Shown: positions 1 through 64,000, numbered from the stretch's first letter. The stretch: DNA of 64,000 bases from an uncultured Flavobacteriaceae bacterium (GCA_943789465.1 CALSUF010000002.1:631952-695951); one strand, 5' to 3'. Notes: generated by a model from the sequence alone, not told the origin. Made by a program: numbers and translations.

Positions 1-2534
1 TTTGCACCTCCTAAGTACATCGCTCCTCCATCACTAGATGTTGCGGTATTATTTACAAAAGTACTGTTGTTCAAAACGAAATCTACACCATTGCCTGTTA
101 CAGCAATTGCACCACCTCTAGTTCCAGAGTTTCCGTTAAAAAGAGATCCAGAGATGGTTACAATTGCAGAATTTCCAGCGACAATAGCCCCTCCTTTATC
201 TGATGATATATTGTTTTCAAAAACACAATCTGTTATGGTTAAATTTCCGTTGGAGACTAATATAACTCCACCACCTGCATTGTTAGTGACAGAGTTTCCA
301 GTAAAGGTACAGTTCTCAAAGGTAGCTGAAGCTCCTGCGTTGTTATTGAAAAAGACACCACCTCCAGCAAGTGTGGTAGTATTGTTTAGAAATGTAAGAT
401 TCTTAAAGGTTACATCTGCAGACGATGCTCCATTAATTGTAAAGAGTCTTCCAGTACTATCGTTTCCAGATAAAGTTGAGCTAGCATCAAGACCTTCTAT
501 CATAAATGAAAAATTCTTAGAATTTAGAGATACTCCTTCTGGTGAAATGGTTCCTACAATAATAAGTTTATCTCCATTAGAAGTGATCTGGTTCATCGCA
601 TTCCCAAAGTTGCCATATGCATTTGATTCACTTGTGCCATCCATATTACCTGCACCTGTTGCAGAAACATAAACGATGTTTTGTGTTTCAATCTGATAAT
701 CCTCTGATTGAACTGTATTAGACGCTGGTGAGATCCCTATTGTATTTGCTGCTTTTAATCTGTAAAAATAGTTTTCTTGTTGCAAATCAGTATCGGTATA
801 CGTTTCTGTATTTTCAGCAAGTGTAGCAATCGTCTGAAAGTTAACACCATCTGATGAGCGTTCTAGAATATAGTTATCTTCTTCTATAGATACATCATGC
901 CAAGTAAGTTCTAAATACTTTTCTGTAGCTGTATATACAAAATCATTTGGAAACAACTTTCCTGGAGTATCTGGCAACACGCCATGTGTCGTTCTATCTT
1001 CAAATTGAGCAGCATATAAAGATTGTATGGATAAATTTTCACCTGTTCCTTCAATATAGCCTACTGGATGACTAAAAGGACCGTCTCCATTAACAGTCGC
1101 GTTACAACCAATAGCATAATTTTGACCAATAGGTGGTTTTTGAATTGCGATTTGATTTGAGGGGGCATTGATATTCCAAGCCACGCCGTTGGTTACAGTC
1201 CAACCATGACCTGTTCCATAACTCCCTCTATTGTGCAAGCCTAAAATACCAGTCGCATTGGTATTGGTCCAAGTAATATTATCCCAAAGTATCCCTTGTC
1301 CCCAACGTCTATGCGACTCCGATCGGGTGTAATCTCCAGAAGAGGAGCAATTGGTAAACACAATTCCATTCACATCACTGGCTCCATTCGCAACAAATGT
1401 ATGCCTGCCGTTAGATGCTACACAGTTTTCAAAAAGAATATTATTACAATGGTCAGTTACTTCGAAATTGTATCTCCAACCTCCAGAAATAGGACCATGC
1501 ATGTCTAGGACATTGGTATCAATTACAGAACAACGTGTGGCTTCATCAAATTTAACGCCTTGGTCACTCACTCTTAAAATAGTGACGCCTTTTACCCAAG
1601 AATTATCGACACCAATCATATTAATACCTACTTTGACATGATCTCTACCTGTAACTCCAGAAGATTCTACAAATACCCTAAGGTTTTCTATACCACATTC
1701 TTTTAATTGACTGTTACCATTGTAAGTATATACGTAGGATTGAGATAAAGACCGGTCTAATATGTCATAAATAGGCGTTGCCACCTGAATTTTGTTACCT
1801 TCAATGCTTGTAATATGTCTATTGAAAACTAAATTTATTGTATTGGGTTCCCACGGAGCGTCCGTGGCTACACCTCCATTATCTACTGCTGCTATCCATG
1901 CTGCTGTGCTGGGGTGTTTAATGATGATATTATCACCAACATTATAAACGGATGCATCTGCAACTTCAATCGTTCTGCTTCCAGTTGGTATGTATGGGCT
2001 TATTATATCTTGCCGAGTTCCTGCAACTTGGCCTCCGAAACCACTTTTGTTATTCGTGCCAATTCTAATTAATGTTCTTTCGTCTGGAATGTTCCCTGCT
2101 CCTATAATAATTGTATTTGATGTGGCATCTTCACCATCGCCAGAACCGCGAAGTACAACGCCACTACTGTTTATAATGAGTTCACCACTAACAGAATATT
2201 CTCCTGGCAATAATAGCAAGGTGCCTCTATGACCATTTGCGTTTAGTGGTAATGCTTCCACATCGTCAATTGCAGCTTGGATATGTGCTGTATTATCTCC
2301 AGCTATAGGACTTATTTCTAGTACAACCGCTACATCTGGCAATGCTTCTTCGCCATTTTTATACCCTACATAACTGTAATCAGGGATATGGTTTCCATCA
2401 GTATCAGAGACATACACCAATTGATCCGAGGTATTGTGGAAAAGGATAGATGATTCGTATTGTGCCTGTATGGAATTTGATACGAAAATTAGAAAACAAA
2501 CTGTAGTCATCTTCAAATAAGCACTTTTTTTCAT
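1..2534 (-). CDS. Secreted right-handed beta-helix protein: pectate-lyase-fold N-terminal domain, FN3-like module and PbH1-type beta-helix repeats. The C-terminus lies beyond the window start (partial).
   Basis: Continuous minus-strand frame from the window edge up to an ATG (complement of cat at about 2532-2534). It is absent from the ORF track because there is no stop in the window. The N-terminus reads MKKSAYLKMTTVCFLIFVSNSIQAQ (Sec signal, AQ cleavage motif). Beta-helix motifs GRDHVKVG and NCVASNGRHTFVANGASD are present. The distal half carries repeats (NNTATSSDGGAMYLGG, GGGVILVSNGNLTITDC) that are paralogous to the beta-helix module of the next gene. The listed 67..672 and 1296..1641 plus-strand ORFs are antisense shadows. 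Confidence 0.55.
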   Translation of the reverse strand, partial: MKKSAYLKMTTVCFLIFVSNSIQAQYESSILFHNTSDQLVYVSDTDGNHIPDYSYVGYKNGEEALPDVAVVLEISPIAGDNTAHIQAAIDDVEALPLNANGHRGTLLLLPGEYSVSGELIINSSGVVLRGSGDGEDATSNTIIIGAGNIPDERTLIRIGTNNKSGFGGQVAGTRQDIISPYIPTGSRTIEVADASVYNVGDNIIIKHPSTAAWIAAVDNGGVATDAPWEPNTINLVFNRHITSIEGNKIQVATPIYDILDRSLSQSYVYTYNGNSQLKECGIENLRVFVESSGVTGRDHVKVGINMIGVDNSWVKGVTILRVSDQGVKFDEATRCSVIDTNVLDMHGPISGGWRYNFEVTDHCNNILFENCVASNGRHTFVANGASDVNGIVFTNCSSSGDYTRSESHRRWGQGILWDNITWTNTNATGILGLHNRGSYGTGHGWTVTNGVAWNINAPSNQIAIQKPPIGQNYAIGCNATVNGDGPFSHPVGYIEGTGENLSIQSLYAAQFEDRTTHGVLPDTPGKLFPNDFVYTATEKYLELTWHDVSIEEDNYILERSSDGVNFQTIATLAENTETYTDTDLQQENYFYRLKAANTIGISPASNTVQSEDYQIETQNIVYVSATGAGNMDGTSESNAYGNFGNAMNQITSNGDKLIIVGTISPEGVSLNSKNFSFMIEGLDASSTLSGNDSTGRLFTINGASSADVTFKNLTFLNNTTTLAGGGVFFNNNAGASATFENCTFTGNSVTNNAGGGVILVSNGNLTITDCVFENNISSDKGGAIVAGNSAIVTISGSLFNGNSGTRGGAIAVTGNGVDFVLNNSTFVNNTATSSDGGAMYLGGA

Positions 2535-2886
2535 AATTTATATTTTAATAATTCTTTACAATGAGGTTTACAATAAAATACAAATTAAAAGATATTCATT
2601 AATTTAAAATTAATATTTACTTAATATGAAACGTTATTGAGATAAATCGACTCTAAAACACAATACAGCAGCAACGTACTTAAATGATTTTTTTGAAAGA
2701 TTAAGCGTTGGAATACGCTTCTCATTGAAGCAAAAAATAATTACATTAGATGTCGTGAGATTTAAAGAGGACGTGAATGTTTATTGAATAAACAGACTCT
2801 TGTTCTATAGCGTTAGGCGAATCGCTGTTCTCTGGCTTTACATCAACAGTTCCATTTAAATTCGCTGATATTACCGTTATAACTGC

Positions 2887-2915
2887 AACAGCCTATAAAG
2901 TTAGTATAGGCTGTT
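2887..2915 (-). terminator. Hairpin downstream of the 2990..7528 gene (11-bp perfect stem aacagcctata / tataggctgtt, 7-nt loop), without a clear U-tract
   Basis: Perfect inverted repeat about 75 bp past the stop codon of the minus-strand gene. No T-run follows, hence low confidence. Confidence 0.25.
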
Positions 2916-2989
2916 ACGGATATAAAAATAGACTTCATCTTCTGTAAAAGTGACGATTAAAAAAACTAAAATAAGAGTGTTTTTCTCAT

Positions 2990-5900
2990 TTAGTATTTAA
3001 CAAACCTCTTCGTCGACGATTTAACACCATCTGAAACCTCAATTAGATAAATCCCTACAGACAAAGAGCTTACGTCAATGGCATGTGTGTTATTGGCTTT
3101 TAAAATAATTTGCCCCAATCTATTGTATACTTTTAAATAATAATTATTTAAACCTTTAATATATAACTTATCAGACGTAGGGTTTGGATACATAATAAAC
3201 TTCAGGGTTTCATTGTCTCCATCAATAGAAGATAAACTAGAGTCTTCCACAATAACTGTTCTTGTTACTTCTGTAGCAGCATTGCCTGAAGCATCACTTA
3301 CATTATAAGTAACAGTATAAGAACCAACAGTCTGAGTATCTACTGTACTAACATCAGTCACGATACTCGCGGTTAATGTTGTATCATCATCATAGTTATC
3401 GGTAGCTGTAGCACCACCATCAACGTATGCAGTTCCAACCTCCACTGTTACTGAGGGTTCGCCCTCTAAAGTAATGACTGGAATTGTAGTATCTACGACA
3501 TTGACCGTACGTGTTACTTCTGTAGCAGCATTGCCTGAAGCATCACTTACGTTATAAGAAACAGTATAAGAACCAACAGTCTGAGTATCTACTGTACTAA
3601 CATCAGTCACGATACTCGCGGTTAATGTTGTATCATCATCATAGTTATCAGTAGCTGTAGCACCACCATCTACGTAGGTCGTTCCAACTTCAATAGTTAC
3701 GATGGCTGTTCCTGTTAAAGTAATGACTGGAATTGTTGTGTCTACGACATTGACCGTACGTGTTACTTCTGTAGCAGCATTGCCTGAAGCATCACTTACG
3801 TTATAAGAAACAGTATAAGAACCAACAGTCTGAGTATCTACTGTACTAACATCAGTCACGATACTCGCGGTTAATGTTGTATCATCATCATAGTTATCAG
3901 TAGCTGTAGCACCACCATCTACGTATGCAGTTCCAACTTCAATAGTTACGATGGCTGTTCCTGTTAAAGTAATGACTGGAATTGTTGTGTCTACGACATT
4001 AACTGTTCTTGTTACTTCTGTAGCAGCATTGCCTGAAGCATCACTTACGTTATAAGAAACAGTATAAGAACCAACAGTCTGAGTATCTACTGTACTAACA
4101 TCAGTCACGATACTCGCGGTTAATGTTGTATCATCATCATAGTTATCAGTAGCTGTAGCACCACCATCTACGTATGCAGTTCCAACTTCAATAGTTACGA
4201 TGGCTGTTCCTGTTAAAGTGATGACTGGAATTGTTGTGTCTACGACATTAACTGTTCTTGTTACTTCTGTAGCAGCATTGCCTGAAGCATCACTTACGTT
4301 ATAAGAAACAGTATAAGAACCAACAGTCTGAGTATCTACTGTACTAACATCAGTCACGATACTCGCGGTTAATGTTGTATCATCATCATAGTTATCAGTA
4401 GCTGTAGCACCACCATCTACGTATGCAGTTCCAACTTCAATAGTTACGATGGCTGTTCCTGTTAAAGTGATGACTGGAATTGTTGTGTCTACGACATTAA
4501 CTGTTCTTGTCACTTCTGTAGCAGCATTGCCTGAAGCATCACTTACATTATAAGTAACAGTATAAGAACCAACAGTCTGAGTATCTAATGTACTAACATC
4601 AGTCACGATACTCGCGGTTAATGTTGTATCATCATCATAGTTATCAGTAGCTGTAGCACCACCATCTACGTATGCAGTTCCAACTTCAATAGTTACGATG
4701 GCTGTTCCTGTTAAAGTGATGACTGGAATTGTTGTGTCTACGACATTAACTGTTCTTGTCACTTCAACGGCTGCATTGCCTGAAGCATCCGAAACATTGT
4801 AAGTCACGTTGTAGCTTGCAACGATAGTAGTATCTACTGTACTAACATCAGTCACGATACTCGCGGTTAATGCGGTGTCATCATCATAGTTATCGGTAGC
4901 TGTAGCACCGCCATCTACGTATGCAGTTCCAACTTCAATAGTTACGATGGCTGTTCCTGTTAAAGTAATGACTGGAATTGTTGTGTCTACGACATTGACC
5001 GTACGTGTTACTTCTGTAGCAGCATTGCCTGAAGCATCCGAAACATTGTAAGTCACGGTGTAGCTTGCAACGATAGTAGTATCTACAGTATTTACAGTAA
5101 TTATATTGCTAGTAATATCCCCATCAATATTATCACTCGCAGTTGCTCCTGCATCTGTATATGAAGTTCCAACCTCAACTGTTACTGAAGGTTCGCCTTC
5201 TAGAGTAATGACCGGGATTATTGTGTCTGAAAAATTAAGCCCAGAATTCCAAGAACCTGCATCCTCGCCATCCGAACCAAAATCAATTGGACTTTCTGTT
5301 CCTACAGCAACGGCATCATATATTACGTTCCCTGTTGTTGAATCAAAACTTAGATTGGAAGCTGTTAAATCCGCAGCGACTATTGAAGTTGCAAAAGAAT
5401 CGTCTGCAGCAAGGTTTGGTGTAATTTTTTTAGTTAACGAATTAATTAAATTTAATTCAACATTAGCAATAACTCCTAAATCGGAGGGTACATCAGTTGT
5501 ACCATTGGTTACAAAATTTCCATAAATTAAAGAGTTTTGGATTGTAAAAGGTCTTGTCCCTTCTATTTTAACACCCCCTCCTTTGGATGGGTCCTGTGTG
5601 TTATTAACTTGATTATTAAAGATGGTAGTATTTGTAATACTACTTAGGTTGTTATTACCGGCTAAGTATAGTGCTCCGCCATCAATACCCGTTGCTGTAT
5701 TATTTACAAAAGTAGATCCTGTAACAATTAATTGTCTTCCAACAGATGTTACAGCGACTGCACCACCTCTATTGGCGCTATTTCCATCAAATAATGAATT
5801 GGTAATTGTTATAACTCCAGTACCCCCTGCTAAAATAGTACCACCATTAACAGTCGAAGTATTATTTTTTAAAATACAACCCGTTAATGTTAAATCTGAG

Positions 5901-7528
5901 TTTTGAGTAATCGTAATAACAGCACCTGGGTTTGTAGTAGTCGCATCTTGAAATGTAATATTTGTGAATGAAATTGTTTTGCCTGCGGTATTTATAACAT
6001 ACATTCTAGCACTCGCACCTGTAATCGTTGCATCAGATTGCCCAACAAAAGAAATCGATTTTCCTATTCCAACTTGACCTGTTTGGTTGATAGCTCCTAC
6101 GATAGTAATGATATCCCCATCTGAAGCAGCTACAACAGCATTGTTTACAGTTGTAAAAGCATTCTCTTCAGTCAAACCGCCATTGTTGTTTCCTCCAACT
6201 TTAACAAAATAAGTGTTTTGAGCAAAAGTGTCTACGACATTAACTGTTCTTGTCACTTCAACGGCTGCATTGCTAGAAGAATCCGAAACATTGTAAGTCA
6301 CGGTGTAGCTTGCAACAACATCTGTATCTACAGTATTTACTGTAATTATATTGTTAGTAATATCGCCATCAATATTATCACTCGCAGTTGCTCCTGCATC
6401 TGTATAAGATGTTCCAACCTCCACTGTTACTGAGGGTTCGCCTTCTAGAGTAATGACTGGGATTATTGTGTCTGAAAAATTAAGCCCAGAATTCCAAGAA
6501 CCTGCATCCTCGCCATCCGAACCAAAATCAATTGGACTTTCTGTTCCTACAGCAACGGCATCATATATTACGTTCCCTGTTGTTGAATCAAAACTTAGAT
6601 TGGAAGCTGTTAAATCCGCAGCGACTATTGAAGTTGCAAAAGAATCGTCTGCAGCAAGGTTTGGTGTAATTTTTTTAGTTAACGAATTAATTAAATTTAA
6701 TTCAACATTAGCAATAACTCCTAAATCGGAGGGTACATCAGTTGTACCATTGGTTACAAAATTTCCATAAATTAAAGAGTTTTGGATTGTAAAAGGTCTT
6801 GTCCCTTCTATTTTAACACCCCCTCCTTTGGATGGGTCCTGTGTGTTATTAACTTGATTATTAAAGATGGTAGTATTTGTAATACTACTTAGGTTGTTAT
6901 TACCGGCTAAGTATAGTGCTCCACCATCAATACCCGTTGCCGTATTATTTACAAAAGTAGATCCTGTAACAATTAATTGTCTTCCAACAGATGTTACAGC
7001 GACTGCACCACCTCTATTGGCGCTATTTCCATCAAATAATGAATTGGTAATTGTTATAACTCCAGTACCCCCTGCTAAAATAGTACCACCATTAACAGTC
7101 GAAGTATTATTTTTTAAAATACAACCCGTTAATGTTAAATCTGAGTTTTGAGTAATCGTAATAACAGCACCTGGGTTTGTAGTAGTCGCATCTTGAAATG
7201 TAATATTTGTGAATGAAATTGTTTTGCCTGCGGTATTTATAACATACATTCTAGCACTCGCACCTGTAATCGTTGCATTAGATTGCCCAACAAAAGAAAT
7301 CGATTTTCCTATTCCAACTTGACCTGTTTGATTGATAGCTCCTACGATAGTAATGATATCCCCATCTGAAGCAGCTACAACAGCATTGTTTACAGTTGTA
7401 AAAGCATTCTCTTCAGTCAAACCGCCATTGTTGTTTCCTCCAACTTTAACGAAATAAATGTTTTGAGCTAATAAATTTAAACTAAAGAAAATAGTTAGCA
7501 ATAGTGTGGTTAGTGTAGTTTTATTCAT
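2990..7528 (-). CDS. Giant T9SS-secreted surface/adhesin-like protein (1512 aa): duplicated beta-helix (PbH1-like) module, 9 DUF5011/Ig-like domains and a Por (T9SS type A) C-terminal sorting domain
   Basis: ORF track. Signal peptide MNKTTLTTLLLTIFFSLNLLAQ. Repeated motifs GGALYLAGNNN and GGGVKIEG are typical of parallel beta-helix repeats. The 83-aa unit PVITLTGTAIVTIEVGTAYVDGGATATDNYDDD...SYTVSYNVSDASGNAATEVTRTVNVVD matches the DUF5011 pattern (P.I.L.G...v..G..Y.D.GA.A.D..D.D......YTVTY.V.D.AGN.A....R.V.V). The C-terminal about 80 aa (KLYIKGLNNYYLKVYNRLGQ...GIYLIEVSDGVKSSTKRFVKY) is a Por secretion tail. Confidence 0.85.
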   Translation of the reverse strand: MNKTTLTTLLLTIFFSLNLLAQNIYFVKVGGNNNGGLTEENAFTTVNNAVVAASDGDIITIVGAINQTGQVGIGKSISFVGQSNATITGASARMYVINTAGKTISFTNITFQDATTTNPGAVITITQNSDLTLTGCILKNNTSTVNGGTILAGGTGVITITNSLFDGNSANRGGAVAVTSVGRQLIVTGSTFVNNTATGIDGGALYLAGNNNLSSITNTTIFNNQVNNTQDPSKGGGVKIEGTRPFTIQNSLIYGNFVTNGTTDVPSDLGVIANVELNLINSLTKKITPNLAADDSFATSIVAADLTASNLSFDSTTGNVIYDAVAVGTESPIDFGSDGEDAGSWNSGLNFSDTIIPVITLEGEPSVTVEVGTSYTDAGATASDNIDGDITNNIITVNTVDTDVVASYTVTYNVSDSSSNAAVEVTRTVNVVDTFAQNTYFVKVGGNNNGGLTEENAFTTVNNAVVAASDGDIITIVGAINQTGQVGIGKSISFVGQSDATITGASARMYVINTAGKTISFTNITFQDATTTNPGAVITITQNSDLTLTGCILKNNTSTVNGGTILAGGTGVITITNSLFDGNSANRGGAVAVTSVGRQLIVTGSTFVNNTATGIDGGALYLAGNNNLSSITNTTIFNNQVNNTQDPSKGGGVKIEGTRPFTIQNSLIYGNFVTNGTTDVPSDLGVIANVELNLINSLTKKITPNLAADDSFATSIVAADLTASNLSFDSTTGNVIYDAVAVGTESPIDFGSDGEDAGSWNSGLNFSDTIIPVITLEGEPSVTVEVGTSYTDAGATASDNIDGDITSNIITVNTVDTTIVASYTVTYNVSDASGNAATEVTRTVNVVDTTIPVITLTGTAIVTIEVGTAYVDGGATATDNYDDDTALTASIVTDVSTVDTTIVASYNVTYNVSDASGNAAVEVTRTVNVVDTTIPVITLTGTAIVTIEVGTAYVDGGATATDNYDDDTTLTASIVTDVSTLDTQTVGSYTVTYNVSDASGNAATEVTRTVNVVDTTIPVITLTGTAIVTIEVGTAYVDGGATATDNYDDDTTLTASIVTDVSTVDTQTVGSYTVSYNVSDASGNAATEVTRTVNVVDTTIPVITLTGTAIVTIEVGTAYVDGGATATDNYDDDTTLTASIVTDVSTVDTQTVGSYTVSYNVSDASGNAATEVTRTVNVVDTTIPVITLTGTAIVTIEVGTAYVDGGATATDNYDDDTTLTASIVTDVSTVDTQTVGSYTVSYNVSDASGNAATEVTRTVNVVDTTIPVITLTGTAIVTIEVGTTYVDGGATATDNYDDDTTLTASIVTDVSTVDTQTVGSYTVSYNVSDASGNAATEVTRTVNVVDTTIPVITLEGEPSVTVEVGTAYVDGGATATDNYDDDTTLTASIVTDVSTVDTQTVGSYTVTYNVSDASGNAATEVTRTVIVEDSSLSSIDGDNETLKFIMYPNPTSDKLYIKGLNNYYLKVYNRLGQIILKANNTHAIDVSSLSVGIYLIEVSDGVKSSTKRFVKY
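3242..4984. repeat. Tandem array of 7 near-identical 249-bp units, each encoding one 83-aa DUF5011-like domain, inside the 2990..7528 gene
   Basis: 249-bp periodicity is visible directly in the DNA (for example ...catcacttacgttataagaaacagtataagaaccaacagtctgagtatctactgtactaacatcagtcacgatactcgcggttaatgttgtatcatcatcatagttatcagtagctgtagcaccaccatctacgta... recurs). The encoded repeats differ by only 0-3 residues. Confidence 0.8.
4979..7468. repeat. Direct duplication of 2 x 1245 bp (415-aa beta-helix + DUF5011 block) inside the 2990..7528 gene
   Basis: Protein residues about 21-435 and 436-850 are near-identical. The antisense shadow ORFs 5106..5525 / 6453..6770 and 5622..5906 / 6867..7151 are identical at an offset of exactly 1245 bp. 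Confidence 0.8.
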
Positions 7529-8033
7529 AATTGGTTAATTTTGAAGATTGTAGTTTTATTTATTATAATTTCTATCAATTATACATTATTACTATTAATT
7601 TAATATTAATTATTGATTAACAAGGTGAGTTGACTTATACAAGAGTTCACTTTTAACCGATTTATAAAATAGTGGTAGTGATACATCCTAAAGAGTGAAA
7701 ATGGGGTTGCAATGCTAAAAGTTTAAATTTTGGATTTTTTTATTTAAAATGTAAGCTAAGTGTTATTGCATATCCCGAGTAGTGTTTTTAAAATTAGATT
7801 TTTTGGAATAACTACACTAAAAATGATTGAAGAATATTAAAATCTATTTAAGACCTATGTAGAGAATTTAAACAACTAAATATATTAATGTACAAAAACA
7901 ATAACGGTTTAGTAGCTAAGGTTGAAGTAACTAAAAAAGGGTTCTTTAAACGAAAAAAAGTGTGTAAAATCCACTAATATTATACAAACTTTTGAAGGAG
8001 ATTCATCTCAGATTATTCAATTCTTTTAAATCT

Positions 8034-8073
8034 TCCTCAAAATAGTTCGATTTTACTCCTCTTGACTCCACGG
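8034..8073 (+). repeat. Dispersed intergenic box, copy A (TCCTCAAAATAGTTCGATTTTACTCCTCTTGACTCCACGG), followed by the AT hairpin cctaaaataaa-t-tttattttagg (8082..8105)
   Basis: One of six same-orientation copies of a conserved ~40-nt motif in this window (consensus TCCTCAnCAAAATAGTTCGACTTCACTCCCyTTrGCTCCAC). Confidence 0.6.
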
Positions 8074-8298
8074 CATTATTCCCTAAAATAAATTTTATTT
8101 TAGGAAATATTTTTTAATTAAATTAATTTAAAATTCGGTAAATGATACGATATCTTAAAAATCTAATATTAAATAAAATTATACAAGTCGTAGCTCGAAT
8201 GACTTTTAATTCGAATAAAATTCCACTAAATTTGTAAGAATAAACATAATGGATATAAAGACAATTGTGTTTATCCATTCGTTCTCATCAATTAAAAA

Positions 8299-8910
8299 AT
8301 GAAAATAAGTCATGTAATATACAAGGTTGATAATTTAAAAAATGGATTCAAACACTTTGAAAGCCAGGGATTTGAAATTGAATACGGTTCAAAAAGAAAT
8401 GCACATAATGCCTTGATTTATTTTTCAGAAGGACCCTATATTGAAGTATTAGAAAATGTAAATATTCCACCCTATGCAAAACTATTTTTAAAGCTAATCG
8501 GCAAGCATAAAGTTATTGATAGATTGGAACTATGGAATAAGGAGAAGGAGGGTTTTATTGAATTATGTTTGGAGAATTATGATACCGACTTTAAAAAAGA
8601 AGAGGAAGTTTTAAAAAAGTATAAGCAAGGTTACTTTGTTACGAAGAGCAAAAGATTAGATCCATCAAATAGATTACTAAAATGGAAACTCCTTTTTCCA
8701 GAAGAACGGAGAATCCCATTTCTTATGACTTATTTTAATATTGACCCCAAACCAAAAAAAAATAATCATCCAAATGGCATAAAAAAAATTAAGAGCATTT
8801 CATATGGTACAAATGCAGGGTTCATTCCAATAGTTAACGAATTATGCGATGATAATATTCTTAATTTATTCATTGGTGATGGGGTTTCAAATTTAGAGTA
8901 TGAAAAATAA
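8299..8910 (+). CDS. VOC (glyoxalase/bleomycin-resistance/dioxygenase-like) family protein, tentative
   Basis: ORF track. N-terminus MKISHVIYKVDNLKNGFKHFESQGFEIEYG resembles the VOC beta-alpha-beta-beta-beta N-terminal motif (HV..V.Dl.....FY...LGFE). The assignment is weak. Confidence 0.45.
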   Translation: MKISHVIYKVDNLKNGFKHFESQGFEIEYGSKRNAHNALIYFSEGPYIEVLENVNIPPYAKLFLKLIGKHKVIDRLELWNKEKEGFIELCLENYDTDFKKEEEVLKKYKQGYFVTKSKRLDPSNRLLKWKLLFPEERRIPFLMTYFNIDPKPKKNNHPNGIKKIKSISYGTNAGFIPIVNELCDDNILNLFIGDGVSNLEYEK

Positions 8911-8993
8911 AAACTGATGAGAACAAAACCTATACGCAATACCCTTCGGGATACTGCGCATAGCCAGACCGTTGGATTCAAAATAATTCGAAA

Positions 8994-9036
8994 TCTTTCC
9001 AAAAATAGTTCGACTTCACTCCCCTTAGCTCCACGA
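8994..9036 (+). repeat. Dispersed intergenic box, copy B (TCTTTCCAAAAATAGTTCGACTTCACTCCCCTTAGCTCCACG)
   Basis: Matches the box consensus. It is followed about 35 nt later by a terminator hairpin with the conserved CCAAGCTTGCTTG loop. Confidence 0.6.
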
Positions 9037-9070
9037 TTAAGCGCAGTGCGACTGCGACTTAAAATTCAAA

Positions 9071-9105
9071 AAACTTACCAAGCTTGCTTGTGTAAGTTTT
9101 TTTTT
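9071..9105 (+). terminator. Intrinsic (bidirectional-type) terminator: A-run, stem cttac/gtaag, loop caagcttgcttgt, then T9
   Basis: aaaacttaccaagcttgcttgtgtaagttttttttt lies downstream of the 8299..8910 CDS. The same loop with a different, compensating stem occurs at 41261 and 62621. Confidence 0.6.
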
Positions 9106-9304
9106 AAGAGGGCTGATGTAAAAAAAAGTTGTCAGGACATTTACAAGAAGTGATTAACATGACAAAAAAAAAAGAAAAGAGATGATTTATTGAATTTATA
9201 ATTTTTATCATAACAATAAAAAAATTCAATATTACCCTTATAATTGTAATTGATAAAAAAACAAGCTTAAGCTAAATTATAAATAGTATTGTAATTAAAT
9301 ACCA

Positions 9305-10411
9305 ATGAAAAAACTATTTTCACTTGTAGCATTAATCATCGGATTTACAGTTAGTGCTCAAATAACTACCAGTAGCACAAATAATAGTGGACCCTCTGCA
9401 TCTGCGATTGGGCTGCAAACGACAGCAAGTGGAGTTGCTTCTACATCAATCGGGCGTCAGACATTAGCAAGTGGAGACTACTCCACTGCATTGGGTTATT
9501 TAACATCAGCATCTGGGGGTAGTTCTATCTCCATGGGACGTTCTACATCTGCAAGTGAATTATATGCAACCGCAATGGGACATGAGACAACAGCAGGTGG
9601 AAATTCTTCTACAGCAACAGGATATAAAACAACGGCAAGTGGAGCTGCCTCTACAGCAATGGGGCTAGAGACAACAGCAGGCGGCGATAATTCGATTGCT
9701 ATGGGTTATCTCACATCAGCATCTGGAGGTAGTTCTATAGCAATGGGACGTTCTACATCTGCGAGTGAGTTGTACGCAACCGCAATGGGACATGAGACAA
9801 CAGCAAGTGGAAATTCTTCAACAGCAACAGGATATCAAACAACAGCAAGTGGATCTGCCTCTACAGTAATGGGAAAAGGTACTATAGCTAGTGATTATGG
9901 TTCTCTTGTGATTGGTACATACAATTTAAGCGGTTCAACGGTTACTGTTGACGCAACACTACCCAATATTGGAAATACTGCTTTTGTGATCGGAAATGGC
10001 ACTAATGCTGTAAAATCTGATGCCTTTAAAGTAATGTACAATGGAAACGCTACTGTTGGTAATGACTTAACAGTAAGTGGTGATGTTGTGGTTTCATCAG
10101 ATGCAAGACTTAAAGCAAATATTGTATCTCTAGGTTCTACTCTATCAAGACTATTACTTATTGATGGGAAGCGTTACACAATGAAAAAAGACGGCAAACA
10201 AAAAATTGGCGTATTGGCTCAAGACATACAAAAAGTATTTCCAAAACTTGTTACAACTGATGACAAAGACATGTTAGCGGTAAACTATCAAGGACTTGTT
10301 CCTGTGCTAATTAATGCGCTTAAAGAACAACAATCAGAAATAGACACTTATAGAGAAGAAGTATCTGAATTAAAGAAAATGGTTAATCAACTTATTACCA
10401 AACAAAAATAA
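9305..10411 (+). CDS. Secreted tail-fiber-like protein: Ser/Thr/Gly-rich repeat region plus a C-terminal peptidase S74 (endosialidase/tail-spike intramolecular chaperone) domain
   Basis: Signal peptide MKKLFSLVALIIGFTVSAQ. About 14-residue repeats (T.ASG..STA.G). The C-terminus DARLKANIVSLGSTLSRLLLIDGKRYTMKK...GVLAQDIQKVFPKLVTTDDKDMLAVNYQGLVPVLINALKEQ matches the S74 chaperone-domain pattern (SD.RLK.NI..L...L..l..l.pv.Y.....G..AQ....fPelV........vdY..L.p.li.AiKEq), followed by a coiled-coil tail. Confidence 0.8.
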   Translation: MKKLFSLVALIIGFTVSAQITTSSTNNSGPSASAIGLQTTASGVASTSIGRQTLASGDYSTALGYLTSASGGSSISMGRSTSASELYATAMGHETTAGGNSSTATGYKTTASGAASTAMGLETTAGGDNSIAMGYLTSASGGSSIAMGRSTSASELYATAMGHETTASGNSSTATGYQTTASGSASTVMGKGTIASDYGSLVIGTYNLSGSTVTVDATLPNIGNTAFVIGNGTNAVKSDAFKVMYNGNATVGNDLTVSGDVVVSSDARLKANIVSLGSTLSRLLLIDGKRYTMKKDGKQKIGVLAQDIQKVFPKLVTTDDKDMLAVNYQGLVPVLINALKEQQSEIDTYREEVSELKKMVNQLITKQK

Positions 10412-10424
10412 CATCACAATAAAT

Positions 10425-11303
10425 ATGAAAAAATCACTTACACTTTTAGCATTAACTATGGCATGTAGTATGAATGCACAAATACAAATTTATCAAACAA
10501 ATATTAGCGGATCAACAACTTCTTCAGCAATTGGAAGTTATACAAAAGCAACTGCTACTGGTGCATTTGCATCAGGGAAAGACACAGAAGCAACTGGAGA
10601 GTATTCTCAAGCATTGGGATATAAAGCAAAAGCACATGGAAATAAGTCTTTTGCAATAGGAGATCTCACCACAGCAAACGGAGTTAACTCTACAGCTATG
10701 GGATATTGGACAGAAGCAAATGGAGATTATTCTACATCAACGGGAGAATTTTCAGATGCAAATGGAAAAACTTCTACAGCAATGGGATATGGTTCATATG
10801 CAAGTGATGCTTTTTCTTTGGTAATTGGTCATAACAATTTAAGTGGATCAACGGTAACCGGTAGTGCAACTGAATTTAATTCAGCAAATACTGCTTTTGT
10901 AATTGGAAATGGTAGTTGGCCTTGGGATAGATCAGATGCTTTTAAAGTAATGTCTAACGGAGATACTACAGTTAGTAATGACCTAACTGTAAATGGTGAT
11001 ATCGTTGTTTCTTCAGATGCACGACTTAAAGCAAATATTGTATCGCTAGGCTCTACGCTTGCCAAACTACTGCTAATTGATGGAAAGACCTACACAATGA
11101 AAAAAAACGGTAAACAAAAAATAGGCGTATTGGCTCAAGATATTCAAAAAGTATTTCCAGAACTAGTTACAACAGACGATAAAGACATGTTGGCGGTAAA
11201 TTATCAAGGGCTTGTACCCGTGCTTATTAATGCACTTAAAGAACAAGACGATAAGATTTCAAGATTAGAAAAATTAGTAGAAAAATTAATTTCTAATAAA
11301 TAA
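10425..11303 (+). CDS. Secreted tail-fiber-like protein with C-terminal peptidase S74 chaperone domain (paralog of 9305..10411)
   Basis: Signal peptide MKKSLTLLALTMACSMNAQ. The C-terminal 100 aa are nearly identical to the upstream paralog (DARLKANIVSLGSTLAKLLLIDGKTYTMKKNGKQKIGVLAQDIQKVFPELVTTDDKDMLAVNYQGLVPVLINALKEQ). There is a 13-nt gap to the upstream gene. Confidence 0.8.
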   Translation: MKKSLTLLALTMACSMNAQIQIYQTNISGSTTSSAIGSYTKATATGAFASGKDTEATGEYSQALGYKAKAHGNKSFAIGDLTTANGVNSTAMGYWTEANGDYSTSTGEFSDANGKTSTAMGYGSYASDAFSLVIGHNNLSGSTVTGSATEFNSANTAFVIGNGSWPWDRSDAFKVMSNGDTTVSNDLTVNGDIVVSSDARLKANIVSLGSTLAKLLLIDGKTYTMKKNGKQKIGVLAQDIQKVFPELVTTDDKDMLAVNYQGLVPVLINALKEQDDKISRLEKLVEKLISNK

Positions 11304-11309
11304 AAAACT

Positions 11310-12875
11310 ATGAGAAAGTTAATACTATTAACAACTCTTGTATCTTTCACATTACAAGCACAAAATATTACAGTTGCATCAGGCAAAAGTTTTACAATTG
11401 ATAAAACAGGTTCTGTGACCATGAGTGGAAATTTCTCAAACTCTGGAACCTTTTCATTAAACTCAGATTCTGACGAGTTTTCATCCATTATAATTGGCGG
11501 TTCTGTTACTGGAAATATTACCTATAATCGGTATGTAAATTCAGTAGGTACAGATAAGTGGGATTTAATAGGGTCTCCAGTAAGCGGGCAATCTATTAAC
11601 TCATTTGTTACTGTAAACTCCTCAACTTTAGCCACTAATGGTTCTACTTATGCGATAGGGTTTTATAACAATTCAAACAATACTTGGACAAACTTAACTA
11701 GTGCTGATTTAGGGGGAGAAATTATCTTTCCTGTGGGTACGGGCTTTCAAATGGGGACCATTGCTAATGGAACTGGGATACTTTCTTTTACAGGAAGTCC
11801 AGCTGCTACAAATCAAACACAGGAAATTATTAATAATGATGCTGCAAATTCAGGATTAGGAACAAGATGGAATTTAGTAGCAAACCCTTTCCCTTCTTAC
11901 ATCCAAGGAAATGCCAATGCGCATGTTACTAATAACTTTTTAACAATAAATAGTGATAAGCTTGACGATGCTTATGAAGCCATTTATGGCTATGATGCAG
12001 ATGGAACAGGATATACAATTTATAATAATAGTAGTGGTGCATTACTTCTTGCTCCTGGGCAAGGATTTATGATCGCATCGGATAATACTAACTCTGAAAC
12101 TATTAATAATATTTCGTTTACAACAGACATGAGAACTATTGTGGGGGGAGATGATTTCATTACAAGTAGTAGAGCCATGCAAGACTCTTATGAACTAATT
12201 CTTAAACTTTATGAAGGTGATACAGAAATAGATCAAACAAAATTCTATTTTGAAGATGGGCTTAATCTAGGTTTAGACCCGGGCTATGACGCTGGTCATT
12301 TTAACCAACAAGCATCTTTAATGTCACGGTTAGTAGAAGAAGATCAAGGAATCGGGTTTGCTATCAATTCAATGGGACTTGAGAGTATTAATGATGTCAT
12401 AATACCTCTTGAAATTAATAGAGAATCTGGAAACGGATTCAGAATAAGCATACACATCAATGGTATTTATGAAGGTACAAACATATATTTAGAAGATAGT
12501 CAAGAGGGAACCATGACTCTTTTAAATGAAGAAGACTTTGAGTTAATTCCAGAAATAAATTTAAGCGAAGTAGGTAGATTTTTTATTCATTTAACTCAAA
12601 CTACTTTTTCTATTGAAAATGAAACGCAAACCAATCATTTAAATGTATATAAGTTAGATGCAAATAACTTTATTACTGTAGAAGGATTAGCTTATCTATC
12701 AAATCAGACCAACCTTCGATTATATAATATTCTTGGTGAAGAATTATTATCTATCTCTTTAGCAAATAACACAAACACACAAACAATTTCTACACAGGAG
12801 TTGACCACAGGTATTTATATTATTAAATTAAAATCAGGGAGTAATGTAATTACTAAAAAACTTATCATAAAGTAA
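11310..12875 (+). CDS. T9SS-secreted protein of unknown function (Por C-terminal sorting domain)
   Basis: Signal peptide MRKLILLTTLVSFTLQAQ. The C-terminus LRLYNILGEELLSISLANNTNTQTISTQELTTGIYIIKLKSGSNVITKKLIIK is a T9SS type A tail. 6-nt gap to the upstream gene. Confidence 0.75.
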   Translation: MRKLILLTTLVSFTLQAQNITVASGKSFTIDKTGSVTMSGNFSNSGTFSLNSDSDEFSSIIIGGSVTGNITYNRYVNSVGTDKWDLIGSPVSGQSINSFVTVNSSTLATNGSTYAIGFYNNSNNTWTNLTSADLGGEIIFPVGTGFQMGTIANGTGILSFTGSPAATNQTQEIINNDAANSGLGTRWNLVANPFPSYIQGNANAHVTNNFLTINSDKLDDAYEAIYGYDADGTGYTIYNNSSGALLLAPGQGFMIASDNTNSETINNISFTTDMRTIVGGDDFITSSRAMQDSYELILKLYEGDTEIDQTKFYFEDGLNLGLDPGYDAGHFNQQASLMSRLVEEDQGIGFAINSMGLESINDVIIPLEINRESGNGFRISIHINGIYEGTNIYLEDSQEGTMTLLNEEDFELIPEINLSEVGRFFIHLTQTTFSIENETQTNHLNVYKLDANNFITVEGLAYLSNQTNLRLYNILGEELLSISLANNTNTQTISTQELTTGIYIIKLKSGSNVITKKLIIK

Positions 12876-12883
12876 TATTGAAT

Positions 12884-13087
12884 ATGGAAAAAAAGGCCGC
12901 TACTAAAAAAGAAACAGCTCCTTCTGGAATTACTAGAAAGGAAGCAATAAAGAAAATGGGGAAATATGCAGCACTTAGTGCTTTGGGTACTTTTGTAATA
13001 CTAAATCCAAAAGCGGCACAAGCTCAGTCTGTAGGTTTAGATAGCTCGGGGGATAATCCACCAGACCCTGATGGATGGGGAGATTAG
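12884..13087 (+). CDS. Small peptide (about 67 aa): putative modified-peptide precursor or small exported peptide (K-rich N-terminus, hydrophobic helix, AQAQS, then Asp/Pro/Gly-rich tail ending GWGD)
   Basis: The ORF track calls 12878 (TTG); the first ATG is at about 12884 (MEKKAATKKETAPSGITRKEAIKKMGKYAALSALGTFVILNPKAAQAQSVGLDSSGDNPPDPDGWGD). It starts 2-8 nt after the upstream stop and is immediately followed by the nucleotidyltransferase and HprK-like genes. Note: my hand indexing near 13080 disagreed with the ORF track by 1 nt. Confidence 0.45.
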   Translation: MEKKAATKKETAPSGITRKEAIKKMGKYAALSALGTFVILNPKAAQAQSVGLDSSGDNPPDPDGWGD

Positions 13088-13121
13088 TAGTCAATAACTT
13101 AAAAAAAAATATGTTAAGTAA

Positions 13122-14129
13122 ATGGTTTGTGTTGAAGAAAAACTTTTAGTTAATATCCTTTACCGAGCAGAAAGTGAAGTCTTAAAAGATATAGACATAA
13201 GCCATCTCAACTTTGAAAAGTTAATAAAAATAGCCAGTGCCCATTTAATGCTACCCGCTCTTTTTTTTAATATTCATAAAAAGAATTTATCTTACTTATT
13301 TCCTGAGGATTTTGTAGACTATACAAAAAACATCTACTCTATTAACAAAGCCAGAAATGAGGTGTTAATTTCTGAGGCAAAAGAGCTCTCACAACTACTA
13401 CATAAAAATAATATTAATCATATTTTTCTTAAAGGATCTGCACTTATACTATCTGATGTTTTTGAAGATATTGGAGAGAGAATGATTGGTGATATAGACT
13501 TTATTGTGCAAGATAAGGATAAAGAAAAAATTAAAAACTTGTTATATAATAAAAACTATTACGGTTTATTTCCTGATAGTTTATTTACATTTTTTAAACC
13601 GAGACACTTTCCTAGAATCGTGCAAAAAAACAAAACCATCGCTATAGAGCCGCACACAGAATTATTATCTCCAGGATATAGATGTGTTATTAATTCAAAA
13701 GAGCTGATTAATGATTTTAAAGATGAAGCTAAATCTATTAAAACACCAAGTAAATCCTTTTTGTTTGATCATTGTATATATAATTTACAAATAAACGATA
13801 GAGGATTATATAACTCAAATTACAGTCATCGAAGTATTTACGATATTTTTAAGATAAACTGCAAAAATAGGTTGGACATAAAAAACATTAAAAAAGATAT
13901 ATATACTAAACACTATTTTTTAACCATAAATAAGTTTGAAATATTTGACATAAATATTACATCTACTTTGTTGAATTCATATTTTGACAAATTAATTATG
14001 GTAGGTAGAAATATTTTAAGAAAAATCTATATCCGATCAATACAAATATTTGAACTCTTTGTAAACTATAATTACAGAAAATATGCTTTAAATAAAATTA
14101 TTAATTTCTCTAATAAAAAAACCTCTTAA
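13122..14129 (+). CDS. Nucleotidyltransferase family protein (pol-beta superfamily; PF14907-like uncharacterised nucleotidyltransferase)
   Basis: hG[GS]...11-13 aa...[DE]h[DE]h signature (FLKGSALILSDVFEDIGERMIGDIDFIV) plus a downstream AIEPHTELL motif, as in PF14907 members that accompany HprK-like kinases in peptide-modification cassettes. Confidence 0.65.
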   Translation: MVCVEEKLLVNILYRAESEVLKDIDISHLNFEKLIKIASAHLMLPALFFNIHKKNLSYLFPEDFVDYTKNIYSINKARNEVLISEAKELSQLLHKNNINHIFLKGSALILSDVFEDIGERMIGDIDFIVQDKDKEKIKNLLYNKNYYGLFPDSLFTFFKPRHFPRIVQKNKTIAIEPHTELLSPGYRCVINSKELINDFKDEAKSIKTPSKSFLFDHCIYNLQINDRGLYNSNYSHRSIYDIFKINCKNRLDIKNIKKDIYTKHYFLTINKFEIFDINITSTLLNSYFDKLIMVGRNILRKIYIRSIQIFELFVNYNYRKYALNKIINFSNKKTS

Positions 14130-14142
14130 ACGATCTATTTAG

Positions 14143-15270
14143 ATGCTTAAATATATGAAGGATTCACCTTTTTCTATAACTCAAAAAATCTCTGAAGAGG
14201 ATTCTATTGTATGGTTAAAAGAATCAAATAAATATATTATTTTAAATTCTAACATATTAGAGTTAATTAAAAAAAAATCAGCTTTTTCTTCAAAAGAATT
14301 CTTAACGCTTATAACTGAATCTTTAAATGTTGGTGTTCGTGTAGCGAAAAGAATAAATAAAGAGATCTCAGAGTTCATATTAGAGACAAAACAGGCTGAG
14401 TTAAAATCCAATACAAAAGATCCAATCATAGTAAAATCATGTGAAATAATTCAATATTATACGTTCAATGACAAGGCTATCAAAATATGCTTTGATTCTA
14501 TAGAAACAAAATCATTAATTCACCAAAAACACAATCATCTAGCTAAAGAAAATATGAATACCTATGATGTTCAATATAAGATTTTTAATACTAAGGGTAA
14601 ACTGTATATTTTCAAGAACAATCAAATTGTTGGTAGTTGGAATAAAAGTACTCAACTAAACGAGTTTCAAGGGAAATTCTCTATGGAAATTCTCTGTTCA
14701 TTTTACAATAAAAAAGAACACGATTGGATGGGAGTATTTCACGCATCTACAATTTCCAAGAATAATCATTCAATTATGTTTACAGGCGACTCTGGAAACG
14801 GCAAAAGTACAGCTGTATCCATATTAATGGCTAATGGCTTTAATGTAATTGCAGACGATTTTACGCCGATATTAAGATCAGATTTTAAAACGTACTGCTT
14901 ACCGACAGCTATTTCTATAAAAGAAAAATCATTCCATTTAATTGAGCAGTTACATATAAATCTTATAAATTCTAATGAATACTATATAAGCGAACAAAAA
15001 GGTAATGTTAAATATCTTCCACCAATATCAAAAGAAACTAGTGCTAATTGCAGCACTGTGGTTTGGGTTAAATTCTCTGAAGGTACAGAAAGCACAATGA
15101 AAAAAATTAGTTCACAAAATGCTTTAAAAAAATTCTTACCTGATACTTGGATCTCAAATAAAGAAGTTAATGCAAAAGCTTTTTTAAAATGGATAAAAAA
15201 AATAAACTTTTATGAACTAAATTATTCCGACAATAATAAATTAATCTCTATAATTAATAGTTATTTTTAG
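14143..15270 (+). CDS. HPr kinase/phosphorylase-related kinase (HprK C-terminal-like P-loop domain; HprK-related kinase A type)
   Basis: MGVFHASTISKNNHSIMFTGDSGNGKSTAVSILMANGFNVIADDFTPI matches the HprK C-domain pattern (HA..v..dg.gvLi.G.SG.GKS..al.L...G..lvaDD). There is no N-terminal HprK regulatory domain, only a 190-aa novel N-domain. Confidence 0.7.
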   Translation: MLKYMKDSPFSITQKISEEDSIVWLKESNKYIILNSNILELIKKKSAFSSKEFLTLITESLNVGVRVAKRINKEISEFILETKQAELKSNTKDPIIVKSCEIIQYYTFNDKAIKICFDSIETKSLIHQKHNHLAKENMNTYDVQYKIFNTKGKLYIFKNNQIVGSWNKSTQLNEFQGKFSMEILCSFYNKKEHDWMGVFHASTISKNNHSIMFTGDSGNGKSTAVSILMANGFNVIADDFTPILRSDFKTYCLPTAISIKEKSFHLIEQLHINLINSNEYYISEQKGNVKYLPPISKETSANCSTVVWVKFSEGTESTMKKISSQNALKKFLPDTWISNKEVNAKAFLKWIKKINFYELNYSDNNKLISIINSYF

Positions 15271-15512
15271 ACTTAAAAAAAAAGGTTCATACTATGAAGG
15301 GTAAACACAATAAGGTTGTAATAAAATTTAATTTCCCACACATATATATATTCCTTTTTGTTTTTTATACTCTGTTAACACTTTTTAAAACCTATATCTT
15401 ATTCATCAATAATTTATTTTTTAGATAAAAATTTATAGATTTAGATAAAATTTATAAAAGAAAATATTTATCACGCTGAAATTTGTATGCTATTTTAGCG
15501 TAAAATAATTTT

Positions 15513-15842
15513 ATGAAATTGGATAACGATAAAATTGAAGAAATCATTGAATTGATAGAGTTAGTCATTAGTGAAGACACACATTTACAGAATGCACTTA
15601 ACGATTCTCATAGTACTAATTTTTATACAAAAGAGGAACTTCAAAAAACAATAGATGAAATTTCATCAAAAGAAATGAAAAAAATATTTGAACAAAAATT
15701 AAAAAACTTTGACTCTAACAGAAAAAAATATCTAATGGAAAAATATGGGAAATTTATTTTGAGCGAAAGACTTGTTAGGTCAACAATAAATTCCTCTTTT
15801 GGACTGAAAAGAAAGTATGGAGTATTTGGAAAATATTATTAA
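15513..15842 (+). CDS. Hypothetical protein (109 aa, charged/helical)
   Basis: ORF track only; no recognisable motif. Confidence 0.35.
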   Translation: MKLDNDKIEEIIELIELVISEDTHLQNALNDSHSTNFYTKEELQKTIDEISSKEMKKIFEQKLKNFDSNRKKYLMEKYGKFILSERLVRSTINSSFGLKRKYGVFGKYY

Positions 15843-15937
15843 CGATTCGTACATAACAACGACCTCTTCCTTTATCCCTCCCCCCAAATCAACCAATATA
15901 CTTAATCTATGATGTGTTATGCTTTAAGTATAGACAC

Positions 15938-17545
15938 ATGAAAAAAATTATAATTTTTTGTTTATTATTTTTTTGTAAATATTCATTTGGAGACTCAAAT
16001 TTTGTAATCCAAAAAATACATACAGATAACATATATTATAATGTTGTAATATATGAGAATGAGGCATACGTCAGTTCAAATCATGGGATATTTCTCATTG
16101 ATTCGTCAAGCGGTAAATTAGTAATGCATGATAAATCTGTAGAGGGTATAATAAATCCTGACTTGTCAAAAAATCTTGGTTTTAAAATTGAATTTATTGA
16201 TTCCCCCATCCCTCTTCCTGATTCATACATGTCAACTGTAACTGATTTTGCATACCACCGCAACTCTCTATATGTTGTAACGAAAGGAGACTTACTTGAA
16301 TACGAAAACAAACCCTATAAATTTTCTCCACACGGAAGTGTTCGTTCTATCTCTAAAAATAGTATTGGAACGTATAGCGGAGTGTATATTAATGGAAATA
16401 AACTTAAAAAAACAAACTATACCGATGGACAAATAAGAGAATTCGATAGTATTACATTTGTTTGCTACAATGGCCTCACAGTAGTCAAGGACGCTACAGA
16501 AAAAATTCTATATGATAACAGTAATTCAAAATTTAGTAGTGCTGAATATGGGAAAATTTCAGATATATTTTCAATAGGAAATTCTAATTATTTAGCTATA
16601 TCATCAATTGGTATTTACATATACGATTACAATTTAAACAGTTTTAATTTAATTTATTCTAATAAAAAAAGAATTATTCCAATAAGAAATAAGATTAACA
16701 ATCGTATTCAAAGTGGCAATGAATTCCATTTTATTGATGATGACAAATATTTTTCTGTTGACATAAATACTTTAAAAACAAGAGTTATTTATGACAACTT
16801 TGATTTTAAAATAGATGACATTTTAGAGTGCAGTATTGATGGGAATATTTTCTATGGAATTGCTGGAAATAAATCATTATTTAAATTTAAAAGATTTAAA
16901 AATGAGCTTAAGTTAATAAGCACTTATGAGATGAGTTTATCAGCACATACAATTTCGGATGTTGGAGATCTCGTTTTTTTAACTGGAAACGATGGTTTAA
17001 GTGTCTTTGTGAAATCTATTGGTAAAATGTATAATGGAATTATAATTGACGAGTTCAATAAATACGCTGTATTCAAATTTAAAAATTACATCAGTTTTGG
17101 AAGTATTCACGGAGTTTATAGCATTGAGAATGTTAATGAATATCAAAAGAGCTCATTTCTTCAAAATTTAAGTTCAAACAGCGACAGTCGCTTCAAATAT
17201 GAAGTTCTAATCATATTATTTATTTTAATTTCATTTTTAATAATTTTCAAGTCATTGAAGAACAAAAATTTGTCTAATGAAGAGCTAGTAATAGAAATTA
17301 AAAAATTTATTGTTAAAAACTTAACAACAGTCACTTTGATTACTTTACAAGACAAATTTAATTTAGATTACAATGCTATAAATAATTTACAGAAAGAATT
17401 TAGTCCTGCCAAATTCATAAAACAAGAAAGAAATAGCAAAGCAAAAGAACTGTTTTTAAAAGAGGAATCCATATCAAAAATCTCCAATAACACGGGGTAT
17501 TCTGAATCATACCTTTTGAAGAACAAATATAATTTCTTAAAATAA
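15938..17545 (+). CDS. Membrane-anchored one-component regulator: signal peptide, extracytoplasmic domain, single TM and C-terminal HTH (AraC-like half)
   Basis: Probable start at MKKIIIFCLLFF (the track ORF starts 24 nt earlier). TM segment YEVLIILFILISFLIIFKSL. C-terminal HTH ...ISKISNNTGYSESYLLKNKY. Confidence 0.55.
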   Translation: MKKIIIFCLLFFCKYSFGDSNFVIQKIHTDNIYYNVVIYENEAYVSSNHGIFLIDSSSGKLVMHDKSVEGIINPDLSKNLGFKIEFIDSPIPLPDSYMSTVTDFAYHRNSLYVVTKGDLLEYENKPYKFSPHGSVRSISKNSIGTYSGVYINGNKLKKTNYTDGQIREFDSITFVCYNGLTVVKDATEKILYDNSNSKFSSAEYGKISDIFSIGNSNYLAISSIGIYIYDYNLNSFNLIYSNKKRIIPIRNKINNRIQSGNEFHFIDDDKYFSVDINTLKTRVIYDNFDFKIDDILECSIDGNIFYGIAGNKSLFKFKRFKNELKLISTYEMSLSAHTISDVGDLVFLTGNDGLSVFVKSIGKMYNGIIIDEFNKYAVFKFKNYISFGSIHGVYSIENVNEYQKSSFLQNLSSNSDSRFKYEVLIILFILISFLIIFKSLKNKNLSNEELVIEIKKFIVKNLTTVTLITLQDKFNLDYNAINNLQKEFSPAKFIKQERNSKAKELFLKEESISKISNNTGYSESYLLKNKYNFLK

Positions 17546-17728
17546 AAAACAGATAATTAATAACTAAAATGCAATGAAAAAAATATACAATATCATAAGT
17601 GATTTTATAAATTTTTATACATGTTAAAGTTGATTTTGAGTTAAGTAAAGAACACAAATCAACTTCAATTTATTCAAAAAAGTGATAAAAAATAAATTAG
17701 GCAAGACACTAAACTAAATATTAAAAAC

Positions 17729-18520
17729 TTGATAATAAAATTATTAAAATTCGCTGTATTAGCTTTATTTACCTTACTGAGCGTTGGTCACGCAAGTGCA
17801 CAAGATAAAAACAACCCATATGCAGTTGGACTTGGAACCAATGTTATTGATCTAAGTAATCTCCCTGGAAACACTGTTAACTACAATTTTTCACAATTTT
17901 TGTCTAGAATATCTTATGAAAAATATTTGAAGAAAGGTTTCACTTTACAGCTTGCAGGAACCGTAAATAGTTTAACAAAAGACGGAATGGCGGGTAATCC
18001 AATGAAAGAAACACAATACTGGTCAGCAGATCTGAGTGTAAAATATGATTTAAACAATCTAATAGGAGAACTAAAAAATTGGTTTGACCCTTATGTGTTT
18101 TTAGGAGGAAGTTATGTGAATTTTTCTGATGCTTATGCAAGATTGGTAAATTTAGGTACAGGTTTTAATACTTGGATCACTGAAAATATTGGTTTTAATT
18201 CACAAATAAGCTACAGAAAAGGAGATTCTGAAAAAATCTCTGAGCACTGGCAACTATCATTGGGTTTGGTGTATAAATTTGGTGGTAAAGATACAGACGG
18301 AGATGGAATCAAAGATTCTGATGATTTATGTCCTAATGTTGCAGGTTCTGAATCAATGAATGGCTGTCCTGACACTGATGTAGAAATTGTTTTAAACAAA
18401 AAAGATGAATTTAATTTTAAAGCTAGCGGTAAAAATAAAAATATTAAACTTTTAATTGATGTAGTTGAAGCTGTAAATGGAACTTCCAAATGTAACAAGC
18501 ACAAAGAGTTTTTCGCATGA
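17729..18520 (+). CDS. Outer-membrane beta-barrel (OmpA-N-like) protein with thrombospondin type 3 repeats but no C-terminal OmpA peptidoglycan-binding domain
   Basis: Signal peptide ...[11 protein letters not shown]. Beta-strand-rich region ending ...[14 protein letters not shown]3 repeats [30 protein letters not shown]. The ORF stops 45 aa later, and its stop overlaps the next start (ATGA). Confidence 0.55.
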
Positions 18521-19830
18521 ATTTAAGACTAATTATTTATTCACTTCTTCTAATTACGCATAGTGTTTCGGGGCAATCTAGATTACAAAAGGTCCTCGCT
18601 CATGACACCTCCAGTATTTATGTTTTTAATAAAGAAAATATAACTATTAAGAACTTTCGAAACTCAATTTTAGATACAATACACCTTAATCCTTCTGAGA
18701 ATATCGATTTTGAGGATTTAAAAATGGTTGTTTTAAAGGGTGTGCCTCATTTAGTTTCTAAAGAAGGCGGAATGGTATGGGAAGTAGTTAAAGATTCGCT
18801 CAAAAGAATAGATAATTCTTTCAACCATAAAAACACTTCTCAGTCAGATATTTTCGTTCGTAATGACACCATCTTTAAATTTGGTGGGTATGGATATTGG
18901 GGTGTAAGAAACTTTTTTACCTACTTTTCCAAGACCACTGCAGAATGGCAGTTTTATGGAATTAACCCTCAATCTTATTTACCTAAAGGTTTAAGTCATT
19001 TTAATGCCTCCTATCACAAGAACAGCTATTATATTTCAGGTGGTGTAACAATAGACGAGCATGATGGAACCAACGAACTTTTAAATACCAACGTTTGGAA
19101 ATTCGATTTTAATACAAAATTATGGAGTGATTTAGGAACATCAAAATTTGAGTCTTACGATGTTCATAATGTTGTTGATATTGGAAATGGGCGTCAGCTC
19201 GTTTTTAGGCGCTTAAACAAAACCGATTCTTATGTTATTCGTATTATAGATTATGTTGAAAATTCCATAGAGGAGTATGACAACTCCAATCCAATCATGT
19301 CTATTGATGGAGGATTTTTCGCGCGTGATTCACTATACACTATCAAAAGTGGAAAGTTAAGTGCTGTGAATTTAAAAGATTTCACAAATGAGTCCACAGA
19401 TCAAACCTCTTTGTATTTAGATGCTAGTGTGTTATTTGAACGCCTCACACTGTTTATTGTCAGTGTTCTAATTTTGTTGTTTGGAGGCTTAGTGTTGTTA
19501 TATTGTAAAAACAGGAAACGCCCAAGACTCACTGATTCAGGTTTTTATCATAACTACATACATTATCCTCTCTCAAATCAAGAGCAAAAAGTTTTAGGCA
19601 TGTTATTGTACAGTAAAAACATTAATTCTAAATTATTATTAGAAGAGTTGAACGATTCATCATCGAGTACTTCGTATAACAATCTAAAAAAACTAGAAGT
19701 TATTGATTCTTTGAATGAAAAAATATCAAAAGTTTTTGGAACCAAAACATTTATACGATCAAAAATGAGTACAAAAGATGAGAATATACTTATCTATTTT
19801 ACCAACTATAGAAAAGAGTTTGTGCTATGA
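18517..19830 (+). CDS. Membrane-anchored regulator: Kelch-like beta-propeller extracytoplasmic domain, single TM and C-terminal LuxR-type HTH
   Basis: Signal peptide. Kelch-like motifs ([34 protein letters not shown]). TM segment [22 protein letters not shown]-terminus [27 protein letters not shown] resembles a LuxR/GerE HTH. Confidence 0.55.
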
Positions 19831-20288
19831 TCTGTTACGATGATTATTGGTGGGTGTTAAAAGTGAAAACAGGACATGAACTAAAGGCTGTTTCTGATTT
19901 GGAAAGCTTTGGGGTCCAGTCTTACACTCCTATAATCGAGGTGGTTCGTAATTGGAGCGATCGTAAGAGGAAAATTCAAACACCACTTATGCCTCGTTAT
20001 GTATTTGTAAAATTGACCCCCAATGAAGAACGCATCGTATTTGGCTGCAAAAGTGTGCTGGGGTATATGCATATTCATGGATTGAGAGCAAAGGTTTGGC
20101 CTAAAGAAATTAAAAAGTTACAGCAGTATTGCAACAACATTCATTACGCTTCGCAAACTGATCGTGGAACACATATTAAAGCTCCCGTATTGGGCGTTGA
20201 TGCAGAAGTTATTAATGTCAAAAACGGAGTTTGTTATTTAGTTTCGGATTGTGGTCGTTATAAGATACAATTCAAACTGGCAAGCTAG
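19827..20288 (+). CDS. upxY: UpxY-family transcription antiterminator (NusG paralog) heading a polysaccharide locus
   Basis: NGN-domain motif YWWVLKVKTGHELKAVSDLESFGVQSYTPIIEVV...RKIQTPLMPRYVFVKL (compare NusG WY.l.t.sg.E.kv...L). It sits immediately upstream of flippase, glycosyltransferase, Wza and Wzc genes. Confidence 0.7.
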   Translation: MICYDDYWWVLKVKTGHELKAVSDLESFGVQSYTPIIEVVRNWSDRKRKIQTPLMPRYVFVKLTPNEERIVFGCKSVLGYMHIHGLRAKVWPKEIKKLQQYCNNIHYASQTDRGTHIKAPVLGVDAEVINVKNGVCYLVSDCGRYKIQFKLAS

Positions 20289-20309
20289 TAAATGAGCTTG
20301 TTATTTATT
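20281..20309 (+). terminator. Hairpin caagct-agtaaatg-agcttg over the upxY stop codon, followed by ttatttatt (candidate attenuator/terminator in the leader of the polysaccharide operon)
   Basis: Perfect 6-bp stem and a T-rich tail. It is followed by an unusually GC-rich stretch gagtgtcatgggacaccctgcggcggagccgtg (20321..20353) containing the hairpin gtgtc-atgg-gacac. Confidence 0.3.
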
Positions 20310-20387
20310 AAAACCCTTTAGAGTGTCATGGGACACCCTGCGGCGGAGCCGTGAAAATTTTAAATCAAATATGAGAACTATTCCAAA

Positions 20388-21497
20388 ATGTTGAAGTTGG
20401 TAATTAAGAATATTTATGACCTAGGATCTAAACTTGTATTTAGGTTTAGTTCAAGTGTTTCCTTATTTATTTTCGCTTATTTAATCGATAAATTAATAGT
20501 CAATGAACACCAACAATCTTGGTATTTAGAGTTTCTTTTGATTTTCCCTGTTGTGAGTTCTATTTCTCGTTTTGGTTTGCCCCTTCAAATTTTATCTAAC
20601 AGTATTTCAAATCATAAAGAAGTAATAAATGTAATAAAATATCAAGCTATCCTCATCTTAATTTTTTCTAGTATTTATTTGACTACGTCTAACGATTATT
20701 TATTATTACTTTCAATATGTCCAATAGGTTCAATTTTATTTAATTACGGAGTTAATAAGATTAGAAAAGGAAACATTATAGGATACTTTTTTCAAAACGG
20801 AATGATTTATTTTGTAATGATAATTACATGTTTTTGTACGGATTGGTTTTTTTACAATTCAAAAACAATAGCACTGTTTATGATTACATTTTGTTTAATT
20901 TATCTTTATAAATTTAGAGATATTAAACTAAAATTGATCGATTTAAAAAATTATTTAAGTGACAGTCTCAACTCATTTACAATACCATTCATAATCTTTT
21001 TAGCATTTAAATCAGGAAATAATTTAGATGTTGGAGATTTTTTGATAGTTAAGTCCACTTCGTTAATTAGTTCTGCTCTAGGAGGCCTTCTTTTATTAGA
21101 TTTTAAAAAAATAGACAAGAAAAAGAAAACTATTGAAAAACTTGATTTTTTTACTTCTTTAAAAAAAAGATATTCTACTTTTTATGTATTCCTCGTTGTA
21201 GTTGTATCTGGGTTTATTATTTTTTCATATCACAAAAAAATATACTTATTGATTATTTTAATTTTGTTTGAAACCTTTTATTTTTTTATAGGCCAACAAA
21301 ATTTATTAAATATTTACTTTAATAACCAAAACGGGATTATCAAATCAAATTTATTGTCAATTGTTGTCACTAGTTTAGGCTTTGCAGTTTTAATGATTTT
21401 TAATTTCAAATATCATGAGATAGTTCTGTATGTCCTTGGTACAGCAAGCTTTCAATATTTTTCATATTTCAATTTAAAAAAATATCAAAACCTTTAA
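20388..21497 (+). CDS. Polytopic membrane protein of the polysaccharide locus (possible Wzx-type flippase)
   Basis: About 10-12 predicted TM helices. Call is from position in the locus; no diagnostic motif. Confidence 0.45.
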   Translation: MLKLVIKNIYDLGSKLVFRFSSSVSLFIFAYLIDKLIVNEHQQSWYLEFLLIFPVVSSISRFGLPLQILSNSISNHKEVINVIKYQAILILIFSSIYLTTSNDYLLLLSICPIGSILFNYGVNKIRKGNIIGYFFQNGMIYFVMIITCFCTDWFFYNSKTIALFMITFCLIYLYKFRDIKLKLIDLKNYLSDSLNSFTIPFIIFLAFKSGNNLDVGDFLIVKSTSLISSALGGLLLLDFKKIDKKKKTIEKLDFFTSLKKRYSTFYVFLVVVVSGFIIFSYHKKIYLLIILILFETFYFFIGQQNLLNIYFNNQNGIIKSNLLSIVVTSLGFAVLMIFNFKYHEIVLYVLGTASFQYFSYFNLKKYQNL

Positions 21498-21558
21498 ATT
21501 ACTTTTAATATTTTTAACTGGGCTGCCTATCTTTGGCTCAAAATTACCCCTCTTTGTA

Positions 21559-22488
21559 TTGTTGCTTTTGATATGTGGGCCTGATTTAAGGTATTTTCCT
21601 TTTAAAAAATATGTTGTGTTTTTTTGTATACTGATTATTCCAATGATCTTGTGCGAACTCATTATTTATCAGGAACTTTCAATGACCTCAATCTCAATAT
21701 TTTTTAGTATGATAATTGGATTTAGCATTCGGGAGGTGAAAATCAATTCAATCCTAATAATACTATCAATTTTCATAGCATTTCATCTTTTTTCATTTGT
21801 TTCTATTTTATATTATGGTTACGATTTGATACCACAATATTTATATGGAGAATCCAGACATCTTGTTGGAGTAAATACTTTAATAAAAATTAGACCTAGT
21901 GGGTTATACCCTGAACCTTCAACTTTAGCTATAAATTATATCGCTATTTCAATTATTCTTTTTCTCAGAAAGGAAAATTATAAATACAAAAATGTTCTTA
22001 TTTCATTGTCCATATTATTTTCAATTTTAACTTTTTCAGTTATTTCTATAGTCTCGGTGTTAATATTAGTAAGTAATTATAGACATTATTTTAAGTCGTT
22101 TTTTTATAAATTTATCATTGCAGGTGGGTTGTCTTATTTCTTATACAATTTTATAACATTATTTGTACTCCCAAAAATTGGACTGTACAACGATAGAGGT
22201 CTTGATAGTTATAAAAGATTTGAACTTTTTTATGTGATGTCTGAAAATATAGGTTTTAAGCCTATAAATTTTACAAAATCAGGGGTTGCTTTAGATAATG
22301 GCCCAATAACATATTTAATATTGTTCTGTGGTGTTTACGCGATACCAATGATATTTTATATACTTAAAAAGTCAAAAAACAACTTAGATGTAATTCTAAT
22401 ATTATTTACCAAAATTAGCTTAACCTACCCTTTGTTGTGGCTTATTTTAAAAAACAATGAAGGTCTTAAAGGTCGCAATAGTAACTAA
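21559..22488 (+). CDS. Polytopic membrane protein (possible Wzy-type polymerase / O-antigen ligase-like)
   Basis: Multiple TM helices with one large loop. Context only. Confidence 0.4.
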   Translation: MLLLICGPDLRYFPFKKYVVFFCILIIPMILCELIIYQELSMTSISIFFSMIIGFSIREVKINSILIILSIFIAFHLFSFVSILYYGYDLIPQYLYGESRHLVGVNTLIKIRPSGLYPEPSTLAINYIAISIILFLRKENYKYKNVLISLSILFSILTFSVISIVSVLILVSNYRHYFKSFFYKFIIAGGLSYFLYNFITLFVLPKIGLYNDRGLDSYKRFELFYVMSENIGFKPINFTKSGVALDNGPITYLILFCGVYAIPMIFYILKKSKNNLDVILILFTKISLTYPLLWLILKNNEGLKGRNSN

Positions 22489-23335
22489 TAAGTTAGAGTA
22501 TCACAGGTTTACATCTAAAATTATTAGTTGTGATGTTATTATTGAACATGAAAACCCATTTACCTATTTGAAATTGTTTAGTTTAAATTTTAAAAAATCT
22601 GAATTTTATTTTATTGGATTAAGATTACCTGATGTTTATTTAATTAAATTATTAAATAATAGATGCTCTAGATTAGTCGTACTTCAGCACGCTTTTAACG
22701 AGAATAATAATGTAAAATCATTTTCTTATTTTTTAAACAACGCTGTAAAATTTTTAATGTGGTTATTCTCAATTTTAATAACTAATCTTTTCTTATATAA
22801 AATAAAATATAATACTAAAACCAGCTGCTACTATTTCACGGATTATTATAGAAAAAGACTTAACACTATTGTTAAGAATGTTCTTTATCATAAATGTGGT
22901 GAACCTGACCCCTTAAATTTTGGCTCAAAAGAAAAAATTTTAATCGAAGATCAAATTATTAATTATTTCTATGTTGATGAACCACTAACTAGGACTCTAG
23001 GAATTTCGTTAAGTCGAGAAAAAAAATTAATATCAGATCTAATCACTGAATTTCATATTAATAAACTGTTTGTAAAGCTACATCCAAGATCATCAAAAGA
23101 AAAGTTTGCGGGACTACCAAATATAGTTTTAACAGATTCTATATACAGTAATTCTAAAACTCTGATTGGTTACAAAAGTAACCTCCTTCGACATCCTTTT
23201 AAATCTGAAAAATTTATCGAGTTGTCTAGAGCTAAATTAAGTTGGCATATAAAAGATTATAATTTTTCAAAATCAGGAAGTTATTCAAATGATGTAAAAA
23301 ATAATATCAAAAAACATGAAATCAATTCTGTATAG
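22457..23335 (+). CDS. Hypothetical polysaccharide-biosynthesis protein (unknown family)
   Basis: ORF track. Overlaps the neighbouring ORF by 32 nt, so the start is uncertain. Confidence 0.4.
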   Translation: MKVLKVAIVTNKLEYHRFTSKIISCDVIIEHENPFTYLKLFSLNFKKSEFYFIGLRLPDVYLIKLLNNRCSRLVVLQHAFNENNNVKSFSYFLNNAVKFLMWLFSILITNLFLYKIKYNTKTSCYYFTDYYRKRLNTIVKNVLYHKCGEPDPLNFGSKEKILIEDQIINYFYVDEPLTRTLGISLSREKKLISDLITEFHINKLFVKLHPRSSKEKFAGLPNIVLTDSIYSNSKTLIGYKSNLLRHPFKSEKFIELSRAKLSWHIKDYNFSKSGSYSNDVKNNIKKHEINSV

Positions 23336-24215
23336 TAATAAAAGTTACGGAGGTGCCGAAATTTATGTAAGAACATTAAGGAATGATTTTAACATCGATT
23401 TTTATTCAATCAAAAGTTATAATTTTTTTAAATTAATTCATGTTTGTTTTTTCGAAAAATCAATTGTTTTTCACGACGTAAGAGCCGCTTTATTTAAATT
23501 CACTAGACCCTTTAAGAACGATAAAATTGTTATTCACGGACCAGGAAAGAATCCAAGATTAATTAAAGTTATTGTAATATTATTATCCTTTACTAATTGT
23601 GAAATAATAATGGTAAGTAAAGATTTGTTTTCGAAATTCAATGGCTCTAAAAAAATCATCTTACTAGAAAACTCCTCTAACTTTGACAACATAAACTTAA
23701 AACTTAATAGTTTTGATTTCATTTATTTTGGCAGATTAGAACCTTCTAAAGGTTGTGATATATTGATTGATTTTTGGATAAATAAAAAAATCAATAAAAA
23801 TTTACACATCATTGGAGATGGATCACTTTATAATAAATACAAAAATAAAACGAACCTAAACGTAATTTTACACGGTCCTCTAGAACAAAGTGAAATCAAA
23901 AAAATAATAGAAAATAACTGTGCTTATTATATTTCTTTAAGTTTTCGAGAAGGACTTTCTCTGTCTTTATTGGAAGCTTTAAGTTCAGGGCTAATTCCAA
24001 TTGTAGCCAATATACCTTCACAAAAATTTATTTCGAAAAAATATGGCTTTAAACTTATTGAAGAGAATCTTTCTAATTTAGAAGATTTAATAAATAATAA
24101 TTTATCCCATGTAAAAATAAAAGCAAAATGTGAAGAAACTAAATTTTTATATAAAAATAATAATACTAATGATGAATTTAAAAAATATTGGAGAAAAGCG
24201 CTAATCCAACTGTAA
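23316..24215 (+). CDS. Glycosyltransferase family 4 (GT-B, retaining)
   Basis: C-terminal GT4 motif: SFREGLSLSLLEALSSGLIPIVANIP (E.fG...lEAma.G.PvI.....) and FIYFGRLEPSKGCDILIDFW. Confidence 0.7.
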   Translation: MKSILYSNKSYGGAEIYVRTLRNDFNIDFYSIKSYNFFKLIHVCFFEKSIVFHDVRAALFKFTRPFKNDKIVIHGPGKNPRLIKVIVILLSFTNCEIIMVSKDLFSKFNGSKKIILLENSSNFDNINLKLNSFDFIYFGRLEPSKGCDILIDFWINKKINKNLHIIGDGSLYNKYKNKTNLNVILHGPLEQSEIKKIIENNCAYYISLSFREGLSLSLLEALSSGLIPIVANIPSQKFISKKYGFKLIEENLSNLEDLINNNLSHVKIKAKCEETKFLYKNNNTNDEFKKYWRKALIQL

Positions 24216-25186
24216 CAGTTATTGGTGGATCTGGGTTTATTGGTTCCAAACTTATAAAAAAGTTAGGATTTGAAAAATGCATTAACATAGACAAAAACCA
24301 ATCTGCTTTTTTTAGTAATATAACCACTATTGGTGATATTCGAAATTCTGACCAAATAGTATTTAATAAAGAAACTAATGCAGTTATTCTATTGGCTGCT
24401 GAACACAGAGATGATGTGCATCCAACTTCACTTTATTACGACGTCAACGTAAGGGGTACAAAAAATGTATTAGCTAAAATGGATCGTACTGGAATTAAGC
24501 ATTTAATTTTTACTAGCTCAGTTGCAATTTATGGACTTAACAAACAGAATCCAAATGAAAATCACATTCACGATCCATTTAATCCCTATGGGAAAAGTAA
24601 ATGGGAAGCAGAGCAAGTGATAAAGGAATGGTATGACAAAGAGCCCGAAAGTAAATCAGTCACAATAATTCGACCGACTGTTATTTTCGGAGAACGTAAT
24701 AGAGGAAACGTATATAATTTATTGAAACAAATTTCTTCAGGAAAATTTATGATGATTGGAAAAGGCAAAAATAAAAAATCTATGGCCTACGTTGGTAATG
24801 TGGTGTCTTTTATCAAAAACAGACATGAAAAGGAAGAACTAGGATATCATGTATTTAACTATGCCGAAAAGACGAACATTAATATGAATGAATTGGTTTC
24901 CGTTATTGAAGAAAAGATGAAATTGAGAATTCCAAAATTTAAAATACCTTTTTGGCTAGGAATGATTGGTGGATTTTGTTTTGATATTATAGCTAAAATC
25001 ACTAGGAGAAAACTATCAATTAGCTCAGTTAGAGTTAAAAAGTTTTGTGCTACTACACAATTCGATGCAACCAAAGCGCATCGGTCATTTAATGTTCCAT
25101 ACACATTAAAACAAGGACTTAACAACACATTAGAATATGAATTTATTAACCCTGAGGAAGACAACATCCTTTCTTATTCTGAATAA
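24188..25186 (+). CDS. NAD-dependent epimerase/dehydratase (extended SDR)
   Basis: Rossmann motif VIGGSGFIGSKL; catalytic YGKSK (YxxxK). Confidence 0.8.
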   Translation: MEKSANPTVTVIGGSGFIGSKLIKKLGFEKCINIDKNQSAFFSNITTIGDIRNSDQIVFNKETNAVILLAAEHRDDVHPTSLYYDVNVRGTKNVLAKMDRTGIKHLIFTSSVAIYGLNKQNPNENHIHDPFNPYGKSKWEAEQVIKEWYDKEPESKSVTIIRPTVIFGERNRGNVYNLLKQISSGKFMMIGKGKNKKSMAYVGNVVSFIKNRHEKEELGYHVFNYAEKTNINMNELVSVIEEKMKLRIPKFKIPFWLGMIGGFCFDIIAKITRRKLSISSVRVKKFCATTQFDATKAHRSFNVPYTLKQGLNNTLEYEFINPEEDNILSYSE

Positions 25187-25357
25187 ACACAACTAATCAT
25201 TCAATTTAAACTCAGCAAAGAAAGTCAGTGGAAAATCAAAAATAACATCTGTCACTTGTCTTTTATTATTTTAAAAGTTGTTGTTTTTAAAGCGAATCAC
25301 AACTTAAACCTCACCTAATTAACCACAAGACTTAACTAAGTAAATAAACTTTTTACA

Positions 25358-26116
25358 ATGTTCAAAAAAATCTTTTTCTATTTATTTCCATTTGCATTTG
25401 TAATGTCTTGCGCTTCAAAAAAAGATGTGTACTATTTTCAAGACATCGATAATTCAGTCCTTGAAAACAGTTTTAAATTTTTAAACATCCAACCTGGAGA
25501 TATTTTAGACATTCAAATTAAAGCGCTCAATCCGGAGAGTGTGTTGGTTTTTCAAAGACAAGCAACTCTAGTTAATAACCAACAACTACAAACTCAAAGC
25601 CGTACTATTGACGGCTACCTAGTCGGAGAAGAGGGCACAATTAACCTTCCCATCGTAGGCAATATCAACACTTCAAATGAAAATACACATACTCTAGCAC
25701 TTATAATTGAAGAGGCATTGAGTACCTATATCAATAACCCTACGGTAAACATCAGACTGCTAAACTTCAGAGTTTCTGTTTTAGGAGAAGTTAATAGTCC
25801 GGGCACATTCACTTTCCTAGAAGAACGTGTGAGTCTCCCCCAGGCGCTTGGAGTGGCAGGAGATTTAACTATTAAAGGAAATCGAACTCATTTGTTGCTC
25901 ATACGAAATGAAAATGGCAAAAACACAAACCAAGTCATAGACCTTACCAAAACCGATTTTTTAAAATCACCTTTTTACTTTCTAAAGCAAAACGACATCA
26001 TTTATGTACGCCCTAACAATGCCAAAGTTAAATCTTCAGGAATAATTGGTAACGCTGGCACTCTGGTCTCTATATTGAGTTTGGCTGTTAGTTTGTTTAT
26101 AGTTATAACACGTTAA
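25358..26116 (+). CDS. wza: Polysaccharide export outer-membrane protein (Wza / Poly_export family)
   Basis: Lipoprotein-type signal (FAFVMSCAS). Poly_export motif LQPGDILDIQI. Size and context match, with the partner Wzc downstream. Confidence 0.75.
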   Translation: MFKKIFFYLFPFAFVMSCASKKDVYYFQDIDNSVLENSFKFLNIQPGDILDIQIKALNPESVLVFQRQATLVNNQQLQTQSRTIDGYLVGEEGTINLPIVGNINTSNENTHTLALIIEEALSTYINNPTVNIRLLNFRVSVLGEVNSPGTFTFLEERVSLPQALGVAGDLTIKGNRTHLLLIRNENGKNTNQVIDLTKTDFLKSPFYFLKQNDIIYVRPNNAKVKSSGIIGNAGTLVSILSLAVSLFIVITR

Positions 26117-26122
26117 TTTAAT

Positions 26123-28462
26123 ATGAAAACTTCCGAAAATTATCCTAGTCAAGAGAACAGTTCTGTTGATATCTTCACAGAAATTCGTTATTATGTCTTT
26201 TTTTGGCCCTGGTTTCTACTTTCTATCTTTCTTTTTTCGTTAGGGGCTTATCTTTACCTCCGCTATACAAATACCATTTATCAAACATCGGCAACCCTTC
26301 AGGTTAAAGACGCTTCTTCAGACCCACCATCCTTTTTGACGGAAGGTGCAGGAAATATGTTTAGCTTTGATAAAGTCAAAATTGATAATTACATTGCTCA
26401 GATTGGCTCAAAACCAAATTTAGCAAGAGTTTCAGATCTCTTGGACCTACAAACTCAAGTTTACTCCGTTGGTCATATCAGGAAAAGACTGATTTTTGGG
26501 ACTGATATTCCCTTCAAAATTATTTTTAAAACCGAACAAACTTACGAGTCCCTTAGCTTGGTTTTAGAGGCTTCTAAAGGCTATCTTTATGTTGATGAGG
26601 ATCCCATCCAATTTGATCTTTCACTGCCTTTAGAAACCGACGATTTTAAGATAATTGTCAACACTAATAAACCAAAATACATAAATAATTACCAAATGAA
26701 CAGATCAAACAGGTATATGGCTGTTGAGCGTCTATCTAAAAATATTGGCATTAGTGGAAGTAGTAAAACAGGGGATAATATGAATTTGAATATTCAAGGA
26801 TTCAACGCCAAACGCAATGAAGCTATTTTGAATACTCTTATTGAGGTGGCACACAAGCAACAAAAATTAGACAAGCAAGAAATTTACGCACTCTCCATAG
26901 GTTTTATCAACAACAGATTAGGCTCCATTAAAAATGAAATTGACTCCTTAACACTTCAAACGACAGGCTTCAAGTCTAATAATTTTATCTTTTCACCAAA
27001 AGCTCAAACTGAATCAGCGCTTACGAGTTTAAAGAACTTAGACCAGCAGCAGTTTAACTTAACTACTCAAAAGGCCCTTGCAAAATCTCTAAAAAAAAAT
27101 CTTGAAAACCAAGCGGACTTTAGTCTTTTGCCATCCAATATTGGTTTGCAAAGTACGAATGTTAATGAACTGGTATTGTCTTACAATGCGCTGGTGTTGG
27201 AACGTAAAAACTTATTGACTGGTGCTACCAAAAAAAACCTATTGGTAGTTCAAATTAGCAATCAACTGAGTGACTTGAAAACTAATATTTTTAGTAGTGT
27301 AGACAATTATCTTTCAAATATCGAGACTTCCTTAACGGAATATAAAGACTTTAAAAATAGAACCAACTCAGAGGTTTCAAAAATTCCAGAACTTGAATCA
27401 ACCTTAATCGGTTTTCAAAGAAGTTACCAAATTGCAGAAAAGTTGTATTTATTTTTATTGGAACGTCGTGAGGAAGCATCAATTAGTTACGAATCGACAC
27501 TACCAAACACCCGTGTAATTAATCATGCCCATACAGATTATGTTCCTGTAAAACCAAAAAAACAAATCATAGCAATGGCTGCTGTTTTATTGGGCTTAGT
27601 ATTTCCTTTTGGTATTTTATACCTACTAAAACTAACCGATACTAAAATTCATAATCGAAACGAACTCGGAAAACTTATTCCTAACATAGATATTATGGGC
27701 GAAGTACCTTTTATAGAAGATATACATTCAACCGACGACTCAAGAAGTATTTTAACAGAAACCTTTCGCATGATTCGATCAAATATAAGTTTCAAGTTAA
27801 ATAGTGATCAATCTTGTAAGGTTATTTTATCTACCTCGAATATTAAAGGAGAGGGAAAGACTTTTACAGCTTTCAATATTGCTGCGAGCTATGTAGCGAC
27901 TGGGAAAAAGGTTTTGCTTTTGGGAGCTGATTTACGAAACCCAAAGCTTCACATCCCAATGGTAATTAAACGCCCAATAATTAACAAAGGATTGAGTAAC
28001 TTGATAGCGAATTCATCAATTGAAATTAGTTCTGATTATTTAAATTCTTTTAACATATTTAATAACAACTTAGATGTACTTTTTAGCGGTCCAATTCCAC
28101 CTAACCCGTCAGAGCTTTTAGGATCTGTTAGATTTGTAAGTTTATTAGACAAATTAAAGGACTCCTATGATTATATCGTTATTGATTCAGCACCACTTAT
28201 GCTTGTCAGTGATAGCTTACCACTCTTGAAACTTGCAGACTTAGTAATCTATACATTAAGAGCAGATTATACCGAAATAAAGATAGTTTCTTATGTTAAT
28301 AGTTTAGTTAAAGATAAAAAAGTAAACAATATTGGTGTTGTATTTAATAGTGTCAAATCTATTACAAAATCCTATTATAAATATGGGTACGGATACCGCT
28401 ATAGCTATCAGAACAAATCCAACTATGGTTACGGCTATGGTTACGATCAAGAAAAGTCATAA
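26123..28462 (+). CDS. wzc: Polysaccharide co-polymerase / tyrosine autokinase (Wzc, BY-kinase)
   Basis: Two TM segments flanking a Wzz-like periplasmic domain. Walker A STSNIKGEGKTFTAFNIAAS. Walker B VIDSAPLMLVSDS. Tyr-rich C-terminal tail YYKYGYGYRYSYQNKSNYGYGYGYD. Confidence 0.85.
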   Translation: MKTSENYPSQENSSVDIFTEIRYYVFFWPWFLLSIFLFSLGAYLYLRYTNTIYQTSATLQVKDASSDPPSFLTEGAGNMFSFDKVKIDNYIAQIGSKPNLARVSDLLDLQTQVYSVGHIRKRLIFGTDIPFKIIFKTEQTYESLSLVLEASKGYLYVDEDPIQFDLSLPLETDDFKIIVNTNKPKYINNYQMNRSNRYMAVERLSKNIGISGSSKTGDNMNLNIQGFNAKRNEAILNTLIEVAHKQQKLDKQEIYALSIGFINNRLGSIKNEIDSLTLQTTGFKSNNFIFSPKAQTESALTSLKNLDQQQFNLTTQKALAKSLKKNLENQADFSLLPSNIGLQSTNVNELVLSYNALVLERKNLLTGATKKNLLVVQISNQLSDLKTNIFSSVDNYLSNIETSLTEYKDFKNRTNSEVSKIPELESTLIGFQRSYQIAEKLYLFLLERREEASISYESTLPNTRVINHAHTDYVPVKPKKQIIAMAAVLLGLVFPFGILYLLKLTDTKIHNRNELGKLIPNIDIMGEVPFIEDIHSTDDSRSILTETFRMIRSNISFKLNSDQSCKVILSTSNIKGEGKTFTAFNIAASYVATGKKVLLLGADLRNPKLHIPMVIKRPIINKGLSNLIANSSIEISSDYLNSFNIFNNNLDVLFSGPIPPNPSELLGSVRFVSLLDKLKDSYDYIVIDSAPLMLVSDSLPLLKLADLVIYTLRADYTEIKIVSYVNSLVKDKKVNNIGVVFNSVKSITKSYYKYGYGYRYSYQNKSNYGYGYGYDQEKS

Positions 28463-28728
28463 ATTTCTGTAGGTTCTGCTTGTTGTTCATAAACTTGTTC
28501 CTAAGAAATCAGTTCTTTTTTATTCAAATACATGTCCTTTAGTTTGTTTATGAGGTTATGTTCCGGACTAGACTTTAAATGCGCAAAAAGGGGATGATAT
28601 CTTTACTGTATTCATGTTAAAGCGTACTGAAAAGAACTTAAGCATCTTCACTTAAATTAGCATGTAATTTTATGACCCTAATATTACTAAATAGTACTGT
28701 TTAATTTTCATTTAAAAAAACTTTTTTT

Positions 28729-29835
28729 TTGTATTCAATATCTTTTATTCTCAAATATATTACGTTTGTCACCATTGCTGGGGTTGTGGCAATCGGCTAC
28801 TATAGGCGACTCATACTAACATTTAGAATTTTTGGGAAACCAAAAAAAAGAGATTTTCACAAAAATCCTTTGCCAAACTCTGTAGGAATTGTTTTTGCAA
28901 TTTTATTTTTAATTGGATCTTTACCTCTAATCCCATACGTTAAAAACATACAAACTTTTTTAGCTCTATTTATTTGCATCTTTTTTCTGTCATTAATTGG
29001 CTTTTGGGATGATTTAAAAATCATGAACACAAGGAAAAAATTAGTTTATCAAATAATACTGATCATTATTACTGTAATCGCAAATGATCTAGTTTTAAAG
29101 AATCTTCATGGTTTCTTAGGGATTAACGAAGTGCCTAGCCTATTAGGGTTGCTGTTATCCGTGTTTATTGGTGTATTTATGGTAAATGCATTTAACTTGA
29201 TTGATGGCATAGATGGATTGGCAGGTTTTATTAGCATCATTGCCTTCACAAGTTTTGCTATCATCTTTTGGGTACTCGACTACAAATTCTATTTTGGGTT
29301 GTGTTTACTGCTCATCGGTATCATCTTAGCGTATCTGCCCTTTAACTTTAGTAGGAAAAGAAAAGTTTTTATGGGAGATTCCGGTTCGCTTTTTATTGGA
29401 TTCATCATTTTTATAATGACCATGATCGTGGTCACAAACATGGAGCCTATTGATACGAGCTTAATCCATAGGTCAATATTACCCATTGCGCCAATGACCA
29501 TTTTTCTCATTCCAATGGTAGATTCACTTAGCATATATACCTACAGACTATCTTTGGGAGTGAGTCCTTTTGCTCCAGACAGACTTCACATTCATCATTT
29601 AGCATTACGGATAACCAATTCACATTTAATGTCTTCAATAGGAATTAGTTCAATTAATTTATTCCTAATAGCTTTGTTTTCATACTTAGCATTCCAAATG
29701 CACCATACTTGCTTTATTGGACTATTTTTTGGGGTATTCTTTGGTTTAGTGTTTTTTACCATCTATCTCAGAATACGTCTTAAGCGGATTGCGCGTAAAA
29801 AATATCATGAGAGATATCCTTATATTCAAGGCTAA
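28729..29835 (+). CDS. Polyprenyl-phosphate sugar-1-phosphate transferase (MraY/WecA family, GT4 'GPT')
   Basis: MVNAFNLIDGIDGLAGFISII (NAxNxxDGxDGLA motif); 10-11 TM helices. The track start is a TTG adjacent to a T9 run, so the true start is uncertain. Confidence 0.75.
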   Translation: MYSISFILKYITFVTIAGVVAIGYYRRLILTFRIFGKPKKRDFHKNPLPNSVGIVFAILFLIGSLPLIPYVKNIQTFLALFICIFFLSLIGFWDDLKIMNTRKKLVYQIILIIITVIANDLVLKNLHGFLGINEVPSLLGLLLSVFIGVFMVNAFNLIDGIDGLAGFISIIAFTSFAIIFWVLDYKFYFGLCLLLIGIILAYLPFNFSRKRKVFMGDSGSLFIGFIIFIMTMIVVTNMEPIDTSLIHRSILPIAPMTIFLIPMVDSLSIYTYRLSLGVSPFAPDRLHIHHLALRITNSHLMSSIGISSINLFLIALFSYLAFQMHHTCFIGLFFGVFFGLVFFTIYLRIRLKRIARKKYHERYPYIQG

Positions 29836-29863
29836 TCACTTTTTTAAAGTTGTTATTTCCAAA

Positions 29864-29905
29864 TCCTCCCACAAAATAGTTCGACTTCACTCCCCTAAGC
29901 TCCAC
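29864..29905 (+). repeat. Dispersed intergenic box, copy C, followed by the hairpin attcccaagaataat-ttatt-attatccttgggaat (29906..29945)
   Basis: TCCTCCCACAAAATAGTTCGACTTCACTCCCCTAAGCTCCAC, located between convergent genes. Confidence 0.6.
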
Positions 29906-29928
29906 TTTTTATTCCCAAGAATAATTTA

Positions 29929-30552
29929 TTATCCTTGGGAATAATTCAATATTGATATTATTACAAATAATAAAACATAAACAGCTATGACAATAAGGCC
30001 CCATTTTAGATTAGAATTTTTATTTAGATATGTGACCATAATATTGACAGTACTTATACTATTTTCTATACCAAGCTTATTTTTAGCCATATTAGATAAA
30101 TGTAACCAAGCTAAAGATAATTGTAGTTTGTTTTTATTTTCATCATCTTCATCCCAAAAACTCACCTTATTGAGCCTGTAGTTATTTTCTGCAAATTCCT
30201 TAATTTCTATCAAAAGTTTTGGGTTTGTAGGCAAAACAAAATTTGCAACTGCTTTGGCTTGTAATTTATAGACTTGTTGCCTTACATCTTCTTCATGGTC
30301 TTCATCCCATTCCTCAAAATTAGTAGTACCAAATATTTTACCTATTAACCCTTCCTTAGTGTTAGTGTTTTTATTATCAATGCGTGCTTGGATTTCTTTT
30401 CTTACTGTAATTTCAATCTCCCTAAGTTCATCCTCAAAATTGTTTATGGGGTGATTAATATCATTACTTTGAAATAAAGTAATTTCTCGTCCACACCATT
30501 CACAGATGACATCTTGTGCCTTTACTGGGTTTTTACAATGGTTACATTTCAT
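29929..30552 (-). CDS. Zinc-ribbon protein with C-terminal TM anchor (last gene of the SPFH/channel operon)
   Basis: N-terminal CxxC...CxxC (MKCNHCKNPVKAQDVICEWCG). C-terminal TM WGLIVIAVYVLLFVIISIL. Overlaps the upstream channel gene by 11 nt. Confidence 0.6.
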   Translation of the reverse strand: MKCNHCKNPVKAQDVICEWCGREITLFQSNDINHPINNFEDELREIEITVRKEIQARIDNKNTNTKEGLIGKIFGTTNFEEWDEDHEEDVRQQVYKLQAKAVANFVLPTNPKLLIEIKEFAENNYRLNKVSFWDEDDENKNKLQLSLAWLHLSNMAKNKLGIENSISTVNIMVTYLNKNSNLKWGLIVIAVYVLLFVIISILNYSQG

Positions 30553-31345
30553 TCTTAGATCGTTTTAATTCATCAATCTGAATTCTTAATTGATTTAATT
30601 CTTCGTCTTGTTTTGCGGATTTGTCTTTACTATATTCAGAATCATAGTTTTTAACAACTGCCCCAATGATAATATTTAACAGAAAAAATGCAGATAGAAT
30701 TAGCCATGAAACAAAATAGATATTTACAATCCAACTTGATACATCTGAACTTAACAAATCGTATCTAAGATCTGTCCAGTCTTCCCCTGTAGTAACTCTA
30801 AAAAGGGAAAATAGAGCCTCAGAGATATTACCAAAAGGATCAAATGTGTCATTAAATTTATTTGAGACATGAGTTTTACCTTTAAATAATATTACTCCTA
30901 CTAAGGCATAGAAATACATCAAAATAATAAGTAAAGAAATAATTCTAAGAAGAGCAGCAAAAGAATTTTTAACTACTCTTAATATAGCAAGAGTTTCTGG
31001 AAAAACTTTTATGAGTCTTATAATTCTAACCACTCTTACAATTCTAAATATTGTGAGTAAGTCAGAATTTAAAAATAAACTTTCTGGAATTAAAGAAACA
31101 ATTATTAACGTTAAATCAATAATATTCCAAATATTTTTAAAAAAAGAAATAACACTATTTCTAGCTAACCACCTAGCTGAAATTTCAACGATAAAGAGAA
31201 TGATACATGCATCTTGAGTCCATGAAATTAAATCTGATTGATAAGATTGCTCAATTCCAATGAGTATACAATTAACAAGAATAATAAATGCCACTGCAAT
31301 ATTAAAAGCTTGAGAAGCTACTGTTTTTTTAAAAAACAAATTCAT
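30542..31345 (-). CDS. Single-domain (6-TM) voltage-gated cation channel, BacNav/NaChBac-like, with a Ca-channel-type selectivity filter
   Basis: S4 voltage sensor with R/K at every third position (FRIVRVVRIIRLIKV). Pore-helix/filter LFRVTTGEDWTD aligns to NavAb TLESWSM with acidic residues at the positions mutated in the Ca-selective CavAb (TLDDWSD), and resembles eukaryotic Cav domain II (LTGEDWN). C-terminal coiled coil DEELNQLRIQIDELKRSK. 267 aa. Confidence 0.8.
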   Translation of the reverse strand: MNLFFKKTVASQAFNIAVAFIILVNCILIGIEQSYQSDLISWTQDACIILFIVEISARWLARNSVISFFKNIWNIIDLTLIIVSLIPESLFLNSDLLTIFRIVRVVRIIRLIKVFPETLAILRVVKNSFAALLRIISLLIILMYFYALVGVILFKGKTHVSNKFNDTFDPFGNISEALFSLFRVTTGEDWTDLRYDLLSSDVSSWIVNIYFVSWLILSAFFLLNIIIGAVVKNYDSEYSKDKSAKQDEELNQLRIQIDELKRSKNEM

Positions 31346-31346
31346 T

Positions 31347-32654
31347 TTATTCAGTTAGTTTTTTACCACAATTTGAGCAAAACTTTGTACCCGCAGTGTA
31401 TTCATTGCCACATTCACAGATATTTGGAAGAACATATTCACAGGCATGACATATTTTTGCATTTGCATCTAAATCAGTATCACATTTTGGACAAGGGTTA
31501 TAACCATCGCCACAATTTGGACAAAATTTATATTTAGGAGAAAAACCTGTAGCACATTTATCGCAGTTTACTGTTTTTTCAGTAATTTGTTTTGGTAAGG
31601 TTGTAGAATTGGCCTGTGCTGTACCACAGTTTTTACAAAAAGGGCTTGTAGATTGCAGAGCAGTGTTGCACTTACTACAAGGCTTTGAAGGATTGGCCAA
31701 ATTATCAGTATTCATCTGGTTTTGAACCATCCCTCCTACTTGATTTGCCAAAGGCATGGCCATTCCAAGTCCTACAACGGTACCTAAAATACCAGAGCCT
31801 CCAGAGCCGTCGCCACCTTCAGAGCCACCAATATTGGTAGCAGCTGCTTCAGTTGTATCAAAAGTTCGTTCAACTTTATATACATTTAACTGCTCGGCTC
31901 TACGTTTGAGTCGTAGTTTTTCCTCCATATCTTCAGACATAATACGGTGGTAATCCTCTACAATTTTTTTTACGCGCTCATCTTCGTCAACTACAGATAT
32001 TCCTTCAACACTAAAAAAACTAATTTCTAAACCATATTTAGACATAGCAAATTTTACAGCTGGCTGAATACTATTGCTAAGCTCTTTGACCATATATTCA
32101 AGTTCTAAAGGACCTAAGTCTAAATCTTTAGATAGTTTCCAAATTGCGTTTTTGGTTGATTCGGTAATAATTCCTCTAAATAATTTTTGTAATTCTAATT
32201 GATTGAATAGGCTAGATACCCCTACAATTTCAGTTAAAAATTTTCTAGAGTCTACTATCTTTACTGAATAACTTCCTCTACAGGTAATGGGAATTGGAAC
32301 TTTAAAATTTGGTTCAACGATATTAAAAGGCATCAAGCCCCACTTAGCATCCTGTGAAAGCGCCTTGTTTACGTAAAAAACCTCGGCAGTGAAAGGAGTG
32401 TCCCCTCCAAAAGCAAGTCCGATTACATCAGCTAGAAAAGGGATGTTATAGCTTGTAAGTGTGTGGGTTCCAGCTCCAAAAACATCTAATAACTTACCGC
32501 CTTTAAACATGAAGGCATCTTGGCTTTCATTGACCACCAATTGGGTGCCAATTCTTAGTTGATTTTCACGTTTTTGATTTCCATTTTTTGGAGACCATTT
32601 CCAAACAAGCTCATCATTTGGTCCTTCATATTTTAATACATCAATAATAGCCAT
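31347..32654 (-). CDS. SPFH/band-7 domain protein with C-terminal multi zinc-ribbon region (COG4260 / B. subtilis YdjI-like, 'virion core protein' family)
   Basis: N-terminus MAIIDVLKYEGPNDELVWKWSP... is typical of YdjI-like SPFH proteins. Gly-rich linker. At least 5 CxxC pairs in the last 110 aa (CSKCNT...CKNCG, CDKC...CPNCG, CPKC...CHAC, CECG...CSNCG). 1-nt gap to the channel gene (TAAAATG). Confidence 0.7.
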   Translation of the reverse strand: MAIIDVLKYEGPNDELVWKWSPKNGNQKRENQLRIGTQLVVNESQDAFMFKGGKLLDVFGAGTHTLTSYNIPFLADVIGLAFGGDTPFTAEVFYVNKALSQDAKWGLMPFNIVEPNFKVPIPITCRGSYSVKIVDSRKFLTEIVGVSSLFNQLELQKLFRGIITESTKNAIWKLSKDLDLGPLELEYMVKELSNSIQPAVKFAMSKYGLEISFFSVEGISVVDEDERVKKIVEDYHRIMSEDMEEKLRLKRRAEQLNVYKVERTFDTTEAAATNIGGSEGGDGSGGSGILGTVVGLGMAMPLANQVGGMVQNQMNTDNLANPSKPCSKCNTALQSTSPFCKNCGTAQANSTTLPKQITEKTVNCDKCATGFSPKYKFCPNCGDGYNPCPKCDTDLDANAKICHACEYVLPNICECGNEYTAGTKFCSNCGKKLTE

Positions 32655-32658
32655 ACTG

Positions 32659-34584
32659 TTACGATTTTGGTATTGGGATTTTCATACTCCCAGATTTTGT
32701 TATTATGTGTATCTCTTTCAAGTTATCCATACTAACTCTTGTACGAAATCTATAAACCAATTTTTGTGCATCAATTTGTTTAGATTTGGGTTGGATCGGA
32801 TTTATAGAATTTATGTCATTTATAGTAACAAAAGGTTCCAAATTAATGAGCTCTTTTGGTACAGAAAACGTGATATCATTATACACATACCCTTTGTCAA
32901 CAGAGATTTCTGATTTTTCTAACGCAGAAATCAATTCGTTTGGTAAATCTGTTTTTAATTTACTATACTCCTCAGATCGATCTTTTGCTGTTTGAAATTT
33001 AAATCCCTCCTCATCGATCCACGAAACAATATCGTCTGTGATGATGACACCTCTTAGTTTTACAATATCTTCAGGAACTATTTTTTTGTTTCCTAACCAT
33101 TCATAATCTATCTCAAGTGGTTCTTTATAGTCCTTTTCTGAGTACGGTGGAAGACTATTTAATGCATCTGGCACTTTAAAAACTTGATAATTATCTTTGT
33201 AACTGTCAGTAAAATGAATACATAAGAACAAACGAACGTTTTCTATAGTCCGGTTGGAATTGTTAGTCATTTTAACACGTAAAGAATTCTTAGGGTCAAT
33301 TATAGACCCTTCTGAAACCTCAATATCAACAAAAGGACGCTCCACAAACATCTCAGAAAAAACAGTTGGCAAATATTTATTGCAAAAATTTAAATCACCA
33401 GGCAAATAATCTTGAACCACTTGGTTGCCACGTCTAAAAAAGTGACGTTTAATTTCTTCGATTGCTTTTGTGTTGTTCCCAAGATTTCTATGCATGATAG
33501 CTTTTTGAAAGTTTGGACTGAAATTACCAAAACCTTCCATGGTACTCATGTAGGTTTTAACGATGAATTCAGACTCAACAGATCTAAAAATAGAACCTCT
33601 GATTTTAAAAATATTCATTAAATCCAGAAGTGCTTCACTTTGTTTTGGATACAGAATAGAGGCTTCATCAAATAATGTGAATGCGTTTTCTATTTCACCT
33701 TTTTGATATTCTAAAATACCCTTCAAAACAAAAGCAGGTGCTGTAGATGAAGGGAATTTTTCAAAATAAGATGCTAAAATGGTTTCTATTTCTTCAAGTT
33801 TAGTGACTTTTTGTTCGTCATTAGAAATGGTATTATTATTCAATGAAAGCAGGGCAAAACCTTTTAATAATATAGACTCACGATCATTGGGAGATAATTC
33901 TAAGGCAGTATCAGCAAACTCAATCACTTTTTGGTAATTAGAATTGTAAAGTGATATGTAGGCCTGATCTCTTTGAGCACAGAGCTTGTCCCATTGGGTC
34001 ATATATTTAAGAAATATAGGGCTTGAAAACTTAACATATTCCAAATAAGTTTCCTTGACTTTTTTTATCTTTTTTAAAACTTCAATTTCTCTTTCATAAC
34101 GGTCTCCAGCTATACTCATCGCATCGGCACCTGCTTTTGCAAGGTTTAAACTACCTCTAATTATATCTCCTTCATAAATTTGAACCCCTGAATTTACTGC
34201 AACAGCAGTAACACTTCCAAATTCTGAAAATGCAGTCCATACAGATTCACCAACTTCCTTTTCTGCCTCTGCATCATAAAGATTTTCTAACACTGGTAAT
34301 AATTTCTGATAACAACTAATAACATCAGGCGCTACACCAGTCAAATCTTGTTTGTAAAGATATTCTGTATATTCTTGAACGTCTTTTACATTTTTTATCG
34401 CTTCATCTAAAGTGAATATAACCTTAATTGTAGCTTCAAGGTTTAAAGAGTTCTTATTGGTTGTTTTAGAGTTTTCTAATTGTTCATCAAGCTGAGTAAA
34501 TTGTGAATTAGGGGATTTAGTCTCTGAACAGGCTGTAAACAATATGACTAAAAAAAGAATATTAAATTTTTTCATGATTTTCAT
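32659..34584 (-). CDS. Lipoprotein with TPR-like helical repeats (first gene of the SPFH/channel operon)
   Basis: Lipobox LVILFTAC. Helical repeat-rich sequence. 4-nt gap to the downstream SPFH gene. Confidence 0.65.
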   Translation of the reverse strand: MKIMKKFNILFLVILFTACSETKSPNSQFTQLDEQLENSKTTNKNSLNLEATIKVIFTLDEAIKNVKDVQEYTEYLYKQDLTGVAPDVISCYQKLLPVLENLYDAEAEKEVGESVWTAFSEFGSVTAVAVNSGVQIYEGDIIRGSLNLAKAGADAMSIAGDRYEREIEVLKKIKKVKETYLEYVKFSSPIFLKYMTQWDKLCAQRDQAYISLYNSNYQKVIEFADTALELSPNDRESILLKGFALLSLNNNTISNDEQKVTKLEEIETILASYFEKFPSSTAPAFVLKGILEYQKGEIENAFTLFDEASILYPKQSEALLDLMNIFKIRGSIFRSVESEFIVKTYMSTMEGFGNFSPNFQKAIMHRNLGNNTKAIEEIKRHFFRRGNQVVQDYLPGDLNFCNKYLPTVFSEMFVERPFVDIEVSEGSIIDPKNSLRVKMTNNSNRTIENVRLFLCIHFTDSYKDNYQVFKVPDALNSLPPYSEKDYKEPLEIDYEWLGNKKIVPEDIVKLRGVIITDDIVSWIDEEGFKFQTAKDRSEEYSKLKTDLPNELISALEKSEISVDKGYVYNDITFSVPKELINLEPFVTINDINSINPIQPKSKQIDAQKLVYRFRTRVSMDNLKEIHIITKSGSMKIPIPKS

Positions 34585-34625
34585 ATTTATTATTCTATAA
34601 ATTTAAAGCATAATTCAATAAATAT

Positions 34626-35903
34626 ATGTACATATTTTGTACATTTAATTTTATGATTAAAACTTTAAAAACAATTACTCAAAAAAAATTAGGATTTAAA
34701 ATTGAAGACTATAACAGTTCTAGAAGGTTAAGTGAAATTATTTATACAGAAACTGGAATCGAAATCAGTTATAATACGCTGAGACGATTTTTTGGAATTG
34801 TAAAACCTGTTAAACCTAGTAATTACACTCTAAATGCTTTGGCGGTGTTTAATGGTTTTAAGAGTTATACCGATTTTGTGATGAACTTCCACTTGAAAAA
34901 TAGATGGAAGGAAGAGTTTCAAATAGTTTCTCTAATGGATGATCGAAAAAAAAAAATATTAGAATACATCCAAACTAATTTACACTCAAAAAGGGAATTC
35001 GTTCTAAAATTAACGCAAATAATTCGAGAGTTAATGTTGATTAAGGACTATAATTTTTTATTGCAGATATTTAGTTTGGATCAAATGAATTTTAATTATT
35101 TCAATTTTGATGATGTTGCATACATTGGTAACTGCACAGGTCCACTTCTAAAAACATTTGATTTAAAATCTACTGGGACTCATAGGCTTATACTCAATAA
35201 TAACTTTTTAGACATAGTAATAACCATCTTTGTAGACTATAAAAACTTAAATAATTATTATGGAGAATACCTAAGATATATCAACGCCAACTGTGAAAAA
35301 GAAAATATTAGCCAGTTTTGTAAAGGGGTCTTAAATTTAAATATGTACCTCAATAACGAAAATAAAAATCAAATGTTTAAACTAAAATTAAGTTCGAATT
35401 TTCACCCCATACTTAAAAGTAGGGTAATTGCTCAGGAGTTATTTTTTGAGTCTAACAACTTAATTGAAATTCTGAACAACTACGATAAACAGTCACAGGA
35501 GAAGGCCAGAATTAACATAGATTATTATTTTGAAATCATTACTACAGCAATTGTTACAAAAAAATTTGAGGTTATGGCATGGATTTTTAAAAAGTTTGAA
35601 TTCAAAACAAAATATGATAAGTTTTATAAATTTGAACATTATGAACACTTTGGGTTGATGGCTATGGTTTTGTTTAAATACCGTCAAGATGATAAGAACT
35701 TAAACTTATGGATTAAATCCATTTCATTTGATAATTTCTCTAGACCGTATGAAACTTTTATGCTACAATTCGTTTACATTCTCAAATACCACAACTCAAA
35801 AGCAAATAAGGTGTTTTATAAAACTAAGTATATGGAATCAGCCAAATATCTCTACCCAAAGTTTTTTACCGAAGACTACTTGATTAATTATTTTAACGTA
35901 TGA
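34626..35903 (+). CDS. Hypothetical protein with N-terminal AraC-like HTH fragment
   Basis: LSEIIYTETGIEISYNTLRRFFGI resembles one AraC HTH repeat. The rest is unknown. Confidence 0.45.
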   Translation: MYIFCTFNFMIKTLKTITQKKLGFKIEDYNSSRRLSEIIYTETGIEISYNTLRRFFGIVKPVKPSNYTLNALAVFNGFKSYTDFVMNFHLKNRWKEEFQIVSLMDDRKKKILEYIQTNLHSKREFVLKLTQIIRELMLIKDYNFLLQIFSLDQMNFNYFNFDDVAYIGNCTGPLLKTFDLKSTGTHRLILNNNFLDIVITIFVDYKNLNNYYGEYLRYINANCEKENISQFCKGVLNLNMYLNNENKNQMFKLKLSSNFHPILKSRVIAQELFFESNNLIEILNNYDKQSQEKARINIDYYFEIITTAIVTKKFEVMAWIFKKFEFKTKYDKFYKFEHYEHFGLMAMVLFKYRQDDKNLNLWIKSISFDNFSRPYETFMLQFVYILKYHNSKANKVFYKTKYMESAKYLYPKFFTEDYLINYFNV

Positions 35904-36727
35904 TAACTGCTGTTCTTGGAGTATTGTTTTTCGGATTCGCAGATGCACTATGGAGACCTAGTGTTTTGCATCATGGACTTCACAAAGTCTTGTTGCACAG
36001 AACTGTGCTTACCACTTTGATATTGGGTTTATATTTACTTTTAGATATTCAACACTTTAAATTTAATATACCAATGATTGGTGTTGGGATATTAAGTGGA
36101 GTTATTGCGGGATTTGGGCTCTATTTCCTAGCAAAAGCTTTCAGTTTGGAAACAACAACAAATGTGCTTTTTTTAAATATATTTACGCTTTTAATTGCCC
36201 AATTATTCTCTTTTATTTTATTTAAAGAAACAATCCAGTGGAAATACTACCCTATCGAAATAGGTCTTTCTATATTGACAGTATTATGTTTTAACGGTTT
36301 TGACTTTAAACTAAGAAAAGGTCTAATTTATGGGCTTTTAGCCTCTATTTGCTTTGGGATTGCATATCCATTAGCAGGTGTTCCAATCAAAGAAATTGGA
36401 TTTAAAACAACTATATTTATTCAAGAGATAACTGTCTTAACTATATTTTTTTGTTTTGGATATTTCATAAAAAAAACAAAAATTGATTTAAAAATATATT
36501 TAGATATTAAGATTTTAGCATTAAGTGTTTTGTCTGCAATTGCAGTAATTTTATTTTTTTACAGCTACACGGTCATAGAAATATATAAAGTAAATTTAAT
36601 TTCAAACTTTCATCCAGTTGGCGGCATGATTGTTTCAATCATATTATTTGATGAACGTCTAACAAAATATCAAATTTTAGGGGTGGTGAGTTCAATTATT
36701 GTTTGCTTATCAATTTTCGTCAATTAG
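35900..36727 (+). CDS. EamA/DMT-superfamily-like 10-TM membrane transporter (tentative)
   Basis: 10 hydrophobic helices in 275 aa with an internal duplication pattern. ATGA overlap with the upstream gene. Confidence 0.5.
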   Translation: MITAVLGVLFFGFADALWRPSVLHHGLHKVLLHRTVLTTLILGLYLLLDIQHFKFNIPMIGVGILSGVIAGFGLYFLAKAFSLETTTNVLFLNIFTLLIAQLFSFILFKETIQWKYYPIEIGLSILTVLCFNGFDFKLRKGLIYGLLASICFGIAYPLAGVPIKEIGFKTTIFIQEITVLTIFFCFGYFIKKTKIDLKIYLDIKILALSVLSAIAVILFFYSYTVIEIYKVNLISNFHPVGGMIVSIILFDERLTKYQILGVVSSIIVCLSIFVN

Positions 36728-36757
36728 TCTAAATATTAAACATCAATTTTAGACAAA

Positions 36758-36797
36758 TCCTCACTAAAATAGTCCGATTTTACTCCCTTTGGGTCCA
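36758..36797 (+). repeat. Dispersed intergenic box, copy D (TCCTCACTAAAATAGTCCGATTTTACTCCCTTTGGGTCCAAA)
   Basis: Matches the box consensus. Located between convergent genes. Confidence 0.55.
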
Positions 36798-36843
36798 AAT
36801 AATATCTTAAGCAAATTATGTGTTACCTCTTAAAGTATTGTAA

Positions 36844-38775
36844 TTAGTTTTCAATAGTTACTAGTGGACTGACTGTTATATCTAGCGTATAGTGACCTCC
36901 AGAATAATTTACATTTGCAAAATGACCATCGGCATCAGCAGTCCAAATTGAACCATCAGAAATACCGGCAGGACCTGCTATTCTATAAATTGCTTTTTGA
37001 TCACCATTAGAATGCTCAGAAGGAGTTGTGAAATCATAGATTTTCACATTATTTTCTGTGTATAGGATGTATTGAGTATCAGCAATTCTATTATAATAAC
37101 CTCCACCAAATTGCGCCCATCCATATATAGTCATTTCTTTGAATTCAGAGATATTGTAAGGAGTATTAAAAAGAATCGTTCCAGTATCACCACCGTTGTA
37201 AGTATAATTATTTGTATCTGTTTTATTATCTCCAATCATGTGAATTATATCTCTTGTACCGCCAAAATTAGGGGATTGATGATTAACATTAGTTGTTGAT
37301 GCTGTTGCATAAGCTGGTCTTGCAGCGTCAAATTCTCCGCTATCACTATCCACAATAAAATGCATTGCTCTGATAGTTTGGTGTCCTCCAATTGATTTTT
37401 TAATTTCAATTTTTTTGATATTTGCAAATTCACTCGGAAGAATAGCATTAGTCATATCGGCGCCGCTTAAATCAGCCCCACTTAAATCAACACCACTTAA
37501 ATCGACACCACTCAAGTCTTGATTTATTAAGTCTGCGTTAGATAGATCAACTCTTGGTCCAACAATATAACCATTAACAATTGAGTATCCTGGCGGTAAT
37601 GTAGGATTTCCTGAAACATTTCCAGAACTGACACCAGTAAAAGTTGCACCAGAAAAATCAATTCCTGTTAAATCAATTCCTGATAAATCAGCAGAATATA
37701 GGTCAGAATTTGTAAAATTACTACTCCCATTTTGTATCATTAATCTTATTAAAGATCTAGCAGGAGCAGCTGAACTTGAAATACTAGACTCTCCTTGAAT
37801 TCCTTGAGGCCCAGTTTCTCCAGAAGGACCTGTTAAGTCAGAGGTTGTGAAAGTTGTTCCATCATCAAAAGACAATGTAAATGTTCCATTATTATTATCT
37901 GTTGCGGAAACAATTCCATTCCCAGCAGAACCAGCATTTCCAGGTGGTCCTACTAGACCTTGTGCACCATCTGCACCATCTGCACCTGGAGCACCTGCAG
38001 CACCTATACTTCCTGTTGGACCTATTGGACCTTGAGCACCATCAACTCCGTCAACACCTGCTGGGCCTGGAGCACCTTGGTTTCCTTGAGGACCTGCTGG
38101 ACCGATTGGACCTATTGGACCTTGAGCGCCATCTGCACCATCTGCACCTGCTGGACCTTGATTTCCTTGAGCTCCTGCAGCACCTATACTTCCCGTTGGA
38201 CCTATTGGACCCTGAGTACCAGTCTCGCCTTGTATTCCTTGGTCGCCTTGTACACCTTGAGCACCATCAACTCCGTCTTGACCATCAACACCTGCTGGGC
38301 CTGGAGCACCTTGATTTCCTTGAGGACCTGCTGGACCGATTGGACCTATTGGACCCGGAACTGTTGAGTCCGCGCCAACTGGACCTTGAACACCTTGATT
38401 TCCTGCTGGGCCTTGAACACCTGCTGGACCCTGAGCACCATCTTCGCCATCTGCACCTGCTAATCCTTGAGGACCTGCTGGACCTTGTGGACCTGTTAGA
38501 CCTTGAGGACCAACTACGCCATCAATTTTTGCCCAAGCTGTTCCATTATAAAAATAAAATCCTGATATTTCATCTGTTTGATAAATCATTAAACCTGTAG
38601 CAGGTGCTGAAATATCATCACGCTGCGTCTCTGTGAGACGTGGAATTAAAATACCTCCTGTGGTGGATTCAATTTCTAATGCCGAAGAAGCATTTGGGGT
38701 ATTGGTATTAATACCAACCTGAGCGTAGCTGAGTACTGTAAATAGCATGACTATCAAAAAGTTGATTTTTTTCAT
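36844..38775 (-). CDS. Secreted collagen-like (G-X-Y) protein with C-terminal pentapeptide-repeat and globular domains; paralog family N-domain
   Basis: Signal peptide MKKINFLIVMLFTVLSYAQ. Conserved 80-aa N-domain VGINTNTPNASSALEIESTTGGILIPRLTETQRD...GLMIYQTDEISGFYFYNGTAWAKIDG. About 70 uninterrupted GXY triplets. Pentapeptide repeats ADLSGIDLTGIDFSGATFTG and DLSGVDLSGVDLSGADLSGADM. Confidence 0.8.
   Translation of the reverse strand: MKKINFLIVMLFTVLSYAQVGINTNTPNASSALEIESTTGGILIPRLTETQRDDISAPATGLMIYQTDEISGFYFYNGTAWAKIDGVVGPQGLTGPQGPAGPQGLAGADGEDGAQGPAGVQGPAGNQGVQGPVGADSTVPGPIGPIGPAGPQGNQGAPGPAGVDGQDGVDGAQGVQGDQGIQGETGTQGPIGPTGSIGAAGAQGNQGPAGADGADGAQGPIGPIGPAGPQGNQGAPGPAGVDGVDGAQGPIGPTGSIGAAGAPGADGADGAQGLVGPPGNAGSAGNGIVSATDNNNGTFTLSFDDGTTFTTSDLTGPSGETGPQGIQGESSISSSAAPARSLIRLMIQNGSSNFTNSDLYSADLSGIDLTGIDFSGATFTGVSSGNVSGNPTLPPGYSIVNGYIVGPRVDLSNADLINQDLSGVDLSGVDLSGADLSGADMTNAILPSEFANIKKIEIKKSIGGHQTIRAMHFIVDSDSGEFDAARPAYATASTTNVNHQSPNFGGTRDIIHMIGDNKTDTNNYTYNGGDTGTILFNTPYNISEFKEMTIYGWAQFGGGYYNRIADTQYILYTENNVKIYDFTTPSEHSNGDQKAIYRIAGPAGISDGSIWTADADGHFANVNYSGGHYTLDITVSPLVTIEN
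38172..38410. repeat. About 240-bp collagen-coding tract, near-identical to 39497..39736 and 48950..49190 (an inter-paralog homogenised segment)
   Basis: DNA identity is visible by eye (...cctatacttcccgttggacctattggaccctgagtaccagtctcgccttgtattccttggtcgccttgtacaccttgagcaccatcaactccgtcttgaccatcaacacctgctgggcctggagcaccttgatttccttgaggacctgctggaccgattggacc...). Antisense shadow ORFs 37881..38600, 39428..39754 and 48902..49600 share identical peptides. Confidence 0.75.
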
Positions 38776-38813
38776 TGTGGTATGTTTTATTAAATTATGA
38801 TTATATATTTTTT

Positions 38814-40355
38814 CTAATTAATTAATATAAAATTTGAAACACCATGATAAGAAAAAATACCTTTATGGTCAGTGTTATTATCAAAATAAGGTATTGTTGA
38901 AGTTTCTTCAACGTTATAATTTGATGGAATACTAGAAGATAAAATATCCTCTGTTTTATGAGTTTGAAGATTTAAAAATAATGAAGAATCAAAACTATAG
39001 TTGCCAATATTTGAAGTTCTTGTGGTGAAACTGTTGCTGTATCCAATATATAATATTCTGTAAGTTTTACCTGGACTTAGAATCAAATCAGGGTATTCAT
39101 TTGTGCTTATGTAAGAATAAATTTTTGCTCCAAACCCATCGTTAATATTATCATTATCTTCAAAAATATATGGTGCAGCAGATGCGTAATTACCTCCATC
39201 AGATTTTGGAATTTTACCTATACTAATTCTTTTTGCTACTTGAAAGGAAATTATGTAACTAACATTATATGTATTCGATGTAGAACTGGACGTAGGAGTA
39301 CTTAAAAAATTAACGTATGTACTACTAACTGTTTCACTTGAACTAGTATAGACGTATAAGTTTTGTTTAGTAATATCAAAAACTAAATCCCCATCACTTA
39401 AACCCTCTATGCTACTAATATCAGAGTATGCTACTACATAAGCATTATTTGCTTGGAATGATTCACCAGAAGGACCAACTGGACCTTGTGCACCAGGAGC
39501 TCCTGCAGCACCTATACTTCCCGTTGGACCTATTGGACCCTGAGTACCAGTCTCGCCTTGTATTCCTTGGTCGCCTTGTACACCTTGAGCACCATCAACT
39601 CCGTCTTGACCATCAACACCTGCTGGGCCTGGAGCACCTTGATTTCCTTGAGGACCTGCTGGACCGATTGGACCTATTGGACCCGGAACTGTTGAGTCCG
39701 CGCCAACTGGACCTTGAACACCTTGATTTCCTGCTGGGCCGATTGGACCTTTAGCGCCATCTGCACCATCTGCGCCATCAGCACCGGCTGGACCTGCTGG
39801 ACCTTGTAAACCTTGTGAACCTGTTGGACCTACTGAGCCTACTGGACCTTGAGCACCATCTTCGCCATCTGCACCTGCTAATCCTTGAGGACCTGCTGGA
39901 CCTTGAGCACCATCAACTCCGTCAACACCTGCTGAGCCTACTGGACCTTGAGCACCAGTATCTCCTTGTATTCCTTGGTCACCTTGTGGGCCTTGAACAC
40001 CTGCTGGACCCTGAGCACCATCTTCGCCATCTGCACCTGCTAATCCTTGAGGACCTGCTGGACCTGCTGGACCTTGTGGACCTGCTGGACCGGCTACACC
40101 ATCAATTTTTGTCCATCCTGTTCCATTGTAAAAATAAAAACCTGATACTTCATCTGTTTGATAAATCATCAATCCCGAAGCTGGTGATACAATCGCATCT
40201 CGCTGTATTTCTGTTAATCTAGGAATGAGAATTCCTCCAGTGGTTGATTCAATGTCTAATGCCGATGAAGCATTTGGGGTATTGGTATTGATACCAACCT
40301 GAGCATAGCTCAATGCTGTAAACAGCATGAGAGTGATTAAAGTAATTTTTCTCAT
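38814..40355 (-). CDS. Secreted collagen-like protein (paralog) with a distinct Ser/Thr/Asn-rich C-terminal domain
   Basis: The same signal peptide and N-domain (MRKITLITLMLFTALSYAQVGINTNTPNASSALDIESTTGGILIPRLTEIQRD...). About 70 GXY triplets. Confidence 0.8.
   Translation of the reverse strand: MRKITLITLMLFTALSYAQVGINTNTPNASSALDIESTTGGILIPRLTEIQRDAIVSPASGLMIYQTDEVSGFYFYNGTGWTKIDGVAGPAGPQGPAGPAGPQGLAGADGEDGAQGPAGVQGPQGDQGIQGDTGAQGPVGSAGVDGVDGAQGPAGPQGLAGADGEDGAQGPVGSVGPTGSQGLQGPAGPAGADGADGADGAKGPIGPAGNQGVQGPVGADSTVPGPIGPIGPAGPQGNQGAPGPAGVDGQDGVDGAQGVQGDQGIQGETGTQGPIGPTGSIGAAGAPGAQGPVGPSGESFQANNAYVVAYSDISSIEGLSDGDLVFDITKQNLYVYTSSSETVSSTYVNFLSTPTSSSTSNTYNVSYIISFQVAKRISIGKIPKSDGGNYASAAPYIFEDNDNINDGFGAKIYSYISTNEYPDLILSPGKTYRILYIGYSNSFTTRTSNIGNYSFDSSLFLNLQTHKTEDILSSSIPSNYNVEETSTIPYFDNNTDHKGIFSYHGVSNFILIN
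39497..39736. repeat. Copy of the shared about 240-bp collagen-coding tract
   Basis: See 38172..38410. Confidence 0.7.
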
Positions 40356-40356
40356 C

Positions 40357-41055
40357 TTATTTTTTTATGATTTTAAACGTTGAGATTTGGTTTTTTGTGT
40401 TTTGTAAATTCAGTAAATAAACTCCTGTAGGTAGGTCTGTAACATCCAGTTCTAAGGCATTTGACTCTAATATTTTTTGACCTACTGTATTGAATAATGT
40501 AGAGTGTTGTGGAGAATTAGAAACTATAATTATTTTATCGGTTGTTGGATTTGGGTAAACCCTTACTATATCATTTAGTGTTTCTGTTTTTATGGTGAGT
40601 GTTGCTGATGAAGCACTTGCTGTAACTTGTTTAAAGCCAACAAGCTCTGTAAAATCATAGCTCAATATGTTATTCACATCATCAATAGTTGGTGCAAGGT
40701 TATTCCAAACATCATTGGCATCCAATACTTCTAGAACTAATTCTGCTTCGTCAATACCATTGAGCTCAGAGTTTAAATAACGAAAAGAAAGTATTCCTGA
40801 ATAATCAGTTAGTTCATTTGATAATTCATAAACTCTTTCAATACTAGAGTTATTTCCAACAACTATTGGGGTAGTCGATCGAGCAATAGAATTAGGCCCT
40901 GTTATGGTATGAGATACACTAGGGGATAATTCTAATCCGTCTACTGAAACAGAACTATTGGAGTTAACGCTAACAAAACTTCCTGATTCAACGCTAAGAG
41001 TTTGGCTAAAACAAAAGGAGGTCGCTAGCAATATAGCGAAATGTAATTTGTGCAT
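40357..41055 (-). CDS. Small T9SS-secreted protein (Por C-terminal sorting domain)
   Basis: Signal peptide [19 protein letters not shown]-terminus RVYPNPTTDKIIIVS...TGVYLLNLQNTKNQISTFKIIKK. Its stop lies 1 nt before the collagen gene start. Confidence 0.7.
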   Translation of the reverse strand: MHKLHFAILLATSFCFSQTLSVESGSFVSVNSNSSVSVDGLELSPSVSHTITGPNSIARSTTPIVVGNNSSIERVYELSNELTDYSGILSFRYLNSELNGIDEAELVLEVLDANDVWNNLAPTIDDVNNILSYDFTELVGFKQVTASASSATLTIKTETLNDIVRVYPNPTTDKIIIVSNSPQHSTLFNTVGQKILESNALELDVTDLPTGVYLLNLQNTKNQISTFKIIKK

Positions 41056-41179
41056 GGTTAAAGGTTAAATTGGAATAGCAATATAGTTTAAAAAAATATA
41101 AAAACCGATACATAGTTGATACAAAACTATTAATGCAATATTAATTACATTTTATTTGAAAGAATTGAACCTCTTTAAA

Positions 41180-41220
41180 TCCTCAACAAAATAGTTCGAC
41201 TTCACTCCCTTTGGCTCCAC
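41180..41220 (+). repeat. Dispersed intergenic box, copy E (consensus-identical: TCCTCAACAAAATAGTTCGACTTCACTCCCTTTGGCTCCAC)
   Basis: Followed by the small hairpin cctg-atattcaa-cagg and then the conserved-loop terminator at 41261. Confidence 0.6.
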
Positions 41221-41260
41221 TTTAAAGCGACCTGATATTCAACAGGATTAAAAACAAAAA

Positions 41261-41292
41261 ATCTGCCAAGCTTGCTTGAACAGATTTTTTAT
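41261..41292. terminator. Bidirectional intrinsic terminator: A-run, stem atctg/cagat, loop ccaagcttgcttgaa, T-run
   Basis: aaaaacaaaaaatctgccaagcttgcttgaacagattttttatttt. Positioned to terminate the minus-strand 41435..46483 gene. Confidence 0.55.
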
Positions 41293-41434
41293 TTTAAGAC
41301 TGCTGGTCTGTAAGAACAGTGCCAGGGCATTTCCTAAGCGAGAGGCTAGAGAAAAACCAACAGTTATTCTTGGTGTTTGCACAATAAAAAACCCCTACAT
41401 TTCTGTAGGGGTTGTATTTTAAGGTATGTCTTGT

Positions 41435-44400
41435 TTAATTCTTTATAATTCTTTGTGTAGTGAGTTTAGCACCATCAGAAAGTTGTAGGATGTAGACTCC
41501 TTTTTCTAGTTGGCTAATATCTATACTATTTGTAATAGACTTATTCATTAGTTGCTTTCCAAGTATATCATATACAACTACTTTTAATTGAGTGTAATTA
41601 CCGTCTATGTATACTATATCTGAAGTAGGATTTGGATAAACAGAAAGCCCTAATTCAAATGCATGATCTCCCACACTTAATGCACTACAAGCTGCTTCAT
41701 CTTCAACAAAAGTAGCTGCAGGATCAATAGTTGTCCAATTTGTAGAACTATAGTCAGCATTGTCCACAAAAATACAGCTCAAATTAGGATTGTTTGTAGC
41801 AATAAAATAAGTAATGCTTGCATTATTTTCGTTTCTAATATCTAATGTTTCTAATTGATTATTATCAACACTCAAAATTTCCAAATTAGTGTTACTACTA
41901 AGATCTAAAGTTGTTAAATTATTTGAATTACAAGTCAAAATCTCTAAGGCAGGATTACTACTTACAATTAGTTCTGTTAATTGGTTATCATAACTAGCCA
42001 AAATCTCTAAGGCAGTATTACTACTCACAATTAGCTCTGTTAATTCATTAGAATTACAAATCAACGTAATCAAGTTTGCATTACTACTGACATCTAAACT
42101 TCTTAATCCATTGTTATTACATTCCAAATACTCCAAAGCAGTATTTTGACTCACATCTAAACTTGTTAATTGATTATTTTCGCATCTCAAATAGTCCAAA
42201 GCCGTAAATCCTTCTATTCCTGTCAAATCTGAAATATATAAACCTCCTAAATTTATACTTGTTATGCCATTAATATTTGCAGTTAATACTTGACCATCAA
42301 TTTCTCCCGAGTCTAGATTATAATCTATTAGGGCTTGTTCAAAATTGGCATCTGGAATGGAGGTGATTGAAGGACAAGTACCCCAAACTGGTGTATTACT
42401 CTCAGCCAATGGTGAATCAACACTAAAATTACTTGGCTCTGAAGTAATATCTGTAACACACCAATTTGATATATCTTGATTGAAAGCAGATGCTTGATAA
42501 AACATAGCTTCCATATTAGTAACACTACTCACATCCCATTCACTTATATCTTGATTGAAAGAAAATGCTCCAGCAAACATTTCTAACATTTCAGTCACAT
42601 TACTCACACCCCAAGCATTCAATGGTTGATTGAAAGATGATGCCCCAAAAAACATAAAAGACATATTAATAACGCTGCTCACATCCCATTCACTTATATC
42701 TTGATTGAAAGAAAATGCTCCAGCAAACATACTAACCATATTAGTCACACTACTTGTATCCCATTCACTTATATCTTGATTGAAAGATGATGCTTGATAA
42801 AACATACCACTCATATCAGTCACACTACTTGTATTCCAATCATTTAGTGGTTGATTGAAAACAGTTGCTCTAGCAAACATACCACTCATATCAGTCACAC
42901 TACTTGTATTCCAATCATTTAGTGGTTGATTGAAAGATGATGCATTATAAAACATATAACTCATATTAGTCACACTACTCACATCCCAAGAACTGATATC
43001 TTGATTGAAAGCAGTTGCTGATTCAAACAAATAATTCATATTAGTCACATTACCTGTATCCCAAGCACTTATATCTCCATTAAAAGTGTTTTTATCTTCA
43101 AATGCATCACTCATATCCGTTACTTGGCTCACGTCCCAATCTGGCATTAAACCGTATTCACTATCTGAACATAGACCATCTTCTGGATTTGTACTTAAAC
43201 AAGTGTTTATAGCAGTATAAAAATTATCATCTGTAATTGGGGTTAGATTGCTTGGACAAGTACCCCAAACTGGTGTATTACTCTCAGCCAATGGTGAATC
43301 AATACTAAAATTACTTGGCTCTGAAGTAATATTTGAAACACACCAATTGGATATATCTTGATTGAAAGCTGATGCTTCTAAAAACATAGAATCCATATTA
43401 GTAACACTACTCACATCCCAAGAACTTATATCTTGATTGAAAGCAGATGCAGAATAAAACATTTCATACATATTAATCACATTAGCCACATCCCAAGAAC
43501 CTATATCTTGATTGAATTCTGTTGCAGAATCAAACATACTATCCATTCTACTAACACTACTTACATCCCAAGAACTTATGTCTTGATTGAAAGATGATGC
43601 TTCTTCAAACATATAACTCATATCAGTAACACTACTTGTATTCCAATCATTTAGTGGTTGATTGAAATCGGATGCAAGAGCAAACATACCAACCATATTA
43701 GTCACACTACTTGTAACCCAATCATTCAATGGTTGATTGAAAGATGATGCATAAAAAAACATATAACTCATTTCAGTAACACTACTTGTATTCCAAGAAC
43801 TTATGTCTTGATTGAATTCTGTTGCAGAATAAAACATATAACTCATATCAGTAACACTACTTGTATTCCAATCATTCAATGGTTGATTGAAAGATGATGC
43901 ATAAAAAAACATATAACTCATTTCAGTAACACTACTTGTATTCCAAGAACTTATGTCTTGATTGAATTCTGTTGCAGAATAAAACATATAACTCATATCA
44001 GTAACACTACTCACATCCCAAGCACCAATAGGTTGATTGAAAGCCGATGCCCCTGCAAACATATAACTCATATTAGTCACACTACTCACATTCCAAGAAC
44101 TTATATCTTGATTTAATTCTGTTGCAGAATCAAACATACCATACATAGTTGTAACACTAATTGTATTCCAAGAACTTATATCTTGATTGAAAGATGATGC
44201 TTGATAAAACATATCTAACATATCAATCACATTACTCACATTCCAATTAGAAATATCTTCATTAAAATTTCGTTTTCCATCAAATAAAGAACTCATATCT
44301 GTAATTAAAGAAACATCCCAAGTATTCATTGCTCCGTAAGTTCCTGAGCCTTGTTCGGATGGTACTGGACTATCTGCAGTAATCGTCCCATCAATCCAAC

Positions 44401-46483
44401 CGTTCACGGCTGATTGTAATTCAGCTTTTGTTCTTGGTTGAAACATATTAAGAGCAACATCCGAAAGTCTCCAAACATCATTACTATCTCGTGTTATGGT
44501 AGGAGTTGGATTGTATCCTAAATCTAGAGCAGCCGCTGCACCACTAAACATATTGGTGACATTAACCGTTTCACTTTTTAATTGCCAGGTCCAAAGGTTT
44601 TGATTAAATAATACTGCATTATAAAACATACTGTCCATTGAATCTACATTACTAACATCCCAAGAACCAATATCTTGATTGAAAGATGATGCTTCTTCAA
44701 ACATAAAACCCATATTAGTCACACTACTTGTATCCCATTCACTTATGTCTTGATTGAAAGATGATGCTTTATAAAACATAGTTAACATATTAGTAACACT
44801 ACTTGTATCCCAAGCATTTAGTGGTTGATTGAAAGATGATGCTTCATAAAACATAAAACTCATAGTAGTCACACTACTTGTACCCCAAGAACTTATGTCT
44901 TGATTGAAAGATGATGCATCATAAAACATACCCTCCATATCAGTCACATTACTCACATCCCAAGCATTCAATGGTTGATTGAAAGATGATGCCCCAAAAA
45001 ACATACCACGCATAGTAGTCACACTACTTGTATTCCAATAATTCAATGGTTGATTGAAAGATGATGCATCCGAAAACATTCGATACATATTAGCAACATT
45101 ACTCACATTCCAATTAGAAATATCTTCATTAAAATTTTGTTTACCATCAAATAAATAACTCATATCTGTAATTAAAGAAACATCCCAAGTATTCATTGCT
45201 CCGTAAGTTCCTGAGCCTTGTTCGGATGGTACTGAACTATCTGCAGTAATTGTGCCATCAATCCAACCGTTCACGGCTGATTGTAATTCAGCTTTTGTTC
45301 TTGGTTGAAACATATTAAGAGCAACATCCGAAAGTCTCCAAATTTCATTACTATATTGTGTTATGGAAGGAGTTGTATTGTATCCTAAAGCTCGAGCAGC
45401 CGTTGCTAAATAAAACATATCCGTAACACTCACCTCACCACTTTTTAATTGCCAGGTCCAAAGGTTTTGATTAAATAATACTGCATTACTAAACATATAA
45501 CCCATATCAGTCACACTACTCACATTCCAAGCACTAATATCTTGATTGAAAGATGATGCATGTGCAAACATAGCATACATATCAGTCACACTACTCACAT
45601 TCCAAGTATTCAATGGTTGATTGAAAGATGATGCATCTGCAAACATACCATACATAGTTGTAACACTACTCACATTCCAATTAGAAATATCTTCATTAAA
45701 ATTTTGTTTTTCCTCAAATAAAGAACTCATATCTGTAATTAAAGAAACATCCCAAGTATTCATTGCTCCATAAGTTCCTGAGCCTTGTTGGGATGGTACT
45801 GGACTATCTGCAGTAATCGTCCCATCAATCCAACCGTTCACGGCTGATTGTAATTCAGCTTTTGTTGTTGGTTGAAACATATTAAGAGCAACATCCGAAA
45901 GTCTCCAAATTCCATTACTATCTTGTGTTATGGAAGGAGTTGTATTGTATCCTAACGCTAGAGCAGCCGTTGCACCATTAAACATATTGGTGACCCTAAC
46001 CGTTTCACTTTTTAATTGCCAGTTCCAAAGGTTTTTATTAAATAATACTGCATTCTCAAACAAATTTATCATGTTAGTCACATTACTCACATCCCAAGAA
46101 CTTATGTCTTGATTGAATTCTGTTGCAGAATCAAACATACCAACCATATTAGTCACACTACTTGTATTCCAATCATTCAATGGTTGATTGAAAGATGATG
46201 CATAAACAAACATATAACTCATATCAGTAACACTACTTGTATTCCATTCACTTATATCTGCATTGAAAGCGGTTTTTTCTAAAAATGCATTGGACATATC
46301 TGTTACTTGGCTTACATCCCAATCTGGCATTGCACCATATTCACTATCTGAACACATTCCATCCTCTGGATTGCTAGTTAAACAAGTATTTATTGCAGTT
46401 TGAAAATTAGCATCTGTAATGGGGGTGTTTTGACTAAAGCAAAAAGAAGTGGCTAGTAATAAAACAAATTGTAACTTTAACAT
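41435..46483 (-). CDS. Giant T9SS-secreted surface protein (1682 aa): about 35 DUF285 (BspA/Mycoplasma-lipoprotein-type) repeats, C-terminal leucine-rich repeats and a Por sorting domain
   Basis: Signal peptide [18 protein letters not shown]. Reiterated approximately 26-aa DUF285 unit ([40 protein letters not shown]). LRR block [36 protein letters not shown].... C-terminus [34 protein letters not shown]...[21 protein letters not shown]. Internal large duplications (three copies of [57 protein letters not shown]). Confidence 0.85.
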
Positions 46484-46520
46484 AGGTTATTTTTGAAAAT
46501 TAATTTTCAAAAATAACCTA
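46481..46520. promoter_or_regulatory. Perfect 40-bp AT-rich palindrome ataGGTTATTTTTGAAAATTAATTTTCAAAAATAACCtat, overlapping the start codon of the DUF285 gene and just downstream of the crp/fnr gene
   Basis: The sequence equals its own reverse complement over 40 nt. There is no loop, so it is a cruciform or dimeric-protein operator candidate, or a hairpin that sequesters the start codon. Confidence 0.4.
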
Positions 46521-46561
46521 TTGGAAATCCACACACATTGATCCGGGTTAAGAAATGACCC

Positions 46562-47140
46562 TTATTTTTTAGAAATTCTATTTTTTATCCTACTAAAGCC
46601 TTCAGGACTCATTCCTAAATAGGAAGCAATCATATATTGAGGCACCCTTTGAAAAAATTTAGGTCTAGTATTTATTAATTCCAAATAACGCTCCTCGGGA
46701 GAATTAAGAAAGAATGATTCGTATTTTCCTGAAACTTCCATGTACAAATTCTCAACTATTTTTCTGCTAAGTACTTGAACTTTAGGAAGTTTTTCATAAA
46801 GCATTAAAAGATCATTTCGGTGTATAAGTGTAACTGAGCAGTCTTCCAAGGCTTGAATATAAAATTTAGACTTATTCTCTAAAAGAAAACATGGGTAGTT
46901 AGAAATAAATTCATTGGGGAAAAAAAACCCTCGTATATGCTCAACACCACCAATTAAGTAATAGAAATTAAAAAAACCTTTGTCTACAAATCCAACATGG
47001 TTACAATAGTCGTTTTCTTTTAATAAGTAGTCCCCTTTTTTGTACTTTTTTGTAACAAGAGATGCTGATAAGACCGACCATTCTTCTTCTGTTAAATTTA
47101 CAAAATTAGTTAATAAGGCTTTAATGTTAACATTCATCAT
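46562..47140 (-). CDS. Crp/Fnr-family transcriptional regulator (cNMP-binding domain + C-terminal HTH)
   Basis: Beta-roll cNMP-like region (KKGDYLLKENDYCNHVGFVDKGFF). C-terminal HTH RVPQYMIASYLGMSPEGFSRIKNR. Confidence 0.75.
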   Translation of the reverse strand: MMNVNIKALLTNFVNLTEEEWSVLSASLVTKKYKKGDYLLKENDYCNHVGFVDKGFFNFYYLIGGVEHIRGFFFPNEFISNYPCFLLENKSKFYIQALEDCSVTLIHRNDLLMLYEKLPKVQVLSRKIVENLYMEVSGKYESFFLNSPEERYLELINTRPKFFQRVPQYMIASYLGMSPEGFSRIKNRISKK

Positions 47141-47392
47141 TTTAATTAGTCAATTGGTTTTTTGCAAATGTAAGTCTAATGATTGAATTCTAAGACAAAA
47201 AGCAAGGGCTGTTTTTGGGTAAACCCATTACAGCATACCAATTATAAAGTCTTGGTTTTTTGGAGTCATTATTATAATTAGCCCAAGCACCTTTGGTTAG
47301 GCTTTCCCGCTGAGTTGGATCAATAACTTGTGGAATGGTGGTACCATCTCTTTGAGAAACCATCTTGGCGTTTTCTGTTTAATTTTTCCAAA

Positions 47393-47433
47393 TCCTTACC
47401 AAAATGGTTCGACTTTTCTCCCTTTGGCTCCAC
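47393..47433 (+). repeat. Dispersed intergenic box, copy F (TCCTTACCAAAATGGTTCGACTTTTCTCCCTTTGGCTCCAC), followed by the cccaagaataat...atccttgg hairpin as in copy C
   Basis: Matches the box consensus. Its trailing hairpin/T-run is shared with copy C. Confidence 0.6.
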
Positions 47434-47606
47434 TTTTTATTCCCAAGAATAATTTTTTATCCTTGGAAATAATTTTTTAATTATTTGCAGAAAATTAGTT
47501 CTTATTAAACTTTAAATTAAATCAACAATATCAAATTGTTATAAAAATAGCATATAAAAACACCACTCAATATTGAGTGGTGTTTATAAGTTTAATTTAA
47601 AAAGTT

Positions 47607-49664
47607 CTAGAAAGACCTTATAGCCCTAACCTTGATTCCTTCAGCGGTATCTTTTGGTTTGAATTGATTGTAATTATTAGCATAATTACCTAAAACTTCT
47701 GCATACGCATTATCTGCATCATGTTCTGTAGAAGACCAATAATTATAAGCATATAAATTTGGCACTCCAGCTCCGGATGTTTTAATTAAATGTAATTCAT
47801 CTTTTGACGGCAAATACCAATCCCCATAATCAACTCCATTTTGTGTGTAACGATATTCATTACATGCTCTGGCTGCAAAATTATTTCCATTGTTTGCAGC
47901 GGAAGCATGAGCAGCAATTATAATAGCAGTATTCATTTTGCCAGCATATATCCCATTACTCTGAGCTAGCGTTTCCAAATTTAATCCATTTGATGCAGTT
48001 CCAGCATTCCAATCCATAACTAACGACCCACCTGAATCTTCAACTGCAACAACCAAACCATGTTGTCCAGTTGCATCTACCCAAAATACTTTTCCACCTT
48101 GAGCAGTATCACCAACATTATACGTTGTAGCCCCACTAGATGGAGTTGTCCACGAAAGTGTTCCGGAACCATCTGTTGCTAAAACCTGTCCATTTTCTCC
48201 ATCTGTATTTGGATAGGTATTTCCACTTGCAATTAAAGTTGGAATGGTTACCGTCCCTGTAAAGGCTGGCGAAGCAATATTAGCTTTTAAATCGATTGCT
48301 GTATTTTGAGCAATTTGCTCCGAAGTAATCGTAGATAATGAACTAGTAGCTAAAGAACTTACAGCACGTACTGCACGCACATAAAAAGAAGCATTCGTAT
48401 CGATGTAATACTGACTACCATTAGCAAAATGCTGGTATGCAGCGACATTGCTACCAGACTGCGTAGAAGTCCAATAGTAACCATTTGTAAAACTAGCTGC
48501 ACCACCATTTTCAACAGCTTTAGTATTTATTGTTACTCTGTTTGTATATATATGATGTAACGCATCTTTTGAGGGTAAAAACCAATCTGTAAAACCGCCA
48601 CCATTATGAGCTCTTGCTAAACCTGCTGCATAGTTGACTTCTGTTAGGCCTTGTGCACTTATAATAGCCGTTGTATTGGCTGCTCCAGTACCTATTGCGG
48701 TTCCTGATGCGCCTGTTACTGTATAAACACCATTGTACCACTGTATTCCTGTACTTTGGTTATCTACAGCACAAACAAGACCTTGAGTTGCATCATTTGG
48801 GTCTACCCAAAACACGATACCACCACCTATATAATCTCCTATTGTTAGTGACGGAGCTGCTTGATCGTTATTAATAATATCTGATAGAGCAGCAATTTCA
48901 CTTGTATCTGCATCTGCACCTGCTGGACCGATTGGACCTTGAGCGCCATCTGCACCTGCTGGGCCTGCAGCACCTATACTTCCTGTTGAACCTATTGGAC
49001 CCTGAGTACCAGTCTCGCCTTGTATTCCTTGGTCGCCTTGTACACCTTGAGCACCATCAGCTCCGTCTTGACCATCAACACCTGCTGGGCCTGGAGCACC
49101 TTGATTTCCTTGAGGACCTGCTGGACCGATTGGACCTGGAACTGTTGAGTCCGCGCCAACTGGACCTTGAACACCTTGATTTCCTGCTGGACCGATTGGA
49201 CCTTGAGCGCCATCTGCACCATCTGCACCTGCTAGGCCTGCAGCACCTATACTTCCTGTTGAACCTATTGGACCCTGAGTACCAGTCTCGCCTTGTATTC
49301 CTTGGTCGCCTTGTACACCTTGAGCACCATCAGCTCCGTCTTGACCATCAACACCTGCTGGGCCTGGAGCACCTTGATTTCCTTGAGGACCTGCTGGACC
49401 TGCTACTCCATCAATTTTTGTCCAAGCTGTTCCATTATAAAAATAAAACCCTGATATTTCATCTGTTTGATAAATCATTAACCCTGCCACTGGTGACACA
49501 ATTGCATCTCGCTGGGTTTCTTTCATTCTGGGAATTAAAATACCTCCTGTTGTGGATTCAATTTCTAATGCCGAAGAAGCATTTGGTGTATTGGTATTGA
49601 TACCAACCTGAGCGTAACTCGACGCTGTAAACAGCATGAGAGTGATTAAAGTAATTTTTCTCAT
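47607..49664 (-). CDS. Secreted collagen-like protein (paralog) with two C-terminal DUF1566 (Lcl-C-terminal-like) domains
   Basis: The same signal peptide and N-domain. Internally duplicated GXY block. C-terminal motifs DWFLPSKDALHHIY and DWYLPSKDELHLIK match the DUF1566 signature (W.LPt..EL..L) known from the Legionella collagen-like protein Lcl. Confidence 0.8.
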   Translation of the reverse strand: MRKITLITLMLFTASSYAQVGINTNTPNASSALEIESTTGGILIPRMKETQRDAIVSPVAGLMIYQTDEISGFYFYNGTAWTKIDGVAGPAGPQGNQGAPGPAGVDGQDGADGAQGVQGDQGIQGETGTQGPIGSTGSIGAAGLAGADGADGAQGPIGPAGNQGVQGPVGADSTVPGPIGPAGPQGNQGAPGPAGVDGQDGADGAQGVQGDQGIQGETGTQGPIGSTGSIGAAGPAGADGAQGPIGPAGADADTSEIAALSDIINNDQAAPSLTIGDYIGGGIVFWVDPNDATQGLVCAVDNQSTGIQWYNGVYTVTGASGTAIGTGAANTTAIISAQGLTEVNYAAGLARAHNGGGFTDWFLPSKDALHHIYTNRVTINTKAVENGGAASFTNGYYWTSTQSGSNVAAYQHFANGSQYYIDTNASFYVRAVRAVSSLATSSLSTITSEQIAQNTAIDLKANIASPAFTGTVTIPTLIASGNTYPNTDGENGQVLATDGSGTLSWTTPSSGATTYNVGDTAQGGKVFWVDATGQHGLVVAVEDSGGSLVMDWNAGTASNGLNLETLAQSNGIYAGKMNTAIIIAAHASAANNGNNFAARACNEYRYTQNGVDYGDWYLPSKDELHLIKTSGAGVPNLYAYNYWSSTEHDADNAYAEVLGNYANNYNQFKPKDTAEGIKVRAIRSF
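48950..49190. repeat. Copy of the shared about 240-bp collagen-coding tract (a second partial copy at about 49230..49400)
   Basis: See 38172..38410. Confidence 0.65.
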
Positions 49665-49800
49665 CTTATTTTTTTATGATTTTAAACGTTGAAATTTGGT
49701 TTTGTGTGTTTTTAAGTTCAGTAAATAAACTCCTGTAGGTAGGTCTGTAACATCCAGTTCTAAGGCATTTCACTCTAAAATATGATAGAATGCGAAATAA
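49665..49800 (-). pseudogene. Remnant of the 3' end of a T9SS C-terminal-domain gene (duplicate of the tail of 40357..41055), disrupted by a stop and a frameshift
   Basis: 49665..49790 is about 90% identical to 40357..40480. It translates (minus strand) to ...LE*NALELDVTDLPTGVYLLNL then goes out of frame, versus the intact ...LESNALELDVTDLPTGVYLLNLQNTKNQISTFKIIKK* upstream of the paralogous collagen gene. Confidence 0.5.
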
Positions 49801-49991
49801 TTTTAAACAACATTAGCTTTTAATTCAAAAGTAATAAAAAAATCAATACGAATAACGTGGATAGCGGGTTGTTTTTGATTTCCGTTGGATAAACTCTTAC
49901 ACTAAATAGAAACCTATTTTACTCGTTTGTTTATCGACAATACATCCAAAAACAGACAGTTATTATGGGCAACACTTTAAGTCTCATATGG

Positions 49992-52295
49992 CTACCAATA
50001 CAATCTAAACATAAGATTTGGAGTAATACCGGTTGAATACCGCTCGATAAGCTCAATGGGGTCATTAAGCGTATTATTTCCTCTATACTCCCTGCTTATC
50101 GGAGTGGCTCGGTTGTAAACATTTCTTATTGACAATCCGACTTTACCTCTAAAATCACTGACATCACTAAATCTAAAATCATAAGTAGAAGAGAAATCTA
50201 ATCTATGATAAATAGGTAATTCTCCAGTATTTACCCCGTTAGTAAATGTCAATACATCATCAACTTCTTGAGTAATGGTAAAGGGCTTTCCTGTTTGCCA
50301 TTTCCAACCTAAAGACAACTGAAGTCCTCTTATCTTGTAGCTTAAAGCTGTAGAAATCGCATGCGAAATATTAGATTTAGATCTAAATTCTTGATTATTA
50401 TTTAACCCGTTAAACATACTTCTTGAGTTGTTGTAAGAGTAACTAAACCAAGAATTAAAGCGGTTCAATTGTTTTTTAAAAAACACATCCACACCAAATA
50501 CGTTTTGCTCTCCAATATTAAAATTACTATTCTCAGGGTTTAAAAAACCAAGAGATAAAGCGGTTATATTTTTTAGTTTTTTATAGTAACTGTCAATATC
50601 TACATTGAACCCATTAAAGGAATATAAAAATCCAGCAGACACTTGTTGACCGTTCATTATAGGAAAGTCATCACCATCCGAAAGCCTCCAAACTCTATTT
50701 TCTAATGATAAGTTACTAAGTAACGTTTCGTCTATTTCACTTATGACCTGGTTTTTTATTTCTCCACTAATTTGAAGGCTTAAATGGGGAGAAATTAATT
50801 TTTGTAGCAAAAGTCTTGGTTCAAAACGCACAGCATCTAATTCTTTAAAATAAGAACCACGTAAACCTATATCAATAGAAAACAAGTTTGAATTGGAGTA
50901 GTTGTATTGACCATATATACTGTGGTTTTGTACAATACGTTTTTCTGAATCTAAAATAAAATTAAGGTCTGAAGAACTTAAAAATGCATAAGCCACATCC
51001 TTAAGTGCATATTGGTAACCTACATTATAACTATTATTGTCCTCTGTCAAAAAAGTCAGTTCTGTTGAAACCCCAGAATCAATTATAGTATTTCGTTTTT
51101 CAAATTCAGAGATTACTTCTCCGAATTCTTGGGTTATAAAATTGTAGTCTAAGCTATAATTAGAAAAATAGAATCTTGTGTTTTGCACTAGATTGTCATT
51201 CCAGATAAAATCCCAACCAGCTCCGTAGCCTATATTATTTGTTACTAATTGATCTGTAAAAATTTTATCCTCATCTCTTTCAGAAACATCATGATCTAAT
51301 TGATTGTCAATAGAAATAATACTTGCAAAAAGTGTATTTTTAGAATCCGGTTTGTAATTTATTTTAAAATTATAATCAAGGAAAGAAAACTCATTAGTAC
51401 CATTTTCAAAACTATTAATCTTAGTGCTTTCAAATACTTTATCTGAAAATTGATTAAATGTTGGGGTCTCAAAAATATCCACATAGCTTCGTCTCACAGA
51501 AGATTGCAAGCTTAATTTATCCTTTATAAGTGGTAAAAACAAAACTGCATCAGCATTTATACCATTAACTCCAACTTGGGCTTTTAATTCATTTTCTATT
51601 GATGAACTAGAGACAACATCTATAACGCTAGACAGGCGTTCGCCATATTTAGCATGTGTTCCTTTATTTATAAAGGAGATTGACGATGCTACATTTGGAT
51701 TGATCGGAGAAATCATCCCAAACAAATGTCCTTTGTGATATAAATTAATACCATCCCAAATTACTCTGTTTTGATCTGAAGCCCCACCCCTAATAAAAAA
51801 TCCAGTGGCTGTTTCATTTGGACTCAATACCCCTGGCAACAATTGTATACTTTCTAAAACATCTGGCTCGGTTAACCCTGGAAGAATACCAAGTTTAGAT
51901 GGATATAACTTAAACGAACCATCATTATTTTTTACAATGCCCTTTGTTAAATAACTTTTTAGTGTAATTTTTTCTAAAGTTTGAATACTGGTTGTTGTTG
52001 CTACTGTGTTGGCATTTATTATTACATAACGATTTTTTATAATGGAATAGTTTAGTTCAAGACGCTTGGAAATTTCATCTAAAACCTCTGTTAATGTCCT
52101 GTTTTTTCCGCTTAGTGATATACGCTTTCCAGATATAAAATCATCGTTGTAAGAAAACAAAACATTGCGTGTAGATTCAATCTTCTCAAAAGCATCTGCC
52201 AGAGTTTCATCATTCAGTTCTATGTAAAAAGCCTCTTCTTGAGAAAAGGCTATAAATGGAAATGTCATTAAAACAAAGGCATAGATTAACCTCAT
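49992..52295 (-). CDS. TonB-dependent transducer (FecA-type receptor with N-terminal STN signalling domain)
   Basis: Signal peptide. STN-like N-domain (AFYIELNDETLADAFEKIESTRNVLFSYND). Plug motif DVLESIQLLPGV. 22-strand barrel ending ...NLMFRLYW. Confidence 0.8.
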   Translation of the reverse strand: MRLIYAFVLMTFPFIAFSQEEAFYIELNDETLADAFEKIESTRNVLFSYNDDFISGKRISLSGKNRTLTEVLDEISKRLELNYSIIKNRYVIINANTVATTTSIQTLEKITLKSYLTKGIVKNNDGSFKLYPSKLGILPGLTEPDVLESIQLLPGVLSPNETATGFFIRGGASDQNRVIWDGINLYHKGHLFGMISPINPNVASSISFINKGTHAKYGERLSSVIDVVSSSSIENELKAQVGVNGINADAVLFLPLIKDKLSLQSSVRRSYVDIFETPTFNQFSDKVFESTKINSFENGTNEFSFLDYNFKINYKPDSKNTLFASIISIDNQLDHDVSERDEDKIFTDQLVTNNIGYGAGWDFIWNDNLVQNTRFYFSNYSLDYNFITQEFGEVISEFEKRNTIIDSGVSTELTFLTEDNNSYNVGYQYALKDVAYAFLSSSDLNFILDSEKRIVQNHSIYGQYNYSNSNLFSIDIGLRGSYFKELDAVRFEPRLLLQKLISPHLSLQISGEIKNQVISEIDETLLSNLSLENRVWRLSDGDDFPIMNGQQVSAGFLYSFNGFNVDIDSYYKKLKNITALSLGFLNPENSNFNIGEQNVFGVDVFFKKQLNRFNSWFSYSYNNSRSMFNGLNNNQEFRSKSNISHAISTALSYKIRGLQLSLGWKWQTGKPFTITQEVDDVLTFTNGVNTGELPIYHRLDFSSTYDFRFSDVSDFRGKVGLSIRNVYNRATPISREYRGNNTLNDPIELIERYSTGITPNLMFRLYW

Positions 52296-52297
52296 TC

Positions 52298-53242
52298 TTA
52301 GTATCTAAGTTTTATATTACGATTTTCTTTTTCAGTATAGCTAATGTCTAAAGCATCAAAAACTGTTGTTAAAGCTATATCGAGATTTCCATGAGGAAAA
52401 CCTCCAGAAAAAATAGTAGTCTCATCGATCTCTTGGGTATTAAATTTGATGTCATATTTATCCTCTAAAGCAGTAATAACATATTTTAATGGGACGCTCT
52501 TAAATGTACTTTCACCGTCTAACCAAGTTGGACTCACTTCCTTAAATATATTGGGTTCTAACTTATATCCAATAATTTTTCTAATGGACTGTGTTGGTAG
52601 GAGTATATGTTCGGTATCAGCTATTTTAACCGACACTTTTCCATGATAGCAAACCACCTCAAAAAAGTCATCGGTAGATTTCACATTAAACTGTGTTCCT
52701 AAAACAGTAACTGAACCATTAGCTGTACGAACAGTAAAGGTTTTTCCCTTAGCAACTTTAAAATAAGCTTCACCATTTAAATCTACAGTCCTATTTTCTA
52801 TCCATTGCTTTGGAGTGTAAGCAATAGTAGATTTAGAGTTTAATGTAACTTCAGAGCCATCTATGAGTTCATGGACTGTGGCAGTTCCGTATCCCGATTC
52901 AACAACTAATTGGTCGCTATCTAAAAACATAAACAAACCAAACAACGTTAAAATTGATGCAGCAACTCCAACAAACCAAGTTGTATTTAGAGTTCTTGTT
53001 TTTGGTTGTAAACCTGCAATTTTATGATTTAATTTTTCAAAACATTGGTCAGTAGGACCATTAAGTTTTTCATTAATTTCTATCCCTCTCCTCAATTTTA
53101 AATAAGCATTAAAATCTTTTTGACTAACTAACTCCTCTAACTGAGAATCTGTGAGTTCACCCTCTAGCCATTGAGCCAAGTATCTTTCTGAGGTAATATG
53201 TGCTTCTTGATTTTCCATATACTTATTGTTATGACAACTCAA
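52298..53242 (-). CDS. FecR-family anti-sigma factor (TM + periplasmic FecR domain)
   Basis: Cytoplasmic N-domain, TM segment FVGVAASILTLFGLFMFL and FecR domain (LIDGSEVTLNSKSTIAY...VDLNGEAYFKVAKGKTFTVRTANGSVTVLGTQFNV). 2-nt gap to the transducer gene. Confidence 0.8.
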   Translation of the reverse strand: MSCHNNKYMENQEAHITSERYLAQWLEGELTDSQLEELVSQKDFNAYLKLRRGIEINEKLNGPTDQCFEKLNHKIAGLQPKTRTLNTTWFVGVAASILTLFGLFMFLDSDQLVVESGYGTATVHELIDGSEVTLNSKSTIAYTPKQWIENRTVDLNGEAYFKVAKGKTFTVRTANGSVTVLGTQFNVKSTDDFFEVVCYHGKVSVKIADTEHILLPTQSIRKIIGYKLEPNIFKEVSPTWLDGESTFKSVPLKYVITALEDKYDIKFNTQEIDETTIFSGGFPHGNLDIALTTVFDALDISYTEKENRNIKLRY

Positions 53243-53286
53243 TTTAAAAAAACCCTACTTTTTTTTTAAATTAATTTTTTAAATGA

Positions 53287-53802
53287 TTAAATGTTACCTA
53301 TTTCCTGACGCATAGTTACTAAAGCCTGATGCATGCGCTTCTCTACAGCTTTTACAGAAATATTCAGTTGTACTGCAATTTCTTTATACTTTTTCTTTTC
53401 TATGCGACTTAATAAAAAAACTTCTCGTTGTTTTTCAGGAAGTCTAGCAATAGTAATCTCTAATTTTTCTAAAAATTCTTTCTCTAGTAAAATAAATTCT
53501 GGAGATTCGTTCGTCGATTCTTTTTTATGGTGTTGTTTATAGTTTTGTACTACCTTAAGATGTTTCACCTGATTTAAAAATACATTATTTGCAATACTGT
53601 ATAGGTAGCTCTTTACCTTATCAAAACTTACATTTGAGCAATTATTCCATAGTTTTACAAATACATCTTGTAGGATATCTTCAGCTGCTTGAATATCTTG
53701 TGTTTTAAAAAATAAAAAACTTCTAATGTCCTTAGCATAGGTTTTGAATATAACTTCAAAAGTTTTTGAATCACATATATTTTGTTTTCTTCCAGACATC
53801 AT
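53287..53802 (-). CDS. ECF-type RNA polymerase sigma-70 factor
   Basis: Region 2 (EDILQDVFVKLWNN) and region 4 HTH (LPEKQREVFLLSRIEKKKYKEIAVQLNISVKAVEKRMHQAL). Confidence 0.85.
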   Translation of the reverse strand: MMSGRKQNICDSKTFEVIFKTYAKDIRSFLFFKTQDIQAAEDILQDVFVKLWNNCSNVSFDKVKSYLYSIANNVFLNQVKHLKVVQNYKQHHKKESTNESPEFILLEKEFLEKLEITIARLPEKQREVFLLSRIEKKKYKEIAVQLNISVKAVEKRMHQALVTMRQEIGNI

Positions 53803-53928
53803 ACCATTCTATTTATGCAACAAAACTATAAAAAAAATAATTTTAAAAAAAAGTAGGGTATTTTGTAAGTCAATTGTCTTACTAATAATTAATCGAGATT
53901 TAACGAGTTAAATTAAACAATTGAAACA

Positions 53929-55464
53929 ATGAAAAATTTAAAAATTACTTTATTTAGCATCCTTTCGACGCTTATTTTATTTACTTCGTGTACTAATAAC
54001 GAACCAGTAGATGTCACTCAACCAAATACAGAAGAAAGTCAGTCTATTACTACAGTATTAGATCAACTTAGCCGTCAGTTTGACACTGATGGAAATTTAA
54101 ACTCCAGTTTAAATCCCTCTGGAAATGTTGTCTTTGACTTCTGCTTTAACTTTACATATCCTTTAGACTTATCCTATAACAACGGCGCAACAGTTAACGT
54201 GAATGGATTAAACGAATTAATACAAATATTAGTGAATTCAACCCCTGAATTATACATCAGTGGTATTGCTCTTCCACTTGATGTAGAGGTCTACAATGAA
54301 AACACTAATGCCATAGAAATTGTGACTATTAGCAATGAACAAGATTTTGAGAGTTTACTAGAAGATTGTGAATTTGATGAGGAAGATACTTGCCAGTGTT
54401 ATGAAATTTATGAGCCAGTATGTGTAGAAATAAACCATCCTAATGGAGAGTCCTTCATGGTTACTTATCCTAATGATTGTTATGCCCAGTGTGATGGTTT
54501 TGATAGTGATGATATAATTGAAGATTGTGGTGATGATTATAACTCTGATGATTTCTATTGTTTTGAACTTAATTTTCCTTTTTCTATTACCACTGATAAC
54601 GGTGAGGTTATAGAAATAAACTCTGAAGATGAGTTAAATACAGTACTTTATGATGTTTATTTTTATGATCTGGTATATCCTTTTTCAATAACATTATTAG
54701 AAAATGATCAAGACGAAACCATAACTATAAATAATGATGCAGAATTTGAAATTATTTTAGAAAACTGTTATGATGATGACAATGGCAACGATGATGACGA
54801 TGATGACGATAATGAATTCGACTGTACAACAGATGAAATCTCTACTCTTTTAGTGAATTGTTTGTGGAAAATTGATTTCATTGATTTTAATGAATATATC
54901 TACAACTTTAACGCTGACAGTACATTCACATTACATTCTGAAGGCAATCTTCTTAGTATTGGAGCATGGACTTTAAATGCTATCGACAACGCGTATATTA
55001 TTACTTTAAATGCTCAATTACCAATGTATAATGATCAATGGATAATTACTGATTGTGATGATGAAAACTTAACGATTGACAGTTTAGAATATCCACAAGC
55101 TATTATTTACTCCATATTTTGTAATGACAATGACAATGGTAACAACACCCTGGACTGTACAATAGAAGAAGGTATTGGAAACATTTTAACTCAATGTCCA
55201 TGGATCATCGAATTCTTAGGTTCTGATCAATATATCTATACCTTTAATACTAATGGATCATATGAATTGTCAACTGCAAATAACATTGTTACAACTGGAA
55301 CATGGAGTATTACCACGAATGAAAATACTTTTTATATTGTTATAAACGCAGCATCTAGTGAATTGAATGATGAATGGATCATGACTAATTGTAATGAAGG
55401 TAGCATAGAATTTGAAAGCCTGGAGTTCCCTCAAGCTGATATATATGTAATTGATTGTGATTAA
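53929..55464 (+). CDS. Acidic lipoprotein with poly-Asp tract and a tandemly duplicated about 100-aa Cys-containing domain
   Basis: Lipobox LILFTSC. DDDNGNDDDDDDDNEFDC. Two homologous modules (DCTTDEISTLLVNCLWKIDFIDFNEYIYNFNADSTF...DC and DCTIEEGIGNILTQCPWIIEFLGSDQYIYTFNTNGSY...DC). Confidence 0.6.
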   Translation: MKNLKITLFSILSTLILFTSCTNNEPVDVTQPNTEESQSITTVLDQLSRQFDTDGNLNSSLNPSGNVVFDFCFNFTYPLDLSYNNGATVNVNGLNELIQILVNSTPELYISGIALPLDVEVYNENTNAIEIVTISNEQDFESLLEDCEFDEEDTCQCYEIYEPVCVEINHPNGESFMVTYPNDCYAQCDGFDSDDIIEDCGDDYNSDDFYCFELNFPFSITTDNGEVIEINSEDELNTVLYDVYFYDLVYPFSITLLENDQDETITINNDAEFEIILENCYDDDNGNDDDDDDDNEFDCTTDEISTLLVNCLWKIDFIDFNEYIYNFNADSTFTLHSEGNLLSIGAWTLNAIDNAYIITLNAQLPMYNDQWIITDCDDENLTIDSLEYPQAIIYSIFCNDNDNGNNTLDCTIEEGIGNILTQCPWIIEFLGSDQYIYTFNTNGSYELSTANNIVTTGTWSITTNENTFYIVINAASSELNDEWIMTNCNEGSIEFESLEFPQADIYVIDCD

Positions 55465-55483
55465 TTAATAACTAAAATAGTAT

Positions 55484-55514
55484 AAAGACCCTTTTTTAAA
55501 GGGTCTTTTTTTTT
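55484..55514 (+). terminator. Intrinsic terminator: stem aaagaccc/gggtcttt, loop ttttttaaa, then T9
   Basis: aaagacccttttttaaagggtcttttttttt lies 20 nt past the stop of 53929..55464. Confidence 0.7.
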
Positions 55515-55669
55515 ATCAAGATTCAGTCAACACTAAAGCCTATAAACGGAAACAAGTTCCTATAATCTAAAAACAACTTACCACTCTTCAAGACTTCAAA
55601 AAATGTATTCAAAATAAATTGATTTCAATATAAAACTAATTACATTTGAGATATAAACCAATTTAACTA

Positions 55670-57427
55670 ATGAAAAAGCTACTCCTAATTTCTGTTTTTT
55701 TAGCCTTCACTTGTTATTTTGAAATGAACGCGCAAAACCAAAAACATACATCAAATACAGTTTTATCAAATATTTCTAAAGACAGACCCGCAGATTTTAT
55801 GTATTTATCTGCGCCAGATTCAACTGGGTACAGAAGGCCCTTAAAAACCCCTAAAATATCTGATGTACAGAGAAGAACAAATGGTATTTCTGAGCTTCCC
55901 TATCCAATAATTTTCATACATGGTTTGAATTCTAATTTCGAAACGTGGTTGGAAATGTCAGAATGGATGGATACCCAATTTAATCTAAGTTATGGAGGGC
56001 GTTTAGATTATTGTTTAGACTATGACAATAGCTTGTATACTGCAAATACAAATATTTATAATTCTGATGGAGATGGATCAGACATTGTTAGGTTTGAATA
56101 TTCTTTAAATCCATATGGTGATTATTTTTTTTTAAATTTTGATATCGGTAACGATGGTTCCTATGCACCTATAATCGGAAGTAATGAAAATGTTTACAGC
56201 AATCAAGCTGCCATAGTAAAACAAGGAGTTGCAGTCAGAGACGCAATTGAGGTAATTCTGAACGAAACCGGAAAATCAAAAGTAATTTTGTTTGGTCATA
56301 GTATGGGCGGTCTAGCAGCCAGAGAATACTTACAAAACTCCGTAAATTGGCAAAATGATGGAGAACATCACGTAGCCAAACTTATTACAACCGGGAGCCC
56401 TCACGGAGGTAGTAATTTTTCATTTGGCACCTTAAGCCTTCTTGCTGGAGTAAATGAATCCTCAGATGCTGTACGTGACTTACGTTCATCTTATTTTTGG
56501 AGTGGACAAGACGGTGTTTTCCTTAAGGGGGGTCTAGAAAGTTCATCGGTAATGTGGGACAGTTTATTTTTTTCTTTTTTCAATCTAGATGTAAATTGTG
56601 ACGGAATAATTTCACAAAACATCATTGGTTTAAATGAAAAAGAAAACCCTACAGATTTAGACTATTCATGCATAATTGGAGAATCTGATATAGTCGTTTC
56701 TGAGCAAGACGCTAATTTGTTTAATTTCATTCAACTGAATTCTAACTTACTTCAAAACCTTTTTTATTCAACAGCTGGCCATTTAGGTTTGACAAATCAA
56801 ACTTTTCAAAACATGCAAGGTTTAGATGAACCTAACGAATACAGTCTGAGTTATGAAATTGATTTAAATAAAAATTATATAGGATTTGTATCCCCACAAC
56901 CCGACGGTGGATATGATTCTGATTATGATGATTTCAAATTCACAATAACAGAAAATGGTATTTATGAACTCAAAGCCACTAATACTACATTTAACAACCT
57001 GAATTATTATATTTTAGATAGTGAGTTTAATATTTTATTCAGTGACATGATCAGCGAAGAATTTAATTCAGATTATAGCACTCAAATTTCGTTGAATAGC
57101 GGTCAATACTTTATAGAATTTGAAAGTAATTCACCATCCTCTTTAAGTACTTACAACTTTTCTATCGAAACCACTTTATCTAATAATGATAACGTTCTTG
57201 AGAACATAGTTTCAGTATACCCAAATCCAACGAATTCAATCACAAATATTGATTCCACAGAAATATTTAATCAAGCTGAAGTATACAATGTATTTGGTCA
57301 GAAAATAGTTTCAAAACTATTAGATTTAAATCAAAGATTAGATTTGAGTGAATTAAAACCAGGGTTTTACAATGTGGTATTGAAAAATAATCAGCAAATT
57401 AAAATTATAAAAATCATCAAAAAATAA
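55670..57427 (+). CDS. T9SS-secreted alpha/beta-hydrolase (lipase/esterase class) with Por C-terminal sorting domain
   Basis: Signal peptide. Oxyanion-region IIFIHGLNSNFETW. Nucleophile elbow FGHSMGG. C-terminus VYPNPTNSITNIDSTEIFNQAEVYNVFGQKIVSK...GFYNVVLKNNQQIKIIKIIKK. Confidence 0.8.
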   Translation: MKKLLLISVFLAFTCYFEMNAQNQKHTSNTVLSNISKDRPADFMYLSAPDSTGYRRPLKTPKISDVQRRTNGISELPYPIIFIHGLNSNFETWLEMSEWMDTQFNLSYGGRLDYCLDYDNSLYTANTNIYNSDGDGSDIVRFEYSLNPYGDYFFLNFDIGNDGSYAPIIGSNENVYSNQAAIVKQGVAVRDAIEVILNETGKSKVILFGHSMGGLAAREYLQNSVNWQNDGEHHVAKLITTGSPHGGSNFSFGTLSLLAGVNESSDAVRDLRSSYFWSGQDGVFLKGGLESSSVMWDSLFFSFFNLDVNCDGIISQNIIGLNEKENPTDLDYSCIIGESDIVVSEQDANLFNFIQLNSNLLQNLFYSTAGHLGLTNQTFQNMQGLDEPNEYSLSYEIDLNKNYIGFVSPQPDGGYDSDYDDFKFTITENGIYELKATNTTFNNLNYYILDSEFNILFSDMISEEFNSDYSTQISLNSGQYFIEFESNSPSSLSTYNFSIETTLSNNDNVLENIVSVYPNPTNSITNIDSTEIFNQAEVYNVFGQKIVSKLLDLNQRLDLSELKPGFYNVVLKNNQQIKIIKIIKK

Positions 57428-57506
57428 AAAACACAAAAAAGTAACATAAGAATCAAAAAAAGATATTTCATTTGAACCAGAAAAACAGGTTTAAGATCAT
57501 TACACT

Positions 57507-57674
57507 ATGAAAGAACGTATTAAATACTGTAACCTATGTAATATAGATTTTTCTACCATGTATAGAGTACAATACAAAAACCCTAAAGAATGGGTATTTG
57601 TATGTGAACAATGTTTACTTCAGCTCAAAAAAAAGTACAGCGACTACAAGTACGGAGGTACTTGGAAGAAATAA
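57507..57674 (+). CDS. Small zinc-ribbon protein (55 aa), not in the ORF track
   Basis: MKERIKYCNLCNIDFSTMYRVQYKNPKEWVFVCEQCLLQLKKKYSDYKYGGTWKK: two CxxC pairs separated by 23 aa, with a clean ATG..TAA frame. Confidence 0.3.
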   Translation: MKERIKYCNLCNIDFSTMYRVQYKNPKEWVFVCEQCLLQLKKKYSDYKYGGTWKK

Positions 57675-57797
57675 AAAGAAGAAATAAAAGATTGAATTTA
57701 TACTAATTCAATAAATCCTTCCAAAAAACAATTGGATATCACCCCCTATCTTCTGCATTAAGACCACAACTCAAGGCAGTAAATTTCTTATTTAAAT

Positions 57798-59039
57798 TTA
57801 TTTATTTTTCCAAAACGATTTGACAAACAAACTCTTAATACTAAACCAGAAAGCCAAAATACCCGGCAGGTTTATTTTTGGAGACTTCCCTTTACCTATG
57901 CGCTGAATTTGAAGCTCATACCAAGGCAATTCTACTCCGCCAAGTTGATCTAAAAACTTAATACCAATTTTAGGAATTGGAGCTTCAAAGCGTTTTACAG
58001 ACCCCTCAAAAATTTGATTCGCTAAATTAGGATACAAACAAAATGGTCTTGCCAAACCAACAACATCCAAATGACCATCTTTCAAAGCGTTTTCCATGAC
58101 TGATACAGAACGAAAACCTCCTGTAAGTAATAAAGGCGTTTTGATCAACTTACGAGCTTTTTCAATGTAATCTAAAAAATAGGCTTCACGCGCTATGGTA
58201 CTTTTTTTACGATCTCCTTGAATCATTGCGGGCTTTTCATAAGTTCCACCAGAAATTTCAATCAAATCAATCCCTTCATTTCCTAGAAGACGAATCACCT
58301 CCATAGACGCTTCTTCTGTAAACCCACCTCGCTGAAAATCTGCTGAATTTATTTTAATTCCTATTGGATACTCCGCCCCTACTTGTCGGCGAATTTCACG
58401 ATAAACTTCTAAAACAAAACGAGCTCTATTTGAAAGAGAGCCCCCCCATTGATCCGTTCGAACGTTGCTATTAGGTGATAAAAACTGACTGACTAAATAG
58501 CCATGAGCGCCATGAATCTGACAACCTGTAAACCCCGCTTCTTTCAAAATTCTTGCAGTATTCCCATAGCGTTTTATGATGTCCCAAATAGCGGCTTCAG
58601 TCAATGCCGTTGGCACTTTAAACATTTTAGAGGCGCTACCCATTTTTAGTGGTATTGCAGAAGGTGCTACAGTTTCTCTATTAATAGCTGCAAAAGCCTG
58701 CCTTCCTGGATGGTTTATTTGTGGCCACAGATGGACTCCTGTACCTTCAACTGATTTTGCCCATTCTTTTAACAACTCAAAATCTTTATAGTCTTCAACA
58801 ACTACATTTCGTGCTTCACCCAATGCCCTTGCATCTACCATCACATTTCCTGTAATAAGCAATCCTGGATTTCCTTTCGCCCAAACCCGATATGCATGTA
58901 TCAAGCCTTGACTAGGAGCGTGATGTCGTGTTCCAAAATTTTCACTCATGGCAGACTTTGCTATTCTATTTTTCAAAACAGACCCGTTTGGTAATGTAAA
59001 AGGAGAAGCGATTTTATTCATTGCTGATTTTTTTTTCAA
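57798..59039 (-). CDS. NADH:flavin oxidoreductase, Old Yellow Enzyme family (TIM-barrel FMN enzyme)
   Basis: N-terminus FTLPNGSVLKNRIAKSAMSE (OYE signature F.l.....lkNRiv.a.M). ...HGAHGYLVSQFLSP (HGAHGYLl.qFls). 413 aa suggests the 2,4-dienoyl-CoA-reductase-like subgroup without an Fe-S domain. Confidence 0.8.
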   Translation of the reverse strand: MKKKSAMNKIASPFTLPNGSVLKNRIAKSAMSENFGTRHHAPSQGLIHAYRVWAKGNPGLLITGNVMVDARALGEARNVVVEDYKDFELLKEWAKSVEGTGVHLWPQINHPGRQAFAAINRETVAPSAIPLKMGSASKMFKVPTALTEAAIWDIIKRYGNTARILKEAGFTGCQIHGAHGYLVSQFLSPNSNVRTDQWGGSLSNRARFVLEVYREIRRQVGAEYPIGIKINSADFQRGGFTEEASMEVIRLLGNEGIDLIEISGGTYEKPAMIQGDRKKSTIAREAYFLDYIEKARKLIKTPLLLTGGFRSVSVMENALKDGHLDVVGLARPFCLYPNLANQIFEGSVKRFEAPIPKIGIKFLDQLGGVELPWYELQIQRIGKGKSPKINLPGILAFWFSIKSLFVKSFWKNK

Positions 59040-59237
59040 ATATATTTAAAACATCAAAAAAATGATTGAAAAAACATTTCTTTTTACAATCTATCTTAGC
59101 TCTTTGATATGATGCAGTTAATGTCAGTAATTTTAGTTTTTAATTGAATTTTGGTTAACATTAATTTACTTTTAAATTCACATCTCTACTTAAATAAAAA
59201 ATTATTCATTAATTTAGCGACTTCTATTTGACAGAAA

Positions 59238-59567
59238 ATGTATCTAAAAAATCAACTTGGTAAAAACATTGCAGCAGTATTGCTTTTATTAGCTTTAATA
59301 CTTCCGACTGCAATTCAGTTTAGCCATATGGTTGAAGGGCACGAAGACGTTACTTGTAACGACCAAAGCACTCATATACATAAATCTTCGAAAACTTGCG
59401 AAGTATGTGCGTTTCATCTCACATCTATCAGTTATGATCTTGCTACATATCCTGATTTATCGTTACTACAAATTTCTGTAAAGGTGAGTACAAACTACAC
59501 ACCACTACAGTTATACTTCTCTACACTAACCAACAAACAACTACGGGGTCCTCCAATTTTTTCTTAA
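59238..59567 (+). CDS. Hypothetical exported His/Cys-containing small protein upstream of the TonB receptor
   Basis: Signal/TM IAAVLLLLALILPTAIQF followed by HMVEGHEDVTCNDQSTHIHKSSKTCEVCAFH (possible metal ligands). Confidence 0.4.
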   Translation: MYLKNQLGKNIAAVLLLLALILPTAIQFSHMVEGHEDVTCNDQSTHIHKSSKTCEVCAFHLTSISYDLATYPDLSLLQISVKVSTNYTPLQLYFSTLTNKQLRGPPIFS

Positions 59568-59606
59568 TATTCGAACACATACGTTTAATATTAATTAAGA
59601 ATTTAT

Positions 59607-62007
59607 ATGCGCAACCTTGCATTTTTGGTACTGCTATTTAGCAGTATTACATCGTTGTCACAAAATTGTAACAACTCACTTTCAGGCACAGTAACAGATA
59701 TTCACGATGGGCAATTGCTTACCGGAGTAACTCTTATTGTGGCAGAAACTGATCAAGCTGTTCAGACTGATTTTGATGGAACATATTCGTTTTCAAACCT
59801 TTGTAATGCTACATATTACATACAGGTTTCACATCCATATTGTTTGACAAAGGGCTTTACGGTTAGAGTTTCTGGAGATACTAAAAAGTCCTTTAAATTG
59901 GAGCACCACATAGAAGAGCTCAATCAAATTACGATTGAAGGCAAAACTTACAGCGATAAATCCAAAACACTTTTTGAAAATAGTATAGATAAAAATGAGT
60001 TGGAACGTTTTAGTAGTGCTTCTTTGGGAGATGCCTTAAAAAGTTTGAGCGGTGTCTCTTCATTAAACACAGGGAATACTGTTGTAAAACCTATGATTAA
60101 TGGACTTCATAGCAGTCGCGTAGTGATTGTTAACAACGGAGTCCGTATGGAAGACCAAGAATGGGGTGCAGAACATGCTCCTAACATCGATATAAATTCC
60201 GTTAGCAACCTTACAGTGCTAAAAGGTGCTGGTGCACTTCAATACAGTGGAGATGCTGTAGGAGGCGTCATTATTGCAGAAACCTCCAAAGTTCCAGTAA
60301 AAGATAGTTTGTATGGTAAGAGTTTAATGACTGCAACAAGTAATGGACGTGGGGCAGCTTTGAGTTCAAAATTGACTAAAAGTTATAAAAATGGAATGTA
60401 TGCAACACTGCAAGGAACATTGAAACACTTTGGTGACTTTGAAGCACCTGACTATATCCTTAGTAATACAGGGATTTTTGAAAGAAGTGCTTCTTTACAA
60501 GTTGGTTTCAACCGTTTTGACTATGGAATTGAGGGGTATTATTCAATCTTTAAAAATGAGATTGGCATTTTAGCTGCTTCACATTTGGGCGGAGCGAGGG
60601 ATCAAATTAGAGCCATAAGTAGCGATGTGCCATTAATCATAAACGATTTTACATATACCATCAATGCACCAAGGCAAGATGTATCGCATCAATTGGCAAC
60701 TGTAAAAGGATTTAAACGGTTTGAAAACTTTGGGAAACTGAGTATCCAATATGATTTTCAAAGAAACAACCGGCTTGAGTTTGATATCAGACGAGGGGAT
60801 GACAAAAACAAAGCTGCATCTGATTTGCAATTAGACACGCACACCGTTTTACTGGACTTAGAATCTCATTTAACAGATGCTATTACTCTGAAATCTGGAA
60901 TTATGACCAGGTATCAAAAAAAACGTTGCCAACCCCAACACAGGTGTTAGAAGGTTGATTCCTGATTATCAAATGTATGACTTTGGAATGTATTTCGTAG
61001 CTGATTACCAATGGAATGAGCAACTGCTTCTGGAAGCTGGAGCTCGCTATGATCATTCTTACATGAATGTTTTTAAATTTTATAGAACTTCCTTTTGGGA
61101 ATCCCGTAATTATGACCAGACTTTTTCTGAAATTGTGGTTGAGGAATTAGAAAATCAAATTTTAACCAATCCGCAACTAAACTTCAATAACGGTTCGGCA
61201 ACACTAGGAGCCAACTACACTTTTGGTGAAGATTATAAATTATTTTTCAACTACTCCATTGCATCTCGAGCACCAAATTCCTCAGAACTTTTCAGTGAGG
61301 GCTTACACCATTCTGCTTCTCGAATCGAACTAGGAGATTTGAGTTTTAACTCTGAAATAGCACACAAAGTTGCATTGACATTTCAAAGGAAAAACGATCT
61401 ATTTAGTTTTAATGTAAATCCTTATATAAATACCATTACTGACTTTATAGTAAATGAGCCTGTAGATGTCCAGCAGACACTAAGAGGCAACTTTCAAGTA
61501 TGGGAATACCGCCAAACAAATGCTCAGTTATTGGGTGTAGATATAGATGCTAGCTTTGCTTTTGCTGAAAATTGTCGTTTAAACAGTCAATTCTCTTTGG
61601 TCAAAGGCTACGATCGAACTCTTAACCAACCATTAATTAGCATACCCCCTGCAAACATAAGCAATGAAATTGTCTATCAAAATTCTGAATTCAATAACAT
61701 TCGCCTGTCTTTACAAAGTGCCTATAATTTTAAACAAAATGACTATCCCGATACTAATTTTGAAGTGTTCACACCAGAAACTCAAACGTGGCAAATGGTG
61801 GATGTAAGCTCTACTCCGGAAGCTTACCACTTACTTAATTTTAATTCGAGTATAGACATTAATATCAACCAAAACTCAAAATTAACAGTAGGATTCAGTA
61901 TTACAAACCTAATGAATACTTCCTATCGAAACTACCTGAACCGTTTGCGCTATTATGCAGATGATTTGGGCAGAAACTTTTTATTTAATCTTAAAATCAA
62001 TTATTAA
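59607..62007 (+). pseudogene. TonB-dependent receptor (CarboxypepD_reg-like N-domain + plug + barrel) interrupted by a +1 frameshift in an A8 homopolymer (60916..60923)
   Basis: Track ORFs 59607..60950 and 60955..62007 are the N- and C-terminal parts of one TBDR (N-domain SGTVTDIHDGQLLTGVTLIVAETD, plug SSASLGDALKSLSGVS, terminal ...FNLKINY). Removing one A from aaaaaaaa gives the continuous reading ...MTRYQKNVANPNTGVRRLIPDYQMYDF. Confidence 0.7.
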
Positions 62008-62031
62008 AACAACAATTCAAAAACAAAAACA

Positions 62032-62589
62032 ATGAAAACAATGAAAACAATGAAATTTTTAACTGCAACAGTATTCGTGAGCTTATTATTTATCGGTTGT
62101 TCAGATGATGACGCACCTGAAGCTGTAAACGAAGAAGAAGTAATCACTACACTAACCGTAACTTTTGTACCAGAAGACGGGGGAACCGAGGTGATTTTAC
62201 AGACTCGTGACTTGGATGGAGACGGTCCTGATGCACCAGTTATTACTACTGGTAATTTAGCCGCTGGTGTTACATACGTCGGAAGCATTGTTCTGCTTAA
62301 TGAAACTGAGGAAGAACCTGAAAACATCACGGAAGAAGTAGAAGAAGAAAGCGATGAGCACCAATTTTTCTATACAACAACTGGAGGATTAGATGTTACA
62401 ACAACTTACAATAACTTTGATAATGCTGATAATCCATTAGGAACACAGTTTACATTGGTTGCAGGAGCCGTGAGTTCAGGTACCTTAACATTTACCTTAC
62501 GTCACGAGCCTACAAAACCGAATGAAGGTCTTGAAGATGCTGGTGGAGAAACGGACATTAGTGCCGAGTTTGAAGTATCAGTAGAGTAG
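62032..62589 (+). CDS. Acidic lipoprotein (185 aa) encoded 25 nt downstream of the TonB receptor, a putative receptor-associated accessory lipoprotein
   Basis: MKTMKTMKFLTATVFVSLLFIGCSDDD lipobox. Begins with three tandem 9-bp units atgaaaaca. Confidence 0.6.
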   Translation: MKTMKTMKFLTATVFVSLLFIGCSDDDAPEAVNEEEVITTLTVTFVPEDGGTEVILQTRDLDGDGPDAPVITTGNLAAGVTYVGSIVLLNETEEEPENITEEVEEESDEHQFFYTTTGGLDVTTTYNNFDNADNPLGTQFTLVAGAVSSGTLTFTLRHEPTKPNEGLEDAGGETDISAEFEVSVE

Positions 62590-62620
62590 ATTTGAATTAG
62601 TCACAATTCACTACACATTG

Positions 62621-62656
62621 AAAAACCTACCAAGCTTGCTTGCGTAGGTTTTTTTT
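62621..62656 (+). terminator. Bidirectional-type intrinsic terminator: A5, stem cctac/gtagg, loop caagcttgcttgc, T8
   Basis: aaaaacctaccaagcttgcttgcgtaggtttttttt. Third member of the conserved-loop terminator family. Confidence 0.6.
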
Positions 62657-62793
62657 AGTTCAAAATTATCCGCTATCATATTCTTATAAATAAAATTTTA
62701 TTCTTGCAGATTTTTTTGTTTATTGTTTCAAGACTTATTCCATCAAAATAGCAGTCCTTAACAACAAAAACAACCAAACATTTAAATACCAAA

Positions 62794-63405
62794 ATGAAGA
62801 TCATATCAATTTTACTTGGAATCCTACTCATCGCTTTTATCGTTGTTCAACTTTTTGCTTTAAAGAGCCAGAAAAATATTGAAACATATGCTTATAATGT
62901 TACTAAAACATATGACAACTTTGAAATACGCACCTATGAATCCACTTTATTTACGTCCGTTAAACTCTCCACCAAAAATTACAAAGAGTCCTCAAGTAAG
63001 GGGTTTTCTATTTTAGCAGGTTATATTTTTGGAGATAATGATCGGAATGAAAAAATTGCGATGACCTCTCCTGTAGCCATGTCTTTAGAAGATTCTATGA
63101 CCATGCTCTTTATGGTTCCAAAGAAATTTGACAAAGAAACACTTCCACAACCCAACCAGTCACAAATAGTATTTACGGAAGAACCTGCAAAAACAGTTGC
63201 TGCCATAACCTTTAAAGGTTGGGCAAATGATGAAAAAATTGAAACGTACAAACAACAATTAAAGTTGGCTTTAGACAAACAAGGAATTACGTATACAAAC
63301 CGTTTTTACTTTTTGGGATACAATGCTCCTTACGAATTTTTTTACCGAAAAAATGAAGTGATTGTGGAGTTGCCAAAGAAAATTGTTGATCTCCAAATAA
63401 ATTAG
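62794..63405 (+). CDS. SOUL/HBP-family heme-binding-like protein with N-terminal membrane anchor (tentative)
   Basis: The size and pattern NFEIRTYES...LAGYIFGDN...IAMTSPV...YFLGYNAPYEFFYRKNEV resemble the SOUL heme-binding protein fold (YE.R.Y...........F..L..Yi.G.N.....i.MT.PV......Y...p....RrNEv). Confidence 0.55.
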   Translation: MKIISILLGILLIAFIVVQLFALKSQKNIETYAYNVTKTYDNFEIRTYESTLFTSVKLSTKNYKESSSKGFSILAGYIFGDNDRNEKIAMTSPVAMSLEDSMTMLFMVPKKFDKETLPQPNQSQIVFTEEPAKTVAAITFKGWANDEKIETYKQQLKLALDKQGITYTNRFYFLGYNAPYEFFYRKNEVIVELPKKIVDLQIN

Positions 63406-63441
63406 ATTACAGATTATATTTATAAGTTTTGAATCTCGTAT

Positions 63442-63873
63442 TTAAAACTCAACATCTGGGATAGGGCTTCCGTGCGGATCTAGCTCACGTTGGCCTAACA
63501 TTTGTTTTACTTTTCTGAAAAATGGAGGGCTGTCTATATGCTCGATTTCTTCAGCAATTTCATGAACATTTTCAGGACCAAAACCCATAACCTCTACCAA
63601 AAATAATTCAATCAGGCGGTGTTTTGCTACAATACTGCGAGCCAGCTCACGCCCTTCAAAAGTCAGCTCTATAGCTTTGTAAGGCGCCGAATTCAATAAT
63701 CCCATAGCCACCAGTTTTTTAACCATATTTGAAACCGAAGATTTAGAAATACCAAATACCTCCGAAAGACCTGATACTGAGACTATTTGACCGTTGGCTT
63801 CCAATCGATAAATTTCCTTTAAATAATGTTCTTTTTCCTTGGTTTTTTTCATTAGTTTTGCAGTGGTGAACAA
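63442..63873 (-). CDS. Metal-dependent transcriptional regulator, DtxR/MntR family
   Basis: wHTH (HYLKEIYRLEANGQIVSVSGLSEVFGISKSSVSNMVKKL) and metal-site/dimerisation helix (HRLIELFLVEVMGFGPENVHEIAEEIEHIDS). Confidence 0.8.
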   Translation of the reverse strand: MFTTAKLMKKTKEKEHYLKEIYRLEANGQIVSVSGLSEVFGISKSSVSNMVKKLVAMGLLNSAPYKAIELTFEGRELARSIVAKHRLIELFLVEVMGFGPENVHEIAEEIEHIDSPPFFRKVKQMLGQRELDPHGSPIPDVEF

Positions 63874-63953
63874 TTATTCTTAATTTATATAAAATTACAA
63901 CTTTGAACTTGAAATATAATAGTATTTATATTCTTTTTTTTCTTCTTTCAAAA

Positions 63954-64000
63954 ATGACTTTGGCACAAACCATCAGCGGTGTTGTTAAAGACCAAGACGA
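63954..64000 (+). CDS. 5' end of an unidentified gene (MTLAQTISGVVKDQDD...), possibly another CarboxypepD_reg-type TonB receptor; partial
   Basis: ATG at 63954 with an open frame to the window end. ISGVVKD resembles the start of a carboxypeptidase-regulatory-like domain. Very little sequence. Confidence 0.2.
   Translation, partial: MTLAQTISGVVKDQD

Follow-up and report, generated by a model that had tools for sequence, protein, structure and literature searches.

Four genes lie end to end on the minus strand of the window (the entire 64-kb stretch of DNA that we analysed), which comes from an uncultured marine bacterium of the Flavobacteriaceae. In the order of transcription they encode proteins of 641 aa (34584-32659), 435 aa (32654-31347), 267 aa (31345-30542) and 207 aa (30552-29929). 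By ORF calling, gaps of 4 nt and 1 nt separate the first three genes and the last two overlap by 11 nt, as had been described in a first-pass annotation that proposed start/stop coupling, and domain assignments agreed with the identities that it gave to all four genes. We infer that the four genes are co-transcribed as one operon. Upstream of them, a 41-nt AT-rich spacer (34585-34625) separates the operon from a divergent gene (34626-35903). With no other non-coding DNA 5' of the operon, its promoter presumably lies in this spacer or just within the divergent neighbour. A sigma-70 promoter scan, which is a method unsuited to Bacteroidota promoters, gave results at the chance level seen in shuffled sequences. 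An intrinsic-terminator scan found no terminator-like sites on the minus strand within the operon, with counts at shuffle level; such scans are uninformative for Bacteroidota. At the downstream end, a perfect 16-bp hairpin (29909-29944, minus strand) shares bases with the stop codon of the fourth gene and is located between convergent genes. It folds with a dG of −19.3 kcal/mol (z = −4.97), and 0 of 200 shuffles folded equally well. This hairpin is likely to be the end of the transcript, though no U-tract follows it. The operon is surrounded by envelope and EPS genes with no mobile-element context, and an Rfam scan of the entire window found no RNA families.

The first gene (32659-34584, minus strand) encodes a predicted lipoprotein of 641 aa, whose signal peptide and lipobox (LFTAC|S) were read from the sequence. 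It has a TPR-like helical region at approximately residues 200-330 and a beta-rich C-terminal half, and it belongs to an uncharacterised family comprising about 220 clusters at 50% identity in a library of 1.84 billion proteins. It was initially called a TPR lipoprotein; we prefer 'TPR-like' because its matches to TPR_2, TPR_1 and TPR_14 are all under the Pfam gathering scores (the best is 24.4 bits, for a cut-off of 27).

The second gene (31347-32654, minus strand) encodes a YdjI-like SPFH protein of 435 aa. Its Band_7_1 domain (PF13421) extends over residues 28-227 (132 bits compared to a Pfam cut-off of 24, E = 3 x 10−38) and is followed by a helix of about 50 residues (226-276), a low-complexity linker rich in Gly and Met (approximately 276-322), and C-terminal zinc ribbons that match several Pfam zinc-ribbon families, including DZR (E = 1.7 x 10−15). 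The eight CxxC/CxC pairs in this last region (Cys 326-429) make up four zinc ribbons, not the 'at least 5' counted previously, and the cysteines are invariant among 20 homologs. Some SPFH homologs of 455-465 aa have a fifth ribbon. No transmembrane helix is predicted in the 435-aa protein, where the maximum 19-residue Kyte-Doolittle score is 1.38. The best fold matches to its AF2 model, which has a modest mean pLDDT of 62, are stomatin, HflK/C, flotillin and prohibitin, the top match being human stomatin (E = 1 x 10−6).

The third gene (30542-31345, minus strand) encodes a 267-aa voltage-gated cation channel with one domain of six helices, of the BacNaV/AnclNav type. Its Ion_trans domain covers residues 12-240 (Pfam, E = 5 x 10−43) and contains six hydrophobic segments, and the protein ends in a charged, helical C-terminal tail. 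Among solved structures, the best single-domain PDB match is NaChBac (E about 1 x 10−26 to 6 x 10−26), and Cav and Nav channels are also matched, domain by domain. The S4 helix has the pattern RxxRxxRxxRxxK: in the segment FRIVRVVRIIRLIK, 24 homologs show no variation at R101, R104, R107 or R110 and almost none at K113. The selectivity filter is FRVTTGEDWTD, and its residues T186, E188, D189, W190, T191 and D192 are invariant across the subfamily. Animal Cav channels also have glycine at the second filter position, in their domains II and IV. Members of the AnclNav group (NavPp and CavMr; PMC7041947) similarly have a single six-helix domain of about 270 aa, an arginine-rich S4 and a C-terminal helical tail. 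They share the T-x-E-x-W-x-D filter, and the TGEDWTD found here is one position off the TLEDWTD of NavPp and the ancestral sequence, with Gly instead of Leu at position 2; the likeness to AnclNav was read from the filter. NavPp is blocked by Ca2+, and CavMr, with the filter TLEGWVD, is Ca2+-selective (PMC7041947).

The start of the fourth gene (29929-30552, minus strand) overlaps the stop codon of the channel gene (ATGAAATGTAA, 11 nt). Its product is a 207-aa zinc-ribbon partner with an N-terminal CxxC...CxxC ribbon that is sub-threshold in Pfam, a domain predicted to be helical, in which the motif F-x-L-P-x-N-P-x-L-L-x-E is conserved, and a single C-terminal hydrophobic helix (residues 179-207) that forms a tail anchor. 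The middle domain is helical in a single-sequence AF2 model, at a confidence (pLDDT 43) too low for a fold search.

The channel gene in marine Flavobacteriaceae

About 30 related loci, with channel identities of 73-100%, share this gene order and its junctions (4-nt gap, 0-1-nt gap, 11-nt overlap). We refer to this channel-bearing clade of marine Flavobacteriaceae as group 1. In L014 and in every group-1 locus, the gene immediately 5' of the SPFH gene encodes a homolog of the 641-aa lipoprotein. Of the 26 group-1 loci in which SPFH, channel and partner genes are all found, 22 keep the junction geometry; the exceptions are three loci with a damaged channel (L013, L112 and L114) and one with a premature stop in the SPFH gene (L097). 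The channel is under strong purifying selection, with dN/dS of 0.03-0.12, which is equal to or below that of the SPFH gene; the value for the lipoprotein gene is 0.07-0.12.

A pair of SPFH and zinc-ribbon genes, with neither a channel nor PspA, is widespread in Bacteroidota (L014, L038, L015-L021, L034, L001 and L004), and homologs of the 207-aa protein come after Band_7_1 genes in many members of this phylum. Judging from these relatives, the ancestral Bacteroidota unit is an SPFH protein with its zinc-ribbon partner, and the channel came in later, between genes that were already adjacent. We found no PspA or TPM domain in the four operon proteins or the flanking genes. The first-pass annotation had suggested that the ion channel takes the place of PspA, an idea that we reject because the relatives have the dyad and neither of these; the channel is an add-on. 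In our alignment, the C-terminal transmembrane helix of the zinc-ribbon partner is confined to the clade that carries, or once carried, the channel.

The closest SPFH relatives that we examined (47-59% identity) have no channel, in a neighbourhood comparison that left out the intermediate homologs P0030-P0035 (52-56% identity), and an HMM search for channels in all 80 SPFH-anchored genome loci found none outside group 1. Outside this clade, the genes nearest to the group-1 channel (46-51% identity) stand alone, each behind an upstream spacer of its own. In a tree of the three flanking proteins, the channel is present in both sub-clades, and between the sub-clades its divergence (73-74%) matches that of the SPFH protein (74-76%). 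Therefore, its history fits a single insertion in the ancestor of one marine Flavobacteriaceae clade, followed by vertical co-inheritance. It has since been lost or damaged in places: in L065 the channel is cleanly absent and the scaffold is kept, in L114 a 13-nt deletion has removed filter codons, and in L013 and L112 the C-terminal tail is frameshifted. These cases indicate that the channel is dispensable for the scaffold.

A second association in gut Bacteroidales

The channels of gut Bacteroidales (group 2) have 35-37% identity to the group-1 channel and form a separate clade with 100% bootstrap support. They occur in tight same-strand clusters with an SPFH protein of Band_7_1+GYF_2 composition, in at least four gene orders (L140-142, L169, L154/156/158, L161, L175, and L177 from a Prevotella MAG). 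An SPFH gene is near the channel in only about half of the gut Bacteroidales loci sampled, being absent at L174, L178 and L160, for example. The clusters vary in content, and include TerB-like and peptidoglycan-hydrolase genes. The group-2 TerB-like protein has one weak match in PADLOC-DB (E = 2.8 x 10−4).

By hhalign, the 207-aa partner matches its TerB-like zinc-ribbon counterparts in group-2 and other SPFH operons with a probability of 98.2% (E = 4.6 x 10−14). Since the zinc-ribbon partners are homologous in both groups, the same kind of scaffold dyad has gained a channel of the same family twice, and on this comparison the SPFH-channel pairing is one that recurs independently. Among named organisms, the channel closest to that of group 2 is from Hugenholtzia roseola; this was considered as a third linked lineage and rejected, as the gene stands alone. 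Synteny had been proposed at the outset as the gauge of whether the genes lie together by chance; we found that the neighbourhood is conserved and recurs independently, and chance juxtaposition is ruled out by the layout kept in about 30 loci together with the independent second association.

An accidental insertion could still have persisted if the operon that the channel happened to enter was permissive and well expressed, and if the channel hitch-hiked there neutrally, functionally unrelated to its neighbours. One insertion in group 1 with subsequent losses and knock-outs, and sister lineages of the channel that stand alone, are in keeping with such a history. However, it does not sit well with the strong purifying selection and conserved overlap geometry, nor with the second, independent association of both families with a homologous zinc-ribbon partner. 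Band_7_1 is found within 4 kb of 8 of 55 out-of-clade channel loci, compared to about 0.3% expected of random genes, the latter being a rough estimate that assumes about one Band_7_1 gene per genome. We consider neutral hitch-hiking very improbable.

The recurrence of knock-out alleles despite purifying selection, and the variable content of the group-2 clusters with their TerB-like and peptidoglycan-hydrolase genes, might instead suggest a conflict or defence module, with the SPFH and zinc-ribbon proteins as guards of the membrane and the channel as an effector that depolarises it, in the style of abortive infection. To us this seems far-fetched: the operon has no mobile-element context, its descent is congruent with that of its neighbours, and the channel resembles a normal gated BacNaV rather than a toxin. 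In PADLOC-DB (E ≤ 0.01) there was no match for the four proteins, the divergent neighbour, the group-2 SPFH protein or the group-2 channel.

Possible coupling between scaffold and channel

The kept junctions, congruent descent, low dN/dS and second association suggest that the four genes may be a sub-membrane SPFH scaffold operon of the YdjI/SamI type, with the channel as a scaffold-associated component. We favour this reading tentatively, and would put it slightly short of an even chance. The link is restricted to certain clades and kept in only about half of the gut Bacteroidales loci sampled, the channel has stand-alone relatives, the SPFH protein has channel-less ones, the channel is dispensable, proteins of the Band_7_1/YdjI type are not known to form cages, and the AF2 model of the SPFH protein is modest in quality, all of which count against it. 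In such a scaffold, the tail-anchored zinc-ribbon partner would tether the soluble Band_7_1 SPFH protein to the inner membrane face, and the TPR-like lipoprotein would be placed on the outer side. Stop/start coupling would cause the channel to be made in fixed proportion from the shared transcript. The tethered SPFH oligomer could then hold the channel tetramer and modulate its location, stability or gating, and depolarisation-driven entry of Na+ or Ca2+ would thereby be tied to the role of the scaffold in envelope and ionic stress. We infer the physical association between SPFH protein and channel, and likewise the direction of control and the ion carried. This reading is further supported by the restriction of the partner's transmembrane helix to the clade with a past or present channel. 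In B. subtilis, the zinc-ribbon/membrane proteins YdjG/H recruit soluble YdjI/SamI (PMC8581546; bioRxiv 10.64898/2026.02.06.704340). Membrane-attached SPFH cages enclose membrane proteins (PMC11260169, PMC12624060), and PDB entry 9zd2 is stomatin bound to aquaporin 1.

In a bolder reading, the Band_7_1 oligomer and its zinc-ribbon tether might serve a prokaryotic voltage-gated channel as its dedicated auxiliary complex, binding or enclosing the tetramer and setting its gating, clustering or turnover. We regard a dedicated complex as rather unlikely. If it exists, a BacNaV would for the first time have an accessory-subunit system, and bacteria would have a counterpart, arisen at least twice, of the coupling between stomatins and channels in animals.

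The operon could also reflect co-regulation only, with the channel and the SPFH module sharing a promoter and needed under one condition without any contact, such as the stress of alkalinity, high Na+ or membrane depolarisation in seawater or the gut. Alkaline shock triggers the pspA-ydjGHI operon of B. subtilis (PMC8581546), and BacNaV channels supply Na+ for Na+/H+ antiport at high pH in alkaliphilic Bacillus (PMC4225499). Moreover, relatives of the channel function as stand-alone genes, and the scaffold works channel-free in most lineages and in L065. Co-regulation does not, however, need a slot between scaffold and tether whose 0-1-nt and overlapping junctions are kept across long divergence, and it leaves unexplained why both families stayed joined through several rearrangements in the second lineage. 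We think it a possible explanation, albeit on the unlikely side; it would point to ionic, alkaline or membrane stress as the setting where these channels matter in abundant marine and gut Bacteroidota.

A further alternative reverses the roles, so that membrane damage or loss of potential would open the channel and the influx of Na+ or Ca2+ would trigger assembly of, or signalling by, the SPFH scaffold, the channel standing in for the stress-sensing step of Psp-like systems. Its voltage sensor is intact, with four Arg and one Lys in S4, its acidic filter is of a type known to bind Ca2+ (NavPp, CavMr; PMC7041947), SamGHI has been described as a membrane stress sensor complex, and the evidence from the operon and its recurrence serves this alternative equally. 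But a domain search found no recognisable Ca2+- or Na+-binding domain in the SPFH or partner proteins, and the dyad is older and far more widespread than its link to the channel, so it must sense stress channel-free in most species. Sequence cannot reveal the direction of control, and we rate a sensor role as distinctly improbable.

Bacterial voltage-gated Na+/Ca2+ channels are important structural models, but little is known of their physiology. SPFH proteins serve universally as membrane scaffolds, and few of their clients in bacteria have been identified. By placing a channel between scaffold and tether, an arrangement that arose twice, the operon offers a candidate client for a YdjI-type scaffold as well as candidate regulators for a BacNaV. 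We know of no partner proteins described for these bacterial channels, and of no BacNaV with partners encoded in its operon, and a non-exhaustive literature search found no earlier description of an operon combining Band_7_1/COG4260, or another SPFH gene, with a voltage-gated channel.

Comparison with known systems

The analogy with YdjI and YdjG of B. subtilis that was drawn in the first-pass annotation stands in outline, apart from the replacement of PspA. As in the PspA-YdjGHI (SamGHI) system, the Band_7_1 SPFH protein is soluble and anchorless, with a low-complexity linker and C-terminal zinc ribbon(s), and its gene adjoins one for a zinc-ribbon and transmembrane protein that could recruit it (PMC8581546, PMC11237479). 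The operon differs in gene order and in having neither PspA nor the TPM-domain protein YdjH, while the TPR-like lipoprotein and the voltage-gated channel are additional here. The SPFH protein has four zinc ribbons compared to one in YdjI. The partner has one ribbon and a domain predicted to be all-helical, whereas YdjG, compared by its description, has two ribbons and an NTF2-like domain (PMC11237479).

The HflK/C-FtsH, stomatin/QmcA-NfeD and FloA/FloT systems are similar in that the SPFH protein has a specific membrane partner, which is either encoded alongside it or a target of its action, and an oligomeric cage architecture is known for HflK/C and flotillin. In contrast, these SPFH proteins have their own membrane anchors and their partners are a protease or NfeD; none of them has a voltage-gated channel or a zinc-ribbon tether.

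In eukaryotes, members of the stomatin family regulate channels, in pairs such as MEC-2/MEC-4, stomatin/ASIC, STOML3/Piezo and podocin/TRPC6. There, as here, the partners are an SPFH scaffold and a membrane channel, the pairing here being known from gene neighbourhood alone. The eukaryotic scaffolds are hairpin-anchored, whereas the Band_7_1 protein is soluble, and the channel family is different, being a voltage-gated tetramer in our case. Because the same pairing arose separately in gut Bacteroidales, coupling of SPFH scaffolds to ion channels may exist in bacteria as well as in animals. Should the contact be physical, a kind of SPFH-channel coupling known so far from animals would extend to bacteria, by shared descent or by convergence.

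Operon layout, products and surroundings

The operon comprises four minus-strand ORFs: a TPR-like lipoprotein gene (34584-32659, 641 aa), a Band_7_1 SPFH gene (32654-31347, 435 aa), a voltage-gated channel gene (31345-30542, 267 aa) and a zinc-ribbon partner gene (30552-29929, 207 aa). As the first-pass annotation had reported, they are joined by a 4-nt gap, a 1-nt gap and an 11-nt overlap of the last pair. A divergent gene starts at 34626, 41 nt upstream of the operon, and on its 3' side a convergent glycosyltransferase-4 gene runs as far as 29835. A perfect 16-bp hairpin (29909-29944; dG -19.3 kcal/mol, z -5.0) lies across the last stop codon, and a terminator scan found no terminator-like sites on the minus strand within the operon. 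The promoter scan of this region, using a model that is not of Bacteroidota promoters, gave results at chance level.

The 641-aa protein has a signal peptide and a lipobox (LFTAC|S); every TPR match is below the Pfam threshold, and the earlier label of TPR lipoprotein is softened to TPR-like. Its family is uncharacterised (about 220 clusters at 50% identity). In the 435-aa protein, a Band_7_1 SPFH domain (Pfam, E = 3e-38) is followed by a helix of about 50 residues, a Gly/Met-rich linker and eight Cys pairs, which make four zinc ribbons rather than the five or more counted initially; no transmembrane helix is predicted. An AF2 model of modest confidence (pLDDT 62), computed with 20 homologs, has as its best solved structural matches human stomatin, HflK/C, flotillin and prohibitin. 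The 207-aa partner has an N-terminal zinc ribbon, a middle region that is probably helical and a C-terminal tail-anchor helix; its single-sequence model (pLDDT 43) is too poor for use.

The 267-aa protein is a channel with a single Ion_trans domain (E = 5e-43), the S4 pattern RxxRxxRxxRxxK and the filter FRVTTGEDWTD, and its best single-domain relative of solved structure is NaChBac. The motif LFRVTTGEDWTDLRYDL is common to the entire channel subfamily, including members unlinked to SPFH genes, and the pore therefore has nothing special to the linked ones. The filter is one residue away from TLEDWTD, found in NavPp and in the inferred ancestral BacNaV (PMC7041947). Selectivity varies among such channels, NavPp being Na+-selective with Ca2+ block and the related CavMr Ca2+-selective (PMC7041947), and the channel here may admit Na+ or Ca2+. 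With its intact voltage sensor and acidic filter the channel might act as a depolarisation sensor that feeds the SPFH scaffold, a reading we consider unlikely.

Several neighbouring genes were also characterised. Divergent from the operon (34626-36727, plus strand), a gene for a 425-aa protein without a Pfam match overlaps the next gene, for an EamA-family transporter, by 4 nt. This pair still adjoins the operon in four retrieved loci (L009, L010, L012 and L013); in another, L065, candidate counterparts matched by size (433 and 275 aa) lie at the opposite side of the operon. Just downstream of the operon (26123-29835, plus strand) are a Wzc-like tyrosine kinase, with GNVR and P-loop regions and a Tyr/Gly-rich C-terminal tail, and a WecA/MraY-type glycosyltransferase-4. 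Upstream of these two genes GC content is low (26-28% at 14000-24000), and together the kinase, the glycosyltransferase and the low-GC stretch look like a capsule or exopolysaccharide locus. In a 643-aa secreted protein (36844-38775, minus strand), long stretches of collagen-like G-x-y repeats (Pfam Collagen, E = 2e-31) precede pentapeptide repeats (Pfam Pentapeptide, E = 1e-18), and its gene explains the local GC rise at 38-40 kb. A very long ORF of 1682 aa (41435-46483, minus strand) lies in strongly negative GC skew.

The SPFH–zinc-ribbon dyad and its channel in marine Flavobacteriaceae

Using an alignment of 20 multi-ribbon SPFH homologs as query, we retrieved 80 loci from species-representative genomes. 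Only five of them (L009-L013) have a channel gene adjoining the SPFH gene, by both phmmer and a channel HMM; one, the Flavobacteriaceae MAG contig JAQXCA010000021 (L009), is identical to the window locus, whose close relatives come from marine metagenomes, TARA among them. L065, with 88% SPFH identity, keeps the lipoprotein-SPFH-partner order and has 17 nt at the channel's place, and in L014 (about 50% identity) these three genes are likewise present without a channel. In Flavobacterium, Chitinophaga, Sediminibacterium and many other Bacteroidota, a homolog of the 207-aa partner comes immediately after a 359-aa Band_7_1 protein. Behind more distant multi-ribbon SPFH genes (47% identity) lie genes for TerB-like zinc-ribbon, TM2-domain, four-helix membrane and small double-ribbon proteins, and behind the Firmicutes relatives lie genes for zinc-ribbon membrane proteins. 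From these channel-less loci across Bacteroidota we conclude that the old and widespread unit is an SPFH protein plus a zinc-ribbon partner. In Bacteroidota this dyad includes neither PspA nor a channel, which argues against the initial suggestion that the channel takes the place of PspA. Only the clade in which the channel is, or once was, present has a transmembrane helix in the partner.

The partner belongs to an unnamed zinc-ribbon family whose helical domain carries the motif F-P-(I/L)-P-N-x-x-D-L-L-E and which is a conserved Band_7_1 neighbour across Bacteroidota. Both a TerB-like N-terminus and a transmembrane helix are optional among its members (examples are 29929-30552 in the window, L034:8087-8650, L001:7394-8134 and L140:432-1550).

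In a tree built on a concatenation of lipoprotein, SPFH and partner sequences, the loci grouped as ((window, L013), L065) and (L010, (L011, L012)), with L014 outside. Both halves carry the channel, which places a single gain before their split and a subsequent loss in L065. Divergence between the halves matches, at 73-74% identity for the channel and 74-76% for the SPFH protein. A metagenome scan based on the channel alignment added 25 loci of this marine clade (group 1), with the order SPFH-channel-partner wherever the contig reaches; SPFH-channel synteny, whose lack in other Bacteroidota would by the initial proposal have refuted the association, is conserved in this group and recurs in a second clade. 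Gaps of 4 nt and 0-1 nt, then an 11-nt overlap with the sequence ATG/GTG-AAN-TGT-AA, are constant at the junctions except in 4 of the 26 loci that have the SPFH, channel and partner genes (L013, L112, L114 and L097). In one of these, the marine contig L097 (2095-3567), the SPFH gene has a premature stop that removes the last zinc ribbon, and 135 nt separate it from the channel gene.

Values of dN/dS are 0.03-0.12 for the channel, 0.05-0.19 for the SPFH protein, 0.07-0.12 for the lipoprotein and 0.20-0.32 for the partner. Some channel copies are inactivated: in L114 (3474-4261) a 13-nt deletion takes out exactly the selectivity-filter codons, the C-terminal tails are frameshifted in L013 (8309-9100) and L112 (4001-4772), L013 has a second lesion, an in-frame TAG, and L065 (8309-8325) has a clean deletion. 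Assembly error may lie behind some of these; the deletion in L065 and the second L013 lesion speak for at least some being real. These loss-of-function variants stand out against strong purifying selection in the rest of the clade. One insertion followed by losses would also be expected of a channel gene that hitch-hikes neutrally, which we regard as improbable.

Channels linked to SPFH genes in gut Bacteroidales

In a bootstrapped NJ tree of channels, group 1 has 100% support and its sisters are stand-alone channels (sister set 89%, joint clade 66%). These are the nearest channels outside the group (46-51% identity), found in Bacteroidota among unrelated neighbours, each gene behind an upstream spacer of its own of about 290 nt. 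In the metagenome scan, eight more distant channel loci (35-37% identity to the window's; L140-142, L169, L154/156/158 and L161) have a same-strand Band_7_1 gene within 1-1.5 kb. They belong to a second clade of BacNaV-type channels (group 2) from gut Bacteroidales (Prevotella, Candidatus Limisoma), separate from group 1, with a long turret insertion and 100% bootstrap support. The closest named outside relative of this clade, in Hugenholtzia roseola, is stand-alone. Among five further members, L175 and L177 (Prevotella MAG GCA_051869235.1) are linked, and no SPFH link was found in the other three (L174, L176, which has a short flank, and L178).

The group-2 SPFH proteins are about 450 aa long and about 28% identical to the window's, with a GYF_2 C-terminal domain replacing the zinc ribbons. 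Their clusters (for example L140:327-6641, L156:791-8801 and L177:3001-7828; also L161, L169 and L175) are tight, with gaps of 2-30 nt, and include a TerB-like zinc-ribbon protein with a transmembrane segment, a small GYF_2 protein, small multi-helix membrane proteins, lipoproteins and, inserted in some, peptidoglycan hydrolase genes (Peptidase_M15_4, Amidase_2). The SPFH gene lies up- or downstream of the channel, 0.6-5 kb off, in at least four arrangements, so the neighbourhood has outlived rearrangement.

Partners from group 1 and from group 2 and other operons are homologous by profile-profile comparison (hhalign probability 98.2%, E = 4.6e-14), their common features being the ribbon and a helical domain that bears the motif F-P-(I/L)-P-N-x-x-(E/D)-D-L-L-E. 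One channel family has thus joined this scaffold dyad on at least two occasions. By a rough estimate, a once-per-genome gene falls within 4 kb of a given gene by chance in about 0.3% of cases; Band_7_1 linkage was seen in 8 of 55 out-of-clade channel loci, that is, four to five distinct arrangements.

Scaffold, channel and known SPFH systems

In Bacillus subtilis, the soluble SPFH protein YdjI/SamI is recruited to the membrane by YdjG, which has zinc ribbons and a transmembrane segment, and YdjH, in a membrane-stress system induced by alkaline shock (PMC8581546; PMC11237479; bioRxiv 10.64898/2026.02.06.704340). SPFH proteins generally form membrane-attached rings or cages around membrane proteins (PMC11260169, PMC12624060), and the structure of a complex between stomatin and aquaporin is available (PDB 9zd2). 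By analogy with YdjGHI, the 435-aa SPFH protein would be held under the membrane by the tail-anchored 207-aa partner, and the channel would be translated off the same message as both. We tentatively prefer the reading that the channel is associated with the scaffold and may depend on it for location, stability or gating; what we infer here extends to co-transcription, physical contact, the direction of control and ion selectivity. It is somewhat unlikely that the genes share regulation only, as could be imagined since BacNaVs serve Na+/H+ antiport at high pH (PMC4225499) and alkali induces the Bacillus ydj operon. A defence module, for which PADLOC gave no support, is very improbable. It counts against a scaffold-associated channel that the link, as seen in gene neighbourhoods, is clade-limited and dispensable.

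Our literature search found no earlier description of operons combining Band_7_1/COG4260 or other SPFH genes with a voltage-gated channel, and the band-7 contexts covered by two large comparative-genomics studies of Psp do not include this one. A convergent SPFH-BacNaV neighbourhood would surprise specialists and is directly testable. The component families, and the scaffold dyad as a kind, are already known; the novel element is a voltage-gated channel that joins them repeatedly.
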